Shown piece by piece: positions 1 through 64,000 of a stretch of DNA of 64,000 nt (its first letter is position 1; the number at the start of each line of letters is the position of its first letter). A program made the translations under genes and the position numbers. Under the pieces are notes generated by a model, which ran no database searches, was not told the origin of the DNA, and saw only the letters and a program-made list of their open reading frames with translations. The stretch spans positions 84,574-148,573 of the forward strand of contig JAUYHB010000006.1 of the NCBI GenBank assembly GCA_030690305.1, in the 5' to 3' direction. The stretch comes from a bacterium (GTDB taxonomy: Bacteria > Patescibacteriota > Minisyncoccia > Phycocordibacterales > JAGLPS01).

Positions 1-413
1 TGCTTTTGCCTTTTCTTTTGTTTGAATTGCCGTTGGGAAAAATTGCCGACCTGTTTTTGGGAGAAAAAGAAATACTCGTTGCCGGACTTGCCATAATGGC
101 GGCCGCTACTTCACTCGTTACATACCTTTCCACGGCCTCTTTCGTTCTTTGGGCAATTGTGTTATTCCTCACGCGCGTCGGAGCAAGTGCGGTTGAAATT
201 ATGACGGAAAGTTATTTCTTCAAACACGTCAATGCCACCGATTATGACGCCATCAGCGTGTTCCGCATGACACGCCCAATTTCTTATATCGTGGCACCTC
301 TCATTGCGGCTCTCGCACTCAGCACACTTCCTTACCGGTTCATTTTCCTCGTCCTTGTAGGAGTCATATTACTTGCAATCGGACCAGCGCTTCGTCTTAA
401 AGATACGCGCTAA
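1..413 (+). CDS. MFS-type transporter, C-terminal fragment (5' end lies outside the window)
   Basis: ORF 6..413 is open to the window edge. Four or more hydrophobic helices and a GxLxDR-like loop are typical of the C-terminal half of major-facilitator permeases. Confidence 0.45.
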   Translation, partial: LLPFLLFELPLGKIADLFLGEKEILVAGLAIMAAATSLVTYLSTASFVLWAIVLFLTRVGASAVEIMTESYFFKHVNATDYDAISVFRMTRPISYIVAPLIAALALSTLPYRFIFLVLVGVILLAIGPALRLKDTR

Positions 414-434
414 AAATCACTCAGCAACATTTTT

Positions 435-556
435 TACAAAGCGCTCACCTGCTTCCTGCGGCAGGTTCGCTAAACTCGTAAAATTTTTGGCCCAAGGCCA
501 AACCAAGCAAATTTTCCTGCGAACATTGTAAAAAATGTTGTCTCGCTTTAACGGGC
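435..556. repeat. Intergenic repeat element copy A (about 120 nt, second copy at 42748..42866), candidate structured RNA or MITE
   Basis: About 85-90% identity to 42748..42866 in the same orientation. Terminal inverted ends AAAGCG...CGCTTT. Internal hairpins TTTGGCC-caa-GGCCAAA and AACATT-n6-AATGTT. Confidence 0.6.
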
Positions 557-592
557 AGAGGGAAGGGTTTGAGAAAAATCGTAATCCTAAAA

Positions 593-979
593 TTATTTCC
601 CCGCTTTGGCTATCTTTACTGCACTTTTGCGCACTTTTTTCACTGCTTTTTTACCTTCCGCTTCCATTTCCTTTTTTAAGTGTTTCCAGTAGTTTCCCAG
701 CTCTTTTTCAAGGTCGGCGATTTCCTCTTTACCGATGTGTTTTGCGTTATTATAACGGGAAAGAATTTGTTTCACTATTGTTTGGTACGTATCCTTGTTG
801 ATGTCGGTAAGCACTTCAAGTTTTTCCAGGACTTCTCCCTTGGCCTTAAGCGCCCATCCTCGTATTTTAGCCCGTCTTTTTTTTGCATCCTTTGCGCCAT
901 ACAAAAAATAAGCTGCGGCTGTAGCCGCAAGAGCCGAACCGACTGCGATACCAAGACCGATGTTATTTTTTTTATTCAT
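593..979 (-). CDS. YtxH/DUF948-like small membrane-anchored protein
   Basis: N-terminal Gly/Ala-rich TM helix (GLGIAVGSALAATAAAYFLY) followed by a charged coiled-coil. The architecture resembles the YtxH family. Confidence 0.4.
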   Translation of the reverse strand: MNKKNNIGLGIAVGSALAATAAAYFLYGAKDAKKRRAKIRGWALKAKGEVLEKLEVLTDINKDTYQTIVKQILSRYNNAKHIGKEEIADLEKELGNYWKHLKKEMEAEGKKAVKKVRKSAVKIAKAGK

Positions 980-980
980 A

Positions 981-1256
981 TTATTTTTTGTTTTTTGTTT
1001 TTTTATTACTTTGTAAGCCCAAAATGCGGGTAAGAAAGTCCCCTGTTTTTTTACCCTCTTTCTTGATTGTTACACGCAATGAATGAACATCTTCAACGAC
1101 CTCACTTCCTTCGTCTTTTATTTTCTTGGAAAGTCCACGTATGTCGGCCAAAATTCTTATCACATACCAAAGCGCCACCACAACAATAAGGGCAACCGCT
1201 ACGACCGCAACTGTGGTTACAAAAAAGAAAGTATCGGCTCTTGTTACGGCATCCAT
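981..1256 (-). CDS. DUF948-like small membrane protein
   Basis: Single N-terminal TM helix (VAVVAVALIVVVALWYVI) followed by a charged helix. Paired with the preceding paralogous-looking gene. Confidence 0.4.
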   Translation of the reverse strand: MDAVTRADTFFFVTTVAVVAVALIVVVALWYVIRILADIRGLSKKIKDEGSEVVEDVHSLRVTIKKEGKKTGDFLTRILGLQSNKKTKNKK

Positions 1257-1262
1257 AGGCTT

Positions 1263-2006
1263 TTACTGTGCATTATCCAGACATGATGTTAATTGGGACG
1301 TTTGCGTCCATCCGCATTTCCCATTTGTTTGCCGCCCGCACTGGGCATCCTGGTAACAGGCGTATTGCTCCGTCCATTCGCACGTTGTAACAACATCCTC
1401 ATCCGCGCATATCTGTCCGCTACAACCGGTCGGGAGGCATTCCTTCGGCGTGTCGGAAGAAACAGCCTTGGCGCTAAATTCCACCGGCATGCGAAGTTCA
1501 TCGGCATTTTCGGAAAGCCCCGATGGATTATCCTTTTCGAAAATAAGCATTCCGCGCTCGGTCGGAACGGAATTAAAGGTCAATACCGCCTTGAATGGCA
1601 CGAAATCTTGAGTCATCCATTCACCCTGAGCGGTTGCGATTGCGGTAGCGATTTTATTTCCCGATGCGTCAAACAAATGTATCGGGAAAGAGGCCTCAAA
1701 GAACCAATACCCTCTTGCTTCTCCGCTTATGGTCAGAGGGCTTTTGATTGAATCCCCGGGACGCGGTACCGATACACGGATAATGTCCTGTTTCTCAATT
1801 TCATTTCCAACATCTTCCACGAATTCGGAATTTGGCGCTTTGCATTTACGCGGATAGGATTCAAGCACCGGATAACCCGCTTTTACACACTCTTCAAAAC
1901 TTCGAATAGGGACATATTTTTTGTTTTGAAACACCACAAGCGCAATGACAACCGATGCGAACAGGGCCAAACAAAGAAACAATGCAAGATTTTTTCTGGA
2001 TATCAT
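1263..2006 (-). CDS. Secreted protein with Gmad2-type immunoglobulin-like domain and C-terminal Cys-rich domain
   Basis: Signal/anchor LALFLCLALFASVVIALVVF. The central region (PLTISGEARGYWFFEASFPIHLFDASGNKI...) matches the Gmad2 Ig-like fold pattern. The C-terminal 60 aa contain 10 Cys. Confidence 0.5.
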   Translation of the reverse strand: MISRKNLALFLCLALFASVVIALVVFQNKKYVPIRSFEECVKAGYPVLESYPRKCKAPNSEFVEDVGNEIEKQDIIRVSVPRPGDSIKSPLTISGEARGYWFFEASFPIHLFDASGNKIATAIATAQGEWMTQDFVPFKAVLTFNSVPTERGMLIFEKDNPSGLSENADELRMPVEFSAKAVSSDTPKECLPTGCSGQICADEDVVTTCEWTEQYACYQDAQCGRQTNGKCGWTQTSQLTSCLDNAQ

Positions 2007-2194
2007 GCTAAAACTTTTTTATTCCCCTGTTATCTCAGGGCAAGTATGATAATAATATTTAAAGAAATAATGACTGTCCCGATTACTCCGGTGACAAGAG
2101 CGGCAAGCATTATTTTATTCCCGTACCATGGTTCCTTGTCCGTCATAACGATTGTATTGTAACACACGGGTGCGAGGACAAAAAATTTCCGCAA

Positions 2195-2345
2195 TAAAGG
2201 GTATTAACCGCAGGGCAAGCCCTGCACCCATTTGGTGCTCGAAGACTCGCTCTCTCCCCGTCCCAGAGGGGCGGGGTATTAAACCCTTTGTTACGACTTC
2301 GACTCGGACGCTGTGTACAATCGGAATTGTCCACGCGCTCCTCGC
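2195..2345 (-). other. 16S rRNA 3'-terminal-domain-like sequence element (not a full rRNA gene)
   Basis: The minus strand reads ..GATTGTACACAGCG..GAAGTCGTAACAAAGG..(hairpin CCCCGCCCC/GGGGCGGGG)..GCAGGGCTTGCCCTGCGGTTAATACCC. TTGTACACA, GAAGTCGTAACAA and CCTGCGGTT are collinear with the universal 16S 1390 / 1495-1506 / 1525-1533 motifs. It sits in a 350-nt intergenic gap. Confidence 0.35.
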
Positions 2346-2358
2346 TTGTCGTAATAAT

Positions 2359-3909
2359 CTAAAAAACTTTTATTTGTATACCGCTTTTCGTTTTTACCTC
2401 CGAGCCTTCTGTCTCGATTTCAATTTCCGTTTCGCTTTCAATTTTTACTTCATCGTTGTGAGAATCATCGGAGCCGCGTACCCCACTCTCGCTGTCGGAC
2501 TGAAACATATTTGAGAGAAGTCCGGATGCGGTTTTCGCGTTTGCGTATGAAATATTCCACAATCGCAAGGCACTTGTGTAATCGCCTTGCGCATACGCGA
2601 CCTCCGCCTGAACCGAGGTGTTTTCCGCTTCGGCAATCAAATTTTGTGCTTTATCCGTAATACCGGTTATGCGCAAAACTTTCTCCGACAACTTTAATCG
2701 TGCTTCCGTAAGTGCGATATCGGCTTTTTCCTTCATTCGATCCGCCTCTTTTTGAAGATACGTGTTTACACGGGAGGAAGAAGAAACGGAAGATGTGGCA
2801 GTACTATTATTATCATCTTCCTCAGCGGGTATCGGAAGGATGGAAGGAAAAATTTGTAATTTATGTTTTTGTTCCGCTCTCAAGAGAATCTCAAGCCTGT
2901 ACGCGAGGTTAAACGCATTTTGAAGTTCAGCAAACGCCTCTCTGTACTCTTTATTATTGAGAAAAGATTTTCCGGCGGATATCCCCTCGGTTACCGTGGC
3001 GAAATCGGCTTTTACCTGAGTCATAGTTGAAGTGGAAAGGGATGTTTCAAATTTTTGTATGATTTTTGACACATCGTGCGATTTTGATTCCGCCAATTTC
3101 AGCATTCTCAAAACAGAGGATTCTTTAACATCCGCTGCTTTTACTGCTTCTTTTGAACCATCCGATGAATCATCCGGGCTGGAAGATAACGCAAGAGAGT
3201 CTTCGTTTATTTTTACAGCCACCCGAAGATTGACCGAAGCAGCCGCGGGAACAGCGTTGACGGTTTCCCTATTCTCCCTTACAACAGCAAGCATCCTCCC
3301 CGTTGAGTCATTTTCATCATCGCTGTTGCGCAACGACAAGCGGGTGAGAATTTCCTCATGGGCCTCTAGCGATGTTTCAAAGCGTGAAGTGACCTCACTC
3401 GCTCGTTCGGGGTCCCGTTCCTCAAATTCTTTTACCCTCTCAGCGACTTTTTGAGCGTGTTTTTCAAATTGTTCCGCAATTTTTTGCTCATTTGCCGCGC
3501 TTAGTTTCCCTTCCGCAGAAAGCGATGCCGCCTCAACAAGGCGCCGTTCGGCTCGCTCACTTTCCCATTGTGCTTTCGCTTCGGAAGAAAAAGTGAGAGT
3601 TTGTTTTATTTCTTCGTTCACAGATACTTTGACCGGGTACAGCAAATCTCCGGGCAGAGAACCTTCGGCGGCAAAGGACACACCGCCCCCGACAACAAGC
3701 GCGAGAATGAGTGCGATGGGCATGGGATTTCTGAGCAAGAGAAAGAAAAAACTATTTGGCCACCGGTTTTCGGGACGCAAAAGATTTTCTTTTTTTACAG
3801 GTGCGGTACGTATGGAATGTTCAAGAACCGCCTTCATATGTCCTTTTTCCTGAGACGTCATGCGGATTGTTTGTCCTATCGTATGAAGTTGTTTTTCGAA
3901 ATTGTTCAT
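2359..3909 (-). CDS. Putative anti-sigma factor (DUF5667-like), single-pass membrane, coiled-coil
   Basis: Start overlaps the stop of the upstream ECF sigma gene (ATGA). One TM helix (PIALILALVVGGGVSFAA) then a long extracytoplasmic helical region. Layout is typical of sigma/anti-sigma pairs. Confidence 0.45.
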   Translation of the reverse strand: MNNFEKQLHTIGQTIRMTSQEKGHMKAVLEHSIRTAPVKKENLLRPENRWPNSFFFLLLRNPMPIALILALVVGGGVSFAAEGSLPGDLLYPVKVSVNEEIKQTLTFSSEAKAQWESERAERRLVEAASLSAEGKLSAANEQKIAEQFEKHAQKVAERVKEFEERDPERASEVTSRFETSLEAHEEILTRLSLRNSDDENDSTGRMLAVVRENRETVNAVPAAASVNLRVAVKINEDSLALSSSPDDSSDGSKEAVKAADVKESSVLRMLKLAESKSHDVSKIIQKFETSLSTSTMTQVKADFATVTEGISAGKSFLNNKEYREAFAELQNAFNLAYRLEILLRAEQKHKLQIFPSILPIPAEEDDNNSTATSSVSSSSRVNTYLQKEADRMKEKADIALTEARLKLSEKVLRITGITDKAQNLIAEAENTSVQAEVAYAQGDYTSALRLWNISYANAKTASGLLSNMFQSDSESGVRGSDDSHNDEVKIESETEIEIETEGSEVKTKSGIQIKVF

Positions 3910-4421
3910 AATTGTATCGCGTTGCGTAATTTGAAAAGCCCTCTGTGGATGCGGACTGAAACGACATTTTCATTTTCTCCGATAAGTTCGGCAATTTCCC
4001 TTGGCGAGAAACCGTCCATGTACCTCATCGTCACGACTTCCCGATACTTTTCAGGAAGCGTCTTGAGTGCCTTTAGGAGCCGTATCCCGTCAAAGCGAAT
4101 TTCCGCCTGTTCCATTTCTCCCGTACTGTGTAAATCGGGGATGTCCCCTTCGGAAGCGTCTTCCCGCTCAAGAAATTCATCGAGGGATGTCGTTTTCTTT
4201 TTTCGGTATTCGTCGATAATCAAATTGTTTAACACTCGATAAAGAAAAGGTTTGAAATCATCGATGGTTTTCCCCTGGGCGACGTAATTCCACGTCTTTG
4301 TGAACGACTCTTGGACAAGTTCAAGCGAACGTTCCCTGTCGCCAATACGAAAGAAGCAATGCCTGAAAAGAGCATCGGAATAGTCCTCAAACGCCTGAGT
4401 AAATCGTCCCGTAACGTCCAT
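3906..4421 (-). CDS. RNA polymerase ECF-type sigma-70 factor
   Basis: Region 2 (FTKTWNY...YLYRVLNNLIIDEYRK) and region 4 HTH (REVVTMRYMDGFSPREIAELIGENENVVSVRIHRGLFKLR) motifs. Confidence 0.85.
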   Translation of the reverse strand: MDVTGRFTQAFEDYSDALFRHCFFRIGDRERSLELVQESFTKTWNYVAQGKTIDDFKPFLYRVLNNLIIDEYRKKKTTSLDEFLEREDASEGDIPDLHSTGEMEQAEIRFDGIRLLKALKTLPEKYREVVTMRYMDGFSPREIAELIGENENVVSVRIHRGLFKLRNAIQL

Positions 4422-4524
4422 TCTTTTGTTTCTTAGTATATAAGACGAAAAGATGTCATTTCCCTTTCACAATCAATGTACCATGATATGCATGTTCTTT
4501 TCCAGAAATGATAGGATAAAGCCA

Positions 4525-5211
4525 ATGAAAAAAGTGGCTATTTTTGATGTCGATGGGACCGTGTTCCGTTCAAGTCTTCTGATTGAATTAACCGAACGAC
4601 TGATTGAGAAAGGACTGTTCCCTTCCGCTGCCCGGAGAGAATATCAATACGAATACAAAAAATGGCATGACCGTGAAGGCAGTTACGAAGAATATATCGA
4701 TAACGTCATAAAGGCGTTCATGAAATATGTACGCGGTGTGTCATATAAAGATTTTCTTGAAGCCGGGGATGAGGTGTTTGAACAGCAAAAAAACAGGACC
4801 TACCGATACACACGCGATCTTATAAAAAAATTAAAAAAGGAGAAATATTACCTTCTTGCCATTTCCCAGTCTCCCAAAGGAATCCTTGATAAGTTCTGCG
4901 CTCATATGGGATTTGATAAAATATATGGAAGAATCTATGAGCTTGGACCCGAGGATAAGTTCACAGGAAATATCGTCGACCTTCACCTTATTTCAAACAA
5001 GGCAAACATAGTAAAGCGGGCGATTGAAAAAGAAAATTTGACGCTTGAAGGATCGGTTGCCGTCGGGGATACGGAGGGAGACGTTTCAATGCTTGAGATG
5101 GTTGGACAACCTATTTGTTTCAATCCGAATATGAAACTCTACAGAGAAGCGAAACGCAACGGATGGAAAATTGTTGTTGAACGGAAAGACGTGATTTATG
5201 AAATCAATTAA
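4525..5211 (+). CDS. HAD-IB family hydrolase (phosphoserine-phosphatase-like)
   Basis: Motif I IFDVDGTV at the N-terminus and motif IV GDTEGDVSM. Start trimmed from the ORF start (4453) to the ATG preceding DxDGT. Confidence 0.7.
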   Translation: MKKVAIFDVDGTVFRSSLLIELTERLIEKGLFPSAARREYQYEYKKWHDREGSYEEYIDNVIKAFMKYVRGVSYKDFLEAGDEVFEQQKNRTYRYTRDLIKKLKKEKYYLLAISQSPKGILDKFCAHMGFDKIYGRIYELGPEDKFTGNIVDLHLISNKANIVKRAIEKENLTLEGSVAVGDTEGDVSMLEMVGQPICFNPNMKLYREAKRNGWKIVVERKDVIYEIN

Positions 5212-5214
5212 AAA

Positions 5215-5246
5215 AGCCCGTTTCGTTAAGAAACAGGCTTTTGGGA
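5215..5246 (+). terminator. Rho-independent terminator after the HAD gene
   Basis: AGCCCGTTTC-gttaa-GAAACAGGCT hairpin (one mismatch) followed by TTTTGGG. Confidence 0.5.
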
Positions 5247-5462
5247 AACAGAGCATTTTTTAAAACTGTTCAAACTTATTATTGTTAAGAGAACATCTGT
5301 AACTAAAAGCGCCGCTAACAATAAAGCAAGGCAGGAGACTGTCCACTCGTTTATCTCTGGTTTCATCCACATTAACAGAAGAGAGAGAATTGTTACCCGA
5401 GAAAGAAAGAACCCACCGAGAAGAAATATTAACGCTATCCAACCAAAGTTTAATTCCATCAT
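5226..5462 (-). CDS. Small two-TM membrane protein (78 aa)
   Basis: Strong RBS AAGGAGG 7 nt upstream of ATGATG (MMELNFGWIALIFLLGG...). The longer six-frame ORF start (5561) has no RBS. Confidence 0.5.
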   Translation of the reverse strand: MMELNFGWIALIFLLGGFFLSRVTILSLLLMWMKPEINEWTVSCLALLLAALLVTDVLLTIISLNSFKKCSVSQKPVS

Positions 5463-5630
5463 AGAATTCCTCCTTTTTTTGAATAGTCTTCTATAAAATG
5501 TTTTTATAAGAACAATCTTTAACCTGTTGTCATTATACCACAATATATGGCATAAAGTCAATATCTATTATACCTATATTTTAAGCCTTAATTTAAGGAA
5601 ATATAGTTTTTAAGTACTCTTATTTTATCT

Positions 5631-7622
5631 TTACTCGGAGACCGGGTAACACGTTTGGCATACCCCAAGGTCTTGCAGTTTTTCCAGGTATGCAATGACG
5701 GTAAGTACGAACTCCGCGTGGCTCCATGTCAGGGGCCTGACCGAAAGCGGAGAGCCGTTATATGGATGCAGTTGTTCGGATAATAAGCCCGAGGTAAGAG
5801 CGTTTTTTAATGTCCACAAAAGCGTCTCCTTTGCCCCATCAAGGTCTTCCTGGCTTTCAGCCCGGGCGATATCGTATTGTGCAAACCATAATGTGGTAAT
5901 AAACCACGCATTGCCCGGCAGTCCGGACCCGACACCGTAATATACATCCCCTTCGTAGCGGGCATATCCACCTATATCCGTGTGAACACGCAACCTCTCA
6001 CGAGAAATCATCATGGCTTTAAGAAGCCGTTCGTCATATGGAGACAAAACCCCGAATCTAAAAATTCCATACGCACTCGAAGCATCTATCGTCTTGTCGT
6101 AAATAATACTTCCCCGCGGAGGTACCGTAAGCATCCGGCTGAACGTGCCTTCTTTTTCGTTGTAGAGATATTTTATTATTGCCGCCTGAATTTCGTCCGC
6201 CGCCCGGTGATATTTTTTCGATTCGTTTTGCTTTCCCAAAAGAAATGCGAACTTCCCCGCCGCAATCAGTCCTCCGTACACCGCAGCGGCGGTAAAACAG
6301 GAGATGCCGTTACGTTCCTCCCACAAATCGTAACTTGGTCCCGGAAGACCGGTTTTTTTATCCCTGTATTCGACAAGAAAATCCCCCGCCCGTTTTATAA
6401 AGGAATTGTAAATACTTTCAATAAATTCGAGATTTCTCGTCACCGCGTAATGGTCCCAAAGCGTATAGAGAGATGTTGCCGTTTCGTCCTCTTGGATGGC
6501 AAGTTGTGAGACTCCGTTTCGTATCCACGGATGCCACGAACTTCCCAACGACCTGTCCGAATTATATTTGTGCAGGAGAAAACCTTCGTCGGTAAGCACT
6601 TCGTTGCAGAAAGAATAAAAGCGCGTGCTTAAATCAAAGTATCCCGCTTTGTCAAAAGCAAGGGCGGCAAACGCCGCGTCGCGCGGCCACATATAACTGT
6701 ATGTGTCGCGGCCATGCTGCAGAATGGATGAGTCTCCCGAAGCGATGAGAGCTCCTCGGTTGTCCGCGTGAGTTCGCATGATAAGAAGCGATTTTTTGAA
6801 CAGGTCTCCAACGCCTTCATCAAGGCCGTAGAAAACAAAACGGCGCTTGTTTACCCACGCTTTCCAAAAATCTCCCGTACTTTTCAAAAGATGGGGCGGG
6901 GTTTTTTTAAGAACGTATGAATTCAAAAGTCTCGCTTCACGCAAAGTATGAGAAGCGATAATCCAGTAGTACACTTCTCCTACTTCCTCGGCTTCAAGAG
7001 GCACCGTAAAACCCACGGTTGAATCCACTGACCCGTGTTCAATGGCGTTTTTTGAAAGTAGTCCGTCTTCGGCGTCTTTCCATGTTCCCTCTTTTCCTTC
7101 TATTTGAGAAAGGCCGACGCTGTAATCGTCGAAAGAACCTTCGTGTAAACCGAGGCCTGCAATAAAGAAAAGTCTTCTTCCTTTGTAATGAACAATTGCG
7201 TTATCCTCCGGCTGATAGTAGGCGGTGTTGCCATAACTGGAATGGGAAATTTGGAACTCTTGATTGATAAATACTTTTATTACCCGGGAAGAAGGGTGGC
7301 GGTTTTGAACGGTGATTTTCCGAAGAAAAATATTTGATTCGTTATAGACCGTATCATTAAAAAAAAGTGAAACTTTCAGGCGGTCATTGACGGCGCGAAT
7401 TTCCGAAACCATTGTTTCCTTCTTGTAATCAACCGTTACATTCCAATCATCGCTTGCAAGCCACGAGAAATCGCCGTCAACCCACACGCCAATACGGTGA
7501 ACAACCCCGCTTGGAGAGTGGTTGGACATACCTACATAAGGAAAATAAAAATCACGTACTTGTCCCCTGCTATCGAGAAAAACAAGTATGTTACCGTTTC
7601 CCAAAACTAGTGATCTTGCCAT
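5631..7622 (-). CDS. Glycoside hydrolase family 15 (glucoamylase/glucodextranase-like)
   Basis: N-terminal beta-sandwich plus (alpha/alpha)6 domain. Conserved YSYMWPRDAAFAALAF and WEERNG motifs of GH15. Confidence 0.85.
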   Translation of the reverse strand: MARSLVLGNGNILVFLDSRGQVRDFYFPYVGMSNHSPSGVVHRIGVWVDGDFSWLASDDWNVTVDYKKETMVSEIRAVNDRLKVSLFFNDTVYNESNIFLRKITVQNRHPSSRVIKVFINQEFQISHSSYGNTAYYQPEDNAIVHYKGRRLFFIAGLGLHEGSFDDYSVGLSQIEGKEGTWKDAEDGLLSKNAIEHGSVDSTVGFTVPLEAEEVGEVYYWIIASHTLREARLLNSYVLKKTPPHLLKSTGDFWKAWVNKRRFVFYGLDEGVGDLFKKSLLIMRTHADNRGALIASGDSSILQHGRDTYSYMWPRDAAFAALAFDKAGYFDLSTRFYSFCNEVLTDEGFLLHKYNSDRSLGSSWHPWIRNGVSQLAIQEDETATSLYTLWDHYAVTRNLEFIESIYNSFIKRAGDFLVEYRDKKTGLPGPSYDLWEERNGISCFTAAAVYGGLIAAGKFAFLLGKQNESKKYHRAADEIQAAIIKYLYNEKEGTFSRMLTVPPRGSIIYDKTIDASSAYGIFRFGVLSPYDERLLKAMMISRERLRVHTDIGGYARYEGDVYYGVGSGLPGNAWFITTLWFAQYDIARAESQEDLDGAKETLLWTLKNALTSGLLSEQLHPYNGSPLSVRPLTWSHAEFVLTVIAYLEKLQDLGVCQTCYPVSE

Positions 7623-7644
7623 AATGCAAACCTATATTGAGAAA

Positions 7645-7950
7645 TTATTTGCAGTTGTCGCAAACCGAGAGCGCCTTTATCGCCCCCGCTTTCGTTTTTG
7701 CCTTTCGCAGAGCAGTAGCGCAGTGGGAGCAACCCAGAACATTCTCAACCCAGTTTGCAAAGTCGTTGCTTCCGTTGCCCGTGTGATGAGCGAATTGCTC
7801 CTTTTTCATTCCCTGAAATGCCTTTTTGAGTTCCTCGACATTTTTGATAACGGGACCGTTATTGACCCAAAAGCACGCTTCTCCCTGCGCCTCGTTGTGA
7901 CAGGTACACATCGCGGCGAACTTTTTTGTTTTTGTCTTTGTAGTACGCAT
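7645..7950 (-). CDS. Small Cys-rich hypothetical protein (possible metal-binding)
   Basis: CTCH, CSHC and CDNC pairs in 101 aa. Sits between the GH15 and GH57 genes on the same strand. No recognised family. Confidence 0.35.
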   Translation of the reverse strand: MRTTKTKTKKFAAMCTCHNEAQGEACFWVNNGPVIKNVEELKKAFQGMKKEQFAHHTGNGSNDFANWVENVLGCSHCATALRKAKTKAGAIKALSVCDNCK

Positions 7951-7973
7951 ATTAATTTCTAAATGTAATTATA

Positions 7974-9224
7974 TCAGTGAGTTAATAATTTTTGTAATGT
8001 CCTCTTCACACGAAACCAAACGGGCGGAAGCGGCGCCGATTCGATTCGTTTTCTTAAATCATGAAGGACGTTCATATAGGCGATAAACGCTTCGTAAGGA
8101 GATTCGTAAGGATTAAAGTATGCATGTACATCACCGTCGGAAAACCACTTGGTACACATATAGTAGAAATGGTCCGATGTTTGCAGTTTCCGCCAATCCT
8201 CAACAAGTTTCTCGTCTCCCGTCTCAAGTACCATATCTTCAAGAGCATATATCGAACGGAGAGCGTCATGCTGAATCGGATTTGAGCGCCAGGCGGAGAG
8301 GTCCCGCTCTATGTCGGCCCATGAAACGTAATTCGGCACATCCAATTCCCCTACCGGACGCAATAGTTCAAGCGCTTCCCGGGGAGTCACAAAGTGGTTG
8401 TCCGAACGTTTGAGCATTTCTTTCGGTAAATGGCGCATAAATTCAAAAATGCCCGTGTCTTCCCACTGGTGCTCGCCAAACGTCTCGTAATCCATGAACA
8501 GGTTGATTATTTCCCCGTTGCCATGGTGAGCCTCTACCCATTTCACAAACTTGGGTGCGGTAAGAGGATAGTCTTCCCACCATTTCGCGCCAAAACGAAA
8601 AGCAATATCGTCGGAAAGTTTATAGTTTTTCAAAAGAAGCGTGAGCGGAGCGTCTTTGGCTTTGTATAGGAAATTCGGACTTCTCCACCCGAGAATATGG
8701 TCGGCGCCTTCGGCGAGCATTCCCTTGTATCCGAGCCGTGCGATTTCTTTTCCGATGTCATTGCTGTAGATAAGCTCGGTGTTCCGGAAAACCGTCGGAG
8801 TATAACCGAACAATGATTTTATTTTTTCTCTGTGTTTTTCTATCTGTTTTCTGAATTCGGCCGGGGAATGTAAAAATGCGAGCGAGTGGTAGTACGTTTC
8901 GCTTAAAATTTCCACTCTCCCCGTTTCGACGAGTTTTCTAAACGACTCAAGCACATGCGGAGCAAATTGTTCGAATTGTTCAAGTACGACTCCGGAAAAT
9001 GAAAAACTTACCTTAAACTCCGGATGTTTTTGCAACAAATGAAGAAGAAGGGCGTTTGCGGGAAGATAGGATTTTTCCGCCACCTTGAGAAGTATTTTTC
9101 TGTTATTGAGGTCGGACTGCCCGTTGTCGTTGAAATAATTGTGGTCTGTACCGACGTCAAAAATTCTGTATCGTTTTACCCGATGAGGCTGGTGAACTTG
9201 AAAATAAAAACAGATATTAAGCAT
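7974..9224 (-). CDS. Glycoside hydrolase family 57 (alpha-amylase/4-alpha-glucanotransferase-like)
   Basis: N-terminal FQVHQP motif plus the GH57 catalytic-region pattern. The six-frame ORF begins at a TTG (9242), so the first ATG (9224) is used. Confidence 0.8.
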   Translation of the reverse strand: MLNICFYFQVHQPHRVKRYRIFDVGTDHNYFNDNGQSDLNNRKILLKVAEKSYLPANALLLHLLQKHPEFKVSFSFSGVVLEQFEQFAPHVLESFRKLVETGRVEILSETYYHSLAFLHSPAEFRKQIEKHREKIKSLFGYTPTVFRNTELIYSNDIGKEIARLGYKGMLAEGADHILGWRSPNFLYKAKDAPLTLLLKNYKLSDDIAFRFGAKWWEDYPLTAPKFVKWVEAHHGNGEIINLFMDYETFGEHQWEDTGIFEFMRHLPKEMLKRSDNHFVTPREALELLRPVGELDVPNYVSWADIERDLSAWRSNPIQHDALRSIYALEDMVLETGDEKLVEDWRKLQTSDHFYYMCTKWFSDGDVHAYFNPYESPYEAFIAYMNVLHDLRKRIESAPLPPVWFRVKRTLQKLLTH

Positions 9225-10467
9225 TGTATATGGAGAGACCAAACACTTTCTTGTATATCATCATACACTTTTCGGCAGCCTGCTTCCATGTATGTTTGAT
9301 GATTTCCTGGAAACCATTTTCGGAAAGACACGACTTGAGAGATTCATGGGTGAGTACGCATACGATTTTGTTTGCCATTTCATCGACGTCCCAAAAATCA
9401 ACTTTGAGCGCGTGTTTGAGTACTTCCGAAACTCCCGACTGACGAGAAATAATGACGGGGGTACCACTTGCTATAGCCTCAAGAGGAGTGATGCCGAAAG
9501 GTTCCGAAACGGAGGGCATGAGGTAAAGGTCTGCCGCTTTGTACGCCTGTACAAGCTCGTCATTTCGCAAAAATCCCGCAAACAAGACCTTGTCGCTGAT
9601 ACCCAAAAACGCGGCCTGGTTCATGATTTGGCCTTCCATATCCCCCGACCCGGAAATGATAAACGTTACCTTTGGATAATATTCGAGAACCTTTTTTGCG
9701 GCGGCAACGAAATAATCCGGACCTTTTTGTATGGTGATGCGTCCGACAAATAAAACAATTTTATTCCCCGATTCTTTAAGTTTCGCAATTCGGTTTTCCT
9801 CGCCTACGTGCTGGGAAAGGTATTCATCAATATCGATACCGTTGTGAACTACCTCGACTTTTTCTTCGGGTACGCCGTATCGTTTGACGATGATATCCTT
9901 CGTGTAGTTGGACACTGCAATAACGCGGTCGGCGGCGTGCATTCCCTCCCTTTCCACGTCGTAGACAAACTGATTGACGGACCGGCCGCCGGTCCTGTCA
10001 AATTCCGTCGCGTGCACGTGAACGATAAGCGGTTTCCCCGATACTTTTTTCGCTTCCATACCGGCGAGAAACGACAACCAGTCATGGGCGTGGATAACAT
10101 CAAATTGTTCTTTGCGGGCGATTTCGCGTGCGCGTATTGCGTACCGTCTTACTTCCTCAAATAGCGTGTCGCCGTAAAACGCATTATCAATAAATGCCCG
10201 TTCTTTTTTATAGCTGTCGGGATTCGTGTATGGAGAAAGTAGAGACGGGATATTATGGAATACGATATCCGGAGTTTCCACGTCACCGAATATAATGCGC
10301 GCGAATCGGGATGTTGTATCTTTAAGCCGTTTCGGTAGAACAAATGTCACCTTGCTCCCCGATTGAGCCAACGCTTTGGAAAGACCGTAACAGGCAACAC
10401 CCAAACCTCCACTATTGTGAGGTGGGAACTCCCAACCAAACATTAAAATTCGCACTGGTGCATGCAT
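9217..10467 (-). CDS. GT-B glycosyltransferase (GT4/GT5, glycogen/alpha-glucan synthase-like)
   Basis: ILMFGWEFPPHNSGGLG N-terminal motif and a C-terminal EX7E motif (SEPFGITPLEAIASGTPVI). Start taken at MHAPVRIL (the ORF start at 10506 is upstream). Confidence 0.8.
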   Translation of the reverse strand: MHAPVRILMFGWEFPPHNSGGLGVACYGLSKALAQSGSKVTFVLPKRLKDTTSRFARIIFGDVETPDIVFHNIPSLLSPYTNPDSYKKERAFIDNAFYGDTLFEEVRRYAIRAREIARKEQFDVIHAHDWLSFLAGMEAKKVSGKPLIVHVHATEFDRTGGRSVNQFVYDVEREGMHAADRVIAVSNYTKDIIVKRYGVPEEKVEVVHNGIDIDEYLSQHVGEENRIAKLKESGNKIVLFVGRITIQKGPDYFVAAAKKVLEYYPKVTFIISGSGDMEGQIMNQAAFLGISDKVLFAGFLRNDELVQAYKAADLYLMPSVSEPFGITPLEAIASGTPVIISRQSGVSEVLKHALKVDFWDVDEMANKIVCVLTHESLKSCLSENGFQEIIKHTWKQAAEKCMMIYKKVFGLSIYNA

Positions 10468-10620
10468 TCTGTTTATTCGTTTAGTAAAAGAAAACTTTCC
10501 CAACAAAAGAAAAAACGTTCCGGGTCTTTTCCCTAAACTTCTTGCTGATAATTATACAATAAGGCCGTACTTTATTATCTGTGCACAATGTTTCTGTTAT
10601 ACTTAAGGGGTAAAACTTCC

Positions 10621-11010
10621 ATGGACAAATTTGAGACACATGTCGATGAGCACGGAATCGTAAACATGGCCATTAAAGGACGCGTGAGAAGGGAGGTATG
10701 GGATCAGTTCAAAAAATGGATTGAGGACACGCAAAAGATAATCAAGGAGGAATACGACAAAACCGGCAAGAAAGTTAGAGCCACCGTCGACCTTACCGAC
10801 ACGTCAAGCCAATATGACAGCGACACGATAGCGGCGCTTGCCTCTTTTACGAAAGCAAACGAGCCGTATATGGAAAAAACGGCGACCTTCGGAGCAAACA
10901 CAATGATAAAATTCGCGGAAGACCTTGTTATCACGATTTCCGGCAGAAAAAATATCAAGGCATTCGCCACCAAAGACGAAGCCACCAAGTGGCTTCTATC
11001 GGAAAAATAG
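10621..11010 (+). CDS. Hypothetical soluble protein
   Basis: ORF with no family assignable from sequence. Start trimmed to MDKFETH. Confidence 0.4.
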   Translation: MDKFETHVDEHGIVNMAIKGRVRREVWDQFKKWIEDTQKIIKEEYDKTGKKVRATVDLTDTSSQYDSDTIAALASFTKANEPYMEKTATFGANTMIKFAEDLVITISGRKNIKAFATKDEATKWLLSEK

Positions 11011-11044
11011 ACCGCTGCATTCTGCAGCGGTCTATTTTTTTTGT
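11008..11044. terminator. Bidirectional rho-independent terminator between convergent genes
   Basis: 12-bp perfect stem TAGACCGCTGCA/TGCAGCGGTCTA followed by T9. It overlaps both stop codons. Confidence 0.7.
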
Positions 11045-11439
11045 TCCAAATCCAGACAGACGGAGTTGATGCAATATCGTTCACCCGTATCGGTCGGACC
11101 GTCGTCAAACACATGCCCAAGGTGAGAGTTGCATTTGGCGCATAGAATTTCGGTGCGGACCATTCCCTGAGTTTCGTCAGTCTCGCGTTTTATCGCGCCG
11201 GGCAGAGCTTTGTCGAAACTTGGCCATCCGGTTCCTGAATCAAACTTTGCATCGGAAGAAAACAGTGCGTTGCCGCACGCGGCGCAACGGAATATCCCGT
11301 CTTCTTTGGAATACATGTATTTACCCGTAAAGGGCATCTCGGTTCCCTTCTCCCGCAAGATTTTATATTGGTCTGGGGACAGTTTCTCCTTCCAGTCGTC
11401 TTCCGTTTTGGGTATACCGTTTTTCATAGTAGTTATCAT
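11032..11439 (-). CDS. msrB: Peptide-methionine (R)-S-oxide reductase MsrB
   Basis: SelR fold with CxxC...CxxC zinc motif and catalytic RYCINS. Confidence 0.9.
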   Translation of the reverse strand: MITTMKNGIPKTEDDWKEKLSPDQYKILREKGTEMPFTGKYMYSKEDGIFRCAACGNALFSSDAKFDSGTGWPSFDKALPGAIKRETDETQGMVRTEILCAKCNSHLGHVFDDGPTDTGERYCINSVCLDLEQKK

Positions 11440-11445
11440 ATCACC

Positions 11446-11480
11446 AAAATCCCGCCTCTTGGCGGGATTTTGATTTTTTG
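11446..11480. terminator. Terminator-like hairpin
   Basis: AAAATCCCGCC-tctt-GGCGGGATTTT with flanking T runs on both strands. Confidence 0.5.
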
Positions 11481-11493
11481 ACCGATAAAAAAA

Positions 11494-12060
11494 TTATCTT
11501 CCTGTCGGCAGACCGCTTTGGGCATCACGCATCATCGTACTCATGTCAGTGAATGTAACTCCGCTTGGCAATGAAAACGTATTTGCATCTGCCGTCCACG
11601 GCTCGCACGCATAGCCCAGTTGTTGATTGTAATCGACAGACTGCTGTCCTTGGGTGCCCGATGTATCCGAAACCGCGGCTGACTCCTGTGCGCTTACCGG
11701 CATTTTGAAACCCTGATTTGTCGCTGAAGTCCATACATAGCTGTATTCCCCGTCGGCAATCATATGACTTTGAACGGTCATACCGGAGGCCATGCTTTGA
11801 AAATCTCCTCGGAGCTTTCCGTTTGCGACATACACAACCCCGGAAGATTGAGACACGTCATTTGATTCATCTACCGTGCATTTTTGGGAAATGTTTGCGG
11901 CAATGAGGTCTTTCATGGACATCTTTCCTGTCGCTTTTCCTGACGCTTGTTCGCGCACCTCTGCCGCATCTTGAAGCGTCGGTTGTGAAATCATATACGT
12001 TCCGATACCGCCGATAACCACTATTCCACCAACAAGATACATGAGGGCTGTTTTACTCAT
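11494..12060 (-). CDS. Hypothetical membrane-anchored/secreted protein
   Basis: N-terminal TM/signal (ALMYLVGGIVVIGGIGTYMI) followed by a Ser/Thr/Gln-rich extracytoplasmic region. Confidence 0.45.
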   Translation of the reverse strand: MSKTALMYLVGGIVVIGGIGTYMISQPTLQDAAEVREQASGKATGKMSMKDLIAANISQKCTVDESNDVSQSSGVVYVANGKLRGDFQSMASGMTVQSHMIADGEYSYVWTSATNQGFKMPVSAQESAAVSDTSGTQGQQSVDYNQQLGYACEPWTADANTFSLPSGVTFTDMSTMMRDAQSGLPTGR

Positions 12061-12251
12061 AGCGATTTAAAATATAAAAAACTTAAAAAAATAACTTGGT
12101 GCGTCCGAAATTAAAATATCGTCATGTAACCGTAAATACCGATAATCACCGAAAGAAGGATGAGAAGTCCTCTTACGTTTACTTTTTCCTTTGAGTGTTT
12201 AAAAAACCACATAGGGAGAAAAATTATTGATAATTAAGTTTATTATAGCAC

Positions 12252-12974
12252 CTATTCCCTTCCTTTCAATTCGAGGTTCCGGGGGATTTTAAGATAATTC
12301 TTTTTTTGAGATTCGGTCATCCGTTCTACCGCGTAACGCAGGGCTGTTCTGGGCATTTGGGAAGCGTGTAGGTTCAGAAATTTTTTTTCCGACACAAGGT
12401 CTCTTTTCCCGACCTCCCGCAACATCCAACCGACGGCTTTATGGATAAGGTCATGCGTATCGCCCAAAAGCATCCGCGCAATTAAAAGCGTTTCTTCAAA
12501 TCGGTTATTTTTTATGAAATAAAACGTTGAAACGATCGCGATACGCCGCTCCCACATGTTTTTTGAACGCGCCAGTTTTTGCAAAATTTTTTTTGGTTTA
12601 CCAGATATATATGCTCCGACAATTTTCTCTGCCGACAAATCGACTAAATCCCAGTTATTAATATGCTTCGTTGAAGAAAGATAGAAATCGTAAATTTTCT
12701 TTTTTTCGCTCTTGCCGCCATTTTTAAAATTTTCCACAAGAATAAGAAGAGCGATGAGCCGTTCCTCATGGATTTTAGATGAAAGAAGTTTTTTTATTTC
12801 GGGGAAAGAAAGGTGGGCGTATTTTTTAGCGAGAGCCCGCGATACCGGTACGGTTATCCCAAGAAATACGTCCCCTTCTCCATATTCGCCCGGTCCCGTT
12901 TTAAAAAAGCCCTGTAAAATTTTTGCTTTCGCGGGATTTTTGAGCTTACGGAGTTCGGCTTTCAATTTATCCAT
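12252..12974 (-). CDS. DNA alkylation repair protein (AlkC/AlkD-like HEAT-repeat glycosylase family)
   Basis: HEAT-like repeats with the WDLVD and DLIHKAVGWMLRE signatures of the DNA_alkylation family. Start trimmed to the ATG (the ORF begins at a TTG). Confidence 0.7.
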   Translation of the reverse strand: MDKLKAELRKLKNPAKAKILQGFFKTGPGEYGEGDVFLGITVPVSRALAKKYAHLSFPEIKKLLSSKIHEERLIALLILVENFKNGGKSEKKKIYDFYLSSTKHINNWDLVDLSAEKIVGAYISGKPKKILQKLARSKNMWERRIAIVSTFYFIKNNRFEETLLIARMLLGDTHDLIHKAVGWMLREVGKRDLVSEKKFLNLHASQMPRTALRYAVERMTESQKKNYLKIPRNLELKGRE

Positions 12975-13308
12975 CGCTTCTTCCAAGAACAATCATTATC
13001 TCCCTTTTCATCGCGACAAACGAGTATGCCCAGAGAAACGGAAGCCAGAGAGGCATGAGACCAAATAAGCTGTTGCGGGTAAACGTTTCAACTCCCGTGA
13101 AAACAAAAATCGTTTCCGCAATTGTCATAAGGCAGAATCCGAGCACAAGCATTAAAGCGTCTTTTTGTTCTTTTTTGATTCGCAAAAACAGGTCAATGAG
13201 CCCGATGTACATGAGCGTCAAAAGATAATCGTTTGGCACGACGGGAATAAACCATATCATCAGAAGCACCGGGAAGGCTTCAATAAGCATTTGTGAGAAC
13301 TTTTGCAT
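12967..13308 (-). CDS. Small hypothetical membrane protein (3-4 TM)
   Basis: Hydrophobic ORF overlapping the neighbour's 5' end by 8 nt. No recognised family. Confidence 0.4.
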   Translation of the reverse strand: MQKFSQMLIEAFPVLLMIWFIPVVPNDYLLTLMYIGLIDLFLRIKKEQKDALMLVLGFCLMTIAETIFVFTGVETFTRNSLFGLMPLWLPFLWAYSFVAMKREIMIVLGRSDG

Positions 13309-13309
13309 A

Positions 13310-14065
13310 TTACTTATCTAAAAAAGCTTTTATCTTTTTCCAGAACAAGCGTGTGCGTACTTCCGAAAGCGAAAGATGTCCTCCCTTCCCCTTAAGCCAC
13401 AACGCGCAGCCGTTTATTTTTGAAAATTCTTTTGACAAATGGGCATACGTCACTTCGTCATCCTTTGCATGGATAATAAAAATCTTTCTTGAGTTGAGTG
13501 TTTTTGCCTTTGCAATGGGATTAAAAAAACTTCCGTTGCCGAGTTTCCGCCAGTCCTTCTTTGAAAAACGGTATCCTTCGCCGTACGCATTGTTAAGAAA
13601 TTTCTCGAGCCACGGAAGCGGTTCGGTATCGCTTTTTACCCGCCAGTCGATAACCGGCGACAGAGCAACGACTTTTTTTATATGTGTATCTTGTGAAGCA
13701 AGGATAGCGGCCGCACCCCCGAAACTTGAACCAATGACATAGATTGCCGGATTTTTGACCGAATACTTTTTACCACTCCAAAATTCGGTAAATTCCTTTG
13801 ATATTCCTTTCACGACATCCGAAACGTCTTTATGCGGAGAAAGTTTGAGAAACTCCCCTCCGCTTTCCCATGTTCCCCTGTACCTTGGAAAGAAAACCCA
13901 ATATCCTTTTTCGGAAAGAAAATTCATAACGGCAGACTTTGAAGGAGAGCCCGGCAACCCCCCGCACAGGATAATCGCTTTTTTTGAAGGACGAACCGGA
14001 GGAAGAAACTCGGAAACGATATCTTTCCCGAATCGGGTTCGCAAAAGAAACTTGTGTTTCGCCAT
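13310..14065 (-). CDS. Alpha/beta hydrolase (dienelactone hydrolase/S9-like)
   Basis: GxSxG nucleophile elbow (VIGSSFGGAAAILAS) plus downstream Asp/His. Start trimmed to MAKHKF. Confidence 0.65.
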   Translation of the reverse strand: MAKHKFLLRTRFGKDIVSEFLPPVRPSKKAIILCGGLPGSPSKSAVMNFLSEKGYWVFFPRYRGTWESGGEFLKLSPHKDVSDVVKGISKEFTEFWSGKKYSVKNPAIYVIGSSFGGAAAILASQDTHIKKVVALSPVIDWRVKSDTEPLPWLEKFLNNAYGEGYRFSKKDWRKLGNGSFFNPIAKAKTLNSRKIFIIHAKDDEVTYAHLSKEFSKINGCALWLKGKGGHLSLSEVRTRLFWKKIKAFLDK

Positions 14066-14107
14066 ACGGCCATCATAGCACCGTAAAAAGAGTGCTACAA
14101 TAATTTT

Positions 14108-14527
14108 ATGTCTTGGGTTACGCTTGCTCTCCTTTCCGCAGGATTTGCGGCCCTTGTCGCCATTTTCGGGAAAATGGGTTTGCAAGGAATAGACACGACG
14201 CTTGCCACCACCCTTCGCGCGGTTATTATGGCGGTTTTTCTCGTTGGCGTTTCACTCGCTCTTGGAAAATTTGAGGCTGTGCCCGATTTCGGGAAAAAAG
14301 CGGGGCTTATGATTGTCCTTTCCGGTCTTGCCGGAGCGCTTTCATGGCTTTTTTATTTTTCCGCGCTCAAAGCGGGTCCCGCTTCGGCGGTAGCCGCGAT
14401 TGACCGATTGAGTGTCGTCTTTGTATTTATACTCGCGCTTATTTTTCTCGGAGAGACATTTACGTGGAAATCAGCACTTGGTGCACTCTTTGTCGCTTTA
14501 GGTGCGATATTGATGACGATAAAATAA
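14108..14527 (+). CDS. EamA-like small transporter (single EamA domain, 4 TM)
   Basis: 139 aa, four TM helices with an EamA/DMT signature. Confidence 0.7.
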   Translation: MSWVTLALLSAGFAALVAIFGKMGLQGIDTTLATTLRAVIMAVFLVGVSLALGKFEAVPDFGKKAGLMIVLSGLAGALSWLFYFSALKAGPASAVAAIDRLSVVFVFILALIFLGETFTWKSALGALFVALGAILMTIK

Positions 14528-14530
14528 AAC

Positions 14531-14556
14531 AAGGCCAATCTACCTAGATTGGCCTT
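14531..14556. terminator. Hairpin terminator between convergent genes
   Basis: AAGGCCAAT-n8-ATTGGCCTT, with a T-rich tract on the minus strand. It overlaps the stop of the minus-strand gene. Confidence 0.45.
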
Positions 14557-15145
14557 GTAAGGCAAGCAACTCATCAAATGATGGAGGCTGCAAGGAGTTG
14601 ATTCTTTTCACTGAATCAAACAACTCATCACCGATTTGATGGGAATGATAAAACTCGTAATCTCTGATGCAGGAATCTTTCCTCATTTTCGACATTGCGT
14701 CTGGAAATTTCCTTCCCTCTTTCGGGCTAGAGGATTCCCTTTGCAGAAACCACTCTAAGCATGTGTTTTTGGGAGTTATAAAGTACCATGCGTCTATTCT
14801 TTCCACATTCATAGAACGAAGTTTTTCAATAATTGCCTTTCGTTCATGCAAGTACCCGTTCCATGTGTCCAAGATTAGAGTGACATCTTCCTGCTCAAGA
14901 TGTTTTTTCACCCGCTCCCACATCACTTTCATCCCGTAAAAATGGCCGCCGGTATACGGGTCAAGCCATACCGAACCGAAAAGTTCCATGAGAATTTTGT
15001 CTCTGCTCACCAAGATAATTTCAGGATTAACCAAGAGACACTTTTCACACAGAGTTGATTTCCCCGCGCATTGGGGGCCTATAGTTAAAATTACTCTTTT
15101 CAAGTGGCACCTCCTTTCTACCCCTACCCTAGCAAAAGCCCGCAC
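14540..15145 (-). CDS. P-loop NTPase/kinase-like protein (AAA_33/zeta-toxin-like fold)
   Basis: Walker A GPQCAGKST near the N-terminus, about 200 aa. No further family resolvable. Confidence 0.5.
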   Translation of the reverse strand: MRAFARVGVERRCHLKRVILTIGPQCAGKSTLCEKCLLVNPEIILVSRDKILMELFGSVWLDPYTGGHFYGMKVMWERVKKHLEQEDVTLILDTWNGYLHERKAIIEKLRSMNVERIDAWYFITPKNTCLEWFLQRESSSPKEGRKFPDAMSKMRKDSCIRDYEFYHSHQIGDELFDSVKRINSLQPPSFDELLALQGQSR

Positions 15146-15197
15146 AAAGTCAAAAGGCGTTTTATTTTAGGCTTTTCTATGCTTAAATTGCCTATAT

Positions 15198-15271
15198 TGC
15201 CGAATCGTCTAATGGTAGGACACATCCCTCTGGAGGATGTTATCTTGGTTCGAGTCCAAGTTCGGCAGCCA
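15198..15271 (+). tRNA. tRNA-Gln (anticodon CTG)
   Basis: Cloverleaf with U1:A72, G73 discriminator and encoded CCA. Anticodon loop CU-CUG-GA. Confidence 0.85.
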
Positions 15272-15326
15272 AGGTTGGAAGTATCGAGGCGACCTAATTT
15301 CCTCGAGAAACCACTTTTTCTGGCAT

Positions 15327-16034
15327 ATGCGTAATGAAAAAATAAATTCAAAGATTATTGCTCTCTGGAATAAGTATTTTAAGAATGATCCAGACGTGTA
15401 TGCGCCGCTTTTCTACGACGAGTTCAGGAAGGGCGGACTGCTGTTCGTCGGGATGAATCCGTCTTTCAGCGTGCGAGGATTCAAAACGATACTTCAGAAC
15501 ACCGAATATAAAGACATGGATCCGTCCACATTCTTTAAGTGGAGCAACATATCCGCGAACCCAGCACTGATCGACGATTGTGTTAAGGTAGAGAACTACG
15601 CGTACGCGAACTACTCGCTCTATTTTGGTCGTCCGGTAGAGATAGCCAAGAAGGTTGGGTTAGATTGGCAACACATCGATCTTTTTCTCTATAAAGAAAC
15701 CGCGCAGAATAACTTCATGGCTCGCATTACGAATAAAGAGAAGCTCAACCAGTTCGCTCTCGATCAGATCGCGCTCTTTGAAGAAGTCCTCACAAAGATT
15801 GAACCATGTTGCGTGGTGGTCACCAACGCGTTCGGATCGGAGTTATTACGGGACCATATCAAGAACGACCTATTGTGGGACGAGGAGTGCGGCTTCCATT
15901 GGTTCACCAAATCGGGCAAGAAAATACCGATGTTCTTTTCGTCAATGCTAAGCGGACAGAGAGCGCTTGATCGTTGGTCATATGAACGTTTGAAGTGGCA
16001 CATCGGGCAGGCAGTAAAAAAACAATTAATATGA
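15327..16034 (+). CDS. Uracil-DNA-glycosylase-superfamily-like protein (SMUG/MUG-like motif GMNPS), function unknown
   Basis: GGLLFVGMNPSFS resembles UDG motif 1 (GINPG/GMNPG). A C-terminal SMLSGQ resembles motif 2. First gene of a tight three-gene cassette, with ATGA overlap to the next gene. Confidence 0.4.
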   Translation: MRNEKINSKIIALWNKYFKNDPDVYAPLFYDEFRKGGLLFVGMNPSFSVRGFKTILQNTEYKDMDPSTFFKWSNISANPALIDDCVKVENYAYANYSLYFGRPVEIAKKVGLDWQHIDLFLYKETAQNNFMARITNKEKLNQFALDQIALFEEVLTKIEPCCVVVTNAFGSELLRDHIKNDLLWDEECGFHWFTKSGKKIPMFFSSMLSGQRALDRWSYERLKWHIGQAVKKQLI

Positions 16035-16762
16035 CGGGCTGGTATTCTATCACTCCCCAATATATAATCATTCAAAATGAAAAAGCGGCTCTCGCTTTGT
16101 TCTCTCCCGAATTTCTCGGGGCATTTGCGGGGGCCTTCTTCGCCTTCCTCTTCGGTGTCATTAGTTACCATCTTATAAAGAGATACGAACGTTTCATTCT
16201 GCATCGTAATGCGCTTGTTGGATTAGAGCGTCTATTGAACGAACACTTAGACATTATTGGCCTTAACAGGGCAACTGCGCTTAGTACTCAGCGCATCCTT
16301 GAAGCCCACCGTCTTACCCACAACCGTTTACTTGAGTTGTCTGTGAGGGAAGGGTTGGACACAGACTTGGGGAACTTGGATATTGCCAATCGGTACTTTA
16401 TCTACACGCGAGGAGTCCACCGAACGAATGTCGATACTCAATCTATGAATTACACTCTGACTAGGTTCGAAGATGTCATGATTGGCGGGAAACCGTTGGA
16501 AGCTGAGAATTGGCACTACATAACGGGTGCTTTCGCGCAGATTCCCGGGCATATGGATAAACTTGAGCGCGAGACAAAAGAAATTCTCTGTATCACTCGC
16601 ATCCACATTGCCCGATTGGCGAGAAAGGGCATCTGGTATGCAAATACACAAAAGGAGTGGAGTGTAGAAGTAACAGACGAGGAACTCAAAAAGGAAGTCA
16701 TGAAACTCGAGGAAGAAATCAGAATGGTTTCTGGCCAGCGACCCTCAATCACTAGGACATAG
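16031..16762 (+). CDS. Single-pass membrane protein with a helical cytoplasmic domain, function unknown
   Basis: TM helix FLGAFAGAFFAFLFGVISYHLI, then 200 aa with no recognisable family. Start overlaps the upstream stop, and the stop abuts the next start. Confidence 0.5.
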   Translation: MTGWYSITPQYIIIQNEKAALALFSPEFLGAFAGAFFAFLFGVISYHLIKRYERFILHRNALVGLERLLNEHLDIIGLNRATALSTQRILEAHRLTHNRLLELSVREGLDTDLGNLDIANRYFIYTRGVHRTNVDTQSMNYTLTRFEDVMIGGKPLEAENWHYITGAFAQIPGHMDKLERETKEILCITRIHIARLARKGIWYANTQKEWSVEVTDEELKKEVMKLEEEIRMVSGQRPSITRT

Positions 16763-17512
16763 ATGGCAAAAAATACTGAAAATAAAAAATGCATTCATTG
16801 TTTGCGAATCCCGCAGGAGATTACATTTGATCACGTAATCCCAAAATCCTGGTATTCGAAGATTACATCTAAGGATGCGCGCAAACCAAAAGCTCCGGCA
16901 TGTTTTGAATGCAATCAAAAATTGGGAAGGCAAGAGAAATTTTTATCCCATATCATGTGGATGTGTATGCCAGAGGCCCATCCTTTACGGGAAGAACTAA
17001 CAGAGAAGGTCTACAGAGCGTGTGGGATGGGACGCGATGGCAAACCTATTCCTGAACTTTCTAGTAAGGAAAGAGATGAACGAATAAAATATGCCAAACG
17101 GTTACTTGCTTCCACACGACCGGGTGATGATATTGAAGAAAAGAATCTTTTTCCCGGTTTTGGATTCCATGCGGGATATCCGAAAGAGATTCAACGCGCT
17201 ACGTTAATACCCGAAAACCTCGTTACTGAGGTTGCTTCAAAGGTTGTTAGAGGGATCGAGTATATTCAAAAAGGAAGCGAGAGATATGTTGAGGCGCCGT
17301 ATCGACTGGATGTGTTCTTTCCAAAGAAGACAACCGACTCTTCTCTTCAGGAAATCCGCGCTAAGTGCAGAGTATTCTCTGATGGCACCAACACGATCCA
17401 GAGAGGAGCTGATCCAGAAAAACCATTGGAACCGATTTACATTATTCGTCTATGGAATCAATGGGAAATTTGGGGTGTCATTATGCATGAGGAACGATAC
17501 AATAAGTTGTGA
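16763..17512 (+). CDS. HNH endonuclease domain protein with C-terminal domain of unknown function
   Basis: N-terminal CIHC...DHVIPKS...CFECNQ matches the HNH pattern (CxxC, DH, N, CxxC). About 190 aa of uncharacterised sequence follows. Confidence 0.65.
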   Translation: MAKNTENKKCIHCLRIPQEITFDHVIPKSWYSKITSKDARKPKAPACFECNQKLGRQEKFLSHIMWMCMPEAHPLREELTEKVYRACGMGRDGKPIPELSSKERDERIKYAKRLLASTRPGDDIEEKNLFPGFGFHAGYPKEIQRATLIPENLVTEVASKVVRGIEYIQKGSERYVEAPYRLDVFFPKKTTDSSLQEIRAKCRVFSDGTNTIQRGADPEKPLEPIYIIRLWNQWEIWGVIMHEERYNKL

Positions 17513-17896
17513 CCTAAGAGCGTCAGTGTCTCGTACGGAAAGCGCCTCAAGAACCCTTACGGTGTCTCACTGCTGGGGCACCAGACCTAAGAGGCCAGCC
17601 AAGTTGAGATAGGTTCGGAGTCCAGAGAATAATAAAAATGATACGCTGAAACTATGCCTTTATTATTTTATTTAATACTTGTTTGGATTTCTGAGAACGT
17701 AACTTTCAGTTGGGGTTGGTTTATTGTTGCCTTACTTTTTTCTTTAGGTAGAGCCAAAACTACATATAAATACAGATATACCAATAACCCTGATGAGGAC
17801 GAAGAAGAGGTTGAGGAATAATATCCGAGGCGCATCAAAAAGCCCTACAGGGCTTGATGGTAGAATTTACGAAACCGAGGAAGTTATCAAACTTAA

Positions 17897-18157
17897 ATGG
17901 ATTTTAAAGATTTATATAACCGGGAAAAGAATGTTGTACTGTATGGGCAGTCGGTGAGGTTCCGCGTTATTAAGTATATTATTTTGTTTGGTATATTTAC
18001 TGCTTTTTACACATGGCGAGGGCTCAATGATACGCTCCTGCTGCTTGCAGTACTTTTTGCCGCAAGCCTTTGTATACATTTCTTCTTCCGCTATATGTCA
18101 GAGGGGTGGACCAAATCGTGGGGGCTTTATAAACACACTTCAGTCGATAAGAAATAA
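17897..18157 (+). CDS. Small hypothetical membrane protein
   Basis: Two predicted TM helices and no RBS. Confidence 0.3.
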   Translation: MDFKDLYNREKNVVLYGQSVRFRVIKYIILFGIFTAFYTWRGLNDTLLLLAVLFAASLCIHFFFRYMSEGWTKSWGLYKHTSVDKK

Positions 18158-18258
18158 GGTCCTAAGGTTTGTTAGCGGTTCAAACCGCTTTTTTGTGCTT
18201 GAATAAATAACGATAAATATATATTGACAAACGATAAGCGATAGATTAAGGTGTAAGC

Positions 18259-18783
18259 ATGAATATAAATATGTCCGCCAAAGGCGGATCCGCCTCTGGC
18301 GGGAAAAAAAGTTCAACAATATTTCTTCAGGTAGTCGTTGTACTCATCGGCATCGTGGCGCTAGCCATTATGATTCGATTTCCCCAAACCGAAGGAAGGG
18401 CCGCAAACTTAGACCTGTTCAGCATTTACGCTGACCCGTTCATTGTGTATATGTACCTCGCGTCTATTGCGTTTTTTGTTGCGCTGTATCAGGCATTTAA
18501 ATTGCTCGGGTACATTGGAAAAAATAGGGTGTTCTCGCAAGCGTCCGTGAACACGTTGCGTACAATAAAATACTGCGCAATGATACTCATCGGCTTTTTT
18601 GTGGGGGCAGAAGGCTACATTTTTATTGTCTCACGCAAAGTAGAGGAGGACATTGCAGGTGGCGTGATGATGGGTGTTATCTTAATTTTTGTCTCAACTG
18701 TCGTTGCTACTGCCGCGGCCGTGTTTGAGCGAATGTTACAAAGCGCCGTCGATATAAAGTCCGAGAACGACTTAACCGTCTAG
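18259..18783 (+). CDS. DUF2975-like multi-TM membrane protein
   Basis: Four or five TM helices, about 170 aa, immediately upstream of a YozG-like HTH regulator, which is the usual DUF2975/XRE pairing. Confidence 0.55.
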   Translation: MNINMSAKGGSASGGKKSSTIFLQVVVVLIGIVALAIMIRFPQTEGRAANLDLFSIYADPFIVYMYLASIAFFVALYQAFKLLGYIGKNRVFSQASVNTLRTIKYCAMILIGFFVGAEGYIFIVSRKVEEDIAGGVMMGVILIFVSTVVATAAAVFERMLQSAVDIKSENDLTV

Positions 18784-18811
18784 TTCGACAAGCTCACTAT
18801 AAATAATTACT

Positions 18812-19018
18812 ATGGCAATCATCATTAACATCGACGTTATGTTGGCGAAGCGGAAGATGAGCGTCACCGAGCTTGCCGAGAAAGTCGGCATCACGATGGC
18901 CAACATTTCCGTGTTGAAAAACGGCAAAGCGAAAGCCATTCGCCTATCAACTTTGGAGGCAATTTGTAAAGCCCTGGATTGTCAGCCCGGAGATATATTG
19001 GAGTACAAAAAGAAATGA
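18812..19018 (+). CDS. XRE-family (Cro/C1, YozG-like) HTH transcriptional regulator
   Basis: 68-aa HTH (MSVTELAEKVGITMANISVLKNGKAKAIRLSTLEAICKAL). Confidence 0.8.
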   Translation: MAIIINIDVMLAKRKMSVTELAEKVGITMANISVLKNGKAKAIRLSTLEAICKALDCQPGDILEYKKK

Positions 19019-19094
19019 AAAACTTTCGGGTTTGAAGTTTAGAGAACCTGAGGCAAGACTCTCGGTGTTTCAGGAGATTTGATAAAATAATCTT

Positions 19095-19346
19095 ATGACC
19101 AAAAAAGGAAACGCCACCGGTATGGTACACACGGTGCCGGCGGATTTACGAAAAGCCATTACTTCTACCCCTGCGGCGCGAGCAGTATGGGAAGATATCA
19201 CACCACTCGCGCGCAATGAGTGGATTTGCTGGGTTACGTCCGGCAAAAAAGCGGAGACGAGGGGTATCCGTATCGGGAAGGCACTCTCGAAGCTTAAAGG
19301 CGGAATGCGCAGACCCTGTTGCTGGGCGGGTTGTCCTCATCGTTGA
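19095..19346 (+). CDS. YdeI/OmpD-associated (OmdA) family protein
   Basis: Motif LARNEWICWVTSGKK is characteristic of the family. Confidence 0.65.
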   Translation: MTKKGNATGMVHTVPADLRKAITSTPAARAVWEDITPLARNEWICWVTSGKKAETRGIRIGKALSKLKGGMRRPCCWAGCPHR

Positions 19347-19466
19347 AAGCGGCTCTCCTAGGGTGAAAGCTTTGTGGAAGATGTTCATTTGCTTAAGAAT
19401 GCGTTAGAGTAAGACGTGCCTAAAAAATCACCTCTTTCAGAGACTAGAGAAACACAAGAGATTATC

Positions 19467-20897
19467 ATGCGCTTTGAAGGCGTATCTTTTTCGTATAACC
19501 ACCCTATCCTGGATAAGGTGGATTTTTCCGTCCGCCGAGGAATGAAAGTCGCTATCATGGGACAAAATGGCGCCGGCAAAAGCACCATATTCAAAATCAT
19601 TTCCGGAAGCCTCACTGTGGATGAAGGACTGGTGCAAAAAAATCAAAGACTCACTATCGCAACCGCCAATCAAAGTATGAGTAAAGAAGACCGCGAACTT
19701 ACCGTCCGTGAATACTTTGAGCGCTGTTTTGAAGAAAAAGTGTACGACATCGACCCAAAAATCGATGCGGTGCTTGAAATCGTCAATGTTCATGCTCCTC
19801 ACGACCGCCTGATTAAAACATTTTCAGGAGGCCAGCAGGCGCGCCTTCTCTTGGCCTCCGCGCTTATCCAAAATCCAGACCTGCTTCTCCTCGATGAGCC
19901 GACAAACAATCTCGATAAAGCAGGCATCGAGCATCTGACCGATTTTCTCAAGCAATACCCAAAAACCTGCATGGTGATTTCTCATGATGCAGAATTCCTG
20001 AATGCCTTCACCAAAGGAGTCCTTTACCTCGACATATATACGAGAAAGGTTGAGCAGTACGCCGGAAATTATTTTGACCTGGTGAATGAAATTTCCGCCC
20101 GAATCGAGCGCGAAAACAGAAAAAATGCCCAGCTCGCCAAAAAAATTCAAGACAACAAAGACAAAGTGAACTTTTTTGCCCAAAAGGGCGGAAAGATGCG
20201 TTTGGTGGCAAAGAAAATGCGGGAAGAAATTGAAGAGCTCGAGGAAGAGAAAGTGGATGTGCGCAAAGAAGACAGAACGATTCGTCCCTTCACTATTCCC
20301 TCTCAGCCTGACGTTATCGGCGAAATAGTGGGTATCACTTCCTACACCACCATGGACAAAAAGACTCACAAAATAAAAAAACATCTCTGCAAAATTTCCC
20401 TTAAGAGACGGCAGCATCTCTTACTTTCCGGACCGAACGGCATCGGGAAAAGCACACTTCTTGAAACGCTTGCTCAAGGCGACACCCACGGCATAAGCAT
20501 CGCCGATGGAGTGCGCGTCGGGTACTATCGCCAAGATTTCTCAACTCTCGACCATGAGGAGACTGTCTATGACACCCTGAATAAAGTTATGGACAAACAA
20601 ATAGAACAAAACCTGCGAAGCGTTGCCGCAGGCTTTCTTCTGTCAGCCGATGTTATGCACAAAAAAATCGGGGTGCTTTCCGACGGCCAGAAAGGACTGG
20701 TGGCCTTTGCCCAGCTCGTACTGCTTCGTCCCGGGCTTCTTATACTCGATGAGCCGACAAATCATATTAACTTCCGTCATATACCGGTTATTGCGAAAGC
20801 CCTTGATGCATACGAAGGCGCTATGATTTTGGTCAGCCACGTGCCGGAATTCGTCAAAGAGATTCGCATTGATGAGAGGCTCGATTTGGACAGATAA
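19467..20897 (+). CDS. ABC-F family ATPase (tandem ABC domains, no TMD)
   Basis: Two Walker A motifs (GQNGAGKST, GPNGIGKST), two LSGGQ/LSDGQ signatures, and an inter-domain linker. Start trimmed to MRFEGVSF. Confidence 0.85.
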   Translation: MRFEGVSFSYNHPILDKVDFSVRRGMKVAIMGQNGAGKSTIFKIISGSLTVDEGLVQKNQRLTIATANQSMSKEDRELTVREYFERCFEEKVYDIDPKIDAVLEIVNVHAPHDRLIKTFSGGQQARLLLASALIQNPDLLLLDEPTNNLDKAGIEHLTDFLKQYPKTCMVISHDAEFLNAFTKGVLYLDIYTRKVEQYAGNYFDLVNEISARIERENRKNAQLAKKIQDNKDKVNFFAQKGGKMRLVAKKMREEIEELEEEKVDVRKEDRTIRPFTIPSQPDVIGEIVGITSYTTMDKKTHKIKKHLCKISLKRRQHLLLSGPNGIGKSTLLETLAQGDTHGISIADGVRVGYYRQDFSTLDHEETVYDTLNKVMDKQIEQNLRSVAAGFLLSADVMHKKIGVLSDGQKGLVAFAQLVLLRPGLLILDEPTNHINFRHIPVIAKALDAYEGAMILVSHVPEFVKEIRIDERLDLDR

Positions 20898-20943
20898 AAG
20901 ATATAAGCATAGATATCGGAAATTTATATAACAACTTTAGCGT

Positions 20944-21057
20944 ATGAAAAAAACACGTAACGGCTGGAAAACATGCGGCAGAGGGCACAAATTTCGCGGA
21001 AATTCCCCCTGCCCCGTGTGTTGGCCGGGGAGACTGAAGAGAAAACAGGGGAAATAA
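20944..21057 (+). CDS. Unannotated 37-aa zinc-ribbon-like mini-protein
   Basis: [39 protein letters not shown]-x...CPxC is compatible with a zinc ribbon. Below the 60-aa ORF cutoff. Confidence 0.35.
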
Positions 21058-21149
21058 GAAACTTCCCTCCTGTGAGAACGCAACCCTTTACAATCCTAAA
21101 TTAGTGATATAATCGGTGGGTAGTATTTATAAGACAATTATTAAACAAT

Positions 21150-21404
21150 ATGGCAAAAGAAAATTCCGCCTTTATGAAGCCGTTGACCGTAAGTGCCGAC
21201 CTTGCAGCCGTTGTTGGCGCAGGCCCGATGCCTCGGTCTGAAGTCGTCAAAAAGCTTTGGGTGTACATAAAGAAAAACAATCTCCAGGACCCGACAAACA
21301 AGCGCAATATCAATGGGGATGAGGCTCTAAAAAAGGTTTTCGGCGGCAAAGCGACCGTTAACATGTTTGAAATGACGAAACTCGTTTCTAAACACCTTTC
21401 CTAG
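21150..21404 (+). CDS. SWIB/MDM2 domain protein
   Basis: LAAVVGAGPMPRSEVVKKLWVYIKKNNLQDPTNKRNINGDEALKKVFG is the bacterial SWIB-domain signature. Confidence 0.8.
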   Translation: MAKENSAFMKPLTVSADLAAVVGAGPMPRSEVVKKLWVYIKKNNLQDPTNKRNINGDEALKKVFGGKATVNMFEMTKLVSKHLS

Positions 21405-21430
21405 TCTTTACAGTTCCCTACTTGGAAAAA

Positions 21431-21466
21431 CCCGTCTTTCTTTCTGTAAGAAAGGCGGGTTTTTTC
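21431..21466 (+). terminator. Rho-independent terminator
   Basis: CCCGTCTTTCT/AGAAAGGCGGG stem followed by T6. Confidence 0.65.
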
Positions 21467-21509
21467 GTCTCTATAGGAAGGTCGCAGCAAAAAATTACAA
21501 TTATTATCT

Positions 21510-22259
21510 ATGTATTTCTCACTTAAAAATATTTTTCGCACACTCGGTCTTATGTCGGTCATAGGGGCCATATTCGCTACGGTTCCCGTACTTGTTTCCG
21601 CGGACGAAGGAAATTTGCGTGGCAATATGCCGAATTTCGAAATCCACATAATCGATAACGGCAATGTTCTCGTTCGGGGGGCACAGGTCACAGCCGTCTC
21701 AGGTAATACGATTACCGCCTCAACCGCTATAGGCTCAACAACAGTCTCGTGGTTAGTAAACGTAAGCAGTTCAACAGACTTTATTCATAAATACTCGGGA
21801 AAATCGTCTCTCGCGGACATTTCCGTAGGTGACTATCTCAGTTTTTCCGGGAAAATGAATACAAGCGCTTCACAATTAACCGTCAATGCAAAGGTTATTA
21901 AAAACTGGTCGGTTGGAGAAACCCGCGCGACAGTTTCAGGAACAATAGAAAGCATTAACTCTTCGCTGCAAAACTTCGTGCTGGTAGGTAAAAAGCAAGC
22001 AACCACCACTGTTGCGGTTTCAAGCACCACTTCTATCTTCAAAAGCGGCACAACTACGCCCTTCTCTTCCCTCATAGTGGGAGATATTTTGAAGGTTTCG
22101 GGAATCTTCAGCAGCCAAAATACAATTTTGACTGCCGAGAAAATCGTAGTGAACGTCAAGGAGCAAGACGACGACAAGTCGGGAAAGGCTTTTGACAAAG
22201 ATTTCTTCAAGAAATTATGGGAACGGATAGGTGAAAGGTTCGATAAGAAAAAAGATTAA
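21510..22259 (+). CDS. Secreted hypothetical protein (signal peptide, Ser/Thr-rich beta-rich repeats, Lys-rich tail)
   Basis: Signal LGLMSVIGAIFATVPVLVSA. Repeated VSGxI/VSS segments. Confidence 0.5.
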   Translation: MYFSLKNIFRTLGLMSVIGAIFATVPVLVSADEGNLRGNMPNFEIHIIDNGNVLVRGAQVTAVSGNTITASTAIGSTTVSWLVNVSSSTDFIHKYSGKSSLADISVGDYLSFSGKMNTSASQLTVNAKVIKNWSVGETRATVSGTIESINSSLQNFVLVGKKQATTTVAVSSTTSIFKSGTTTPFSSLIVGDILKVSGIFSSQNTILTAEKIVVNVKEQDDDKSGKAFDKDFFKKLWERIGERFDKKKD

Positions 22260-22265
22260 CCGCAA

Positions 22266-22297
22266 AAAAAACACCCCCTTGGGGGTGTTTTTTGTTT
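22266..22297 (+). terminator. Rho-independent terminator
   Basis: AAAACACCCCC-tt-GGGGGTGTTTT followed by TTTGTTT. Confidence 0.7.
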
Positions 22298-22344
22298 ATG
22301 CGCATTGCCAACACACAACCGCATGCAAGTGAGGTAAAATAAGA

Positions 22345-23268
22345 ATGATGCAGAAAAACGAAAGAGGTTTTGTTGTTCAGGTACTTATCGCCCTTATTGC
22401 CGTGTTTGTCAGCAGCGGCATTTACCTTTTTATATATTCACAAAACAGAGAGGAGCGTGTCCAGGCAAAACTTGAAAACGCCAGAGAAAAAGCGGCGGCG
22501 GAAACGCAGAGACTCGACGACCTTAAAAAAGAATTCGGAGACGCGCATCCCCTTTATGCTGCCGTCCAGAACGGATATGTGGGAATAACAAACATTCTCC
22601 GAAACGCAGATACTTTTTTTGACACTTCCGATTCGGAAAATCCAAAAATCAGAATTGAAACAAAAACTTCCGCCATAGAGGCGGATATAAACGCGAAACG
22701 CGCGCAGATTGAGAACATGCTTGCAGAGTGGAAAAAGCAGGCGTCCCTTGCCCTTGCGACAGAAACAAATGCAGCCACAATCAACTCGATACAGGCTAGT
22801 GCCACTGTGATTCAGTCATTTATAAACGAACTGGCCGCCATTGTCGGCGCGCTTACTCCGTCAAATTCAGATTTAACACAAAGCGAAATTGACGGGTACA
22901 TTGAATTGCTTTCGGACGCCGCGGAGGAAATAGATGTCATTGTGGCATCTCTTGAAGCGGCAGAATCGTCTGTGGCCGATGCATCGGAAGAAACAACCAC
23001 AACTACCGTTACCACCGAACAAATAGAGACTCAGGAGGACGTGGTTACGCAAGCACAGGAGGAAGTTGCCGCCCTTGAAGAGGAATTGGAAGAAATCCAA
23101 TCCCAAACCGAAACCCCGGCAACAGAAGAACAGCCACAGGACACTTCTTCACAAGACGACACAACTTCCGATGGCGGTGTCGACTATACCGGAGAAAGTT
23201 CTTCCCCTGACCCGATAATTGTTGTTCCGGGTCCTCCACGATTGATTCAGGGAGCAAATAAAAACTAA
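22345..23268 (+). CDS. Membrane-anchored coiled-coil protein with a highly acidic C-terminus
   Basis: One N-terminal TM helix, a long helical region, and a C-terminal Glu/Asp/Thr-rich tail. Confidence 0.5.
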   Translation: MMQKNERGFVVQVLIALIAVFVSSGIYLFIYSQNREERVQAKLENAREKAAAETQRLDDLKKEFGDAHPLYAAVQNGYVGITNILRNADTFFDTSDSENPKIRIETKTSAIEADINAKRAQIENMLAEWKKQASLALATETNAATINSIQASATVIQSFINELAAIVGALTPSNSDLTQSEIDGYIELLSDAAEEIDVIVASLEAAESSVADASEETTTTTVTTEQIETQEDVVTQAQEEVAALEEELEEIQSQTETPATEEQPQDTSSQDDTTSDGGVDYTGESSSPDPIIVVPGPPRLIQGANKN

Positions 23269-23275
23269 GGTACAG

Positions 23276-23308
23276 AAAAAGCCGCCGAAATTTATCGGCG
23301 GCTTTACA
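23276..23308. terminator. Bidirectional terminator hairpin
   Basis: GCCGCCGA-n-TCGGCGGC stem with T-tracts on both strands. It overlaps the purN stop codon. Confidence 0.55.
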
Positions 23309-23963
23309 TATACTGATAAATCGAAAAACCGTGAGGAACATGGAGAGAGCGCGGATTTTTTCCATCCCACCGGATTTCCCCTCTTACCACAAGGTCGGTA
23401 ATAAAGGGTTGCATGGCATGTTCGTAATCACTGACTTTGTACTGAAGAGATTCGGCTGTGTCGTTTTCCTTGATTGGAATACTGAGTCGAAAGAAAACGG
23501 GTCCCCTGTCATACTCGTCGGGAGTAACAAAGTGCATGCAAAGCTGCGTGTGGTCAATCTCGCCTTTGTGAAAAGCTTCTATGACCGCTTCGTGGACATA
23601 ATAACCATACATCCCTTTCCCGCCAAAGCGAGGAAGAGGTCCCGGATGAATGTTGAATGTTTTTTCGGGCGGAAGCCCTTTTACATGCTTGAGCCATCCG
23701 GACAGGGCGATAAAATCGGGCTTTAGGTCATCCACTATCTTTTTGTACTCTTCTTCAACCCAAGGACCGGAAAAATACGTAAACGGAATTTTGAGTCTTT
23801 CCGCGCGTGCGCGAACTCCCCCGTTTTCACGACTGGAAACGACTCCGATAATGTCCGCGAAAAGTTTATTTTCCCGGGCATTGTGAACAAGGTTTTCAAA
23901 CCCTGAACCGCCGCTTCCATCCTTAGAACCCGAAGCGAAAATTAAAAGACGTGGCTTGTCCAT
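23304..23963 (-). CDS. purN: Phosphoribosylglycinamide formyltransferase PurN
   Basis: Formyl-transferase fold with NIHPGPLPRFGG (the NIHPSLLP-type motif) and the conserved His/Asp. Start trimmed to MDKPRLLIFASG. Confidence 0.75.
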   Translation of the reverse strand: MDKPRLLIFASGSKDGSGGSGFENLVHNARENKLFADIIGVVSSRENGGVRARAERLKIPFTYFSGPWVEEEYKKIVDDLKPDFIALSGWLKHVKGLPPEKTFNIHPGPLPRFGGKGMYGYYVHEAVIEAFHKGEIDHTQLCMHFVTPDEYDRGPVFFRLSIPIKENDTAESLQYKVSDYEHAMQPFITDLVVRGEIRWDGKNPRSLHVPHGFSIYQYM

Positions 23964-24114
23964 AGTTCCCCTTTCAAGGTTCATGTTTTTCGTATCCATA
24001 ATCTTTGGTTAAGGATAGTCCAAAGGAAGAATTATGCAACTTTTATAGAAGAAGGGAAAGAAGTATACTTTAACGTATTAGCACAGGCTCTCAATAGGTA
24101 AAAACAAGGAAAAA

Positions 24115-24762
24115 ATGAGTAATTCAACTGTAAACGGTATTATCATTTTCTTGATATTCGCCACGGTGGGCGCGGGAATAATCGCGTATCCTTCCCTTCC
24201 TCCGGAAGTCGCTTCGCATTGGGACGTAAACGGAGAAGTTAACGGATATATGCAGAAATTCTGGGGTGTTTTTCTTGTTCCGATGATAATGGCCGGTTTG
24301 TTTATTTTCTATCTCATTATTCCGACAATTGACCCATACCGCGCAAATATAGAAACATTTCGCAAACAATACAGCCTTATCTGGCTTATCGTATTCGGAT
24401 TTTTGTCATATATATTCGGCTTGACGCTGGCGTGGAATGTTGGGTATCGTTTCGACTTTACCATATTTATCATTCCCGCTTTTGCCCTAATGTGGTACTT
24501 TCTTGGAGATTTTCTTAAAGATTCAAAGCGAAATTGGTTTGTTGGTATTCGTACTCCATGGACTCTTTCAAGCGACGTAGTGTGGGAAAAAACTCATCGT
24601 CTTGGAGCAACATTATTTAAATTGAGTGCATTGCTGTCTCTTTTTGGGCTCCTGATTCCCAACAACGGCATACGTTTCTTTTTCGGAGTAATTCCCGTTC
24701 TCGTCATGTCGGTTGTTGTTGTCGTGTATTCTTACGTGGTATTTAGAAAAGAAATTCGATGA
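24115..24762 (+). CDS. SdpI/YhfL-family membrane protein (DUF1648 + SdpI)
   Basis: N-terminal DUF1648-like helix pair then four TM helices with an SdpI-type pattern. Confidence 0.65.
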   Translation: MSNSTVNGIIIFLIFATVGAGIIAYPSLPPEVASHWDVNGEVNGYMQKFWGVFLVPMIMAGLFIFYLIIPTIDPYRANIETFRKQYSLIWLIVFGFLSYIFGLTLAWNVGYRFDFTIFIIPAFALMWYFLGDFLKDSKRNWFVGIRTPWTLSSDVVWEKTHRLGATLFKLSALLSLFGLLIPNNGIRFFFGVIPVLVMSVVVVVYSYVVFRKEIR

Positions 24763-25229
24763 AAGTCATTTCGCTTATTGTCTTTATCCTCATCGCCTAT
24801 GCTGCCGGAGCCCTCGGTGCCCAGCCTGTGGCGGAATCGATTGACACATGGTACGCGGAGCTTGTTAAACCCGCGTGGAATCCCCCAAGTTTTGTTTTCG
24901 GACCCGTTTGGTTTGTTCTATACACGCTTATGGGTATTGCCGTGTGGCGTGTGTGGAACAGGCGTTACAGCAATCCTTTATCCGAAAACGCGTTTATTTT
25001 TTATGCCATGCAACTGACGCTTAATGCCGCGTGGTCCCCTTTGTTTTTCGGTCTGCATAGCCCCTTCCTGGCCTTTCTGGACATTAGCGTTCTTGCTTTC
25101 CTGGTTGCGACCACGACTGCCATATTTTGGAGAATTGACAAAACCGCGGGTAAGCTTCTTGTCCCCTATTTTTGTTGGACCGTCTTTGCGTTGGTGCTTA
25201 ATCTTTCCATCTGGCAACTCAACGCTTAA
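24759..25229 (+). CDS. tspO: TspO/MBR tryptophan-rich sensory protein
   Basis: Five TM helices with a Trp-rich signature (WNPPSFVFGPVWFVLYTLMGIAVWRVW). 4-nt overlap with the upstream gene. Confidence 0.85.
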   Translation: MKVISLIVFILIAYAAGALGAQPVAESIDTWYAELVKPAWNPPSFVFGPVWFVLYTLMGIAVWRVWNRRYSNPLSENAFIFYAMQLTLNAAWSPLFFGLHSPFLAFLDISVLAFLVATTTAIFWRIDKTAGKLLVPYFCWTVFALVLNLSIWQLNA

Positions 25230-25350
25230 AAGATATTAGGGGGTTTTCCGGTTCTCCACAGTTTTTTCCCTACAAATCCGATATAATTGACAATACCGTC
25301 AGTCTGTTTATCAATTGTTAGGCTAATCGGTTTTCATCATTAAATTGGAA

Positions 25351-28176
25351 ATGAAAAAACTTTTATTACAGACACTTTTAATAGCAAGTGGTTTCTTTTT
25401 GGTGTCGGTAGACGCAACCGCGGCAACATACTACGTAAGAACGGACGGAGGCACGGCGACACAGTGTAGTGGCCTTGCAGATGCGGCGTATTCTGGAAGC
25501 GGGACAAACCAAAGTTGCGCTTTTAACCACCCTAACTGGGCCCTTTCTATTGTAGGAGGTAACCCGACCAAGCTCCAGGGCGGGGATACTCTCATTATTG
25601 ACGGCTCGAATGGAGCCCAATATATGATGGGTTGGGGGTCACCCAATATTCCGAGCACTAGCAACTGCTATTCTGCCTGGGCTTATGATTGCGTTCAGCG
25701 TCCAGTTCCTTCAGGCCCCAGTGCCTCCCAACCAACACGAATTTTAGGGAAGGGCTGGGATAGTGGCTGTGCCGCTCCCCCACAACTCTGGGGAACTCAG
25801 CGAGTGAGTTATATTTTAAACCTCCAAGGAAGTGACAACGTCCAAATGCAATGTCTTGAGATTACTGACCATTCTAACTGTATTGAATTTGGCCCGACAA
25901 ATGCCTGTAATCGAAGTACTTATCCGTTTGGAGAATGGGCAGGGACCGGTATTAAAGCATCCGACAGCGATAATGTTTTGATTAAAAATCTCAATATTCA
26001 CGGGCTTCGGGCAGGTGTGCATGCTGGGCGTCTTTCTAATTGGACAATTGAAAATACCACTATCGCCAATAATTCCTTTGTCGGATGGGACGGAGATATC
26101 GGAGCAAATAATTCTTATAACACCGGAAACATAATTTTTCGAAATACCAAGATTCTCTATTCCGGTTGTGGAGAAACGTATCCCGGCAAACAGCCCTATA
26201 GTTGTTATAGCCAAAGCCAGGGGGGTTATGGGGATGGTATCGGAACTCACTTAACGGGAGGAGCGTGGGTTTTTGAAAATGTTGACATCAGTCACAATGT
26301 TTCTGATGGCCTTGACCTCCTTTATGGTGATGGCACGGGAAGTGTTACAATCCAACGTTCACGTTTTGAAGGAAATGCGGGAAATCAGGTGAAGGCTACC
26401 TCCCCCGTAACAATTGAAAACTCCGTTATCATTGGCAATTGTGGATATTTCAGCGGTCAAAGCTTTACCTCAACTAAAAATATAAGTGGCGCAAACGCCG
26501 GTTTCGACAGCTGTCGGGCAGCCGGGAATAGCATTTCGCTTAGTTATGCGAAACCAGGTACTCAGCATTCAATTTATAATTCAACTATTACAGGAAATGG
26601 TGATGTGCTTGTGCTCACAGGCGGAAGCGGGTGCAACGGAAGTGAGAAAGTCATTTCAAGAAATAATATTTTTGTGGGCGGGCCTCAGTTTTTTCCCGGA
26701 GACACATCTGATCTTTATTACGCGGCTGGAACAGGAGGAAACGGTGACGGAGCTTGTGGCGCAGTAACCCTTGATAATGATTACTCTGTTATTTGGGGCA
26801 CTAAAGACGGCGCAGCAGATTGTACTGGTAAAACCAATCTCTTCTGTCAAGACCCTAAATTCGTATCTTCATTTGTTCAAAACTTTAAAGGATTACTCAC
26901 TAACGTAGCCATTCAGGCTGTAAGTCCTGCCGTTAACAAAGCAACTGTGCTTGCGGGGAAATCATCACTTGATTTCAACTCTTTTGCTCGTGGAACCAGT
27001 TGGGATATTGGGGCACTTGAGTATGCTTCTGTCTCTTCCACTCCGACTCCAGTTCCTACACCAACGCCTACACCTACCCCAGCACCTACACCGACCCCAA
27101 CGCCAACACCCGTACTTGATACGACGGTTCCTGTTATTTCCTCTTTTGACGTCCAGCCTCGAACTACGACCACGGGCGCTGTAACTGCAACATTTTCTGT
27201 CACCGATACCGGTGGATCCTACTTGGCTTCCGCCAAGCTATATAAAGCATTGGATAATGGTTCTACTTGCTCCTCAAGCAATAAAACAGGTTGCAACTGG
27301 GTTAGTGCTGGTTCCCTTTCCGCTCCTGCTTCTATAAATTCCTGGAGCAGTACAATGACTGATACTATCTCGTCTGCCGGAACATATTGGTATGGTCTGC
27401 ATGTTCTAGATAATGCGGGTAATGACGGAAATGAACCCGCAGTCATACAAGTTGTAAGACAAAATCCAGTTCCTACACCAACGCCGGCTCCGACACCTAC
27501 TCCAACGCCTGCCCCTGCTCCAGCACCCACCCCTGAAACAAAATTTGTTGCGGGAGATAGGGTACAGGTTGCTAATGGCCCCCTCAACGTACGAGCAAGT
27601 GGCTTTATTGGCGCTTCCCTCCTGGGCGTTCAACACGTAGGGGCATTGGGTATTGTAATTGGAGGCCCGGCCTCGGCTAACGGCTATCGTTGGTGGAATA
27701 TAAATTACGATGAAGGTATTGATGGGTGGTCCGCTGAAGACTACCTTACAAAATTTGTTGTTCAAACACCTACTCCACTTCCGACGCCAACTCAAACGCC
27801 GGCCCCTATTGATACTTCTTTAACCAACCTATACGGCATTACAACTCAAATTGAAACATTGATAGCCCAGCTTAAGGCTTCAGGAGTTGCGGCGCGTTCA
27901 AACAGCGAACAATACATCGGTTTCGTACCCTTAAGCAGTATGAGAAGTTTAAGCAGTTCTTCAATAGGGTTTGATGTTTTTAAACTGCAATACTTCCTTA
28001 TAACACAGGATAAGGGTGTAGCGACTCAGAATCTCAAGGCTACCGGAGCAACAGGATATTTCGGTTCCGTGACTAAAGCCGCACTTCTTGAATGGCAAAA
28101 GAGCGTGGGAATCAGTCCTGCCGACGGGTACTTTGGACCGCGAACAAAGACGTATCTTAAATCGATCGGTTTGTAG
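25351..28176 (+). CDS. Large secreted cell-surface protein: right-handed beta-helix (pectate-lyase-like) domain, Pro/Thr linkers, Ig-like domain, SH3b-like domain and C-terminal peptidoglycan-binding (PG_binding_1-like) domain
   Basis: Signal peptide, then tandem NxxIxN/IxGN PbH1-like repeats (IKNLNIHG, IENTTIANN, FRNTKIL, FENVDISHN, IENSVIIGN). Three (P-T/A)n linkers, VQVANGPLNVRASGFIG...YRWWNINY (SH3b-like), and a C-terminal YFGSVTKAALLEWQKSVGISPADGYFGPRT (PG-binding). The ORF begins at a TTG, so the first ATG is used. Confidence 0.65.
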   Translation: MKKLLLQTLLIASGFFLVSVDATAATYYVRTDGGTATQCSGLADAAYSGSGTNQSCAFNHPNWALSIVGGNPTKLQGGDTLIIDGSNGAQYMMGWGSPNIPSTSNCYSAWAYDCVQRPVPSGPSASQPTRILGKGWDSGCAAPPQLWGTQRVSYILNLQGSDNVQMQCLEITDHSNCIEFGPTNACNRSTYPFGEWAGTGIKASDSDNVLIKNLNIHGLRAGVHAGRLSNWTIENTTIANNSFVGWDGDIGANNSYNTGNIIFRNTKILYSGCGETYPGKQPYSCYSQSQGGYGDGIGTHLTGGAWVFENVDISHNVSDGLDLLYGDGTGSVTIQRSRFEGNAGNQVKATSPVTIENSVIIGNCGYFSGQSFTSTKNISGANAGFDSCRAAGNSISLSYAKPGTQHSIYNSTITGNGDVLVLTGGSGCNGSEKVISRNNIFVGGPQFFPGDTSDLYYAAGTGGNGDGACGAVTLDNDYSVIWGTKDGAADCTGKTNLFCQDPKFVSSFVQNFKGLLTNVAIQAVSPAVNKATVLAGKSSLDFNSFARGTSWDIGALEYASVSSTPTPVPTPTPTPTPAPTPTPTPTPVLDTTVPVISSFDVQPRTTTTGAVTATFSVTDTGGSYLASAKLYKALDNGSTCSSSNKTGCNWVSAGSLSAPASINSWSSTMTDTISSAGTYWYGLHVLDNAGNDGNEPAVIQVVRQNPVPTPTPAPTPTPTPAPAPAPTPETKFVAGDRVQVANGPLNVRASGFIGASLLGVQHVGALGIVIGGPASANGYRWWNINYDEGIDGWSAEDYLTKFVVQTPTPLPTPTQTPAPIDTSLTNLYGITTQIETLIAQLKASGVAARSNSEQYIGFVPLSSMRSLSSSSIGFDVFKLQYFLITQDKGVATQNLKATGATGYFGSVTKAALLEWQKSVGISPADGYFGPRTKTYLKSIGL
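27040..27115 (+). repeat. Low-complexity CC(A/G)AC(A/G)CC codon repeat encoding a PT(A)-linker. Similar tracts at 27469..27535 and 27775..27805
   Basis: Direct inspection. It generates spurious antisense ORFs (26913..27203, 27219..27587). Confidence 0.8.
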
Positions 28177-28202
28177 GAAACTTCTTATATAATCCGTATG
28201 AT

Positions 28203-28238
28203 AAAATACTCTCTGTTACAAGCGGAGAGTATTTTTTA
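28203..28238 (+). terminator. Rho-independent terminator
   Basis: ATACTCTC-n11-GAGAGTAT followed by T6, immediately before the msrA start. Confidence 0.6.
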
Positions 28239-28243
28239 AAAAA

Positions 28244-28783
28244 ATGAAAGAAACAAAAACAGCGGTATTTGGAGGAGGGTGCTTCTGGTGCACCGAGGCC
28301 ATATTTAAAATGCTCAACGGTATTGTTTCCGTCGCGCCGGGATACGCGGGCGGAGAAAAAGAAAATCCGACATACGACGAGGTATGTGGCGGAACAACAG
28401 GACATGCGGAAGTGATTCGGATTGAATATGACTCCGAGAAAATTTCTTTCAGAAATCTTTTAACCGTCTTTTTTGCGACTCACGACCCGACAACACGAAA
28501 TCGGCAAGGTAACGATGTGGGTACACAGTACCGTTCAATCATTCTGTATACCGATGAAAACCAGAAAAAAGAGGCGGAAACGTTTATCAGAGAATTGAAT
28601 GATTCAAGCGAAGACGGAAAACCGATAGTAACCGAGATACGGCCTTTGACTAAATTCTTTGAGGCGGAAAATTACCATAAAGATTATTTTGCGCGAAATA
28701 AGGAAAATCCGTATTGCGAATTGGTAATCAATCCCAAACTTGAAAAAGTACAGAAAGAATTTGCACAATTGTTAAATGGCTAA
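28244..28783 (+). CDS. msrA: Peptide-methionine (S)-S-oxide reductase MsrA
   Basis: GCFWC active-site motif and full-length PMSR fold. Confidence 0.9.
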   Translation: MKETKTAVFGGGCFWCTEAIFKMLNGIVSVAPGYAGGEKENPTYDEVCGGTTGHAEVIRIEYDSEKISFRNLLTVFFATHDPTTRNRQGNDVGTQYRSIILYTDENQKKEAETFIRELNDSSEDGKPIVTEIRPLTKFFEAENYHKDYFARNKENPYCELVINPKLEKVQKEFAQLLNG

Positions 28784-28787
28784 AAAA

Positions 28788-28822
28788 TAAAATCGCTTGA
28801 CAGCGGTTTTATTTTTTTTTCG
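28788..28822. terminator. Terminator between convergent msrA and pyrG
   Basis: Short stem ATCGCT-tgac-AGCGGT followed by a long T tract. Confidence 0.45.
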
Positions 28823-30458
28823 CCGCGAGAGCGGCTTCAATAAATTCCGTAAATAGAGGGTGAGGACTTAAAGGGCGCGCCTGGAATTCCGGGTGAAATT
28901 GTGTTCCAAGAAAAAACGGGTGTTTATTTTTTGGCAGTTCGGCAATTTCCATCAAGACGCCATCCGGGGACGCTCCGGAAAATACAAGACCGGCATCGGA
29001 AAACTTTTTTACATACTCAGGATTGACTTCATAGCGGTGTCTGTGCCGTTCGGAAATCTCCCCTCTTCCGTAGGCATCATATGCTATCGTTCCCTTCTTC
29101 AGAATTGCAGGGTACGCGCCAAGACGCATGGTTGCCCCATAGTTTCCATTTGCCATATGTGCTTTTTGTTCGGGCATAATATCTATTACAGGATGCTCCG
29201 TTTTTTCATCAATTTCAGTCGTGTGCGCCTTTTTGAGTCCCAACACATTGCGCGCGTACTCAACGACGGAAAGTTGCATACCGTAACAGAGACCAAGATA
29301 CGGGATTTTATTTTCGCGAGCGTATTGAATGATATTGATTTTCCCCTCAACGCCCGTTGAACCGAAACCTCCGGGAACGATAATGCCGTCAAATTTTGAA
29401 AGAGCCTTTAGGGATGTTTTACTTTTTTCATAGTCTTTTGAACTGATCCATGTAAGCGTCGGTTTGACGGAAAGATTAAATGAAGAAAACTTTATCGCCT
29501 CAATCACCGAAATATATGCGTCGGAAAGCACAAAATCACCCGTGTCAAAATATTTTCCCGCAACGGCAATATTAAGCTCATGTTTTGCAGACTTCATTCG
29601 TTCAACAAAACTGCGCCATTCGCTCATGCCGTTGTCGTTTTTCGGACGTAATCTTAGAATTTTGAGTATTTTTTGACTTATTTTATCGCGTTCAAAATTG
29701 AGCGGCACATCGTAAATACTTTCGATATCGGGAGCGGAAATGACGTTCCCCGCCTGAATATTGCACGCAATACAAATTTTTTCCTTCCGTTTCTCATCAA
29801 GCGGCACCTCACTTCTCGCGATGATTATGTCCGGTTGCACTCCGTACGAATTAAGCATCCGCACGGCATTTTGCGTCGGCCGCGTTTTCATCTCCCCTAT
29901 CTTGCTCGGGATGGGAAGAAACGAGACGAGGATAAACATCACATCAGTCGGATGTTTGAGTTTCAATACACGCGCCGCCTCAATAAACATAATGTTCTGA
30001 TAGTCGCCAACCGTTCCCCCAAGTTCAATCAATGTAATATCGGAATTGTTCATTTCCGCCGCCTTTTGAATACGACGCGTGATTTCTTCGGTAATGTGTG
30101 GAATAGCTTCGACGCACTTTCCTTTGTATCCGAGGTTACGCTCGCGTTCAATCACGTGCTTATAGACCATGCCGCTCGTAATATAATCCTCGGAGCGCAG
30201 CGAGAGTCCCATAAAGCGCTCGTAGTTGCCCATATCCTGGTCGGATTCCATTCCGGAATTCAAAACAAACACCTCACCGTGTTCGGTGGGGTTCATCGTC
30301 CCCGCGTCAACATTTAAATACGGGTCGACTTTAATGGGGTTTACCGCAAACCCTTTTGCCTGAAGAATTTTACCGATAGAAGAAGATGCGATTCCCTTGC
30401 CGACTCCCGACATCACTCCCCCGATTACGAATATATACTTGTGTTTTTTCTGTGCCAC
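28809..30458 (-). CDS. pyrG: CTP synthase
   Basis: N-terminal synthetase domain (GGVMSGVGKGIASSS) and C-terminal GATase with a conserved Cys/His triad. Confidence 0.95.
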   Translation of the reverse strand: MAQKKHKYIFVIGGVMSGVGKGIASSSIGKILQAKGFAVNPIKVDPYLNVDAGTMNPTEHGEVFVLNSGMESDQDMGNYERFMGLSLRSEDYITSGMVYKHVIERERNLGYKGKCVEAIPHITEEITRRIQKAAEMNNSDITLIELGGTVGDYQNIMFIEAARVLKLKHPTDVMFILVSFLPIPSKIGEMKTRPTQNAVRMLNSYGVQPDIIIARSEVPLDEKRKEKICIACNIQAGNVISAPDIESIYDVPLNFERDKISQKILKILRLRPKNDNGMSEWRSFVERMKSAKHELNIAVAGKYFDTGDFVLSDAYISVIEAIKFSSFNLSVKPTLTWISSKDYEKSKTSLKALSKFDGIIVPGGFGSTGVEGKINIIQYARENKIPYLGLCYGMQLSVVEYARNVLGLKKAHTTEIDEKTEHPVIDIMPEQKAHMANGNYGATMRLGAYPAILKKGTIAYDAYGRGEISERHRHRYEVNPEYVKKFSDAGLVFSGASPDGVLMEIAELPKNKHPFFLGTQFHPEFQARPLSPHPLFTEFIEAALAAKKK

Positions 30459-30492
30459 GGCGTAATGTGTGAAAACGGATGTCCCGCGTCCT

Positions 30493-31419
30493 TTATTTGT
30501 TTAAATACCTCATGACCGCCAGATAACTTGATAGCGCACCAATGACAATTCCCGATGTAACAATGACTAAAAACATCTGCCCGAAGTTGCTCAAGTAATA
30601 CTCAAATACGTTAAGCCCAATAAAGAATCCCGCGGTTATGTCTCCGAGCCAAAACGTAATCGGGTAAAAAAGAATAAGGGTAATAATGGCGGCGACAAAT
30701 CCGTATATTATTCCGCCTACCACAAACGGGCCGCGCACGTATGAACCGCTTGCCCCCACAAGCCGCATAACACCTATCTCCTCTCTTGAGATGTAAATAA
30801 CAAGGCGTATCGTGTTGAACGTGATGAGAACGGAAATAATGACAAGCACGATAGTAAGGACAAATCCCAATTTATCGGCAGAATTGATAATCTTTGTCAG
30901 TCTATCGATTGCGGCCTTATTTTGGAAATAATTTATTTTGTCCACAATCGGTGAACCCTCTTTTGAGAGTATGTTGTCTCCCTCAAGGAATTTCGCGACC
31001 CCTTCATACTGGGAAGGTTCCGAGGCGCGAATATTAAGCACCGCCCCTAAAGGATTGTCCGTTAGTTCTTCGAGCGCCTGAATGGTAAATTGGTCGTCTT
31101 TGTGCCGTTCTTTGAAATCCTCAAGCGCCTGCTCGCGGGACACATATGTAACTTCGTTTACTTCCGGAAGCGTTTCGAGACGCGCCTTAATCGACAAAAT
31201 GTCGTCTTCAGCGGCGGAAGTTACGAAATATACGTTGACATCCACCTTATTCCTGATTTCGGTAAGGGTTGAATCGAGAATCGCTCCGAGAAAGATGATG
31301 GAGCCGATAACGGAAAGTGTGACCACCATAATCAAAACCGAGGAAAGCGACACGAAACCGTTTCTCCAAAAACTGAAGAATCCCGATTTAAGTATTCTTT
31401 TTGTTGTAGTTAAAAACAT
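30493..31419 (-). CDS. ftsX: Cell division permease-like protein FtsX
   Basis: FtsX topology (TM1, periplasmic loop, TM2-4) directly downstream of ftsE. Confidence 0.8.
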   Translation of the reverse strand: MFLTTTKRILKSGFFSFWRNGFVSLSSVLIMVVTLSVIGSIIFLGAILDSTLTEIRNKVDVNVYFVTSAAEDDILSIKARLETLPEVNEVTYVSREQALEDFKERHKDDQFTIQALEELTDNPLGAVLNIRASEPSQYEGVAKFLEGDNILSKEGSPIVDKINYFQNKAAIDRLTKIINSADKLGFVLTIVLVIISVLITFNTIRLVIYISREEIGVMRLVGASGSYVRGPFVVGGIIYGFVAAIITLILFYPITFWLGDITAGFFIGLNVFEYYLSNFGQMFLVIVTSGIVIGALSSYLAVMRYLNK

Positions 31420-31422
31420 GGT

Positions 31423-32103
31423 TTAAAGTGTATATCTTCCCGACGGGTCATCGCGGATTATTTTCCCCGCCTCCATAGTAATGACGCGTTTCCCGATGGA
31501 ATCGACGACTCCCTTGTTGTGCGTCGTAAGAATTACGGTTGTGCCCAAGTCGTTTATTTTTTTAAGCAATTGAATAATATCGTACGTATTTATGGGGTCG
31601 AGGTTTCCCGTCGGCTCATCGGCAACAATTACATCAGGCTGATTGACGATAGCACGCGCAATCGCCACTCGTTGTTTTTCCCCGCCGGAAAGTTCGCGCG
31701 GAAAACTCCACACTTTCTTTCCAAGGTCAACAAGTTCCAGAACATGCGGAACGTCGGACTCTATATCTACGTCATCTTTGCCCGACGCCTCCATGGCAAA
31801 CGCGATGTTTTCGTAAACGGTTTTGTCCGGCAAAAGTTTAAAGTCTTGAAAAACAGTTCCGATGCGGCGGCGCAGTTGCGTCATTTCATCACCGCGGAGC
31901 GCGTGAATGTCGGTCGATTCAAAGAAAACTTTTCCGTCACTGGGATGTTCTTCGGCCAAAAGAAGCTTGATGAGAGTAGTTTTACCGGCACCAGAGTGGC
32001 CGACTATCGACAAAAATTCTTTGGGCTCAACAGAGAGCGTCACTCCACTCAGTGCGACGGAATCGTCCGTGTAAACCTTTGAAACTTTATCGAAATAAAT
32101 CAT
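31423..32103 (-). CDS. ftsE: Cell division ATP-binding protein FtsE
   Basis: ABC ATPase with Walker A GHSGAGKTT, LSGGEKQR and a Walker B DEPT. Confidence 0.9.
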   Translation of the reverse strand: MIYFDKVSKVYTDDSVALSGVTLSVEPKEFLSIVGHSGAGKTTLIKLLLAEEHPSDGKVFFESTDIHALRGDEMTQLRRRIGTVFQDFKLLPDKTVYENIAFAMEASGKDDVDIESDVPHVLELVDLGKKVWSFPRELSGGEKQRVAIARAIVNQPDVIVADEPTGNLDPINTYDIIQLLKKINDLGTTVILTTHNKGVVDSIGKRVITMEAGKIIRDDPSGRYTL

Positions 32104-32154
32104 AACTATCCTATAAGTATATAGGTATCGGCTACCCTTTTCAAATGTGGCGAT

Positions 32155-33030
32155 TTAGAGCCCTTTTTCAGCCTCTATGAACTCGTCGAGGTCCCCTTCA
32201 AGCACCCTGTCAATGTCACGTATTTCAACTTCGGTACGGTGGTCTTTAATCATTTTATACGGATGCAGCACATAAGAGCGTATTTGGTTGCCCCATTCAA
32301 TTTCCGTCGTCTTGCTTATGTACATTCCTTCCTGTTCCACCATTCTTTTTTCTTCAAGCGCCTTAAAAATCTTTCCTTTTAAAATTACCAGAGCTTTTTC
32401 ACGGTTTTGAGCCTGACTGCGTTCCGATTCTACGTGAACGGAAAGTTTCGTTGGAATATGCACGACACGAACCGCCGTTTCCCGCTTGTTTACGTTCTGT
32501 CCTCCAGGCCCGCTTGAACGTGTGAACTCAACGGACAATTGGTCTTCGGGAATTTCAATTTCTCCTGTCTTATCGAACTTGGGAATCACTTCAACAAGAG
32601 CAAATGACGTGTGACGTAGTTTTTTTGCGTTAAAAGGAGAAATGCGTACAAGGCGGTGCACACCGGATTCATTTTTAAGTGTGCCGTACACACCCTTGCC
32701 GTTTATTTCAATCGTAATATTCCGGTATCCTCCGTGGTCATTTTCATTGCTGTGTAAAATTGTGTACGTCCATCCGCTTTTCCCGATAAATTTTTCATAC
32801 ATTGAAAGAAGAATACGCGCAAAATCCTCTGCATCGTCTCCTCCCGCACCGGCAAACAAGGAGAGTATTGCGTCCCCTTTGTCATATTTGCCTATGCCCG
32901 CCTGTTCGTCTTTGAGACGTTGAACTTCTTTGATAATCGCCTGCGCGCGCGTTTTATCGCTCCAAAATTCGGGAGATGTCATTTGCTCTTCAAGTTCTTT
33001 GATTTTCTGCTGGGCTTCTTCGGTAGTCAT
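32155..33030 (-). CDS. prfB: Peptide chain release factor 2 (short N-terminus, no frameshift site found)
   Basis: SPF tripeptide (RISPFNAKK), GGQ motif (GPGGQNVNKRETAV) and RF2 domain order. Start set at MTTEEAQQ. The upstream in-frame extension runs into a terminator hairpin. Confidence 0.8.
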   Translation of the reverse strand: MTTEEAQQKIKELEEQMTSPEFWSDKTRAQAIIKEVQRLKDEQAGIGKYDKGDAILSLFAGAGGDDAEDFARILLSMYEKFIGKSGWTYTILHSNENDHGGYRNITIEINGKGVYGTLKNESGVHRLVRISPFNAKKLRHTSFALVEVIPKFDKTGEIEIPEDQLSVEFTRSSGPGGQNVNKRETAVRVVHIPTKLSVHVESERSQAQNREKALVILKGKIFKALEEKRMVEQEGMYISKTTEIEWGNQIRSYVLHPYKMIKDHRTEVEIRDIDRVLEGDLDEFIEAEKGL

Positions 33031-33077
33031 ATGCGATAACTCTAGCAAAAATGCCCTATCCTTGCCATGTAAAAGAA

Positions 33078-33106
33078 AAAGGCAAGAAATCATATTTCTT
33101 GCCTTT
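33078..33106 (-). terminator. Rho-independent terminator of the lipoprotein gene (its loop contains the artefactual ATG of the extended prfB ORF)
   Basis: 13-bp perfect stem AAAGGCAAGAAAT/ATTTCTTGCCTTT with loop CAT, followed on the minus strand by TTCTTTT. Confidence 0.65.
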
Positions 33107-33115
33107 GAAGCAAAA

Positions 33116-33373
33116 TTATTTGTCCTTGGAAATCCAGGTACCTGAAATGATGATTTCTTTCCTTTTGTTTTTTAAAACAACTGTTGAACCTTGGATAGAA
33201 AGCGCATAGTGCCCTTCCCATTTATCAATGACGCTCCCGTCGGCCGCGTATGCAATGACTTCGCGGTCTTTGGCAGGAGAGGTAAAGCCGTTTACTTCAC
33301 GCCCTGTTGATTCTTCGGTGCAACCTGCCAGTAATACCATAAAACATGTGAGTAAAATGAGTTTGCCTTTCAT
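33116..33373 (-). CDS. Small lipoprotein (lipobox LLAGC)
   Basis: Signal peptide with a lipobox. 85 aa. Confidence 0.5.
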   Translation of the reverse strand: MKGKLILLTCFMVLLAGCTEESTGREVNGFTSPAKDREVIAYAADGSVIDKWEGHYALSIQGSTVVLKNKRKEIIISGTWISKDK

Positions 33374-33447
33374 TCCGCCCCCTTTCCCCTCCTTTGTTTG
33401 TACAAGTTCCCGATTAAGACACTACCAGAAAAAGGTGAATAATCAAG

Positions 33448-34131
33448 TTATGCCTCTTGCGTGATATCGCGGTGAAACCACCACCCGCCGATAAAGAGTG
33501 CAAGATAAACGACAACGGATGCTCCAATGACAAATACCAGATTGCCGCTCACGAGAGCATTGCCAAACAAGATACCGATTGTCGTCCCGGGCGTGTGAAG
33601 CGCCATCATGGAAACAAGGAAAAGGGGAAAAGAAATTTTTGTGAGCCCTGCCGCATAGGCAAAAATTTCCGGAAGTCCCGCAAACGCAAGACGGGCTTTG
33701 AAAAATGTCGAAGGTTTCGCACTTCGTGCAAGTATTTTTTCAAAAAAAGGTATCTGGGCTTTCGGTATAAAAAACGTGACGATTGAACGTCCGAAAAAAC
33801 GACTCAGGTAAAATGCGACGGAAAACCCGAGAACATCCCCGATGAACGTAAACAAAAGGCCTTTCCAAAAACCGAAAGCCACGCCGGCAATGGCGTAAAT
33901 GGGACCACCTCCAAGCGGCACGACAATTATCGTCGTCATCTTGAGAACAATAACGGCAAGCGGGGCCCAAATTCCTGCGGTTTTGACGATTTCCCCAAGA
34001 CGGTCAATGCCAATCACAATCGTAATCCAGTAGGCACAGCCGATGGTGATAAAGAAAAAAATTATATTTTTTAAAGCGTCGCGAAGCGACGCTTTCTCTC
34101 CTTCCCCATTTTCGGACACAGGTGTTTCCAT
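33448..34131 (-). CDS. TVP38/TMEM64 (DedA-related) family membrane protein
   Basis: Multi-TM protein with the G-rich re-entrant motif region (VVPLGGGPIYAIAGVAFGFWKG). Confidence 0.65.
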   Translation of the reverse strand: METPVSENGEGEKASLRDALKNIIFFFITIGCAYWITIVIGIDRLGEIVKTAGIWAPLAVIVLKMTTIIVVPLGGGPIYAIAGVAFGFWKGLLFTFIGDVLGFSVAFYLSRFFGRSIVTFFIPKAQIPFFEKILARSAKPSTFFKARLAFAGLPEIFAYAAGLTKISFPLFLVSMMALHTPGTTIGILFGNALVSGNLVFVIGASVVVYLALFIGGWWFHRDITQEA

Positions 34132-34134
34132 TTT

Positions 34135-34210
34135 TGGAGCCGCCTCCGAGAGTTGAACTCGGGACCTACACGTTACGAATGTGTTGCTCTACCAACTGAG
34201 CTAAGGCGGC
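34135..34210 (-). tRNA. tRNA-Thr (anticodon CGT)
   Basis: Minus-strand cloverleaf GCCGCCTTAGCTCAGTTGGTAGAGC...TTCGTAA...GGTCCCGAGTTCAACTCTCGGAGGCGGCTCCA with an A31-C39 mismatch. Confidence 0.75.
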
Positions 34211-34217
34211 GTGTATT

Positions 34218-34357
34218 CTTCTGCTATCTGCTAAAACCAACTACAGTATTACGTTTCTTTGTTATCAGCCAAAACAGCTAAAGCGGCGTATATCCTTCTG
34301 CTACCTGCTAAACCAAGTACAGTATTACATTTTTTATTATCAGCCAAAACAGCTAAA
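34218..34357. repeat. Tandem duplication (2 x about 65 nt) in the spacer between the two tRNA-Thr genes, with promoter-like TTGGCT...TAATACT in each copy (minus-strand sense)
   Basis: Near-identical direct repeats ...TATCAGCCAAAACAGCTAAAGCGG... twice. Each carries -35/-10-like hexamers oriented toward tRNA-Thr(CGT). Confidence 0.55.
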
Positions 34358-34375
34358 GCGGTTTATTTTTTGTAC

Positions 34376-34451
34376 TGGAGCCGTTGGTCGGATTTGAACC
34401 GACGACCTACTCCTTACCATGGAGTTGCTCTACCAACTGAGCTACAACGGC
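34376..34451 (-). tRNA. tRNA-Thr (anticodon GGT)
   Basis: Minus-strand cloverleaf GCCGTTGTAGCTCAGTTGGTAGAGCAACTCCATGGTAAGGAGT...GGTTCAAATCCGACCAACGGCTCCA. Confidence 0.85.
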
Positions 34452-34580
34452 AAATGAGGAGCAAAGAGGGGGCGTTTACGACCGCTCTTTCTCCGAATGC
34501 CACCGTTGCAAGCTTTGCTTACAACGAGCGAAACGTAAGCCTGCATATTAGTATATCAGGCAAGTTTTTTCAAACCGTTT

Positions 34581-36488
34581 TTAATCCAAACCCTGTCTAA
34601 TAAGGTTAAGTTTTTCTATCATGGACAATGAAGCATCCCCGTTAACCACCTGTTTTTTTGAATAGAAATTAAGAAGTTCAACACTGCCTTTTATATGAGC
34701 CTTGATTAGTCCTTCAAGAATTTTTATCCTTCGTTTAATTTGTTTCGTCGGCTTGGTTTCATACTTATCTAGAAGTCCATTGAGTTCTTTTATTTCCGCT
34801 TTCAGGACATTGAAGCTTATAAGCAATGTTTTTTTCACAAGAAATCCCTTAATAAGACCATCTGTGTAATACTGCTCGACATCAGAAATAAGTTCGTCTA
34901 TAAGTTCAAGTGCGGTCTTATCTTCTTCAATCGGCAAAGGATCGCTTACTTGGGTTGGATTGTCTTCACTTGAAGAAGTGAGAGTAATGGAATAGCCAAT
35001 TTTTTCTCCCGAAGAAATCGTTCCTCCTTTAACAACGCTATTGTCACTGTTTTCATCAACATAAGAAACAACCATATGATACTCGCCGTCCCCTATCCCC
35101 GATAATTCGACTTTGTAATTTCCGTCTTCGGCGTCGGGAATCAAAATGAACTTTGGCCCCAGCGGGTCACTTGTGCCGTCATAAAATGCCTCGGGGACTT
35201 CAGTGACATCTTTGGTTATGATTTTTTCATCAGGTGCCGTAATTTTTACGTCCACAGGTGAAGCAAACCAAAAAGAAAGTATTTTGTCCGGCTCGTGGTA
35301 AGGCGAAAATTCAATGCCTGTCGGCTCAAAATCAAGACGCTCTAGGATAAGATTTATCGCCTGTGTTGGTAGTTCCTCATGGGCGACATTTTCTATCGTC
35401 CGTTGTCGAAAACAAGCCACACCATCACAGTCAAGTATCACTTGAGCAAATACAGGCTGTGTGAGAATAGCCAGTAATTTTTTAAACGGTGATTCCTCAT
35501 TCCATACAGGCGTCGGGTCGTATGGTTCAATATCGGAAATTTCAAAAAGTGAACTTTCAAGAAGCACCGTGTTGTCCCCCATTGCCGAATCTTGCACAGG
35601 TTTTTGTGGGTCAGGAATTCCATCTGCCCACAGTTTCGTTTCATTAGGTCCACGTAGAACGACAGGAATAAGAGATAGCGTATTGAGTCCCGCGCTTCCG
35701 ATATTGGTGATTTCTCTTACTCCCAAGAAAAGCGGTTCCAGTCCGTTCGGTGGTTCCCCGATATCAAGATTTGCCAAGAAATTGTTTTGTTCATACATTT
35801 CGGTTGGAAAAGTAAATATGCCGGTATTTTTATCCTGTATGTAGATGTATAGGGGAAGAAGTTCTTTTATGGAAGGTACGAAAGTATGAATTACGTCGTA
35901 TTTATCATTTACCGATTGGCTTATCACATTTAGGAACCCAAGGTAACCATTTAAGAGAGTTTTTTGGATTCTTGGCCAGTGGTCAGGTATCTGTGCACCT
36001 TCCCAAATAGTATATGCATCGGAAGAACCATAATTGGGTGTACCAAGCATGAAAAACTGGTCAACATCGTTACGGTAAAAATCACCCTGAATATATGAAC
36101 GGGCAACCAGTCCACCCATGCTGTGGGCAATGATGTCCACCTTTCCTGTCAAAGAATGTTCTAACGCTTTATCTATGGTAGGAATCAGATAATCTGTAAC
36201 CGAATTTGAATTATTTTTTCTCCAGTCATAAAAAGCAATGAATAAAGTCTGGTCCAGAACATACCCTTTTTCTTCCATGGCACGAATGAGATTGTCGTAA
36301 TTTTCTACATATGGGAAAAAGCCCCATTGTGTGTTGACTGTGCCATTTTCAAAAAAGACGTCGGGGTTCCATGAAGTACCAAGACCAGGAACTATGACTA
36401 TCGGTTCTAATTCAACTGATTGTCCCGAAACATGAACGGAAGAAAGTAAGACAAGAAGAAGAATGGACAGGGTTAAATTTTTTTTCAT
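34581..36488 (-). CDS. Secreted alpha/beta-hydrolase, lipase/LCAT/PGAP1-like, with C-terminal beta-rich and helical domains
   Basis: Signal peptide. GHSMGG nucleophile elbow preceded by IIAHSMGGLVARSY. About 300 aa of additional domains follow. Confidence 0.6.
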   Translation of the reverse strand: MKKNLTLSILLLVLLSSVHVSGQSVELEPIVIVPGLGTSWNPDVFFENGTVNTQWGFFPYVENYDNLIRAMEEKGYVLDQTLFIAFYDWRKNNSNSVTDYLIPTIDKALEHSLTGKVDIIAHSMGGLVARSYIQGDFYRNDVDQFFMLGTPNYGSSDAYTIWEGAQIPDHWPRIQKTLLNGYLGFLNVISQSVNDKYDVIHTFVPSIKELLPLYIYIQDKNTGIFTFPTEMYEQNNFLANLDIGEPPNGLEPLFLGVREITNIGSAGLNTLSLIPVVLRGPNETKLWADGIPDPQKPVQDSAMGDNTVLLESSLFEISDIEPYDPTPVWNEESPFKKLLAILTQPVFAQVILDCDGVACFRQRTIENVAHEELPTQAINLILERLDFEPTGIEFSPYHEPDKILSFWFASPVDVKITAPDEKIITKDVTEVPEAFYDGTSDPLGPKFILIPDAEDGNYKVELSGIGDGEYHMVVSYVDENSDNSVVKGGTISSGEKIGYSITLTSSSEDNPTQVSDPLPIEEDKTALELIDELISDVEQYYTDGLIKGFLVKKTLLISFNVLKAEIKELNGLLDKYETKPTKQIKRRIKILEGLIKAHIKGSVELLNFYSKKQVVNGDASLSMIEKLNLIRQGLD

Positions 36489-36491
36489 ATC

Positions 36492-36953
36492 TTAGAAATA
36501 TTTTATTAATTGGCCGAATGCCCACGGTACGAGAATATTCATAAATAACCAAATAATACCAAAAAACATGGCGACGGCTAAAGCGAGAGAAATAAATCCC
36601 CGCAAAACTGTGTAGCGGCCGTGTAGTCCCGAAACATAAAAAACCGAAAAAGGCCAAACAAGAAGAAGGGATTCCCCAGCGTACGTGTATCCGTCATCTA
36701 TAGCATTGGTAACATAAGTAAAACCCTCAAATCTTCCTAAATAACGAGAGATAACCTCTCCCAAAAGCAGGATACAAACGTAGTAAAATAAAAAAGAACT
36801 AACGTATGCCCCTAAAATGTGGTACCACCGTGTTGGACGAAAACGCTTGAGGGTGATGACAATAAACGGAAGCAGAATAAAAAACAGAGTAATGGCAAAA
36901 ACTATCCATTGAATAATTTCTGCAAATGCCGATCCTTGCCAAAAAGGTCTCAT
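36492..36953 (-). CDS. Hypothetical multi-TM membrane protein
   Basis: Four or five TM helices. Co-directional and contiguous with the lipase-like gene. Confidence 0.4.
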   Translation of the reverse strand: MRPFWQGSAFAEIIQWIVFAITLFFILLPFIVITLKRFRPTRWYHILGAYVSSFLFYYVCILLLGEVISRYLGRFEGFTYVTNAIDDGYTYAGESLLLVWPFSVFYVSGLHGRYTVLRGFISLALAVAMFFGIIWLFMNILVPWAFGQLIKYF

Positions 36954-36964
36954 GTCGTTTTTGA

Positions 36965-37423
36965 TTATATAAAATAACTAAGTATTAAAAGAATCATACT
37001 CATTATAAAAAAACGATAGTACGACGTCGGGAAAGGCCCGAACCAGTTTGGATGCCAAGGAATATTTTCTTTATTGAATTTCCCAAGTCCAAAATTCGGG
37101 TTGAGAACAAACCAGAGATAATCTTCAATAATCCAAAAGAGAAAATAGAGGGAGGCGATGCGCAATTCCCACGCAAATGACCACTCACCCGCTAGAAAGA
37201 AAGGAAAATGAAAAAAAGCATACACGGACGCAAACATCCAAGTATGAAAGCCGGTTAGGGGTGACTTACCCCAAAACAGCTTCATTGCCTTAAATTTTTT
37301 ACGCCACGTCGGCAGGTTCTCCGCCCAGCCGTGCCTACCCTCAATATTTATCTCCAACTTTGCGACGCAATACGCGACAATAGGAATGAACGCGAGCGCG
37401 CGAAGGAGAGTTTCGTCAATCAT
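36965..37423 (-). CDS. Hypothetical multi-TM membrane protein
   Basis: Trp/Phe-rich TM helices. Same operon. Confidence 0.4.
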   Translation of the reverse strand: MIDETLLRALAFIPIVAYCVAKLEINIEGRHGWAENLPTWRKKFKAMKLFWGKSPLTGFHTWMFASVYAFFHFPFFLAGEWSFAWELRIASLYFLFWIIEDYLWFVLNPNFGLGKFNKENIPWHPNWFGPFPTSYYRFFIMSMILLILSYFI

Positions 37424-37425
37424 GT

Positions 37426-37854
37426 TTATTCTTCCGAGTAAATTAACGTATTGGGATAGGAATTATGCCATGTCCCCCATTGCACCTCCACAGGCTTAAA
37501 CACTTCGCCCGTTTCCGCATGAGTCATAATAATTCCGCCGTTATACGCGGGAGAAGGCCCGATAATTACGGGTTCTCCGAGCAGAGTATCGTAGATAACG
37601 TCTTTATCCCTGAATGCGGACAGAGGATAGGCTTTTTGCACCCCCCCGATTGAAAATCCGTAGACCGTTTCTTCTGAAAGCACTCCGTCAATTTCTTTTT
37701 GTTCCGGAATGACGGTTTGGGATGCGTCCAACTCTTGAGAATCGTTCGGAGTATTTTTGAGTGCTTGCGGGAAAAAAGAAAGACCAAAAAGAATAAGGCC
37801 GAGAAAAACAAGAACCGTGATAAGCCGTATGAGATTTTCTTTTAGCTCGGTCAT
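37426..37854 (-). CDS. Membrane-anchored hypothetical protein
   Basis: One N-terminal TM helix then a soluble domain. Start trimmed to MTELKEN. Confidence 0.4.
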   Translation of the reverse strand: MTELKENLIRLITVLVFLGLILFGLSFFPQALKNTPNDSQELDASQTVIPEQKEIDGVLSEETVYGFSIGGVQKAYPLSAFRDKDVIYDTLLGEPVIIGPSPAYNGGIIMTHAETGEVFKPVEVQWGTWHNSYPNTLIYSEE

Positions 37855-37896
37855 TTTATCTAGTATAGCAAATGTGCACAAACCTTGTGCATACCC

Positions 37897-38140
37897 TTCT
37901 TTCGTGATATATTTCGCCCATTATCCGAGAGACAATCCCCGACCAGGCGGATTCTCCACGGACAGGTCGCGGGATGGAGCAACAGTAGCTCGAAAGGCTC
38001 ATAACCTTTAGACCCTGGTGCAAATCCAGGTCCCGCAACACTTCAACTCGCTTCGCTCGTTCAGTGCGGGCAAGGCGAAGTGTCCCGAGCATAGTCGAGG
38101 GACAAGCAAAAATCCACGCAAAGAGTGCGTGGATTTTGGT
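37897..38140 (+). ncRNA. Candidate structured non-coding RNA (about 200 nt, GC-rich) ending in an intrinsic terminator. Identity unknown
   Basis: Locally GC-rich versus its surroundings. Multiple stems (ATCCCCGACC/GGTCGCGGGAT, CCCTGG/CCAGG, CCCGCA/TGCGGG). A terminal AAAATCCACGCA-aagag-TGCGTGGATTTT hairpin carries T-tracts. The six-frame ORFs here are low-complexity. Confidence 0.3.
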
Positions 38141-38209
38141 TGAAATATCTACTTACTAGTTATTTATATCTATATAAAACATCTGATATATGTTAATATA
38201 CTATCATAT

Positions 38210-38881
38210 ATGGCGAAATCTAAAGAAAAGTTATTTGCACACACGTTACGTAGGGAAGGAAAGAGTATTCTTTATATTTCACAACAACTTAACATAGCTA
38301 AAAGCACAGTAAGTGTTTGGTGCAAAGACATTACACTCACCTCTTTTCAGAAGTCACAATTACACAAAAATTCAATCATCGCGGGACATAAAGGAAGAAT
38401 GATTGGCGCAATGCAAAATCATCTCAAAAAATTACAGACCATAGAAACATACCGAATCGAGGCAGAGAAAAATGTTGGCAGATTGTCAGCTCGTGAACAA
38501 TTGCTATTAGGAACAGCCCTGTATTGGGCTGAAGGAGGGAGAAAAAGTTCTGGATTTTCTTTTGTAAATTCTGACCCAAACATGATAGCATTCATCAGTA
38601 AGTGGCTCCAGGGAAGTTTTCAGATACAAAAAGAAGATTTTATACCTAGAATTTATATAAATGAGCTTCACAAACCCCGAGCAGAAAAAATATTGAAATT
38701 TTGGTCTGCTCTGCTACAATTACCCAGAAATCAATTCCGTCGTATTTCTTTTATCAAAACCAAGCAGAAAAAGATGTATGAAAATTATGACAATTATTAT
38801 GGTATGCTGGCTCTAAAAATCAGAAGAAGTACCAATTTGAAATACAAAGTGATGGGATTGATAGGAGCAATTAAAAATTAA
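38210..38881 (+). CDS. Free-standing HTH + LAGLIDADG-like (homing-endonuclease-like) protein
   Basis: N-terminal HTH (GKSILYISQQLNIAKSTVSVWCKDI). Central LLLGTALYWAEGGRK plus NSDPNMIAFISKWL resembles the LAGLIDADG helix and following strand (compare I-DmoI GLYVAEGDK...LEIVSRWLN). Confidence 0.5.
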   Translation: MAKSKEKLFAHTLRREGKSILYISQQLNIAKSTVSVWCKDITLTSFQKSQLHKNSIIAGHKGRMIGAMQNHLKKLQTIETYRIEAEKNVGRLSAREQLLLGTALYWAEGGRKSSGFSFVNSDPNMIAFISKWLQGSFQIQKEDFIPRIYINELHKPRAEKILKFWSALLQLPRNQFRRISFIKTKQKKMYENYDNYYGMLALKIRRSTNLKYKVMGLIGAIKN

Positions 38882-38885
38882 ACAC

Positions 38886-38960
38886 GCCGACGTAGCTCAG
38901 TGGTAGAGCACTTCACTCATAAAGAAGCGGTCGCAGGTTCAATCCCTGCCGTCGGCACCA
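38886..38960 (+). tRNA. tRNA-Met (anticodon CAT, elongator-type G1:C72; could also be a lysidine tRNA-Ile2)
   Basis: Cloverleaf with loop CTCATAA and encoded CCA. Confidence 0.85.
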
Positions 38961-39104
38961 GGTGAATACAAGACAGTAACAGGTTTTTTTGATAAAGTGT
39001 TCCCTGTGCCGTTTTTGTTCCTCATTTGCGGGAGTAAGCAAAAGCTTGCTACCGCGACGCTCGGAATTAAAGAATATGCTAGGCATGCTCTTTATTCCTC
39101 GCTT

Positions 39105-39178
39105 GCGGGAGTAGCTCAACTGGTTAGAGCATCCGCCTGTCACGCGGAAGGTTGCGGGTTCAAGTCCCGTCTCTCGCG
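39105..39178 (+). tRNA. tRNA-Asp (anticodon GTC)
   Basis: Cloverleaf GCGGGAG...CTGTCAC...GGTTCAAGTCCCGTCTCTCGCG. CCA is not encoded. Confidence 0.85.
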
Positions 39179-39185
39179 CATCGCC

Positions 39186-39217
39186 AAAAACCACTACCAT
39201 AATGGTAGTGGTTTTTG
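39186..39217 (+). terminator. Rho-independent terminator after tRNA-Asp
   Basis: CCACTACCA-taa-TGGTAGTGG followed by T5. Confidence 0.75.
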
Positions 39218-39345
39218 TGAGACGGGACTTGAAAGCCGGAGCACGACGACGCGAGGCGGGGTCGCGCAAATTTTTAGTAAAAAATTATGCGTGACCAAGT
39301 TCCCAAATAAAAATCTTCTTGGCCAAGTATCTCTCTCGCAAAAAG

Positions 39346-39381
39346 AAAAAGGTCTTTCACTTTTAGTGAAAGACCTTTTTT
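39346..39381. terminator. Bidirectional terminator
   Basis: 13-bp stem AAAGGTCTTTCAC/GTGAAAGACCTTT with T-tracts on both sides. Confidence 0.65.
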
Positions 39382-39386
39382 GCCAC

Positions 39387-39710
39387 TCAATTACGAGAGG
39401 GGCTGTACATGGAACGGGAGAAACAGTCTCCGTAAACTTCGTTGAGACCCATTTCTTTCAGAATCACAACACAAATTTCTATATCCATCTTCTCCCTCAT
39501 CTTGGACGCTTCGATTTGCCGAAGAAGTTCAAGGCTTTCATCCTTTCGTATTACTCCGTCTTTTATCGCAACTTCGACATGCAGACGGGCATTGCTTTTG
39601 GAAAAAACGATGATACCTTTTTCCCCTGGCGAAAGAAACAGAAAACCGAATTCTTTCGTCTTTTCGCAGTGCACGAAATATGGAGCAAATTTTGCAAGGG
39701 GTTGAGACAT
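39387..39710 (-). CDS. Hypothetical protein
   Basis: ORF with no family assignable. Start trimmed to MSQPLAKF. Confidence 0.35.
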   Translation of the reverse strand: MSQPLAKFAPYFVHCEKTKEFGFLFLSPGEKGIIVFSKSNARLHVEVAIKDGVIRKDESLELLRQIEASKMREKMDIEICVVILKEMGLNEVYGDCFSRSMYSPSRN

Positions 39711-39857
39711 GGACACCTCCTTTTTATATGTGACGAGCAAAAACCTACTCTCTACTCTAACACATTTTATTAAAAAATCAAGCCGTTATTTTGCAAAAAG
39801 AATGGCCCCTTCAATCAAAAAGATTGAAGGGGCCATAAAACATAATTACAGGGGGTT

Positions 39858-40181
39858 TTACGCTGAGATCAGCGTAGGTTCGATCAACTTCGCGTAAATC
39901 ACGAGGTCCATGGAAGAAAGCTCTCCCAAACACGAATGATTGATCCGGTTGATGAGAAAGAGAAGTTCTCTCTTTCCGATGACTTCCATCTCACAGGCGT
40001 ACATCGCGTATGCCCGAGCCGCCGCTTTGGAAAAGACAGGTACCGGTTTTCGAAAGAATGATGTTTTCTTTCGGAAACTGAACCTGCCGATTCGGGCTGA
40101 CAGATCGAGTACGTAGTGTCTCCTGCAGTCACCAACCTTAAAAACAACTCCTTTTACTGCACATTCTGCCTGTTGTTTCAT
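39858..40181 (-). CDS. Hypothetical protein
   Basis: ORF only. Basic, with no family assignable. Confidence 0.3.
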   Translation of the reverse strand: MKQQAECAVKGVVFKVGDCRRHYVLDLSARIGRFSFRKKTSFFRKPVPVFSKAAARAYAMYACEMEVIGKRELLFLINRINHSCLGELSSMDLVIYAKLIEPTLISA

Positions 40182-40291
40182 ACTCCCCCTCCTTGCTGAT
40201 GTGTTGAACTGTAACTGTACTACTCCTGAGATTAATTATATCAGTTTCAAGAGATAAAGTCAACCAAAAATCAAGAAAAACGTTGATACGC

Positions 40292-40951
40292 CTAGATATA
40301 ATAGAACTCTTCAAAAACTTTTTTATATAGTTCGATAGTGCGTCTTGCCTCCCTTTGGTTTAAAAGAAAATCCGAACCTTCGTGAGCAACGGCATTTCTG
40401 ATTTTGTGGGCCTCCCAGGCGTAATCAAGAGTTTCAAAATCGCTCGGTTCAACGTTTTTGAGTTTTTCTCCTATCGTTTCACCGTCATAGCCCATTTTGT
40501 CCAGGACTTCTTCAAGCATAATGTCCGCTTCCAAAATCGCCAGTTTCCAGTCTGAAGCGGTGTCGGATTCTATAAGTTTGAGAACCTGTTCCCATTTTTC
40601 ATTAAGCAAATGCTCGGGGCGAGAGTCCGTAATGGCAATTGAAACACCTTTCTGCGGAAACAGCTCTTTGTGTTCTTCCGCCCGAATCATATTTGTCTTT
40701 CTTGTAAAATGGGCCCAACCGACAATAAAAATTGCCGAGAAAATTATAGAGAGGATTTTGAGAAGAGGAAGAATGTCTCCGAATACCTCTTGTGCGTGCT
40801 CAAAAAAACCCAGCCCGACACGGACAAAAAGGCTCTCAAGAAGTCGCCTGACCGCATCGACAACAGCGAGGAGTACGAGACCAATTACTCCGATTTCAAT
40901 GGCAATCGCCACCGGATCGCTTGTTGTTGGTTTTTTCTCTTCTTCCGCCAT
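40292..40951 (-). CDS. Membrane-anchored HEPN-type (DUF4145-like) domain protein
   Basis: Two N-terminal TM helices. The C-terminal soluble domain ends in an R-x4-H motif (KIRNAVAHEG), characteristic of HEPN/DUF4145 nuclease-like domains. Confidence 0.45.
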   Translation of the reverse strand: MAEEEKKPTTSDPVAIAIEIGVIGLVLLAVVDAVRRLLESLFVRVGLGFFEHAQEVFGDILPLLKILSIIFSAIFIVGWAHFTRKTNMIRAEEHKELFPQKGVSIAITDSRPEHLLNEKWEQVLKLIESDTASDWKLAILEADIMLEEVLDKMGYDGETIGEKLKNVEPSDFETLDYAWEAHKIRNAVAHEGSDFLLNQREARRTIELYKKVFEEFYYI

Positions 40952-40959
40952 GTGTTTTA

Positions 40960-42390
40960 TTATACTTCACCCAGAAAACGTTTACCGACGGCAAAAAGAA
41001 TATTCTCTGCGGCATGGGGGGCCATGATTTGGAGTCCGAGAGGAAGATTACTTCCGTCACGGAGAGCTGTCCCCGAGGGAATTGAAATTGCCGGGATTCC
41101 GACAATGTTTGCGGTTACGGTAAAAATATCGGCAAGATACATTGAAAGCGGGTCTCCGGACTTCTCCCCTATTTTAAATGCCGGAGAGGGAGCCGTCGGC
41201 GTTATCACCGCGTCCACTTTTTCAAAAGCATTTGTAAAATCACGAGCGATAAGCGAGCGGACGGTATTGGCTTTGTTGTAATACGCATCGTAGTAACCGG
41301 AAGAAAGAACGTATGTGCCAAGCATAATACGACGGCGAACTTCGCGGCCAAACCCTTCTCGTCGGGTAATCAGATACTCTTCAAGCAAATCTTTACCCTC
41401 TTTTCTCAAACCGTATTTCACTCCGTCAAAACGGGCAAGGTTTGAAGACACTTCTGCGGGCATTAAAACGTAGTAGGAAGCCAAAGAGTACATGATGTTT
41501 TGAAGCGAAATTTCTTTGATTGTGTAGCCTAAAGACGTCAGTTTTTTGATAGAGTCCTCAAAATTTTTCTTCACGTCTTCATCCATACCTTTCGTTTCCA
41601 GAATTTCTTTCGGTACTCCGATTATCATGTTCTTTTTCTCTTTCCGCGGCGGATATGTTCCGTCAGGGTACGTCGTACTGTCATAGGGGTCTTGGCCTTT
41701 CATTGCATTAAACAGTATTTCCGCATCATCCACAGTGCGGGTGATGGGACCGATAACATCAAGAGAAGAACCCATGGCCATAAGTCCGTGACGGGAAACG
41801 CTTCCGTATGTCGGTTTAAGACCCACGCATCCGCAAAAACTTGCGGGCTGCCGTATTGAGCCTCCGGTGTCAGAACCCAGAGCGGCAAGAGCGAGTCCCC
41901 CACCCACCGCCGCGGCGGAACCGCCCGATGAGCCTCCGGGAACACGAGTGAGGTCGTGTGGGTTTTTTGTTACGCCAAAAGCGGAATTTTCCGTCGAACC
42001 TCCCATGGCAAATTCGTCCATGTTGGTACGACCCAAAAAGACGGCATCTTCGTTGATGATTTTTTGGGCCGCAGTCGCCGTATACGGCGCGGTGTAATTT
42101 TCAAGAATTTTTGATGCCGCGGACGCCTTCTTTCCCTTAATCAGAATATTGTCTTTAATGGCAAGCGGAATGCCGGTAAGCGCACCCGCTTCCCCATTTT
42201 CTATTTTTTTCTGAGCGGTTTCGGTTTGTTTGTCTATGTCGGAATATATTTCAAGATAGGCGTTGAGATCCTTATTTTTTTCTTTTGCAACGTCAAGAAA
42301 GGCGTGAACAAGTTCGGACACTGAAAAATCTTTGGTACAAAGACGTTCGTGGGCGGTGCGTATCGAGAGATGTGTGAGGTCTGAGGCCAT
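40960..42390 (-). CDS. gatA: Glutamyl-tRNA(Gln)/aspartyl-tRNA(Asn) amidotransferase subunit A
   Basis: Amidase signature GGSSGGSAAAVGGG with the Ser-cisSer-Lys triad context. Confidence 0.9.
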   Translation of the reverse strand: MASDLTHLSIRTAHERLCTKDFSVSELVHAFLDVAKEKNKDLNAYLEIYSDIDKQTETAQKKIENGEAGALTGIPLAIKDNILIKGKKASAASKILENYTAPYTATAAQKIINEDAVFLGRTNMDEFAMGGSTENSAFGVTKNPHDLTRVPGGSSGGSAAAVGGGLALAALGSDTGGSIRQPASFCGCVGLKPTYGSVSRHGLMAMGSSLDVIGPITRTVDDAEILFNAMKGQDPYDSTTYPDGTYPPRKEKKNMIIGVPKEILETKGMDEDVKKNFEDSIKKLTSLGYTIKEISLQNIMYSLASYYVLMPAEVSSNLARFDGVKYGLRKEGKDLLEEYLITRREGFGREVRRRIMLGTYVLSSGYYDAYYNKANTVRSLIARDFTNAFEKVDAVITPTAPSPAFKIGEKSGDPLSMYLADIFTVTANIVGIPAISIPSGTALRDGSNLPLGLQIMAPHAAENILFAVGKRFLGEV

Positions 42391-42394
42391 GCGT

Positions 42395-42688
42395 TTAGAG
42401 AATATTTTTTACTTTCAGTTCGTTGTTGTCCCCCTTTTCGGGAAATTCGGCGACAATTTCTTTCGTGTATGCGCCACTTTCGTGGGGATTCTCGTCTTCG
42501 CGCATAACATTTTTAAGCATATTGTCGGAAGACGATTTCTTGTCGTCAAGAGAAGACACGACATTTTTTATTTGTTCGACATAGCCCAAAATCGAGTCGA
42601 TTTCTTTGGCAAATTGTTCAACTTCTTCATCGCTTACCTTCATACGCGACAGCCCCGCGAGTTTTTTAACCTCTTCTTTGGTAATCAT
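42395..42688 (-). CDS. gatC: Glutamyl-tRNA(Gln) amidotransferase subunit C
   Basis: About 95-aa GatC fold (MITKEEVKKLAGLSRMKVSDEEVEQFAKEIDSILGYVEQI), immediately upstream of gatA. Confidence 0.85.
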   Translation of the reverse strand: MITKEEVKKLAGLSRMKVSDEEVEQFAKEIDSILGYVEQIKNVVSSLDDKKSSSDNMLKNVMREDENPHESGAYTKEIVAEFPEKGDNNELKVKNIL

Positions 42689-42747
42689 AGGCTTAAGTGT
42701 ACGGAGAAAAAATACCCATGTAAAGAACCGCTCAATAATATTTCCTG

Positions 42748-42866
42748 CAAAGCGCTCACCTGCTTCCAGCGATAGGTTCGCTAAACTCAGAAAATTTTTG
42801 GCTCAAAGCCAAACCGAGCAAATTTTCCTGCGAACATTGCAGAAAATATTGTTTCGCTTTGACGGG
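42748..42866. repeat. Intergenic repeat element copy B (homolog of 435..556)
   Basis: Same orientation and about 85-90% identity. The hairpin TTTGGCT-caa-AGCCAAA shows a compensatory C>T/G>A change relative to copy A. Confidence 0.6.
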
Positions 42867-42913
42867 AAGAAGAAGATAACAACACCCTTAGTTTATGGAG
42901 AGTTTTCTGGTAT

Positions 42914-42953
42914 AAAAAAGGGCGGTCTTTTTTAAAAAGACCGCCCGGTTGGG
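42914..42953 (-). terminator. Rho-independent terminator downstream of plsC (minus strand)
   Basis: GGGCGGTC-t6a5-GACCGCCC followed by T6 on the minus strand. Confidence 0.65.
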
Positions 42954-43216
42954 TTTATGCGTTACTTACTTTGGTGTAACGCGTGGCACCCAAAACCAAT
43001 TAAAAGGTTTTACAGTGAGGAAGGGTTATGTGTTTTTTTATTCGCCGGCCACCCGGCTACTTCGGATTGCCACCTGATGTACTGCAGAACTTGTGCATCC
43101 GCATCCTCCTTTCTCTGTCTTTTGCAGTAAAATCTAGAAGAGACTATACCACAGAAATTAAATTTTAATCAATCCTGTGTTATGCGCTTTTCTTAATACC
43201 ACTCTCTTTCATGCGC

Positions 43217-43858
43217 TTACCGAGGGCGCATATACTCGGGCAACAAGACTTTGATTTCTTCCATGAGGCGTTGTTTTTGCCGAGTCAGATTTTCACGAGA
43301 TAAATCAATGGGAAGCGGAATGGTATACGGTTTTCCGAAACGGATTTCTATGGGGACAGGCGTGATACCCTTTCCCTCTTTGGGAAATGCTTTGTCACTC
43401 CCAATGATTGCCGCGGGGACAATCGTGCAATTACTGCTTATTGCGATTGAAGCCGCTCCCCATCCGCCTTCTTTCAACACACCGTCTTTACTGCGGGTGC
43501 CCTCCGGGAAAATGACAACGCAGTCCCCGGCCGCGAGAGCCATGACGGCCTCCGTAATTGTCCGCCTTGGTCGGGTCTCATCAACGCAAATAGTGCCAAC
43601 CGTTGTCATGAACCAATTGAGAAAAGGATGTTTGAAGAGCCTTTTCTTGGCCATTGAGTGCACCATTCTCCGCGGAATGCTTGAATGCACAACCGGCGCG
43701 TCCAAATAGCTTGTGTGGTTGCAGGCAATGAGAACACCCCCCTGCTTCGGAAATGTCTCTCTCCCGCTCACCTTAAGACGAAACACGAGGCACGCAAGAG
43801 CATATACGGACGTATTTGCTGTGCGATATACGATTCTTCTCCATATATTAAGTTTCAC
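43217..43858 (-). CDS. plsC: 1-acyl-sn-glycerol-3-phosphate acyltransferase
   Basis: Motifs NHTSYLD (HX4D) and FPEGTRS. Confidence 0.85.
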   Translation of the reverse strand: MKLNIWRRIVYRTANTSVYALACLVFRLKVSGRETFPKQGGVLIACNHTSYLDAPVVHSSIPRRMVHSMAKKRLFKHPFLNWFMTTVGTICVDETRPRRTITEAVMALAAGDCVVIFPEGTRSKDGVLKEGGWGAASIAISSNCTIVPAAIIGSDKAFPKEGKGITPVPIEIRFGKPYTIPLPIDLSRENLTRQKQRLMEEIKVLLPEYMRPR

Positions 43859-43930
43859 TTTTCCCTCCTTTACGTAGAAATTACAAAGAACTTTTTGTTA
43901 GAGGAGAGTATATCAGAGGCAAGAGAGTAA

Positions 43931-47815
<3,885 letters not shown>

Positions 47816-47819
<4 letters not shown>

Positions 47820-48421
47820 AGGACGGTGTTATAAATATTTGTTTTCAGAGTAAATGTTTTTGTTTGCAGGAAGGAATTTTTCCATGAAATCGTTACAGCC
47901 ACTACCGCTTCGTCTTCGGTCGCGCCAGTACTCAAAGGAACAATTACCACCGTCCTCGTAAACCTGCTATCGGTCCACTGCGCACCCTCGTCATATCCAT
48001 AGGCTCCGGTCGTGCTATTAAACTTGAGGGGGGGACACCCCGATGAAGCGCACGCGAGAGCTTGCAACGGACCGGTGTGTGTATACGTAGTATCGATGGC
48101 GCATCCGTCGCTACTTGTACAGGCTGAGTCGAGTTCCTCGAGCCACTCTACCCCGCTACTTGGATTTAAAACCGAGTCGAGGGTGTTTTGTTTCTTTTTT
48201 GCAACAACATATTCAACGGCATCCTGAGCAAGATAGGCTGCGATAACCTGGTCTCGTGCAAGGGCGGTAATACCGATGCCTTGGGAGGCAATATAGAGCG
48301 GTGCGGTGATGGCCCCCATAAGAACCGTTATGGCGACGAGTGTCTCAACAAGAGTAAATCCGTCGGAAACTTTCTTTTGAAAGTTTTGGTGGATAAGTCC
48401 TTTTTTTGCGTGATGTATCAT
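47816..48421 (-). CDS. Minor pilin/pseudopilin (prepilin-type N-terminal cleavage/methylation domain)
   Basis: KKGLIHQNFQKKVSDGFTLVETLVAI class-III signal. Confidence 0.7.
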
Positions 48422-48427
48422 ACGTGT

Positions 48428-49024
48428 TTATAAGTCGGTAAAACGTTGTGTAATGGTCGTTTGGATGTTAAAGACCGCTTTTTCCTCGCCTTTTATCCTC
48501 GTTTCCGCGCGCAATATCATGAGTACTTTCGACTGGATACCGTCACGGGGGTCGGCACCGCTTATGTAAAATTTTAAATCATTTATTGTAACGGCAGGGT
48601 CGGTAAGCGTAATGAACGATGTGCCACCATCAACAGATTTATGTACAGCGTTTCCGTTTAAGCGGTAAATAACCTGGTCGGAAGGTGACAATACATCCCC
48701 CGTCGGCGGTTCAAACGCAATATATGTTCCGTCAAGACAGTTACGGAAAGTTCCTATACCATTATTTCCCGCCGCGATTTGTGCCGTTAAGTCGGATTCG
48801 GAACCGCAGTTGTACAGCCTCCCGTCACGGGCACTGCGTACGATTTCTTCAATCGAAAAATCAAGGTTGTCGACAATTGCTCTTGTTGCCTGGGCTCTTC
48901 GGTGCGCATCGGTGATAAGAAATAGGGCGGTTATGGCAATAAAAGCGACAATCATGAAAATTCCCAAAGAAACAAGCGTCTCTACAAGCGTGTACCCTTT
49001 ATTTGTTTGAGAAAATTTCGTCAT
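48428..49024 (-). CDS. Minor pilin/pseudopilin
   Basis: NKGYTLVETLVSLGIFMIV N-terminal methylation motif. Confidence 0.7.
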   Translation of the reverse strand: MTKFSQTNKGYTLVETLVSLGIFMIVAFIAITALFLITDAHRRAQATRAIVDNLDFSIEEIVRSARDGRLYNCGSESDLTAQIAAGNNGIGTFRNCLDGTYIAFEPPTGDVLSPSDQVIYRLNGNAVHKSVDGGTSFITLTDPAVTINDLKFYISGADPRDGIQSKVLMILRAETRIKGEEKAVFNIQTTITQRFTDL

Positions 49025-49042
49025 TTTAATTTCAGTATATCA

Positions 49043-49657
49043 TTACTCGCAATCGGCACTTCTTGTAATGTACATGCGCCCGCTCTCCCACACACAAACA
49101 AGACGACGCGCTTCACCGCGCGGAGAATAGATTTCAAAAGAAGCGCCTATCGGGTTGACTCCGGCCACACTCGCCTCTATCTGCGGAGAAAGTGAGCGAG
49201 GAAACGTAACCGTCACGGAAGGAGCGGTCTGAGGAAAACCGAGCACCTCCGTAAAAAAAACATTGAGTAGGCCGCTCTGTGTATCATATGTTTGCAATTC
49301 TTCACCCGTATCGTATTGCCCATCCTGGTTTGCATCATTGAAGATAAGATACTCCGTTGAATTATCGGTAAAAAATATCCCATACCAGCCTGAAAAATCG
49401 TCAGAGCCCGGCTGTATTTCCTTTACCGAAGTCGCATAGACCTGGGCTTCTCTCAGAGTCAGAATAATTTCGTTTGCAAATTTGTCGGCAAGAATATTTT
49501 CATCGTAACTGCGGTAATTAAACAAGACAACCCCAATGACAAAAGTCATGATGGCGATGCTTACCAAAAGCTCCGTGAGCGTAAACCCGCTTGAAACTCT
49601 CTTTTGAAAATTTTGGTGGGTAAAACCTCGTTGTTGGAAAAATTGAGATATTTTCAT
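49043..49657 (-). CDS. Minor pilin/pseudopilin
   Basis: SSGFTLTELLVSIAIM N-terminal methylation motif. Confidence 0.7.
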   Translation of the reverse strand: MKISQFFQQRGFTHQNFQKRVSSGFTLTELLVSIAIMTFVIGVVLFNYRSYDENILADKFANEIILTLREAQVYATSVKEIQPGSDDFSGWYGIFFTDNSTEYLIFNDANQDGQYDTGEELQTYDTQSGLLNVFFTEVLGFPQTAPSVTVTFPRSLSPQIEASVAGVNPIGASFEIYSPRGEARRLVCVWESGRMYITRSADCE

Positions 49658-50454
49658 TACACGTTGAGAAAAAAGGCGCTTACCGAAACATTAAAGAAAA
49701 AAACAAGCACCATACCAAGGATTAAAAATGGGCCGAAAGGAATTTCACTTTTCATTGTAAGCTTTTTACCGCCGAAGGACCAGCTGGGTATTCGTTGGAG
49801 AAGAATCAACAAAAGACTGACCGCGGCGCCAATCCAAAATGAGAGGACAATCGCATCAAAACCTCCCCGAAGACCGAGAAAAAAACCGATGCCAAGAGCG
49901 AGTTTCCCGTCGCCCAATCCCATCCACTCACCTTTTGATAAAAACCACAGAAGAAAAAAGGGTGTAAAAAAAATCGGACCAGCCAACAGATACGGGATAT
50001 GCCCCGCAAACCCGTCAACAAATACGCCCCAGACAACATCCCCAAGAGAAAGAAAAATAAACAAAAAAACAAGAAGGTCGGGAATAATCATGTGCTTAAA
50101 GTCATAGACGGTAATAGCAAGCAGGATACTCCATATGACGGAATAAAAGACAAAGGCGAAGGAAAAGCCGTATGTCATAAACAAGAGCAGAAAAAAAAGG
50201 CCCGACAAGAATTCAACCGTCGGATACTGGAAAGAAATCGGAGCTCGACAGTTTTGGCATTTCCCCTTCAGAACAAAGAAACTTGCAATCGGTATGAGCT
50301 CAAGGGGTGAAAGCGTTTTACCGCATTGAGGACAATGGGACCTTCCTAGAATCGATTCCTTTCCATAACGCGCGATAACAACATTTAAAAAACTGCCGAT
50401 GATTGTCCCGAAAATAAAAACAAAAAAATAAAGAAGGGATTGCGAAGGCAGCAT
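49657..50454 (-). CDS. pilD: Prepilin peptidase (A24 family)
   Basis: N-terminal CPxC...CxxC zinc-binding region and TM helices with the conserved Asp pair. Confidence 0.85.
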   Translation of the reverse strand: MLPSQSLLYFFVFIFGTIIGSFLNVVIARYGKESILGRSHCPQCGKTLSPLELIPIASFFVLKGKCQNCRAPISFQYPTVEFLSGLFFLLLFMTYGFSFAFVFYSVIWSILLAITVYDFKHMIIPDLLVFLFIFLSLGDVVWGVFVDGFAGHIPYLLAGPIFFTPFFLLWFLSKGEWMGLGDGKLALGIGFFLGLRGGFDAIVLSFWIGAAVSLLLILLQRIPSWSFGGKKLTMKSEIPFGPFLILGMVLVFFFNVSVSAFFLNV

Positions 50455-50476
50455 ACGCTCTTATCGGTTAAAAAAT

Positions 50477-50968
50477 TTAATTACAAGCAAGATCGTTTGC
50501 GTTTGTCAGCGCCGCGGTACCCGCGCCACTCACAGCCGTGTAGGGTGTGGCACCACCGCCTTGTGTGCTTCTTGAGACTCCGGTACTGTCGACACACCAT
50601 GCACCTCCTGAACGAAGCGGGGCTGCCGCTGCCCAGTTGTTTGCCGCACCGGATGCCGGTTTGCCACAAACGTCAGAGGTTTCATTGCCCGCCCCGGCAA
50701 AACTCGCGGCATTAAGGGCAAGCATTACGGTTTGATTTTGGGTAACGCTGTTTGCCGCACACACTGCGTCGTAGTCGCCGTCAGTGTCGTAGATAAGTTC
50801 TGCTTGAGAACGCACTCCGGCAAGATTTTCTTTCACAGCGGCATCATACCCACGGACACGCGCGGCATTAAGGCTTGCCAAAACAATTGACGACAAAAGG
50901 CTGATGATTGAAATCACGACCAAAAGCTCGATAAGCGTAAATCCGGTTTCGTGTTTATTTGTATTCAT
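50477..50968 (-). CDS. Type IV major pilin, paralog 1
   Basis: GFTLIELLVVISIISLL leader/N-terminal helix. C-terminal Cys pair. Confidence 0.8.
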   Translation of the reverse strand: MNTNKHETGFTLIELLVVISIISLLSSIVLASLNAARVRGYDAAVKENLAGVRSQAELIYDTDGDYDAVCAANSVTQNQTVMLALNAASFAGAGNETSDVCGKPASGAANNWAAAAPLRSGGAWCVDSTGVSRSTQGGGATPYTAVSGAGTAALTNANDLACN

Positions 50969-51073
50969 ACACTTTTAAACCCCGCGCAAATTCCACTACA
51001 CCCATTATACCTCCCGTAAAGGAAAACAAAAACCACCGCTTACGCGGTGGTTTTTGTTTATGAGATCTAAAAT

Positions 51074-51556
51074 TTAGTTACAAGCGACGTCGTTTGCATC
51101 AGTTAAAGCCGGTGTAGCTCCTGAAGTCACGCCCGTGTACGCTGTACCGCTTGAGTTCGCCAAACGGGAAACACCCGTTGAGTCGACACACCATGCACCT
51201 CCTGAACGAAGCGGGGCTGCCGCTGCCCAGTTGTTTGCCGCACCGGATGCCGGCGCACCGCAAACATCTGAAGTGGTGTCACCTGCTCCTGCTGAACTTG
51301 CCGCGTTTAGGGCGTTGAGAACTGTTGTGTTCTGTGTAACGCTGTTTGCCGCACACACTGCGTCGTAGTCGCCGTCAGTGTCGTAGATAAGTTCTGCTTG
51401 AGCGCGGATACCGTTAAGGTTTGCCTTCACAGCCGCGTCATTACCCTTGATACGAGCCTGGTTGAGACTTGCCAAAACAACGGAAGAAAGTATACCGATG
51501 ATGGCAATAACAACCAAGAGTTCGATAAGTGTAAAACCTTTGTTTTTCTGTGACAT
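51074..51556 (-). CDS. Type IV major pilin, paralog 2
   Basis: GFTLIELLVVIAIIGIL. The central region (about 200 nt) is nearly identical to paralog 1. Confidence 0.8.
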   Translation of the reverse strand: MSQKNKGFTLIELLVVIAIIGILSSVVLASLNQARIKGNDAAVKANLNGIRAQAELIYDTDGDYDAVCAANSVTQNTTVLNALNAASSAGAGDTTSDVCGAPASGAANNWAAAAPLRSGGAWCVDSTGVSRLANSSGTAYTGVTSGATPALTDANDVACN

Positions 51557-51731
51557 TGTATAAATGATTTCTTAATAAACTTTTATTTCGACCGGCCCTC
51601 TCGCGAGACGCCGCTTTTTAAAAAAAGCTTTGTGCATTCATTATATAACTATATGGATAAAGGAAAAAGGCCTTTGTTGATATCTCGATATTACTCGATA
51701 TCAATCCTGAGTGGAGTCGAAGGACTGACAA

Positions 51732-52934
51732 CTAGGAAAGCGTTGCGACGTCGTAAATAGGTATGAGAACAGCAGCCAAAAGGATACCCACTCCGACACC
51801 CAAAACAACAACCATAAGAGGTTCAATAAGACTAATGAGAGTATCGACGGCATTTGTCACCTCGCGTTGGTAGAACTTGGCCATCGTGTTTAAAATATTG
51901 CCCAATTCTCCAGTCTCTTCACCCACCTTCACCATCTGCACCATAATCGTGGGTACTTCGGAGTAATTAACAAGGGATGCGGAAAAAACACTCCCTCCTT
52001 TGACCGCCTCAAGGCTTTCAGCCAATATTTTTCGGTAGAGAGCGCTCCCTACAACTGATGAGGTGACCTCTATCGCGCGAAGCATAGGAATACCCGAGGC
52101 AATCATCGTGCTCATGTTGTCAGCGACCCGCGAGAGAAACAGTTTTTTGTACAAATCACCGAGATAGGGGACGTTTAACCGGAACCTGTCAAATGCCAAA
52201 GCACCTTCGGGAGTTTGTATGTATTTCCCCAAGAAAAAACCTCCCACAATAAGAAAGACCAAGAGAAAAATTCCGTAATGTATGAAAAAGTCGCTCGTCC
52301 ATATGACAAGTTTGGTATAAATCGGCAATTCCCTCCCCGATTCAATGAGAATGGCGGTTATTTTGGGAATTATCATGGTAAGCATTAAAGACATAACAGC
52401 TACAAAAACCGCTATGACAAAGGCGGGGTAAATAAGAGCCCCCCGAACTTTTGAGGCGACTTCGTACGTTCGGTCAAGATAATCGGCCAAATAATTGAAT
52501 ATTTCGTCAAGCCGCCCCGATTCTTCTCCGGAACGGACCATGTTAACGTAAAAATCGGAAAAAACATCGGGATGTTTTGCAAGTGATTGAGATATGGAAC
52601 TTCCCGACTGCAGGTCATTCGCGACCTGGTCGAGAGTTTCCCGCAAAATTTTGTTCTCCGCCTCGTTGGCAAGAAGTTTAAAAATTCGGAGGGCTGGTAC
52701 TTTTGCCTCAAACAGCGTCGACATTTGCCGTGACAGGATGACGATGTCTCGGGCGGATACATAGTGAAAAGATGAAAACCATCCCAATGATTTTCTTTCT
52801 TCAATCGGGACAATGGATGATAGGACAACACCCTGGTTTTGCAGAGAATTAATGGCCGCATCAATATTGATGGACTCGATTGTCCCTTTTCGCTCCTCCC
52901 CCGCTTTGTTTACGCCTTGATAACTAAATAACAT
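51732..52934 (-). CDS. pilC: Type IV pilus assembly platform protein PilC (GspF family)
   Basis: Two T2SSF repeats, three TM helices, about 400 aa. Confidence 0.9.
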   Translation of the reverse strand: MLFSYQGVNKAGEERKGTIESINIDAAINSLQNQGVVLSSIVPIEERKSLGWFSSFHYVSARDIVILSRQMSTLFEAKVPALRIFKLLANEAENKILRETLDQVANDLQSGSSISQSLAKHPDVFSDFYVNMVRSGEESGRLDEIFNYLADYLDRTYEVASKVRGALIYPAFVIAVFVAVMSLMLTMIIPKITAILIESGRELPIYTKLVIWTSDFFIHYGIFLLVFLIVGGFFLGKYIQTPEGALAFDRFRLNVPYLGDLYKKLFLSRVADNMSTMIASGIPMLRAIEVTSSVVGSALYRKILAESLEAVKGGSVFSASLVNYSEVPTIMVQMVKVGEETGELGNILNTMAKFYQREVTNAVDTLISLIEPLMVVVLGVGVGILLAAVLIPIYDVATLS

Positions 52935-52940
52935 ATGTGT

Positions 52941-54002
52941 CTAGAGCATTCTCTCAAGAATCTTTTGGTTAACCGCATGCAGAAAAGCATTTTCAACAGT
53001 AATATCGCCTTTACGGACAAGGTCCGCGAGACATCGGTTAAGGTCAATCATTCCTTCCTGTGAGCTTGTTTCAATGACAGTGCTGATTTCGTGTGTTCGT
53101 CCTTCGCGAATCAGGTTTGAGACGGCACTGTTTGAAATAAGCAGTTCGTACGCCGGCACAAGACCTCCGGAAATACGGGGAATGAGACGCTGCGAAAAAA
53201 TACCGATAAGACTTCCCGAAAGCTGAGTCCGAATTTGGTCCTGTTGTTGGGCCGGGAATGAGTCGATGATTCGGTCAATCGTCTGGGAAGCGGTATTGGT
53301 ATGAAGTGTTGAGAAAACAAGGTGTCCGGTTTCCGCCGCGGTAACCGCCGTCGACATTGTTTCCGGGTCACGCATTTCACCTATCATCAGCACGTCAACA
53401 TCCTGACGAAAAACGCTATGAAGCGCGGTATGGAAACTTCGCGTGTCATATTTGACTTCTCGCTGGTCAATAATTGATTTTTTGGGTTCAAAAACGTACT
53501 CAATTGGGTCTTCAACGGTAATAATGTGCTCAAGACGCGAAGTATTTATCATATCGATAAGTGTTGCCAATGTCGTACTCTTTCCTTGCCCCGTTGGTCC
53601 GACAACAAGAAAGAATCCCTGTTGCTTTCGTACAAACAATTCAAGGGATTGCGGCAAACCAAGTTCTTCAAGACTGCGGATTTGTCTCGGGATAAGCCGG
53701 AGTGCGATGCTTATTTTCCCCTGCTGGTAAAAAGCGTTGCCTCGGAAACGGGCTTTTTCTTTAAACACATACGCAAAGTCCACTTCTCTTTTCTCCGTGA
53801 GTACTTGGCTTTGCTCGGCGGTTAGAATTATCTGCATGAATCCGGTGATGTCAGCCCTTGTAAGCGGAGTTTTTTTGACAAGCGGAATAAGAAATCCGCC
53901 GACACGGAATGTCGGGTGGCGGCCTTCGGATAAATGAAGGTCGGAACCATCCTCGTTTATGATGGTTTCAAAAAGTTCTTCAAGCTCTTTCTTATAGTCC
54001 AT
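52941..54002 (-). CDS. pilT: Type IV pilus retraction ATPase PilT
   Basis: Walker A GPTGQGKST, Asp box, His box, and AIRNLIRE-like motif (AVSNLIREGRTHEI). Confidence 0.9.
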   Translation of the reverse strand: MDYKKELEELFETIINEDGSDLHLSEGRHPTFRVGGFLIPLVKKTPLTRADITGFMQIILTAEQSQVLTEKREVDFAYVFKEKARFRGNAFYQQGKISIALRLIPRQIRSLEELGLPQSLELFVRKQQGFFLVVGPTGQGKSTTLATLIDMINTSRLEHIITVEDPIEYVFEPKKSIIDQREVKYDTRSFHTALHSVFRQDVDVLMIGEMRDPETMSTAVTAAETGHLVFSTLHTNTASQTIDRIIDSFPAQQQDQIRTQLSGSLIGIFSQRLIPRISGGLVPAYELLISNSAVSNLIREGRTHEISTVIETSSQEGMIDLNRCLADLVRKGDITVENAFLHAVNQKILERML

Positions 54003-54018
54003 CGTTTAAAAAGATTAA

Positions 54019-54414
54019 TTACCTGTCCTTGGCTTTAACAATCTTGAGTACCTCCTCTACGACTTCCGAAGGAATCGTCGTCGCTTTGACAATGTATCCG
54101 TCGGCACCGAGCGTCTTTGCTTCGGAAACATCACTTTCCCCTCCCTGATTGGTAAGCATGACAACCGCCGCATGCGGAGCAAGATTTTCTTTTTTGACTG
54201 TTCTCAAAAGTTCTTTTCCATCAATTGTCGGCATAATGATGTCGAGAAGGAGGGCGTCGGGATTAAACCCACTGCGGAGCTGGGCGAGTGCTTCTGTCCC
54301 CCCTGGCGCAGTGCTTACATCGAAACCGTTTTTCCCGAATTTCATGGAATACATGTTCAGGAGAAACTTATCATCGTCAACTATTAAGATTTTATATTTT
54401 TTCCCGTTTTCCAT
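54019..54414 (-). CDS. Stand-alone response regulator receiver domain (CheY/PilH-like)
   Basis: DD...D57-like (LLLDIIMP)...T...K receiver signature. Embedded in the pilus operon. Confidence 0.85.
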   Translation of the reverse strand: MENGKKYKILIVDDDKFLLNMYSMKFGKNGFDVSTAPGGTEALAQLRSGFNPDALLLDIIMPTIDGKELLRTVKKENLAPHAAVVMLTNQGGESDVSEAKTLGADGYIVKATTIPSEVVEEVLKIVKAKDR

Positions 54415-54498
54415 TAAGAAGTATACAGATATGTGCGTCTATATTTCCCCTTTAAAAAACGCGCGAATCCACCATTAACTATATCACATTGTACTCTC

Positions 54499-56217
54499 CT
54501 AGAGACCGTTTATTTCCTCAAAAGGGATGATGCGCGAAAACGCTTTCGAAATTGCGTCTTCCTTCATTGTCATCATTCCGTTTTTTCGGGCTATTTTCCA
54601 AATTTCCGTCTCGGTGGGATTTTTCAAAACCGCATTTTCCAACTCTTTGTCCATTTCAAGCATTTCCATGACCGCCACACGGCCACGGACTCCCGATGGA
54701 CATCCGGGAGCAGGAGCGACCCCGTACATTTGTTTTCCGAACGGAATCTCTTTTTTGTATTCCTCGGGAAGGTCGGCAAACTGCTTTTCCATCATCATGG
54801 CAATACCACCATCAACGGATATCGGTCTTCCCGCCCCTGGACAAAACATGCGGACAAGACGCTGAGCCATCGCCAACACAAGCGTAGGACCAATGAGATA
54901 CGGGTCAACTCCCATGTCGATAAGACGCGGAATAGCACCAATGGCGTTATTTGTGTGAACGGTAGAAAGCACAAGGTGGCCGGTAAGTGCGGCTTGAATT
55001 GCAAGTTGGGCAGTTTCTTTGTCGCGAATTTCACCAACCATGATAATGTCAGGGTCTTGTCGAAGGGTCGTGCGAAGACCATTCGCAAACGTATACCCTA
55101 TTTCCGGATGGACCTGAGATTGATTGATACCGTCAATACTGTATTCAATAGGGTCTTCGAGGCTCAAAACATTTTTGGTCTCTTTGTCTATTTCATTCAA
55201 CATGGCGTAAAGAGTCGTGGTTTTTCCGGAGCCCGTCGGGCCGGAAATGAGAATCAACCCGTATGGACGTTTAATCGCTCGACGTATCGTTTCCAAGTTT
55301 CTTTTACTTAACCCGAGGTCGGTCAATTTCTTCACTCCCTTTTCCTGGTCAAGGATTCTCATCACTACCTTTTCTCCGTAAAAAGTCGGGAAAGTGGAGA
55401 CACGAAAATCAATCTGACGCCCGTCAATTTTCGCGGAAAATCTTCCATCTTGGGGTTTTCGTTTCTCATCGAGCCGCATATTCGCAAGAATCTTAATTCG
55501 GGCAACAACGGCGGAGTGCACCTTCTTAGGGAGCACGAGACTCGTGTTCAGCACACCGTCAACTCGGAAACGGACACGGACCGTATCACGAGTATGCTCA
55601 AGATGGACGTCAGACGTATCGCCTTCGGTCGCATATCGCAAGATGGTCGCGACTATCTTTGTTACAGGAGCATCTTCGGTTACCTGGACCTCATCTGTCG
55701 CATTTTTTTTTGTATCCGTCCCGGCCGTTTCCGCTATTTCATCCCCTTGCAATTCACCCTCAAGCTCATCGAGTGCCTCAGTCACTTCTTTCGACAGCCC
55801 TTTGTACATTTTGAGGACTTTTTCAAAATCTTCCTCCGAAATAAGGAATATCTTGAACGGCATGTTAATTTTTGTCGATATAAAGGTAAGCGCGTCTCTC
55901 GCTTCAATATTGTCAGGGTCGGTCATTCCAACCTCAAGCACCCCATCGGAAACTCCGAGAGGAACGAAACGGTAGTGCGAAGCCGACTCTTCGGGAATAT
56001 ACTCAAGAACGGTTGTTTGTATTTCTTCGTCACCCAAAAAGCGGACAGGAATATTGAGGTGCTCTCCCTTGCTTTCGATAATATCGCGCTCAGGAATTCC
56101 CATATCAACGAGCGTTTCCTCAAGAGGCTTTCCCGAAGTGCTTGCTTTACGTCGAATAGCCGGAATGTCTTCTTCCCGGATAATGTTTTTTCGCGCAAGA
56201 ATCTCGAGTATACCCAT
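54499..56217 (-). CDS. pilB: Type IV pilus assembly ATPase PilB (GspE family)
   Basis: N-terminal GSPII domain, Walker A GPTGSGKTT, tetracysteine motif CPGAG...CPSGVRGR. Confidence 0.9.
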   Translation of the reverse strand: MGILEILARKNIIREEDIPAIRRKASTSGKPLEETLVDMGIPERDIIESKGEHLNIPVRFLGDEEIQTTVLEYIPEESASHYRFVPLGVSDGVLEVGMTDPDNIEARDALTFISTKINMPFKIFLISEEDFEKVLKMYKGLSKEVTEALDELEGELQGDEIAETAGTDTKKNATDEVQVTEDAPVTKIVATILRYATEGDTSDVHLEHTRDTVRVRFRVDGVLNTSLVLPKKVHSAVVARIKILANMRLDEKRKPQDGRFSAKIDGRQIDFRVSTFPTFYGEKVVMRILDQEKGVKKLTDLGLSKRNLETIRRAIKRPYGLILISGPTGSGKTTTLYAMLNEIDKETKNVLSLEDPIEYSIDGINQSQVHPEIGYTFANGLRTTLRQDPDIIMVGEIRDKETAQLAIQAALTGHLVLSTVHTNNAIGAIPRLIDMGVDPYLIGPTLVLAMAQRLVRMFCPGAGRPISVDGGIAMMMEKQFADLPEEYKKEIPFGKQMYGVAPAPGCPSGVRGRVAVMEMLEMDKELENAVLKNPTETEIWKIARKNGMMTMKEDAISKAFSRIIPFEEINGL

Positions 56218-56256
56218 AAAGGTTAATAAAAACCGATTACGTTTTTAAAAAATAAA

Positions 56257-56553
56257 TTAACGGAAAGACGCAAAGGGATTCGGCCTCCCCACCGGCTGTG
56301 ACGGAATGACAAGTTCGAATTCCGCAAGCCTTTGAAATTCGGAAGTAGAAAACAAAGAACCATCCAAGGAAACGTTTTCAAGGCGACGCAATGTTGTTAT
56401 CACCTCCTGCCCGACAGCGGTTATAGGCTGAGCGGAAGATTGGGGAATGATTTTGAAAAATGCGGTATATATCCATAATCCCACACCCGCAAGAACCGCA
56501 AGAACCAGCGCTCCGGCATTTTTCTGAAAAAAGTTTTGGTTATTGTCGTTCAT
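56257..56553 (-). CDS. Small pilus-operon membrane protein (PilP-like position)
   Basis: One TM helix. Gene order is pilM-N-O-x-pilB. Confidence 0.4.
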   Translation of the reverse strand: MNDNNQNFFQKNAGALVLAVLAGVGLWIYTAFFKIIPQSSAQPITAVGQEVITTLRRLENVSLDGSLFSTSEFQRLAEFELVIPSQPVGRPNPFASFR

Positions 56554-56562
56554 AGCCTTTGG

Positions 56563-57111
56563 TTAAGGGAGCCAATAAGTTTTTATGGTTATTTCATATG
56601 TGTGCGTAGTTCCTGCCGCCGATGCGTCAAATGAAACCTCGGGAAAATCAACAAGGCGAAGATTCGACTCGAGGCTGTCGATAAACTGAAGGAATTTTAC
56701 GTATGTGGTTGAAAAAGAAAAGGTCATGGAAAGTGTACGAAACGTGTCCGAAGAAGAGTCCGTGATGTTCCCGCCCACCTCGCTACCCGGCTGTCCTTCC
56801 TGAATACGAATAGCTTTTATGGCAATGTCGTATTTCTCCGCTATACCGTTAATCTCGGCGGCAAGTTTTACGTTATCAATATTGTGAGGAACCATTTTTT
56901 CAAGACGGGACAAGTCGGAGCCTGAAAAGGTATTGTATTTGTTTACAAGCACGGTTTTAGTTTCTTCAAGCTTTTTTGCACTGTCGAGAGCGCGGACATA
57001 ATCCGACTCTTCGGATTGAAGCGTGCGAATCTCAGCGTACGTCGGGTCGATATACACGTAAAAAAGCGCGACGGAGAGAATTATGAGAAGAAGTGGAAGG
57101 ATGCTTTTCAT
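56563..57111 (-). CDS. pilO: PilO-like pilus assembly protein
   Basis: N-terminal TM, coiled-coil, then a ferredoxin-like domain. Position after pilN. Confidence 0.55.
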   Translation of the reverse strand: MKSILPLLLIILSVALFYVYIDPTYAEIRTLQSEESDYVRALDSAKKLEETKTVLVNKYNTFSGSDLSRLEKMVPHNIDNVKLAAEINGIAEKYDIAIKAIRIQEGQPGSEVGGNITDSSSDTFRTLSMTFSFSTTYVKFLQFIDSLESNLRLVDFPEVSFDASAAGTTHTYEITIKTYWLP

Positions 57112-57117
57112 GGCGTT

Positions 57118-57765
57118 TTAATAAGGGAATCCCTCAAGAGAAAGGGTTTGAAAGGTGTCTTTATAAAGAAGGTCGCGGGCGTTAAAAACAAGACTCAATC
57201 TGAATACCACATTCCCATCGGGGTCAAGGTCAAGATTCGAAAAGACGGAACGTTTCACCGATTTGTTTGTGGATAAAATATCAGATTGGAGAACGAGAGT
57301 TGTATAATTTCTCGCCTTCCCTTTCATAAAGACCGCGACATCCCCGTCAAGAGGAAGAATTTCGTAACTGAAATCGGTAAATTGAACATTCTGAACAGTT
57401 AATGACTGCAGCAATTCAAAAAAAGCGGAAACGGAAAGGTGCTGGGACAGAAGCGAACGGGCGGCTTTGAGACGGTTGTCGAGATCGATAAGTTCATTTA
57501 TTAAATCCGTGTTAAAAGAGGCTCGAAGTTCTGACAACTCCATATCAAGACTTTGTATCCGGTTGGAAAGATAGCTTTTATAAGAAAAAACCGCCGCGCC
57601 GGCAAGAATCGCCACGACAAAAACAATGACACCGACAAATGACATGAGGCCCGCCGGTTCTTTTTTACCAGTGGCGGCTGTATGAGTAATCCGGGTCGTT
57701 CCGGAAACAACCGGTTTTTGGGGTATGAATGTTGTTTTTTGAAATCGAGGATCCATAAGGAACAA
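57118..57765 (-). CDS. pilN: PilN-like pilus assembly protein
   Basis: Single TM (FVGVIVFVVAILAGAAVF), then a coiled-coil and beta domain. Position after pilM. Confidence 0.55.
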   Translation of the reverse strand: MFLMDPRFQKTTFIPQKPVVSGTTRITHTAATGKKEPAGLMSFVGVIVFVVAILAGAAVFSYKSYLSNRIQSLDMELSELRASFNTDLINELIDLDNRLKAARSLLSQHLSVSAFFELLQSLTVQNVQFTDFSYEILPLDGDVAVFMKGKARNYTTLVLQSDILSTNKSVKRSVFSNLDLDPDGNVVFRLSLVFNARDLLYKDTFQTLSLEGFPY

Positions 57766-57798
57766 ACTACTTCTCTAGTATATCACGCACTAAAGATG

Positions 57799-58920
57799 CT
57801 ATTCAAACTCCTGAAGACGTCGCAACGCGACGCCGACAGCAACGGCGAATTCCGGTCCAACCGTTTTCAATACTCCATCAAGAAATGCAGGTGCTTCAAC
57901 CTTGGAAAAGGGATCTCCAGAAACAATTTCCGACTGAAACGCCTTGTGGGCACGGTCTTTAAACCCAGAAAGCCCCACTCCGCCTCCGACAAGAACGATT
58001 TTACTTATGTTTTTTGAATATTTTTTCTGATAGGCATAAAGCACTCGGCTTGCTTCCGAAAAAACGTAATCGAGTATCAGGGAAACGGCTTCCATCACCT
58101 CCCTGTTGTCGCTATTACCTCCAAGGTTTGGATCCCGTTTCAATACTTCGGCTTTGTCCATCGGAACTGCCAGGGCTTTTGATATGGCAAGCGTTACATC
58201 TTGAGATCCCCTATTTATCGTGTGGGAACTTCGTATGACTCCCTTTTCGACAATGTACAGTTTGGTAAGCGCCGCTCCCATATCAAAAATCATGACAGGT
58301 GTGGTTTCTTGATCGAGCGAAGAGCGCATCGTACTGAATATTTCTATTTCAAAAAAACTTGCATTGAGAAGACCTTTTTTGACGATGTCTTGGTATTTGG
58401 CAATTGATTCGTTGTGGATGGCGACGATTAACACATCCCTCATTCCTCCGACGGGTTTCTGCGCGTTTGCCGAAACCGGTTCTTCAAGCGCATATGAACT
58501 GTCCGGAATAACCGACCAGTCAAGTGTTACCTCTGAAATCGGTACGGGAATGTATTTCCTAGCTTCAATGGGAATCATACCGGCAAGCTGTGCATCGGGA
58601 ACAGCGGGCATCGGAACAACGGTCAGCAGACTTGCACTGAAAGGTATGGCGATACCGCACCGTCGGTTTGTGATTCCCGCTTCTTTTATGACATCATTGA
58701 GAGCCTCAACCACTTTCTCGACAGGAAGATTGGTCGCCCGGCCGATTTCCAGGCCTGCATACGGGCCTAGTGCAAGCGCGCCGTACGTATCAAGCATCGC
58801 CTTGTTGCCTTTCTGGCTTAACTGCACAATCTTGATTGCCGAGGAACCTATGTCAATCCCAATAACGGACTTTTGAGTTTGTCCAAAAAGATTTTTGAAT
58901 TTTTTCAAAAAGGAAGCCAT
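57799..58920 (-). CDS. pilM: Type IV pilus assembly protein PilM (actin-like ATPase fold)
   Basis: VIGIDIGSSAIKIVQL N-terminal phosphate-1 motif. Start trimmed to MASFLKKF. Confidence 0.8.
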   Translation of the reverse strand: MASFLKKFKNLFGQTQKSVIGIDIGSSAIKIVQLSQKGNKAMLDTYGALALGPYAGLEIGRATNLPVEKVVEALNDVIKEAGITNRRCGIAIPFSASLLTVVPMPAVPDAQLAGMIPIEARKYIPVPISEVTLDWSVIPDSSYALEEPVSANAQKPVGGMRDVLIVAIHNESIAKYQDIVKKGLLNASFFEIEIFSTMRSSLDQETTPVMIFDMGAALTKLYIVEKGVIRSSHTINRGSQDVTLAISKALAVPMDKAEVLKRDPNLGGNSDNREVMEAVSLILDYVFSEASRVLYAYQKKYSKNISKIVLVGGGVGLSGFKDRAHKAFQSEIVSGDPFSKVEAPAFLDGVLKTVGPEFAVAVGVALRRLQEFE

Positions 58921-58966
58921 TTCGCTATAATCTTCTAGTATAACATAATGATGAGCCATTTTTCCC

Positions 58967-59617
58967 ATGAATAACCGTATGTTACGCCTTATATTCCAGT
59001 TCTTCTTTCCCATACCCCCTCAAGTGCAAAAACTTGAGGAAATGAGCGTAGAAGACTATCTTCGCGTGTTGGAACCGGCAGACAGGAACACCGGAAATAT
59101 GCACGTGTTGTGGAAGTATGCGGACACACTCGTTAAAACCGCCGTTTGGGAAATAAAGTATGCGAGAAATAATTGCATCGCGGAAAAGGTGGGAGAAATA
59201 GCACATGCTCACATAGCAAGCGAATGTGAAGACAGTATGATTTTTGAAAATCAAAAACAAATAGTGCTTATACCTATCCCCTCCTCGAAAAGCAAACGTT
59301 TTAAAAAGGGATATAACCAGACGGAACTTTTATGCGAAATGATTAAAAAATTCGATAAAGAAAATTTATTTGAATACAGAAAGGATGTGCTCGTGAGAAT
59401 AAGGGAAACCGTTCCGCAGACAAGAACAAAAACCAGAAAGGACCGTGAGAAAAATCCAAAAAATTCTTTCGGAGTGGTATATTCGCAAGACGTCCGCGGA
59501 AAAACTGTCGTGCTTATCGACGATGTTATGACAACCGGAAGCACCTTAAAAGAAGCGACGCGGGTCCTCAAAGAAGCGGGTGTCGGGAAAGTGAAACCGT
59601 TTGTTATCGCGCATTAA
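58967..59617 (+). CDS. comF: ComF-family protein (phosphoribosyltransferase domain)
   Basis: C-terminal PRTase motif VVLIDDVMTTGSTL. Divergent from the pilus operon. Confidence 0.7.
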   Translation: MNNRMLRLIFQFFFPIPPQVQKLEEMSVEDYLRVLEPADRNTGNMHVLWKYADTLVKTAVWEIKYARNNCIAEKVGEIAHAHIASECEDSMIFENQKQIVLIPIPSSKSKRFKKGYNQTELLCEMIKKFDKENLFEYRKDVLVRIRETVPQTRTKTRKDREKNPKNSFGVVYSQDVRGKTVVLIDDVMTTGSTLKEATRVLKEAGVGKVKPFVIAH

Positions 59618-59649
59618 AATCAAATGTGGTAAAGTCTCTCTATTCAAAC

Positions 59650-59740
59650 GGAGAGGTGGCTGAGCTGGTCGAAAGCGCCTCACTGCTAACGAGGTAGGGG
59701 CCCTTAAAGTCCCTCGCGGGTTCGAATCCCGCCCTCTCCG
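59650..59740 (+). tRNA. tRNA-Ser (anticodon GCT), long variable arm
   Basis: GGAGAGG...CTGCTAA...long V-arm...GGGTTCGAATCCCGCCCTCTCCG. CCA is not encoded. Confidence 0.85.
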
Positions 59741-59747
59741 CAAAATC

Positions 59748-59770
59748 TAAAGCCCGAACAGGGCTTTTTG
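59748..59770 (+). terminator. Rho-independent terminator after tRNA-Ser
   Basis: AAAGCCCGAACAGGGCTTTTT. Confidence 0.7.
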
Positions 59771-59957
59771 ATTTTGCGAGAGAGGAGCTGTATGCTTGAG
59801 CATGCAGCGTGCGGGATTCGAAAGGAAATTTGCTGTTTTGTCAGCAGGTAAAACCAAATTTCCGGGGTCGAGGAGAAATTTTACGACAGTAAAATTTCGA
59901 GGTGACCGAATCCCTCCCAGCTAAGTTTTCAAATTAATTCATATTTTCCTGACACTA

Positions 59958-60275
59958 ATGTCTTCCGAAACAAAAAAACTGCTTGAAAAATTTGCTGCAA
60001 ATGCGAATTGGCGTATGCCAGGATGCTCTAAGGATATGGAACGATTCTGGGACTTTGTCATTTCAGCCTATCGTCATGGCGAGCACAATATCTCTTTGGA
60101 TGAATTTCTCGGAACACTCGACACCAACGCAAAGAGCAAAGAAATACCCGATGAATCAAAATTTTCCGAGAAAAAAAAGAAGGTGTCCTACAAGATGTTT
60201 ATGTTCAGTACATACGAGAACGGTATCGAGCTCTTGCGCAAATTTGAGGAAAGACAAAAACCAAAAACAAAATGA
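59958..60275 (+). CDS. Hypothetical protein
   Basis: ORF with a 4-nt overlap to thrH. No family assignable. Confidence 0.4.
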   Translation: MSSETKKLLEKFAANANWRMPGCSKDMERFWDFVISAYRHGEHNISLDEFLGTLDTNAKSKEIPDESKFSEKKKKVSYKMFMFSTYENGIELLRKFEERQKPKTK

Positions 60276-60898
60276 CAAAACCAATTTTGTACATCCTTGA
60301 TTTGGAAAGTACGCTTACTCCGGAAATTTGGGTAACAGTTTCCCAAAAAAGTGGTGTTCAAGATTTACGCGTGACAACACGCGACATTCCCGATTACAAC
60401 GCTCTCATGCGCATGCGAATCGAAATATGCAGAAAAAATAATCTGGCGCTCACGCGTATTCAGGAAATTATAAAAACAATCGAACCGCTTCCAGGCGCTA
60501 TTGATTTTCTTTCACACCTGAAAAGCCAAGGGCCTGTTATCATTCTCTCCGATACGTTTTACCAATTTGCAACACCTCTGATTAAGAAGTTCGATTTTCC
60601 GGCGCTTTTTTGTCACTCTCTCTCGACAGATAAGGAAGGCTTCATTGCTGATTTTCATCTGCGGAAAGATGGGGGTAAGCGTGAAGCAGTTGCAGCACTC
60701 AAGGGCCTGGGATTTTACGTCGTGGCTATTGGAGATTCTCATAACGATACGGCAATGCTTTTTGAGGCAGATAAAGGGTTTTTTATACATGCTCCGGAAA
60801 CAATTGCGAAGGAATTCCCGCAATTCCCTTCTTTTACGTCATATCAGGAGCTGAGAAAGTCACTTGAAGAACTTGCGTTTGAAAATGCCCAAGCGTAG
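60272..60898 (+). CDS. thrH: HAD-type phosphoserine phosphatase/homoserine phosphotransferase ThrH
   Basis: About 205 aa. LDLESTLTPEIW motif I, ILSDTFYQFATPL, GDSHNDTAML and FHAPE follow the ThrH pattern nearly residue for residue. Confidence 0.8.
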   Translation: MTKPILYILDLESTLTPEIWVTVSQKSGVQDLRVTTRDIPDYNALMRMRIEICRKNNLALTRIQEIIKTIEPLPGAIDFLSHLKSQGPVIILSDTFYQFATPLIKKFDFPALFCHSLSTDKEGFIADFHLRKDGGKREAVAALKGLGFYVVAIGDSHNDTAMLFEADKGFFIHAPETIAKEFPQFPSFTSYQELRKSLEELAFENAQA

Positions 60899-60945
60899 GA
60901 TGTGAGAAGAAAATTTCTTTGGAAACAGGAGAAAGGAGGTAAGAA

Positions 60946-61569
60946 ATGGGAAAAGAGTTGCGTTGGGGTCCTATTGAAATCGTTTTGGATTTCCTTATCG
61001 AGCACACGCTTGTTGAAAACTTGCCTGTCACAGACGGCATTTTTGTTTTCGGCCATATCCAACCATTAGTGGCACATCATGCCGCCCGCCTTTGGAAGGA
61101 AAAAAAATCGGACAAGATGATAATTGTCGGGGATAAGGGAAACTATCCCATACCTCCCACTTTTTCCACAAAAGCCGATTTTTACGCCGCCCTTGTAAAA
61201 GAAAGGGGGGTGCCGGAAAGTGCTCTCATTCTAGAAAGAGAGTCCGGTAACGTTCTGGAAAATGTTTTGTTCGGATTAAAAACCTGCCACACGTTTGATT
61301 TCTTTCCAAAAAGTCTTACATTGTGCGCTCTTCCTCCGCTCCTGAAAAGATGCGGGGCGACGTTTCAAAAACAGTTCCCCGATATTCTTGTTTACAAAAG
61401 CGCCTTTTCTATGCCGTCCGAGTGGTTTGTCGACGGAAGAATGGTACGCCTCTTGGGAGAAATGGACAGGTTAAGAAAATACGCAAAAAAAGAAGACATT
61501 GTTAAAGTGGAGATTCCAAAACATGTTCTTTCCGCAGAGAGAAAGATGAGGAAGATGTTCGCGCCCTGA
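60946..61569 (+). CDS. DUF218 (YdcF/ElyC/SanA-like) family protein
   Basis: Strong RBS AGGAGG. The core SGNVLENVLF resembles the DUF218 signature. Confidence 0.55.
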   Translation: MGKELRWGPIEIVLDFLIEHTLVENLPVTDGIFVFGHIQPLVAHHAARLWKEKKSDKMIIVGDKGNYPIPPTFSTKADFYAALVKERGVPESALILERESGNVLENVLFGLKTCHTFDFFPKSLTLCALPPLLKRCGATFQKQFPDILVYKSAFSMPSEWFVDGRMVRLLGEMDRLRKYAKKEDIVKVEIPKHVLSAERKMRKMFAP

Positions 61570-61600
61570 CATTATACATGTCGGGGCGTTTTTTATTTTT
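61562..61600 (+). terminator. Rho-independent terminator
   Basis: CGCCCTGACAT-tata-CATGTCGGGGCG followed by T6. It overlaps the stop codon. Confidence 0.6.
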
Positions 61601-61647
61601 TTATAGCAGGAACAACAGCCCGAAACAAAGGTTCAATACCTCGGGGC

Positions 61648-62652
61648 TTACCCCAAGAAACCTTTATTTTTTGCGTGAGAGACAGCCGCGCGAAAGAGAT
61701 TTCGTATGCCAAGTATAATCCCCACACCCCACACAAAAACAAAAACGGCAGGACGGAAAAAAGGAAACTGGGTAAGAAAAAGGGCACCCAAAAGAAAAGC
61801 AAGCAATGTGGGAAATACGTTTTTCGTAAGGTCGGGTAACAAAGTATCGGGTGTTTTTTTAGACCAATCCTTTTCTGACAAAAGGTTTTTTAAAACAAAT
61901 CCGAGAAAAACATAGCAGAGCAGTACAAATATTTGAGGCAGTACCCCGGGCAATGCGTCGGGACGGAGGAGAAATGTGAGGGCAAGATACAAAAGAACAA
62001 GCAGAAATACAAAGAGACCGAATGATTTGGACAATACAATTTCCGAGAAGTCACTTTTTCTCTGGTGTATCAAAAGAAATATCCCGCATAAAACCGCAAG
62101 TACCACTGCAATTGAGATACCCAGGTCACTTATGATTTGCTCGGGCAAGCGTACATTGACCGAGGCATGAAACGTCCCAAGCACAAAAGCCGTCACCAAG
62201 AGATGTTCGCGTGAAGAAAACAATTCCGGCATTGCCCGTGAAAGTCCTTTGCCTATTTCTCCCCCACCAAGGACAAACCGCTCGGAAAGAGCGAGCGGGA
62301 CAATAAAAGACATAATCGGGTGAAGCCACAGGACAAGCATTAGCGTTTCAATAAGAGCGACTCCGCCCAGGGAGAAAATCGGCTCACCCCATGTGGGATT
62401 CCATATGACCTTGGTGATATACGCTTCATAGAAACCAAACAGAACGCCGGCGACAAACAAGGAATCGAAAAGACGTTTCGGATTGGAGCGAAAGACCAAA
62501 CTGCCAAGCACCAAAATATGCAAACCATAAATGAGGAGAATAAGGGGTGTGTTCCCCGAGGTAAAGGCGGCAGGGGTTGAACCGGATATCGCTTCGGCGA
62601 AAAAAACCGATAGCACAACCGCCAGAAGCCAAAATGAAATTTTGGTTTTCAT
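61648..62652 (-). CDS. Hypothetical polytopic membrane protein (about 9 TM)
   Basis: Hydrophobic ORF with no family assignable. Confidence 0.45.
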   Translation of the reverse strand: MKTKISFWLLAVVLSVFFAEAISGSTPAAFTSGNTPLILLIYGLHILVLGSLVFRSNPKRLFDSLFVAGVLFGFYEAYITKVIWNPTWGEPIFSLGGVALIETLMLVLWLHPIMSFIVPLALSERFVLGGGEIGKGLSRAMPELFSSREHLLVTAFVLGTFHASVNVRLPEQIISDLGISIAVVLAVLCGIFLLIHQRKSDFSEIVLSKSFGLFVFLLVLLYLALTFLLRPDALPGVLPQIFVLLCYVFLGFVLKNLLSEKDWSKKTPDTLLPDLTKNVFPTLLAFLLGALFLTQFPFFRPAVFVFVWGVGIILGIRNLFRAAVSHAKNKGFLG

Positions 62653-62755
62653 TTTCTTAATTGTATATCAGAAGATAAATAATGATATGAATTATTATAG
62701 TAAAAACAGGATTGTCTTGTGACAATCCTGTTTTCAGGAAAAAAGAAAGTAGCGG

Positions 62756-63037
62756 TCAGGTGGGCTGGAAATTTGCTTCGAACAAAGCGATTTCTTCTCC
62801 AAAATAAGTCTCAATGAATTTTTCGTGCGCATCGCTGTCTGAGTACCCCTTAATGAGACTTACAATCTGGTTTTGAAATTCTTTTTCACGAATGTGAAGC
62901 AAACGAATTCCATCGCCGTTGATTGTTGTCTCTTCGAAAATTCTCGGTATCACACCCCTCAAGACCCTTGAGAGGCCTCTCAGTTGGTCCGAAGAGACGT
63001 GTCTTTTGTTCATTTCCTCTGTCGCAACGGAATACAT
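62756..63037 (-). CDS. Hypothetical protein
   Basis: ORF only. Confidence 0.35.
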   Translation of the reverse strand: MYSVATEEMNKRHVSSDQLRGLSRVLRGVIPRIFEETTINGDGIRLLHIREKEFQNQIVSLIKGYSDSDAHEKFIETYFGEEIALFEANFQPT

Positions 63038-63196
63038 GGGACACCTCCTTTCTCTGCTATTTCCAAATAACTATTCTAAGGGTTCATTAGAGTAAAATTT
63101 TCATTCTTTGTCAACAGGTATTTCAGGTCCGGTGTAACAAATTTGTTATCATTAATGTTTGCTGTAGCCCCGCATTGTGTGTACAGAAACTCAAAG

Positions 63197-63739
63197 ATGA
63201 AAAAAGATTTGTTCATAATTTTCATAAGTATAGTAATAGCTGTTATGCTCGCCCAAACGGGAGCGTTGCACGCACTTCTCGAAAAAACAAAAGATTTTGG
63301 TATCCTGCAAAGTTTTGTCGCCGGGTTCTTTTTTACATCCGTATTCACCATCGCCCCGGCGATGGTTGCCATCGCCGAGTTGGCAAAAATAGAATCATTA
63401 TGGATTCTTGTTCCATTCGGAGGCCTTGGGGCCGTTGTGGGCGATATGATTATTTTTCTTTTTGTACGGGAACGACTGTCAAAAGATATGACGGCTGTTA
63501 TCGGAAAAATTGTCGGCCGATTTAAATATCGTGCCCTTGTCAGGTCTCTCAATTTCAAACCGCTCCGATGGATTAATCCGATACTTGGTGCTCTTATTAT
63601 CGCCTCTCCTCTCCCCGATGAAATAGGTCTTGCCTTTTTAGGTTTTTCAAAAATCCGTCCCGTGATTGTTATACCGCTTGTGTTTTTGTTCAATTCATTT
63701 GGAATCCTTGCCGTTGGACTCGTCGCACAGGCATTGTAG
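63197..63739 (+). CDS. Hypothetical membrane protein (about 5 TM)
   Basis: Start trimmed to MKKDLFII (the ORF begins at a TTG, 63143). Confidence 0.4.
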   Translation: MKKDLFIIFISIVIAVMLAQTGALHALLEKTKDFGILQSFVAGFFFTSVFTIAPAMVAIAELAKIESLWILVPFGGLGAVVGDMIIFLFVRERLSKDMTAVIGKIVGRFKYRALVRSLNFKPLRWINPILGALIIASPLPDEIGLAFLGFSKIRPVIVIPLVFLFNSFGILAVGLVAQAL

Positions 63740-63748
63740 ACTTCCCGT

Positions 63749-64000
63749 ATGGATAGAAAGGGGTTTGCAAAAGAAATCTGGCGTTATTATCGAAAGCATA
63801 AGCGGAGTTTCCCGTGGAGAAAAACGAAAAACCCTTATCGAATTCTTGTCTCCGAAGTTATGCTCCAACAAACGCAAGCGGAACGCGTCATCCCCAAATA
63901 TGAACAGTTTTTAAAGGAGTTCCCAAATTTTTCCTCCCTTGCACAATCACCTCTTTCAAAGGTGCTTCGCGTCTGGAAAGGTCTTGGGTACAACCGAAGA
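63749..64000 (+). CDS. mutY: A/G-specific adenine glycosylase (MutY/Nth HhH-GPD family), N-terminal fragment running off the window
   Basis: PWRKTKNPYRILVSEVMLQQTQAERVIPKYEQFLKEFP matches the MutY N-terminus. No stop codon before the window end. Confidence 0.65.
   Translation, partial: MDRKGFAKEIWRYYRKHKRSFPWRKTKNPYRILVSEVMLQQTQAERVIPKYEQFLKEFPNFSSLAQSPLSKVLRVWKGLGYNRR

Follow-up and report, generated by a model that had tools for sequence, protein, structure and literature searches.

The repeat described here is real and matches no described RNA family. Two copies, A and B, stand in the 64,000-nt stretch of DNA that was analysed (the window), and six full copies in three groundwater Patescibacteria genomes score 157-171 bits with a covariance model. 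The best explanation is that they represent a family of structured insertion elements of ~145-160 nt, present in a small clade of groundwater Paceibacteria-type Patescibacteria. The element is non-autonomous since it carries no gene. Because it usually lies 6 nt past the stop codon of a co-oriented gene, it is predicted to be transcribed as the 3′ UTR of that gene. We put the likelihood that it is a non-autonomous structured insertion element, becoming part of the 3′ UTR of the gene upstream of its insertion site, a little above even. The evidence base is thin, at six canonical copies plus one or two diverged members.

The original prediction held that a sequence after an MFS gene fragment recurs once in the window in the same orientation, and that both copies are intergenic. 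Both statements are borne out. Positions 437-559 align with 42748-42870 at 88.6% identity over 123 nt (blastn, E 3.6e-39). Copy A follows the MFS fragment, and copy B lies between a terminator and gatC. A repeat search of the window extends the pair to 412-559 and 42723-42870 (84% over 148 nt), and nhmmer places the match of copy A at 420-564. No copy besides A and B was found in the 64 kb by nhmmer --max on both strands, and none lies in the 9.4 kb preceding the window. To the right, copy F follows recG. The record that bears it is contig JAXMJZ010000017.1 of GCA_034375565.1, a MAG named 'Patescibacteria group bacterium', which is 100% identical to the window over 20 kb; a window position equals the position in this record minus 33255. 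Copies A, B and F, all from the window genome, amount to three in 79.5 kb of this contig.

The remaining copies come from exact-pattern scans, which cannot detect diverged members such as that at locus L093 described below. Among 185,579 species genomes the scan gave 23 matches, and the whole element was present in only two of them, copies C and D of the groundwater MAG H32-bin035. The scan of metagenome contigs added one new copy, E, on a contig from Hainich well H51. Aside from the element, the assemblies that carry C, D and E have no nucleotide similarity to the window. Thus the repeat is, as had been proposed, a conserved family and not a one-off duplication, and the check suggested at the time, a count of copies, gives more than two, with structure-preserving changes among them. 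The copies do not cluster by genome (pairwise differences: A-B 22, F-B 13, F-C 13, D-E 13), and F is the closest to all others. When Rfam 15 was run over the window, only tRNAs passed the gathering threshold. The best sub-threshold score over copy A was 16 bits against a cut-off of 100, and no Rfam match overlapped copies C or E or the L093 variant. Scans of IMG/VR with three patterns gave chance matches only, and blastn detected nothing similar to the repeat among phages and plasmids. We searched the literature on Patescibacteria/CPR for comparable repeats and came upon no relevant description.

Table 1. Copies of the repeat, their structural parts and neighbouring features. Plain numbers are window positions; other positions carry the name of their locus.
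Feature	Position	Strand	Remarks
MFS transporter gene fragment	ORF 6-413, stop TAA 411-413	+	Pfam MFS_1
Copy A	417-557	+	141 family-model positions; cmsearch with model R1, 160.9 bits, E 2.9e-35
Copy A, P1 5′ arm	423-439	+	pairs with 526-542; RNAalifold consensus
Copy A, hairpin P2	440-471	+	base AGC/GCU, then ACCUGCU/GGCAGGU
Copy A, hairpin P3	478-517	+	lower stem GUAAAAUUU/AAAUUUUCC; upper stem UUGGCC/GGCCAA; internal loop
Copy A, P1 3′ arm	526-542	+	pairs with 423-439
Copy A, 3′ tail	543-580	+	UCGCUUUAAC and purine-rich GGGCAGAGGGAAGGG...; 3′ end ill-defined
gatC promoter-like site	42696-42724	-	TTTACA-17-TACACT; adjoins the 5′ end of copy B, which may supply part of it
DNA absent from relatives at copy B	outer limits 42719-42885		~145-157 nt; each end +/- ~12 nt
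Copy B	42728-42868	+	family-model match; cmsearch with R1, 157.7 bits, E 1.6e-34
Copy B, P1 5′ arm	42734-42750	+	pairs with 42837-42853
Copy B, hairpin P3	42789-42828	+	includes UUUGGCU-CAA-AGCCAAA at 42797-42813
Copy B, P1 3′ arm	42837-42853	+	pairs with 42734-42750
Intrinsic terminator of the upstream - strand unit	42920-42946	-	terminator scan; conserved in relatives
Copy C	L022:3276-3415		groundwater MAG H32-bin035; after recG
Copy D	L023:6061-5919		groundwater MAG H32-bin035; after greA
Copy E	L025:329-186		Hainich well H51 metagenome contig
Copy F	L089:12161-12301		~2.7 kb past the right end of the window; directly after recG, at the window genome's recG locus

The six copies align over ~141 positions with a mean column identity of 92%. 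Their RNAalifold consensus has three helices, namely a closing stem P1 of 17-19 bp and, within it, the hairpins P2 and P3. P1 is followed by a conserved unpaired UCGCUUUAAC and then by purine-rich GGAAGAAG. The tail is kept to about this point in all six copies and is divergent beyond it, and the 5′ end of the element is fixed (CCR-CTCAAC...). The inverted boxes AAAGCG (438-443) and CGCTTT (544-549), which had been taken for the ends of the element, are present, but homology runs over ~417-557 or further. AAAGCG straddles the boundary between the P1 5′ arm and the base of P2, and CGCTTT lies in the 3′ tail. In copy E the latter box is CGCTCA, with no compensating change. We dropped the pairing of AAAGCG with CGCTTT, as well as that of GTTCGC with GCGAAC, on account of uncompensated variants in copies C and E. 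A pseudoknot between GCUAAAC and the 3′ tail was also dropped, being broken in E without compensation.

Standard pairs fill 96.9% of cells in the consensus structure. Both partners have changed in seven of the 44 pairs; column shuffles gave 2.2 +/- 1.2 such pairs and never reached seven in 500 trials, and when partners were slid by 1-3 columns, the number fell to 0-1. P1 contributes five of its 19 pairs. In copy C, P2 reads AUCUGC/GCAGAU, again a change on both sides. The compensated central hairpin that had first drawn attention is as described, TTTGGCC-CAA-GGCCAAA in A (486-502) and TTTGGCT-CAA-AGCCAAA in B (42797-42813), and copy F holds the half-changed form GGCC/AGCC. At the top of P3, four copies have a U-A pair; A has C-G there, and F has the mismatch C.A. 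In copies D and E, P1 contains one additional matched pair, with one extra nucleotide in each arm (G-C in D). Variation is concentrated in the P1 arms, at 17 of 44 columns versus 19 of 87 in the interior; the tail is also variable.

These double changes exceed the controls, and to this extent the proposal that pairing is preserved is supported. They do not prove selection at the RNA level, since a long quasi-palindrome can be 'corrected' by template switching during replication, which mimics compensatory change. The double changes in P1 could arise from such correction at the DNA level without selection. The + strand folds beyond its shuffles in the two window copies (z -3.9 and -3.7); for the - strand the difference from shuffles is less clear (z -1.9 and -2.3). 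G.U wobbles were tried as a marker of the + strand and rejected, for there are four G.U cells on it, one doubtful loop-closing pair being left out of the count, against seven A.C or C.A cells, which are G.U on the - strand.

Copy B provides a view of an insertion. It is antisense to all its surroundings and lies between the - strand terminator and the promoter and start (42688, -) of gatC. In three relatives (L029, L030 and L031, whose GatA proteins are 85, 80 and 75% identical to that of the window) the gene order is kept wherever the contig suffices: plsC, a conserved ~270 nt, the terminator, gatC and gatA. The terminator itself lies outside the repeat, since the relatives conserve it. In a MAFFT alignment, the spacer from the terminator to the gatC -10 box runs in all three relatives from ...CAAGG directly into (G/T)CTTGCTC..., with nothing between. 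Copy B is, on the evidence of these alignments, an insertion whose orthologous spacer is empty in three relatives. The -35 region of the relatives can be matched to the DNA on either side of the insertion, which leaves each end uncertain by ~12 nt. By one of the alignments, the predicted gatC -35 box is now supplied by the 5′ end of the element (TGTAAAGAACCG, whose reverse complement is TTTACA) and stands 17 nt from TACACT; the relatives have TTGCTC as their -35 box at the same distance from TACACT.

The site downstream of recG has been occupied in more than one way. RecG always ends in ...(I/V)HFE-stop in this clade, and the ancestral downstream neighbour of the gene is the promoter of tRNA-Ile(UAU). 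A canonical element lies 6 nt past the recG stop codon in the window genome (F) and in H32-bin035 (C). The two copies differ at 13 of 141 positions, and the RecG proteins of their hosts are 75.5% identical. At locus L093 (with L092 and L094; GCA_023137185.1) a diverged element is found at the same offset. This variant starts with CCG-YUC like the canonical form, and its P1 is perfect over 19 bp; its interior is shorter, and UCRCUYUAA follows the stem as in the canonical form. It scores 28 bits, is recognised only with filters off and folds with z -4.0. In L091, the 53 nt that precede the contig end start with CCGCTCAA at the same offset and are then unlike the canonical sequence. The site is empty in L095-97, L100 and L101. 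In a neighbour-joining tree of RecG, the window genome and L091 are sisters (87%), H32-bin035 falls outside them (75%), and L093 groups with L095, whose site is empty (73%). Occupancy and subtype at the recG site thus depart from the RecG tree, which speaks for a preferred target with repeated insertion or replacement and against one ancient insertion that diverged steadily.

A preference for stop codons is seen more widely. Four of the six copies (A, C, D and F) start exactly 6 nt past the stop codon of a co-oriented gene. The same spacing thus recurs at three independent loci, the MFS fragment, recG (also in L091 and L093) and greA, with the motif CTCAAC (CTCAGC in A); by eye, the post-stop consensus reads RRNCCR. 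Copy D stands before greA's own terminator, and copy A is followed by a convergent gene of 128 aa (593-979, -). Copies B and E lack an upstream gene in their own orientation, and B is preceded by TAA at 7 nt. The host genes are functionally unrelated (MFS, recG, greA, gatC and a KH-domain gene), and the immediate neighbours of the copies are the 128-aa gene of unknown function, gatC, tRNA-Ile, an HTH gene and mraZ.

No single duplication rule fits all copies, and we found no clean target-site duplication. Candidates are TAA/TAG on both sides of B, C and D, and AAAAATC(R) on both sides of A. On either side of copy C, 22 bp of the recG end are repeated perfectly (L022 3252-3273 and 3432-3453). 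This repeat may be unrelated to insertion; its counterpart at copy F matches at only ~14 of 22 positions by eye, and a resemblance between the recG end and the tRNA promoter region is already present at empty sites. The distal tail of A resembles the flank of F, and the flank of C resembles the empty L095 site, but neither similarity is significant (p ~0.06 and ~0.09, respectively).

A candidate mobilising enzyme was also sought. Pfam annotation of the ~80 kb around A, B and F showed no transposase, Y1/HUH enzyme or reverse transcriptase, and none was found when ten neighbouring proteins were scanned. The only window genes of selfish appearance are an HNH gene (16763-17512) and a 223-aa HTH gene (38210-38881). 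The protein of the latter belongs to no Pfam family and is related to that of the HTH gene beside copy C (38% over 45 aa). Neither gene is consistently linked to the element. Separately, GC skew on the + strand is weakly negative over most of the window. Nothing firm could be drawn from it on a lagging-strand bias, there being only three copies, all on the + strand.

Our preferred reading, a non-autonomous structured insertion element, has to be weighed chiefly against that of a structured RNA whose function comes first. Here the repeat would be a cis-acting 3′ UTR module, serving in 3′ end protection, termination or insulation or as an RNase III processing site, or else the precursor of a 3′ UTR-derived sRNA; selection at the RNA level would keep the copies and occasional duplication would make new ones. 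We regard this as possible but on the unlikely side, and it is compatible with an insertion element rather than exclusive of it. An interior more conserved than its covarying stem is the classic RNA pattern, the stronger folding of the + strand and the position of four copies behind co-oriented stop codons point the same way, and so does the close similarity of C and F behind recG genes that have diverged much further. The conserved interior and the shared position after recG would also fit a vertically inherited functional RNA, and it counts against an insertion element that only six canonical copies are known, at ~3 per 80 kb. Against RNA function as the primary cause are the two copies that lack a co-oriented upstream gene, one of them antisense to its surroundings, the unrelated functions of the flanking genes, the absence of an Rfam match and of a + strand promoter or terminator consensus at the window copies, the departure of recG-site occupancy from the host tree, and the close relatives that do without copy B and show no visible replacement. 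For the sRNA of the original prediction, if taken as an independent gene, we found no support: a start 6 nt past a stop codon leaves no room for a promoter of its own in four of the six copies, and consensus scans found no sigma-70-like promoter or intrinsic terminator on the + strand at A or B. A different RNA-based route, which we consider rather unlikely, is a mobile structured RNA akin to a SINE retroposon, here in ultra-small CPR bacteria, in which a 3′ UTR module that arose at the recG locus would be copied through RNA or another single-stranded intermediate. It might insert a few bases past stop codons in purine-rich sequence with little or no target duplication. The 5′ end would then be fixed and the 3′ end ragged and rich in purines, and different subtypes would have occupied the site behind the recG stop codon independently, as a recurrent target. 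The element does resemble SINEs in its fixed 5′ end, its purine-rich 3′ end, a possible short duplication and a possible flank from the source locus. However, no reverse transcriptase was found, and the flank similarities fall short of significance as given above. We know of no SINE-like retroposed elements in bacteria.

Three further readings meet more specific obstacles. The MITE of the original prediction survives in one respect, the empty orthologous sites at copy B, and fails in another, as the type with terminal inverted repeats (TIRs). A classical MITE would be a deletion derivative of an insertion sequence (IS) with a DDE transposase, moved as double-stranded DNA through its TIRs with a fixed target duplication. 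We think this improbable, even though the repeat is small, non-coding, intergenic and insertion-polymorphic, has an inverted repeat of 17-22 bp and may be flanked by a 3-bp TAA/TAG duplication at B, C and D. The inverted repeat stops short of the termini and is placed asymmetrically, with ~6 nt lying beyond it at the 5′ end and ~25 conserved nt at the 3′ end. Variation is highest in the arms, where changes are compensated, which is unexpected for a TIR bound by protein, and conservation is highest in the interior. No parent IS was found among the few loci from the two exact-pattern scans or in the phage and plasmid collections. An integron-type attC site at the 3′ end of a gene cassette is very improbable, and a test of the boxes largely refutes it. 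In attC sites the structure of the stem is conserved rather than its sequence; they lie right after a stop codon and act as single strands. The repeat, too, starts just past stop codons in gene orientation and forms an imperfect long hairpin with variable apical structure, and the GCTCAAC start of four of the six copies fits the R″ box RYYYAAC. Its partner box, though, is GTTTCGC (GTTGTCT in A) and not GTTRRRY, so that the R′ box is absent; copy A and the L093 variant have no RYYYAAC, and L093 has neither box. In addition, sequence is conserved beyond the stem for ~25 nt, the inserted DNA at B reaches past the stem, and the neighbours are housekeeping genes in mixed orientation, with no cassette array and no integrase nearby. 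The least credible reading, which we would almost discard, makes the repeat a decayed gene fragment or the gene of a small peptide, such as one like a type I toxin on the - strand (MFAGKFAWFGF...). A - strand ATG opens a hydrophobic, aromatic-rich frame in the most conserved block of five copies. Yet copy E has ATA in its place, no Shine-Dalgarno sequence lies upstream, the frame varies in length from 17 to 31 aa, and a six-frame search of 5.8 billion proteins left 0 of 8000 candidates with a score. Indels of 1 nt in the P2 loop and 1-2 nt in the P3 loop break every frame, and coding in any of the six frames was rejected on this ground.

Among known systems, REPINs are the nearest analogue of the element. 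They are extragenic, non-autonomous hairpins of ~100-150 nt in which compensatory changes across the hairpin are common; the hairpin forms in single-stranded DNA or mRNA, and they persist in lineages and often lie at the 3′ ends of genes (PMC3116915). The element shares with them its non-coding, extragenic and non-autonomous nature and a hairpin kept by compensatory changes (the seven pairs, and the matched pair in D and E). It differs in architecture. A REPIN is symmetric, with two conserved REP ends and a free spacer, whereas the element has variable arms around a conserved asymmetric interior, two extra hairpins, a conserved unpaired 3′ tail and a low copy number. In the REPIN/RAYT system each arm is a conserved palindrome; here neither arm is a palindrome by itself, and both vary more than the interior does. 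REPINs are mobilised by RAYT, a Y1 transposase encoded by a single-copy gene that the repeats flank, and no such gene was seen in the ~80 kb around the copies of the window genome. REPINs have been described mainly from Proteobacteria.

The Correia, ERIC and RUP MITEs are intergenic elements of 100-160 bp that are co-transcribed with genes, fold through their inverted repeats and can affect mRNA stability or promoters. There is a parallel in copy B, which adjoins and may supply the predicted -35 box of gatC, and presence and absence at orthologous sites, as at copy B and the recG site, is also as in TIR-type MITEs. These MITEs, however, have conserved true TIRs, which are absent here, and a fixed TA or other short duplication, whereas no single duplication rule fits our copies. 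The IS200/IS605-derived PATEs insert 3′ of a fixed tetra- or pentanucleotide and have a separate small subterminal hairpin at each end. By contrast, the 5′ flanks of our copies differ (AAAAAT, AAGAAC, AGGGAC, AAAGGG, AAAGGT and TAAGAG), the 3′ tail holds no hairpin and one long stem spans the element. Nor is the repeat a retron msr-msd by its context, as a reverse transcriptase adjoins none of the copies.

For the spread of an insertion element of this kind, a single-stranded intermediate whose fold matters fits better than a TIR-binding DDE transposase. This is because the stem is compensated, the interior is conserved and asymmetric, the 5′ end is fixed and the 3′ end is ill-defined. We suggest that such an intermediate could be single-stranded DNA handled by an enzyme of the HUH/Y1 type, as for REPINs or in IS200-type systems, or an RNA copy. 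Once inserted, the element may persist since a stable hairpin behind a stop codon would be harmless or mildly useful, for example in protecting mRNA 3′ ends or insulating transcription.

A closing stem that covaries around a conserved asymmetric interior is the reverse of the architecture of TIR-type MITEs and REPINs. Any enzyme that recognises the element may thus do so by reading a folded single strand in a way not yet described. There is also a practical effect, for the element breaks the short-read contigs of these MAGs: four of them (L090, L099, L091 and L094) end inside it, as is typical of repeats. The genomes of Patescibacteria (CPR) are tiny, gene-dense and thought to be poor in repeats, and to our knowledge almost no non-coding RNA is known from them. 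A structured repeat that sits precisely behind stop codons and is polymorphic in its insertions would give a new handle on genome dynamics and strain typing in these uncultured groundwater bacteria. It would also bear on the persistence of non-autonomous elements in minimal genomes and on the biology of their 3′ UTRs.

Four independent short-read contigs from the Logan collection stop within the element or its diverged variant (Table). This suggests that further near-identical copies of the element are present elsewhere in these genomes and break the assemblies.

Copy C, which follows recG in the MAG H32-bin035 (contig L022), is bracketed by a perfect 22-bp direct repeat, GAGAAAATCCATTTTGAGTAGG (3252-3273 and 3432-3453), made up of the last six codons of recG, the stop codon and 1 nt. 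At copy F, the recG-linked copy of the window genome, only ~14 of the 22 positions match in the counterpart of this repeat. The repeat at copy C could be a target duplication, a product of gene conversion or an older duplication. In contig L093, an additional hairpin of ~28 nt, CCCTCC-AAGAAACA-GGGGGG, lies downstream of the diverged element (~12282-12320), and it is absent from the empty recG site of the nearest relative, L095. This hairpin is a further small insertion in the spacer that holds the diverged element.

We also considered whether the element encodes a peptide. On the minus strand, its most conserved block (window 520-470, and the equivalent in other copies) reads ATG TTC GCA GGA AAA TTT GC..., that is, MFAGKFAWFGF.... 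We rejected this tiny hydrophobic ORF since it is not preceded by a ribosome-binding site, its ATG is lost in copy E (from a Hainich H51 contig) and indels in the loop shift the frame.

A different stretch, between plsC and the intrinsic terminator (window 42950-43172, minus strand), is kept over ~220-270 nt in L029 and L031, two relatives that share the order plsC-terminator-gatC-gatA and lack copy B. It contains a promoter-like site of its own (Table), a GGAGG box and a short ORF whose product ends in ...FCSTSGGNPK* (...HFCSTAGGNPK* and ...ITSAGGIPE* in relatives), with a hairpin-rich tail 3' of the ORF. The stretch has no match to any Rfam family. It may encode a leader peptide or other small protein, followed by a structured 3' portion.

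Positions of genes, sites and contig ends
Feature	Position	Strand	Remark
Contig ends inside the element or diverged variant	L090 7115; L099 1722; L091 5614; L094 11854		
Promoter-like site of the plsC-terminator stretch	window 43172-43143	-	TTGATT-18-TATAGT
Pair of neighbouring N-methyl (type IV pilin-like) genes	window 50477-50968 and 51074-51556	-	
223-aa protein gene	window 38210-38881	+	N-terminal helix-turn-helix
249-aa protein gene	window 16763-17512	+	HNH_5 endonuclease match weak (E 6e-05) and below the Pfam cut-off

There are other repeats in the window. The pilin-like genes are tandem paralogues with 78% identity over 300 nt (50574-50873 versus 51168-51467), and they lie in a type IV pilus or type II secretion-like cluster (~45984-59013). 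Proline/threonine-codon-rich repeats, ACACCNACNCC... (27048-27539), are found within a 943-aa ORF (25345-28176), whose large product looks secreted. These repeats seem to form a low-complexity linker and have no relation to the element.

The 223-aa helix-turn-helix protein belongs to no Pfam family, and its gene is flanked by two tRNA-Met genes (37968-38039 and 38886-38960). A truncated helix-turn-helix gene after copy C (L022 3527-3703) shares 38% identity over 45 aa with its N-terminus. The protein may represent a gene family of selfish or homing type in these genomes. Upstream of the 249-aa gene are tRNA-Gln (15198-15271) and two ORFs (15237-16034 and 15995-16762) that have no Pfam family, and the genes of this region may together form a small foreign island. 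In L031, a relative from Hainich well H32 with 75% GatA identity, an 87-aa GIY-YIG endonuclease gene (9732-9995) is inserted between gatC and gatA, and within 7 kb of it are another GIY-YIG gene and one that is LAGLIDADG-like. Free-standing homing-type endonucleases seem to be common in this clade.

Follow-up and report, generated by a model that had tools for sequence, protein, structure and literature searches.

Downstream of a tRNA-Gln(CTG) gene in a Patescibacteria genome stand three tightly packed co-directional genes, here termed g1, g2 and g3, which encode a protein with glycosylase-like motifs, a membrane protein and a protein with an HNH motif, respectively. The question raised by this locus is whether the three genes constitute one coupled antiviral system, as proposed in an earlier note, in which a glycosylase would generate an abasic site and an HNH nuclease would then cut the DNA, or whether they are independent genes that have become neighbours. 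Analysis of the window, i.e. the whole stretch of 64,000 nucleotides containing the locus, confirmed the layout described in that note, with the genes at the coordinates given in Table 1, the overlap of the g2 start codon with the g1 stop codon as ATGA, and the 0-nt spacer between g2 and g3. The start of g1 was placed at position 15327, since a longer open reading frame from position 15237 overlaps the tRNA gene and all homologues begin at the MxNxxIN methionine. The small P-loop NTPase reported on the other side of the tRNA was likewise recovered, as an AAA_33 kinase-like protein; it was considered as part of the unit and dropped, because its gene is divergent and none of the related loci contains it.

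Table 1. Features of the tRNA-Gln-associated gene cluster (positions in the window).
Feature	Position	Strand	Description
AAA_33 P-loop kinase-like protein	14540-15145	-	E 4e-10; divergent, across the tRNA
tRNA-Gln(CTG)	15198-15271	+	ARAGORN and Rfam tRNA at 59.6 bits; left edge of the variable gene cluster
g1	15327-16034	+	235 aa; UDG-superfamily-fold protein (by model), candidate Brig-like DNA glycosylase
g1 motif A, G42-M-N44-P-S46	15450-15464	+	directly after strand beta-1
g1 motif B loop, F203-F-S-S-M-L-S-G-Q-R212	15933-15962	+	directly after the last core strand
g2	16031-16762	+	243 aa; single-pass membrane protein, uncharacterised family tied to restriction-modification loci and defence islands
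g2 transmembrane segment	16112-16168	+	residues ~28-46, FLGAFAGAFFAFLFGVISY; hydropathy maximum 1.95 (Kyte-Doolittle)
g3	16763-17512	+	249 aa; N-terminal HNH nuclease motif and ~190-aa domain without solved relative
g3 HNH core, C10xxC13...D23-H24...C47xxC50-N51	16790-16915	+	conserved motif; aligned to 4h9d

The three genes are probably co-transcribed at the present locus, and their tight spacing is only mildly unusual for the window, in which the gap is ≤0 in 9 of 52 co-directional gene pairs and ≤10 nt in 21 of 52. In genomes as compact as these, tight packing beside a tRNA gene is no evidence of a functional module. The flanks of the cluster in the window consist of ordinary genes (hydrolase, EamA, ABC-F), AAA_33 and tRNA-Gln standing on one side and DUF2975 and ABC-F on the other. 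The tRNA 3' end has no att-like repeat anywhere else in the window, neither an integrase nor other repeats were found as an integration signature for the cassette, its composition shows no deviation, and neither Rfam nor folding yielded anything in the downstream spacer (17505-17650). A tRNA-Gln gene is also present 1.5-2 kb upstream of the g1 homologues in two other loci (L018 and L020).

Comparison with other genomes revealed no conservation of g1, g2 and g3 as a three-part system. A distance of approximately 6 kb around g1 was free of g2 and g3 homologues in all 34 species genomes harbouring it, no g1 or g3 homologue was found near the g2 family in 46 loci, and neither g1 nor g2 stands by g3 in its six non-trivial contexts, including that of an 84%-identity homologue which lacks g2. 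A synteny survey of the trio as a conserved unit, set beforehand as the comparison that could overturn the proposal, recovered the g1-g2-g3 order only in one close relative (L094, 88% nucleotide identity), and the presence of the trio in this second genome is explained by shared ancestry, since its bearer is a close relative. The coupling suggested in the earlier note, with the glycosylase providing abasic sites for the HNH nuclease, is not supported by these results, and synteny largely refutes the corresponding explanation, namely that of one system in which removal of a modified base by the glycosylase is followed by HNH cleavage at the abasic site or close to it, with both proteins regulated or anchored by the membrane protein. 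Its support comes from the ATGA overlap together with the 0-nt spacer, from the somewhat unusual succession of two gaps ≤0, and from the gene order shared with L094, against which dN/dS values of 0.06, 0.17 and 0.045 for g1, g2 and g3, respectively, indicate purifying selection on all three genes. The synonymous divergence from the same relative, however, is about twice as high in g1 (0.585) as in g2 and g3 (0.29 and 0.34), which suggests a different history for g1, and known Brig glycosylases need no nuclease partner (PMC11078745). With the partners missing at the 34 g1 loci, the 46 g2-family loci and the six g3 contexts, we consider a single coupled system highly improbable.

The explanation that we cautiously favour as somewhat probable is that of a small defence-type island of 2.3 kb, in which three unrelated and independently moving genes, g1 being a candidate Brig-like glycosylase, have come to lie downstream of tRNA-Gln on a Paceibacteria-like (Patescibacteria) chromosome. 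The defence flavour attributed to the locus in the earlier note is real, because homologues of each gene were found among defence genes; it is the unity of the module that fails for want of co-occurrence. In line with the same note, a PADLOC scan assigned the combination to no named system, the PADLOC 2023 models predating Brig1. No viral homologues of g1, g2 or g3 were detected in IMG/VR or INPHARED.

The UDG-like character ascribed to the g1 product was borne out by its structural model. The model displays an alpha/beta fold built around a central parallel sheet and superimposes on solved UDGs; the top 50 Foldseek matches all belong to the UDG superfamily, the best being the S. tokodaii family-4 UDG (4zbx/4zby). 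Motif A (GMNPS, residues 42-46) follows immediately upon strand beta-1 (residues 38-42), an extra helical insert (residues ~49-110) separates beta-1 from beta-2, and the motif B loop, of which SSMLSGQR (residues 205-212) is the SxLSG-like part, stands behind the last core strand (residues 198-205). This loop, which lacks the His of UDG families 1, 3 and 4, presumably corresponds in position to the HPSPLS/NPSGLS loop found in UDG families. Both motifs are conserved: the close family (59 homologues) shows no variation at G42 and N44 nor, within motif B, at F204, S206, M207 and G210, and in 150 diverse members G42, N44, P45, S46, M207 and G210 reach at least 90% conservation; D118 and N167 are also invariant. 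The sequence of g1 is strongly conserved, at 45-90% identity, and the family as a whole, with members mostly from Patescibacteria and without a Pfam UDG model, comprises more than 1,400 clusters at 50% identity.

At the level of sequence profiles, scans of g1 against Pfam, NCBIfam, PHROGs and PADLOC gave no match (in Pfam, none at E ≤1), the Pfam UDG model (PF03167) was found in none of the 150 diverse family members, four of which gave weak DUF1643 matches only, and searches against PDB sequences and profiles returned no UDG, only chance coiled-coil matches. An hhalign comparison of the g1 family with E. coli Mug placed motif A on GINPG, with only 15 residues aligned and 17% probability. Judged by its model, g1 adopts a divergent version of the UDG-superfamily fold and carries a GxNPS motif of the MUG/SMUG kind; by analogy it is a candidate antiviral glycosylase, most likely acting in the manner of Brig1/2/3, with putative activity, substrate and antiviral role. 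Such an enzyme would turn a non-canonical (phage-modified) base out of the DNA helix and cleave its N-glycosidic bond by hydrolysis, the water molecule being positioned, as it is in MUG/TDG/SMUG1, by the GxNPS loop through its invariant Asn44; this would give N44 a catalytic role. The base pocket would be formed by residues following beta-2 (H116, D118, F120) and beta-3 (N167), the SSMLSGQR loop may insert into the DNA, and the abasic sites left behind would block phage replication.

As to its distribution, g1 is accessory and mobile. A pattern scan located it in 34 of 185,579 species genomes, patchily spread among Patescibacteria, Bacteroidota, one archaeon and Desulfobacteria, and one homologue is carried by a conjugative Runella plasmid, beside a Dcm + MvaI/BcnI restriction-modification (R-M) system. 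The g1 neighbourhood differs in nearly every Patescibacteria genome. Homologues adjoin HamB (E 5.7e-276) with HamA, i.e. Hachiman, as well as PDC-S53 (E 0), PDC-S06, Mrr_cat nuclease and PD-Lambda-3_A-like proteins, and also methyltransferases and recombinases. The 98 neighbours at 24 g1 loci include PDC-S06 and PD-Lambda-3_A (four each), mad3 (three), PDC-S53, type IV REase and PD-T4-3 (two each), methyltransferases and resolvases, these being raw counts. Such contexts bear directly on the alternative that g1 is a base-excision-repair glycosylase of the ordinary kind, replacing MUG/SMUG in particular lineages and lying in a cassette of unrelated chromosomal genes with no defence role. The MUG/SMUG-like motif, the strong conservation of g1, and the ordinary flanks and unremarkable composition of the present locus all agree with a repair function; moreover, distant Bacteroidota homologues (29-38% identity) retain the same chromosomal surroundings in three Sphingobacteriales genomes, with a transporter-like gene adjacent, which fits a housekeeping role in that branch and counts against the defence reading. 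For a repair gene, however, a presence in 34 species is very patchy, the neighbourhoods in Patescibacteria are not only variable but dominated by defence, R-M and recombinase genes, and one homologue resides on a conjugative plasmid. An ordinary repair glycosylase thus appears unlikely, and the description of g1 as a candidate defence glycosylase is retained below.

The g2 product is, as previously described, a single-pass membrane protein: it contains one hydrophobic segment, an N-terminal hydrophobic segment occurs in all relatives, and the GAFFAF motif is invariant in 39 family members. The family includes 29 close homologues and was encountered at 46 metagenome loci. Neither g2 nor its family matched Pfam or the PDB, and g2 itself found nothing in NCBIfam, PHROGs, PADLOC or plasmid sequences. 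As to genomic associations, relatives lie inside type I R-M operons, between hsdM and hsdS/hsdR, others follow N6_N4_Mtase and ResIII (type III-like) pairs, and further ones adjoin SMODS and S_4TM or UvrD/XhoI. From these positions, g2 may be viewed as a membrane-anchored member of a family riding inside R-M operons, any role of its own, like that of g3, being putative. A close downstream gene always accompanies g2 homologues, but it varies by locus (368 aa in L011; 154 aa in L013 and L049), and no common family was detected among these downstream genes.

The g3 product combines, as proposed, an HNH motif with a domain that defies assignment. C47, C50 and N51 of the motif are invariant and C10, C13, D23 and H24 are at least 90% conserved, while the middle structural Asn of HNH is not conserved. 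The Pfam HNH_5 model matched with E 6e-5 and 23.3 bits, under its cut-off of 27.5, and the sole match of a PDB profile search was the HNH endonuclease 4h9d (E 0.1, residues 7-53). The AF2 model of g3 (pLDDT 91.1, pTM 0.88) gave no significant Foldseek match in the PDB (best E 0.055), and the C-terminal domain of ~190 aa belongs to no Pfam or PHROG family. Only 32 homologues of g3 were found, with no match among plasmid sequences. In two of six contexts they adjoin AbiEii and a recombinase, or AbiTii and TIR; some other contexts contain no recognisable defence gene. In none of its contexts does g3 have a methyltransferase partner beside it, which is what one would expect of a modification-dependent or Abi-type nuclease. 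From its sequence, g3 is predicted to be an HNH nuclease that stands alone and probably recognises its target through the novel C-terminal domain.

The adjacency of these two genes admits a narrower form of coupling, in which g2 and g3 would be a two-gene unit of the present lineage (membrane protein and HNH nuclease) and g1 an independent neighbour. The 0-nt spacer is consistent with such a unit, as are the retention of the pair in L094 at a similar synonymous divergence, distinct from that of g1, and the close gene behind every g2 homologue. Against it, that downstream partner changes from locus to locus with no shared family detected, the 84%-identity homologue of g3 has no g2 upstream, in L098 and L100 g3 and its neighbours are transcribed divergently, and none of the 46 g2-family loci has a g3 nearby. 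We regard the two-gene unit as doubtful, and three independently moving genes remain our preferred account of the cluster.

A bolder version of this account, which we put forward only tentatively, is that g1 founds a very large, model-less UDG branch dedicated to antiviral defence, employing MUG/SMUG-type Asn chemistry against a novel base modification in phages of Patescibacteria, that g2 (as a membrane protein found within R-M operons) and g3 (as an HNH nuclease with a novel reader domain) represent two more undescribed single-gene defence families, and that in this lineage the HNH protein might in addition exploit the abasic sites made by g1. Defence glycosylases (Brig1-3, Dag) have been recognised only since 2024, mostly through functional screens. 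If the bolder version is true, a UDG-fold family that escapes Pfam and counts more than 1,400 clusters in defence islands would greatly widen this class. A further implication would be that phages infecting Patescibacteria hypermodify their DNA; for this group, known defence systems are very scarce and known phages nearly absent (PMC12366544). The search for new defence genes gains additional candidates in the g2 and g3 families.

Each of the three proteins can be compared with the nearest known systems. The g2 family occupies the same kind of position as the PrrC/RloC-type accessory genes of type I R-M operons, between hsdM and hsdS/hsdR or after Mod/Res-like pairs; unlike those insertions, g2 has no nuclease or ATPase motif, carries a transmembrane anchor, belongs to no described family and, in the present window, does not adjoin any R-M genes. 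The g3 protein shares the CxxC...DH...CxxCN core with PtuB (Septu), PADLOC PDC-M01B and McrA-type type IV restriction enzymes, although its matches to PDC-M01B and PtuB are weak (PADLOC E 5e-4 to 0.1) and confined to residues 3-60, and, in contrast to Septu, no PtuA-like ATPase or other partner gene stands by g3 in the window or in homologous loci. Compared with MUG/TDG (family 2) and SMUG1 (family 3), the g1 family has no HMM-level similarity (0 of 150 members with the Pfam UDG model), and g1 is distinguished by its helical insert between beta-1 and beta-2, by the invariant D118 and N167, which are atypical of both families, and by a context of defence islands instead of the core genome. Its closest counterparts are Brig1, Brig2 and Brig3 (PMC11078745; bioRxiv 10.1101/2025.10.29.685425; bioRxiv 10.64898/2026.02.25.707755), from which g1 differs in the predominance of its family in Patescibacteria and, with respect to Brig1, for which Y121 and E147 are the residues reported as important (PMC11078745), in its MUG/SMUG-type GxNPS Asn motif. 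The likeness is one of fold, context and description: all are single divergent UDG-fold proteins annotated as hypothetical, their genes are found in defence islands or close to mobile elements, the chemistry proposed for them is the same, with abasic sites left by removal of a modified base, and Brig1 shares with g1 the same best structural match, the S. tokodaii family-4 UDG (PMC11078745).

The genes g1, g2 and g3 belong to a metagenome-assembled genome of Patescibacteria (Parcubacteria/Paceibacterota-type), in which g1 and g2 are identical (100%) to the NCBI proteins 'MAG: hypothetical protein U1D31_01945 [Patescibacteria group bacterium]' and U1D31_01950, respectively. The layout described in the earlier note, a tRNA-Gln(CTG) followed by three tightly packed co-directional genes (15327-17512), was confirmed, and the P-loop NTPase reported across the tRNA proved to be an AAA_33 kinase-like protein. 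The mechanical ORF of g1 starts at 15237 and overlaps the tRNA; the methionine of the MxNxxIN motif is the start in every homologue. The AAA_33 protein also matched a PHROG polynucleotide-kinase family (E 6.5e-6); none of the related loci examined carries a homologue.

Features of the cassette and its immediate surroundings in the window
Feature	Position	Strand	Remarks
AAA_33 P-loop kinase-like protein	14540-15145	-	divergent, other side of tRNA-Gln
tRNA-Gln(CTG)	15198-15271	+	ARAGORN and Rfam
g1	15327-16034	+	235 aa
g2	16031-16762	+	243 aa; ATGA overlap with g1
g3	16763-17512	+	249 aa; 0-nt spacer to g2
DUF2975 membrane protein, then Cro/C1-type HTH_26 regulator	18259-19018		750 nt downstream of g3

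Further out, the genes are of ordinary kinds: upstream an EamA protein and an alpha/beta hydrolase, and on the 3' side small membrane ORFs, the DUF2975 and HTH_26 pair, OmdA and an ABC-F ATPase. Neither an integrase nor a compositional shift was found at the cassette, and the 3' end of the tRNA-Gln has no repeat copy elsewhere in the window. Two further genomes (loci L018 and L020) also have a tRNA-Gln, 1.5-2 kb upstream of their g1 homologues. The tRNA-Gln flank may repeatedly receive variable genes of this kind; an integration signature was not seen in the window. Since gaps of zero or less occur in 9 of the 52 co-directional gene pairs of the window, tight spacing is common in this genome, and the packing of g1-g2-g3 argues for co-transcription rather than for a functional machine.

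The three-component mechanism proposed earlier, in which a glycosylase generates abasic sites and the HNH protein cuts, was not borne out by gene distribution. No g2 or g3 homologues were detected by tblastn within ~6 kb of g1 (34 genome loci and the earlier contigs), nor any g1 or g3 homologues at 46 g2-family loci. The sole other trio was found in a close relative, on the 2.3-kb contig L094, whose DNA is 88% identical over 2.1 kb. Comparison with L094 revealed purifying selection on all three genes (dN/dS 0.06, 0.17, and 0.045 for g1, g2, and g3, respectively), and a synonymous divergence of g1 (0.585) about twice that of g2 (0.294) and g3 (0.342), which hints at different histories for g1 and the g2-g3 pair and suggests recombination or separate acquisition inside the cassette. 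The trio is not a conserved unit.

The most valuable item of the cassette is g1. It matched no Pfam, NCBIfam, PHROG or PADLOC model, but its AlphaFold2 model (59 homologues as input; pLDDT 92.3, pTM 0.89) retrieved the S. tokodaii family-4 UDG at the top of the Foldseek list. In structural comparison, values of 10.7 for T. maritima family-4 UDG (1l9g), 10.0 for BdiUNG (5gn2), 9.9 for both UdgX and Family 5 (2d3y), 9.6 for TDG, 8.7 for SMUG1, and 8.3 and 7.8 for MUG were obtained, the first unrelated folds scoring 7.2 or less. The GMNPS motif lies directly behind strand beta-1, and among 150 diverse members the residues conserved in at least 90% are G42, N44, P45 and S46 in this motif, H116, D118, L119, F120, R123 and Q127 after beta-2, N167 and A168 after beta-3, and M207 and G210 in the SSMLSGQR loop behind the last strand. 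In hhalign, GLLFVGMNPSFS of g1 was aligned to RVVFCGINPGLS of E. coli Mug with a probability of only 17%, and PDB sequence/profile searches and a Pfam scan of the 150 members gave no further link to UDG families at the profile level; g1 is therefore placed in the superfamily by its fold and by where its motifs lie, not by HMM similarity. By these predicted features g1 is a UDG-superfamily-fold protein, in support of the UDG-like call made from the motif.

The g1 family is large, accessory and found in defence islands. Its close members form 325 clusters at 90% identity, and a full HMM search yielded 1,436 clusters at 50% identity, 419 of them with E <=1e-30. A pattern scan of 185,579 species genomes returned only 34 loci: 21 from Patescibacteria or unclassified bins and one from a contig binned as Roseivirgaceae (all 44-84% identity), and 12 distant ones (29-38%) from Bacteroidota, Ignavibacteriales, an archaeon and a Desulfobacteria bin. 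No relatives were found in the viral collections IMG/VR and INPHARED. Gene surroundings vary between almost all Patescibacteria genomes, and immediate neighbours include HamB (E 5.7e-276) with HamA, PDC-S53 (E 0), PDC-S06/AAA_13, Mrr_cat + zinc-ribbon nucleases, and PD-Lambda-3_A-like proteins. The defence flavour suspected earlier is thus supported, homologues of the cassette genes lying among HamAB, PDC-S53, restriction-modification (R-M) and Abi genes.

Several g1 neighbourhoods deserve separate mention. Zinc-ribbon-rich proteins of 365-426 aa (cluster C1), without Pfam or PADLOC match, directly adjoin g1 homologues on either side in 6 of 24 Patescibacteria loci (L001, L004, L019, L021, L022, L024), and a 148-aa PD-Lambda-3_A-like protein (C3) follows the g1 homologue or C1 in four loci; both are absent from the window and may be recurrent island companions or true g1 partners in some lineages. 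The g1 homologue in L004/L005 has a PIF1 helicase and DUF2726 as neighbours; about 3.5 kb away is a pair resembling a diversity-generating retroelement, with an RVT_1 reverse transcriptase and bAvd. A homologue labelled hypothetical protein in RefSeq (L097; 31394-32164; 26% identity, E 2e-16) is carried by the conjugative plasmid pRUNSL03 of Runella slithyformis, just after a Dcm and MvaI/BcnI R-M pair and beside an MBL-fold hydrolase gene cluster. Distant g1-like genes of three Sphingobacteriales (L037, L038, L043; 33-38% identity) share the same eight neighbours, including an ALMT/FUSC-like transporter, in a single chromosomal context; in this branch the gene may be a permanent part of the chromosome, possibly with a repair function, and not a defence gene, so that some g1 branches may act in repair.

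As noted earlier, g2 is a single-pass membrane protein (one segment, ~residues 28-46) with an invariant GAFFAF, without match among Pfam, PADLOC or PDB entries. Besides 29 close homologues there is a wider family, with 20-40% identity. Among 46 metagenome loci, family members occur between hsdM and hsdS/hsdR of type I R-M operons (L054, L060, L063), elsewhere inside type I R-M clusters (L059, L093), directly 3' of N6_N4_Mtase and ResIII pairs or a ResIII-type subunit (L057, L072, L074, L085, L086), beside SMODS and S_4TM, and beside UvrD and an XhoI R-M system, with a different downstream gene at each locus. Close homologues in L013, L050 and L049 stand in a recurring order between a 576-aa and a 154-aa protein, both without Pfam family; in L013 and L050 this set directly follows an SMODS and S_4TM (CBASS-like) pair, a Peptidase_S24 gene and a methylase. 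The distant members appear to form an undescribed R-M-associated accessory gene family, and g2 would serve R-M and defence loci as an accessory protein anchored in the membrane.

Only 32 homologues of g3 were found. The N-terminal motif C10xxC13...D23H24...C47xxC50N51 is conserved, with weak matches to HNH models, and the predicted structure is a single compact unit over the whole protein (pLDDT 91, pTM 0.88) without significant match among PDB structures (best Foldseek E 0.055), in agreement with the HNH motif and unassignable domain first described. Homologues are solitary in six other contexts. In L008 the neighbours are AbiEii, a serine recombinase and an HTH protein, in L009 a TIR protein and AbiTii, and in L098 and L100 DUF2975 and a 3-dmu-9_3-mt-like gene. 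A further homologue stands at the end of a contig (L006), and one of 84% identity has no g2 upstream (L095). The defence link they provide is suggestive but weaker than that of g1. A DUF2975 gene lies near the g3 homologue in L098 and L099, so the g3 insertion site may be conserved relative to the DUF2975 and HTH_26 pair. The protein could be a metal-dependent HNH nuclease whose novel domain recognizes the target, perhaps type IV restriction enzyme-like, because no methyltransferase ever accompanies it. Like g2, it is an uncharacterised candidate with a defence-island association.

From the fold positions of its conserved residues, g1 would receive a flipped-out, non-canonical base in a pocket formed by F120 (stacking) and by N167 and D118 (base contacts), a water positioned by N44 would break the glycosidic bond in the manner of MUG, TDG and SMUG1, and the SSMLSGQR loop, possibly via R212, would fill the DNA gap. 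Phage replication would be stalled by the abasic sites formed, an effect demonstrated for Brig1 and Brig3. Brig1, Brig2 and Brig3 are glycosylases with a UDG fold; they remove modified bases of phages and are located in defence islands (PMC11078745; bioRxiv 10.1101/2025.10.29.685425; bioRxiv 10.64898/2026.02.25.707755), and the best reported structural match of Brig1 is the same S. tokodaii enzyme that heads the g1 list (PMC11078745). The pattern of g1, a UDG fold in an accessory gene with defence-gene neighbours, is the one described for these three glycosylases, and by fold and context g1 is a candidate new, large, model-less family in this known class of UDG-fold defence glycosylases.

What the first reader, a model, noticed from the sequence alone, without database searches (positions are those of the whole stretch)
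38210..40951. tRNA-Met/tRNA-Asp islet with a free-standing HTH-LAGLIDADG-like protein, two orphan ORFs and a membrane HEPN protein
The 38210-38881 product combines an N-terminal HTH with a segment closely resembling the LAGLIDADG helix and following strand of single-motif homing endonucleases (LLLGTALYWAEGGRK...MIAFISKWL versus I-DmoI GLYVAEGDK...LEIVSRWLN), yet it is not inside an intron or intein. It is followed by tRNA-Met and tRNA-Asp, three strong terminators, two small unassignable ORFs and a two-TM protein with a C-terminal R-x4-H HEPN/DUF4145-like motif (40292-40951). Together this looks like a small accessory or defence islet inserted next to tRNA genes and flanked by the gatCA operon.
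Basis: partly seen in the sequence, partly recalled or inferred. Interest (0 to 1): 0.55.

Follow-up and report, generated by a model that had tools for sequence, protein, structure and literature searches.

The report
tRNA-linked homing endonuclease gene in Patescibacteria
The 223-residue protein belongs to an unannotated family of probable selfish DNA-cutting enzymes that lodge directly in front of tRNA genes in hundreds of ultra-small bacteria and in phage-like contigs. The rest of the proposed "islet" is ordinary conserved genome.

Summary
ORF 38210-38881 encodes an N-terminal HTH plus a C-terminal domain whose family profile matches only the second LAGLIDADG domain of I-DmoI (E=4e-5). Invariant E108 aligns with catalytic E117.

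The "islet" reading does not hold.
- The 219-aa HEPN-like membrane protein belongs to a family of more than 840 clusters. It lies directly after gatA in 54 of 61 loci.
- The array of initiator tRNA, tRNA-Met and tRNA-Asp is also conserved.
- The two small ORFs are lineage-specific but shared with close relatives.

Only the HTH-LAGLIDADG gene is mobile.
- At least 560 species genomes carry it.
- In 69 of 78 evaluable loci it abuts a non-initiator tRNA(CAT), and in 57 of 84 ORFs the stop codon lies inside the tRNA.
- In a sample chosen without regard to the gene, about 30 sites are empty, 6 occupied and 1 holds a remnant.
- Its phylogeny disagrees with host genes, and dN/dS is 0.03-0.15.
- An unrelated LAGLIDADG family sits likewise before tRNA-Asp, with many remnants.
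- All 22 relatives in viral contigs lie in tRNA arrays.

Best reading: a free-standing homing endonuclease gene specialised on tRNA genes, analogous to phage T4 SegB. Nuclease activity and target site are inferred, not shown.

The parts
37968..38039 (+). Initiator-type tRNA(CAT) with a C1-A72 mismatch. It forms the left border of the slot that holds the endonuclease gene.
   Evidence: ARAGORN; Rfam tRNA 57.8 bits. The same tRNA lies upstream, on either strand, in most related loci.
38109..38137 (+). 12-bp perfect hairpin followed by TTTT, terminator-like, after the initiator tRNA. An AT-rich stretch follows up to the ORF start.
   Evidence: Inverted repeat I4; sequence read.
38210..38881 (+). 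HEG1: 223-aa HTH plus single LAGLIDADG-like protein, a probable free-standing homing endonuclease gene. Its stop codon lies 4 nt before the tRNA.
   Evidence: ORF; 52 homologues; at least 560 species genomes; I-DmoI profile match E=3.9e-5; AF2 pLDDT 93; dN/dS 0.11-0.12 against L092 and L093.
38219..38320 (+). N-terminal three-helix HTH (residues about 4-37), resolvase/transposase type.
   Evidence: AF2 helices 4-15, 20-27 and 31-37. HTH_23, HTH_38, HTH_28 and HTH_7 hits in 31-46 of 51 members.
38342..38476 (+). Single long helix (residues 45-89) that links the HTH to the nuclease-like domain.
   Evidence: AF2 secondary structure.
38510..38545 (+). LAGLIDADG-like motif G101-TALYWAEGGRK-112. Y105, E108 and G109 are invariant. 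Position 111 is K in at least 90% of members and R here.
   Evidence: Alignment A1. It aligns to I-DmoI LYVAEGDK (E117, K120). The I-DmoI E117A and Q42A/K120M entries score 4-5 bits lower.
38477..38878 (+). C-terminal nuclease-like domain (residues 90-223), predicted as alpha-beta-beta-alpha-beta-alpha-beta-beta-alpha.
   Evidence: Foldseek gives I-DmoI probability 0.96 but E=0.15 at rank 26.
38886..38960 (+). Non-initiator tRNA(CAT), elongator-Met-like. This is the gene the endonuclease ORF abuts throughout the family.
   Evidence: ARAGORN; Rfam 71.1 bits. The abutment holds in 69 of 78 evaluable loci.
39105..39179 (+). tRNA-Asp(GTC), the next member of the conserved array. In other genomes it is preceded by a second, unrelated LAGLIDADG gene; that slot is empty here.
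   Evidence: no HEG2 remnant detected in the window.
39185..39217 (+). Perfect 16-bp hairpin with flanking A and T runs; a bidirectional terminator-like end of the tRNA transcription unit.
   Evidence: Inverted repeat I1.
39387..39740 (-). Context, not part of the mobile element. Small lineage-specific ORF, probable start at 39710 giving 107 aa, with its own terminator at 39346-39380.
   Evidence: Only 5 relatives among 1.84 billion representative proteins. Conserved in L088 and L089, weakly in L090-L092. Terminator.
39858..40181 (-). Context. Second small lineage-specific ORF (107 aa), a weak paralogue of the first. It has a promoter-like site at 40263-40235 and a terminator at 39802-39836.
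   Evidence: No homologue but itself in the word-indexed search. Conserved in L089 (E=3e-63) and weakly similar to the other small ORF. Signals.
40292..40951 (-). Context. Conserved Patescibacteria membrane protein with a C-terminal HEPN-like helical bundle (invariant R185, N186, H190), the gene that follows gatA.
   Evidence: 843+ homologous clusters; alignment A3; sub-threshold HEPN Pfam hits; AF2 model; directly after gatA in 54 of 61 loci.

Best explanation
ORF 38210-38881 is a free-standing homing-endonuclease-type selfish gene, called HEG1 here. It occupies the spacer immediately 5' of the non-initiator tRNA(CAT) gene in a conserved Patescibacteria tRNA array (initiator tRNA, tRNA-Met, tRNA-Asp, then tRNA-Thr genes in many relatives).

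Shown:
- The protein has an N-terminal resolvase/transposase-type HTH, a 45-residue helix, and a single domain related to the second LAGLIDADG domain of I-DmoI, with the catalytic acidic residue invariant.
- The gene is under purifying selection.
- It is present or absent at exactly the same site among related genomes, and it leaves remnants.
- Its phylogeny conflicts with that of neighbouring host genes.
- Relatives sit next to other tRNA genes in Patescibacteria and inside dense tRNA arrays of viral contigs.

Inferred:
- The protein dimerises, as single-motif LAGLIDADG enzymes do, and cuts HEG-less alleles of the array at a site that includes conserved tRNA-gene sequence.
- Recombinational repair, using the flanking tRNA genes as homology, then copies the gene, and sometimes the adjacent tRNA genes, into the broken allele.
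- The insertion is harmless because the ORF lies in the 5' leader of the tRNA transcript, which RNase P removes. tRNA processing would thus play the part that splicing plays for intron-borne endonuclease genes.

The other genes of the reported interval are conserved neighbours, not cargo.
For: Domain identity:
- The family profile hits only I-DmoI in the PDB sequence set, at E=3.9e-5. E108 aligns with E117 and K/R111 with K120, and mutant I-DmoI entries score lower.
- The C-terminal domain profile alone again finds only I-DmoI, at E=5e-4.
- The HTH is confirmed in 46 of 51 members.
- The AF2 model has pLDDT 93.

Site specificity:
- 69 of 78 evaluable GTDB loci have the ORF overlapping, or within 15 nt of, a tRNA(CAT) on the same strand.
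- The stop codon lies inside the tRNA in 57 of 84 ORFs, and 42 of these use nucleotides 8-10 or 8-11.

Presence and absence:
- Loci fetched through the neighbouring 219-aa gene show about 29-31 empty sites (the two CAT tRNAs 12-137 nt apart), 6 occupied sites and 1 remnant of 75 codons in L094.

Horizontal transfer:
- The host-gene control gives r(gatA, 219C)=0.56. HEG1 against host genes gives r=0.26-0.29.
- Some pairs have gatA 78-86% identical but HEG1 only 27-53%. Others have HEG1 83-85% identical but gatA 58-59%.

Cassette replacement:
- L120 and L128 are 93% identical in DNA up to 2 nt past the initiator tRNA.
- They then differ completely through tRNA-Met and tRNA-Asp, and similarity resumes about 30 nt past tRNA-Asp.

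Function:
- dN/dS is 0.03-0.15 in 8 pairs.

Parallels:
- An unrelated double-motif LAGLIDADG family abuts tRNA-Asp in 25 loci and has left C-terminal remnants in at least 11.
- HEG1-like paralogues lie before tRNA-Thr and tRNA-Glu.
- All 22 relatives in IMG/VR viral contigs lie in tRNA arrays.
- Group I introns occur in the neighbouring initiator tRNA genes.

Precedent:
- T4 SegB sits in a tRNA cluster, recognises a tRNA TpsiC motif and drags neighbouring tRNA genes along (PMC2330249).
Against: - No nuclease activity, target site or dimer has been shown.
- Fold-level support is weak. The top Foldseek hits of the model in the PDB are unrelated alpha/beta proteins at E about 0.01. I-DmoI appears only at rank 26 (E=0.15, TM 0.29-0.36).
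- No Pfam LAGLIDADG model is hit. Profile-profile comparison with the canonical LAGLIDADG family found at tRNA-Asp is not significant.
- The nearest relatives (74% and 68% identity) keep the gene in the same place. Almost all copies seen are intact and strongly constrained, which also fits a useful host gene.
- HEG1-linked and HEG1-free tRNA 5' sequences can be identical, so how an occupied allele escapes cleavage is unexplained.
- tRNA-Met identity tracks neither HEG1 nor the host (r=0.08), so regular co-transfer of the tRNA is not demonstrated.
Confidence: 0.7

Rival explanations
1. The protein is a domesticated LAGLIDADG-derived DNA-binding protein, in the way WhiA is a LAGLIDADG plus HTH transcription factor. 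It would regulate or organise transcription of the adjacent tRNA genes and would be inherited mainly vertically, with occasional loss.
For: - Intact, strongly constrained ORFs: dN/dS 0.03-0.15.
- At least 560 species carry it.
- The position beside the tRNA promoter region is fixed.
- The nearest relatives share the layout.
- There is a weak positive correlation with host-gene divergence, r=0.26-0.29.
Against: - It is absent from about 30 of roughly 40 comparable arrays chosen independently of it.
- A truncated remnant exists in L094.
- Close hosts carry HEG1 copies only 27-36% identical, and distant hosts carry copies 83-85% identical.
- The acidic residue that is catalytic in I-DmoI is invariant.
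- Relatives occur beside different tRNAs and in viral tRNA arrays.
- A second, canonical LAGLIDADG family shows the same placement and clear decay.
Confidence: 0.15
2. A LAGLIDADG-type RNA-binding helper (maturase-like) that acts on the precursor transcript of the adjacent tRNA, for example in 5' processing. It would not act on DNA.
For: - The ORF is physically fused to the tRNA precursor, with the stop codon inside the tRNA in 57 of 84 ORFs.
- Some LAGLIDADG proteins are intron maturases; this is established knowledge, and PDB 2ab5 'mRNA maturase' appears among hits of the tRNA-Asp family.
- Group I introns occur in neighbouring tRNAs.
Against: - Most arrays do without it.
- The tRNA it abuts has no intron.
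- The HTH is of a DNA-binding type.
- The catalytic residue is conserved.
Confidence: 0.05
3. One reading: the whole interval 38210-40951 is a single accessory or defence islet inserted next to tRNA genes. The HEPN protein would be a toxin or effector and the LAGLIDADG protein a partner.
For: - There is a HEPN-like motif with an invariant RNxxxH.
- The small ORFs have a very narrow distribution.
- tRNA genes are common insertion sites (general knowledge).
Against: - The 219-aa gene follows gatA in 54 of 61 loci and has 843+ homologous clusters.
- It occurs with or without HEG1.
- The tRNA array itself is conserved.
- There are no PADLOC hits.
- GC content of the interval is not distinctive apart from a dip to 0.38 over the HEG1 kilobase.
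- There are no flanking direct repeats or an integrase.
Confidence: 0.03
4. An HTH-only remnant of a transposase or recombinase (IS630, Tc1 or resolvase-like) that happens to lie near tRNA genes.
For: Weak hits of the N-terminus to the IS630 transposase HTH, the Sleeping Beauty PAI subdomain and the resolvase HTH.
Against: - There is no DDE or serine-recombinase domain.
- The C-terminal 135 residues are the best conserved part and match I-DmoI.
- There are no terminal inverted repeats.
- The gene is single-copy and site-specific.
Confidence: 0.03

Closest known systems
I-DmoI (archaeal LAGLIDADG homing endonuclease, Desulfurococcus mobilis 23S rRNA intron), C-terminal domain
   Same: It is the only solved protein found by the family profile (E=3.9e-5). 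The motif helix LYWAEG(x)K aligns with LYVAEGDK, and the following beta-hairpin, the helix (kwL against RWL) and the next strand also align. The residues equivalent to E117 and K120 are conserved.
   Different: - I-DmoI is a two-domain monomer encoded in an intron. HEG1 has one LAGLIDADG-like domain, so it presumably acts as a dimer.
- HEG1 carries an added N-terminal HTH and a 45-residue helix, plus an extra helix and hairpin between the third and fourth strands.
- HEG1 is free-standing.
- No Pfam LAGLIDADG model recognises it.
Phage T4 SegB, a free-standing GIY-YIG homing endonuclease in the T4 tRNA gene cluster (PMC2330249)
   Same: It is a free-standing endonuclease gene embedded among tRNA genes. 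Its recognition site contains conserved tRNA sequence, and homing carries the neighbouring tRNA genes along. The L120/L128 cassette replacement and the 22 viral tRNA-array relatives look alike in kind.
   Different: - The nuclease family differs (GIY-YIG against LAGLIDADG-like).
- SegB is a phage gene; the window gene is chromosomal in a cellular organism.
- SegB activity and homing are demonstrated experimentally. Here both are inferred.
HNH endonuclease genes linked to tRNA arrays in mycobacteriophages and cyanobacterial L-arrays (PMC6409571, PMC8421152)
   Same: An endonuclease gene is conserved beside or inside tRNA arrays and is proposed to spread them horizontally.
   Different: The nuclease fold differs. 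No exact abutment to a particular tRNA 5' end, and no stop codon inside a tRNA, is described in the passages read.
LAGLIDADG endonucleases in rRNA insertion sequences of CPR/Patescibacteria (PMC11270868)
   Same: The host phylum and the broad enzyme superfamily are the same. Both are selfish elements lodged in genes of stable RNAs.
   Different: Those are encoded inside insertions within 16S and 23S rRNA genes. That paper does not mention tRNA, free-standing genes or HTH fusions. HEG1 lies outside the RNA gene, in its 5' leader.
WhiA (bacterial LAGLIDADG plus HTH transcription factor)
   Same: It combines LAGLIDADG-type and HTH domains in a bacterial chromosomal protein.
   Different: From general knowledge, WhiA has two degenerate LAGLIDADG domains that lack catalytic residues, a C-terminal HTH, and near-universal vertical inheritance in its clades. 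HEG1 has one domain with the acidic residue invariant, an N-terminal HTH and a patchy distribution.

Membership tests
LAGLIDADG homing endonucleases | A LAGLIDADG helix that ends in a conserved acidic residue followed by glycine | tested here: met
   The motif is G101-TALYWAEG-109. Y105, E108 and G109 are invariant in 51 sequences. It aligns to I-DmoI LYVAEG with E108 matching E117.
LAGLIDADG homing endonucleases | Significant sequence similarity to recognised members or family models | tested here: inconclusive
   - The family profile against PDB sequences finds I-DmoI only: E=3.9e-5 for the full profile and 5e-4 for the domain alone.
- No Pfam LAGLIDADG family is hit by any of 51 members.
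- hhalign against the canonical tRNA-Asp LAGLIDADG family gives probability 0.2.
LAGLIDADG homing endonucleases | An alpha-beta-beta-alpha-beta-beta-alpha core fold with a four-stranded DNA-binding sheet | tested here: inconclusive
   - The AF2 model (pLDDT 93) gives alpha-beta-beta-alpha-beta-alpha-beta-beta-alpha.
- Foldseek against the PDB lists I-DmoI at probability 0.96 but E=0.15 and rank 26, behind unrelated folds.
LAGLIDADG homing endonucleases | Metal-dependent site-specific double-strand cleavage leaving 4-nt 3' overhangs, with homodimerisation in single-motif enzymes | not testable with these tools
   This needs biochemistry or a multimer/DNA model.
Free-standing homing endonuclease gene (mobile by homing) | Presence/absence polymorphism at one defined genomic site among related genomes | tested here: met
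   In the sample chosen independently of HEG1, 6 sites are occupied, 1 holds a remnant and about 29-31 are empty, all 5' of the non-initiator tRNA(CAT).
Free-standing homing endonuclease gene (mobile by homing) | A phylogeny incongruent with host genes | tested here: met
   r(HEG1, gatA)=0.26 against the control r(gatA, 219C)=0.56. Strongly discordant pairs occur in both directions. The test uses pairwise identities, not a full tree reconciliation.
Free-standing homing endonuclease gene (mobile by homing) | Degenerate or truncated copies (the invasion-decay-loss cycle) | tested here: met
   - L094 holds a 75-codon C-terminal HEG1 remnant.
- L019 and L034 have read-through variants, and L025 carries an insertion.
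- The sister family at tRNA-Asp has left at least 11 short remnants.
Free-standing homing endonuclease gene (mobile by homing) | Cleavage of the HEG-less allele and gene conversion that depends on the endonuclease | not testable with these tools
   The L120/L128 cassette replacement is compatible with this but does not prove it.
HEPN domain (for the 219-aa protein 40292-40951) | An Rx4-6H motif | tested here: met
   R185-N-A-V-A-H190 is present. R185, N186 and H190 are invariant in 44 sequences.
HEPN domain (for the 219-aa protein 40292-40951) | An all-alpha four-helix up-and-down bundle | tested here: inconclusive
   - The AF2 C-terminal domain is all-helical with pLDDT above 90.
- Foldseek matches are generic helical bundles.
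- The most HEPN-like hit is 1wty_A at probability 0.72, E=0.43. That 1wty is a HEPN/DUF86-type protein rests on my own knowledge.
HEPN domain (for the 219-aa protein 40292-40951) | A match to a curated HEPN family model above threshold | tested here: not met
   Only sub-threshold hits were found: HEPN_Swt1 in 20 of 44 members (best E=0.03), plus HEPN_RiboL-PSP, HEPN_Cthe2314 and pEK499_p136. The window protein itself has none.
Anti-phage defence island | Known defence proteins, and joint variable presence of the genes | tested here: not met
   PADLOC gives no hit for any of the four proteins. The 219-aa gene is conserved after gatA in 54 of 61 loci, independently of HEG1.

The most novel reading that the evidence does not exclude
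The endonuclease gene and the tRNA it abuts may form one functional and mobile unit, in two senses.

(a) Homing may drag the adjacent tRNA genes along. These elements would then drive horizontal replacement of tRNA alleles across Patescibacteria and in huge-phage tRNA arrays.
- This would explain why tRNA-Met identity shows no relation to host phylogeny (r=0.08).
- It would also explain why two genomes that are 93% identical carry unrelated tRNA-Met and tRNA-Asp genes.

(b) Ending the ORF inside the tRNA may couple endonuclease expression to tRNA processing. RNase P cleavage at the tRNA 5' end would leave an mRNA with no stop codon, which trans-translation would then destroy. Only unprocessed precursors could yield enzyme. 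RNase P processing would be the functional equivalent of intron or intein splicing for this class of selfish gene.
Probability: 0.25. Interest if true: 0.75.

Novelty: new variant of a known kind. Interest (0 to 1): 0.6.

Why it matters
Free-standing endonuclease genes in tRNA clusters are known from phage T4 (GIY-YIG SegB) and from HNH genes beside phage and cyanobacterial tRNA arrays. Here a different, unannotated family does the same in the chromosomes of a whole bacterial phylum. It has an HTH plus one LAGLIDADG-like domain and no Pfam, NCBIfam or PHROG model.

The placement is unusually exact. The ORF usually runs into the tRNA and stops on the tRNA's own nucleotides. A second LAGLIDADG family and group I introns occupy the same array.

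If the mechanism holds, three things follow:
- It would explain part of the turnover of tRNA genes in Patescibacteria.
- It would link these cells to huge phages through shared mobile elements.
- It would suggest the 5' leader of a tRNA as a safe harbour in which RNase P processing replaces splicing.
- It would offer a compact new meganuclease scaffold whose natural targets are highly conserved sequences.

It also corrects annotation: these genes are currently labelled hypothetical, transposase or transcriptional regulator.

Tried and rejected
- Single-sequence scans of the four proteins against Pfam, NCBIfam, PHROGs and PADLOC gave nothing significant beyond weak HTH hits.
- A single-sequence PDB search gave nothing.
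- Foldseek of the full HEG1 model gave only weak matches against the PDB and nothing useful against viral structures.
- hhalign of HEG1 against the canonical tRNA-Asp LAGLIDADG family was not significant.
- I tested whether the ORF lies in a tRNA intron or a split tRNA. Both flanking tRNAs are complete, so I rejected this.
- I looked for terminal inverted repeats or target duplications around the ORF and found none.
- I tested whether the linked tRNA co-evolves with HEG1 rather than with the host. It correlates with neither, so the test is uninformative.
- I tried to define insertion boundaries from other occupied/empty pairs (L054/L138, L153/L109, L097/L105, L094/L099). They are too divergent, at about 70% nucleotide identity.
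- Long spacers between the initiator tRNA and tRNA-Met that lack HEG1 (L121, L125, L156, L166, L141, L170) hold ordinary genes, not a third endonuclease family.
- tblastn of the window protein and two viral-contig relatives against GenBank phages gave no match.
- The first attempt to scan genomes with the 51-sequence alignment failed for lack of a conserved block.
- gatB is not among the ten other ORFs of at least 380 aa scanned against Pfam (of the fourteen such ORFs in the window), so gatB was not found.

Full report
**What is in the window**

The window comes from a Patescibacteria (CPR) metagenome-assembled genome. The 223-aa product is 100% identical to an NCBI "MAG: Patescibacteria group bacterium" hypothetical protein. 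The features are listed here in plus-strand coordinate order; the tRNA genes and the 223-aa ORF are on the plus strand, and the two small ORFs, the 219-aa ORF, gatA and gatC are on the minus strand.
- An initiator-type tRNA(CAT), 37968-38039.
- A hairpin, 38109-38137.
- The 223-aa ORF, 38210-38881.
- A non-initiator tRNA(CAT), 38886-38960, which begins 4 nt after the stop codon.
- tRNA-Asp(GTC), 39105-39179.
- A perfect 16-bp hairpin, 39185-39217.
- Two small ORFs, each with its own terminator (39387-39740 and 39858-40181).
- A 219-aa ORF, 40292-40951.
- gatA and gatC.

**The 223-aa protein**

Searched alone, it gives only weak HTH hits. It has 52 homologues in the protein collection, nearly all 217-242 aa, named hypothetical, "transposase" or "transcriptional regulator".

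In the alignment, Y105, E108, G109, W165 and G198 are invariant. A profile of the family finds one protein in the PDB sequence set, I-DmoI, at E=3.9e-5.
- It aligns LYWAEGsK to LYVAEGDK, and also the following hairpin, helix and strand.
- The I-DmoI E117A and Q42A/K120M entries score 4-5 bits lower. E108 and position 111 therefore align with those active-site residues.
- The C-terminal domain profile alone again finds only I-DmoI, at E=5e-4.

The N-terminal HTH is clear in 46 of 51 members.

**Where the family lives**

At least 560 species-representative genomes encode relatives, and all of the 80 listed are Patescibacteria-type MAGs by their titles. In 69 of the 78 evaluable loci among the best 80, the ORF overlaps, or lies within 15 nt of, a tRNA(CAT) on the same strand. 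tRNA-Asp usually follows, and an initiator-type tRNA(CAT) on either strand usually precedes.

The stop codon lies inside the tRNA in 57 of 84 ORFs.
- 42 use tRNA nucleotides 8-10 or 8-11 (TAG).
- 10 use the TAA of the anticodon loop.

This explains the odd C-terminal tails such as VAQVVRASHS in the alignment.

More distant members abut tRNA-Glu(CTC) and tRNA-Thr(GGT). All 22 relatives in IMG/VR viral contigs (25-498 kb) lie inside dense tRNA arrays, several with the same abutment. None is in GenBank phages.

**Is it mobile?**

I sampled the locus independently of the gene by fetching 80 metagenome loci through the neighbouring 219-aa family. Among 52 non-initiator tRNA(CAT) genes:
- about 29-31 sites are empty, with the two CAT tRNAs 12-137 nt apart;
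- 6 sites have the gene;
- 1 site (L094) keeps only the last 75 codons, next to the tRNA.

Pairwise identities of the gene correlate poorly with those of the host genes gatA and the 219-aa C-domain (r=0.26-0.29). The host-host control gives r=0.56. Discordance runs in both directions.
- L054/L158: gatA 81%, HEG1 27%.
- L070/L153: gatA 78%, HEG1 35%.
- L064/L065: HEG1 85%, gatA 59%.
- L079/L050: HEG1 84%, gatA 58%.

L120 (occupied) and L128 (empty) are 93% identical in DNA up to 2 nt past the initiator tRNA. They then share nothing, tRNA-Met and tRNA-Asp included, until about 30 nt past tRNA-Asp. This looks like replacement of the whole cassette.

The gene is under purifying selection, with dN/dS of 0.03-0.15.

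The nearest relatives of the window organism (74% and 68% identical proteins) have the gene in the same place.

**Company in the same array**

An unrelated, canonical double-motif LAGLIDADG family of about 225-231 aa sits in the same way before tRNA-Asp.
- Its motifs are LGFFAADG and GYFDGDG.
- It hits Pfam LAGLIDADG_3 at E=5e-12, and PDB 2dch and I-AniI.
- The modal overlap with the tRNA is again 10 nt.
- It is full-length in 25 loci and has left C-terminal remnants of about 35 codons in at least 11.
- That slot is empty in the window.

Group I introns interrupt the initiator tRNA in L158, L070 and L153, and further introns occur in L125 and L146. The array is a hot spot for selfish elements.

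**The rest of the "islet"**

The 219-aa protein has 843+ homologous clusters. Its C-terminal domain of about 105 residues is very conserved, with invariant R185, N186 and H190. Its gene lies directly after gatA in 54 of 61 loci and is followed within 400 nt by a tRNA(CAT) in 37 of 67. It is a core Patescibacteria gene.

HEPN membership is plausible but unproven.
- The Rx4H motif is met.
- The model is a helical bundle.
- Only sub-threshold hits to four HEPN Pfam families were found.
- The Foldseek matches are weak.

The two small ORFs are narrow in distribution. They are conserved in close relatives and are weak paralogues of each other. Nothing matches PADLOC.

**Mechanism**

The best-supported reading is a free-standing homing endonuclease gene specialised on tRNA genes, in the manner of T4 SegB. 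SegB sits in a tRNA cluster, recognises a tRNA TpsiC motif and spreads with neighbouring tRNA genes (PMC2330249). HNH genes beside tRNA arrays are a further precedent (PMC6409571 and PMC8421152).

Shown: domain make-up, site specificity, patchy occupancy, a remnant, incongruent phylogeny and selective constraint.

Inferred:
- dimerisation;
- cleavage of empty alleles at a site that includes tRNA sequence;
- repair using the flanking tRNAs as homology;
- harmlessness of the insertion, because the ORF lies in a 5' leader that RNase P removes.

Two points remain unexplained. First, how occupied alleles escape cleavage, given that tRNA 5' sequences can be identical in occupied and empty sites. Second, why nearly all copies seen are intact.

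The main rival is a domesticated regulator of the WhiA kind. The constraint and the short-range synteny fit it. The occupancy, the remnant, the discordant phylogeny and the viral relatives argue against it.

**Novelty**

I found no paper that describes tRNA-linked LAGLIDADG genes in Patescibacteria. The CPR rRNA-insertion study does not mention tRNA. The kind of element is known, namely endonuclease genes in tRNA clusters. The family, its host range and the exact ORF-into-tRNA geometry appear to be new.

Noticed in passing
L003:5294-5956; also L108, L112, L115, L119, L126, L128, L139, L140, L162, L168, L173, L018, L023, L025, L034, L065 (ORFs ending at tRNA-Asp): A second, unrelated double-motif LAGLIDADG family (about 225-231 aa, motifs LGFFAADG and GYFDGDG) sits immediately 5' of tRNA-Asp(GTC). 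Its stop codon is usually at tRNA nucleotides 8-10. It is full-length in 25 loci, and C-terminal remnants of about 35 codons remain beside tRNA-Asp in at least 11 others.
   Followed up: partly
L158:2368-2560; L070:2659-2875; L153:6592-6817; L125:4070-4307; L146:2184-2408: Rfam finds group I introns (RF00028, 52-68 bits). In L158, L070 and L153 the intron interrupts the initiator tRNA(CAT) at the anticodon loop, so ARAGORN misses that tRNA.
   Followed up: partly
window 40292-40951 and 40960-42688: The HEPN-like 219-aa membrane protein gene occupies the position directly after gatC-gatA, where gatB sits in the canonical gatCAB operon. It does so in 54 of 61 related loci. No gatB turned up among the ten other large ORFs of the window that were scanned against Pfam. 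A functional link to tRNA-dependent amidation or to the adjacent tRNAs is possible but untested.
   Followed up: partly
window 39014-39036 and 39091-39113: This is a 23-nt direct repeat (87% identical). Its second copy spans the 5' junction of tRNA-Asp: 14 nt of flank plus the first 9 nt of the tRNA. It may be a scar of a past insertion or deletion in the tRNA-Asp slot.
   Followed up: no
window 39159-39173 and 39219-39233: There is a perfect 15-nt inverted copy of the 3' end of tRNA-Asp (T-arm and acceptor) just beyond the terminator hairpin. The tRNA 3' end could therefore pair with downstream sequence.
   Followed up: no
L174-L195 (IMG/VR viral contigs of 21-498 kb): All 22 relatives of the 223-aa protein in viral contigs lie inside dense tRNA arrays, with up to 23 tRNAs in 5 kb. 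Several abut a tRNA-Val(TAC) or tRNA-Cys in the same way. No relative exists in GenBank phage records.
   Followed up: partly
L040:5258-5635; L128:8459-8818; L117:2570-2914; L146:5041-5385; L072:2951-3322; L006:4001-4681: These are paralogues that share the C-terminal LAGLIDADG-like domain. They lie beside other tRNAs: 28 nt before tRNA-Thr(GGT) in L040 and 7 nt before tRNA-Glu(CTC) in L006.
   Followed up: partly
L128:8859-9103 compared with L158:5049-5122: The tRNA-Thr(GGT) sequence of L158 matches L128 in two perfect pieces separated by about 170 nt. This suggests an insertion inside that tRNA gene in L128. Rfam gave no hit at gathering score.
   Followed up: no
L120:705-2284 compared with L128:6789-7759: Two genomes that are 93% identical in flanking DNA carry unrelated tRNA-Met and tRNA-Asp genes between conserved borders. 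Across 42 loci, tRNA-Met identity correlates with neither host genes nor the endonuclease (r=0.08).
   Followed up: partly
window 40263-40235 (minus strand): A near-consensus promoter-like site (TTGACT, 17 nt, TATAAT; 11 of 12 with a TG extension) lies between the 219-aa gene and the 107-aa ORF. The small ORF therefore appears to be a separate transcription unit.
   Followed up: no
non-initiator tRNA(CAT) genes in L094-L173: In the sample chosen independently of the endonuclease gene, 4 of 6 occupied sites have a tRNA with a non-C at position 32 (TTCATAA, ATCATAA or GTCATAA). Only 1 of 29 empty sites does. This could reflect immunity changes, a different isoacceptor (Met versus lysidine-Ile2) or lineage effects.
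   Followed up: no
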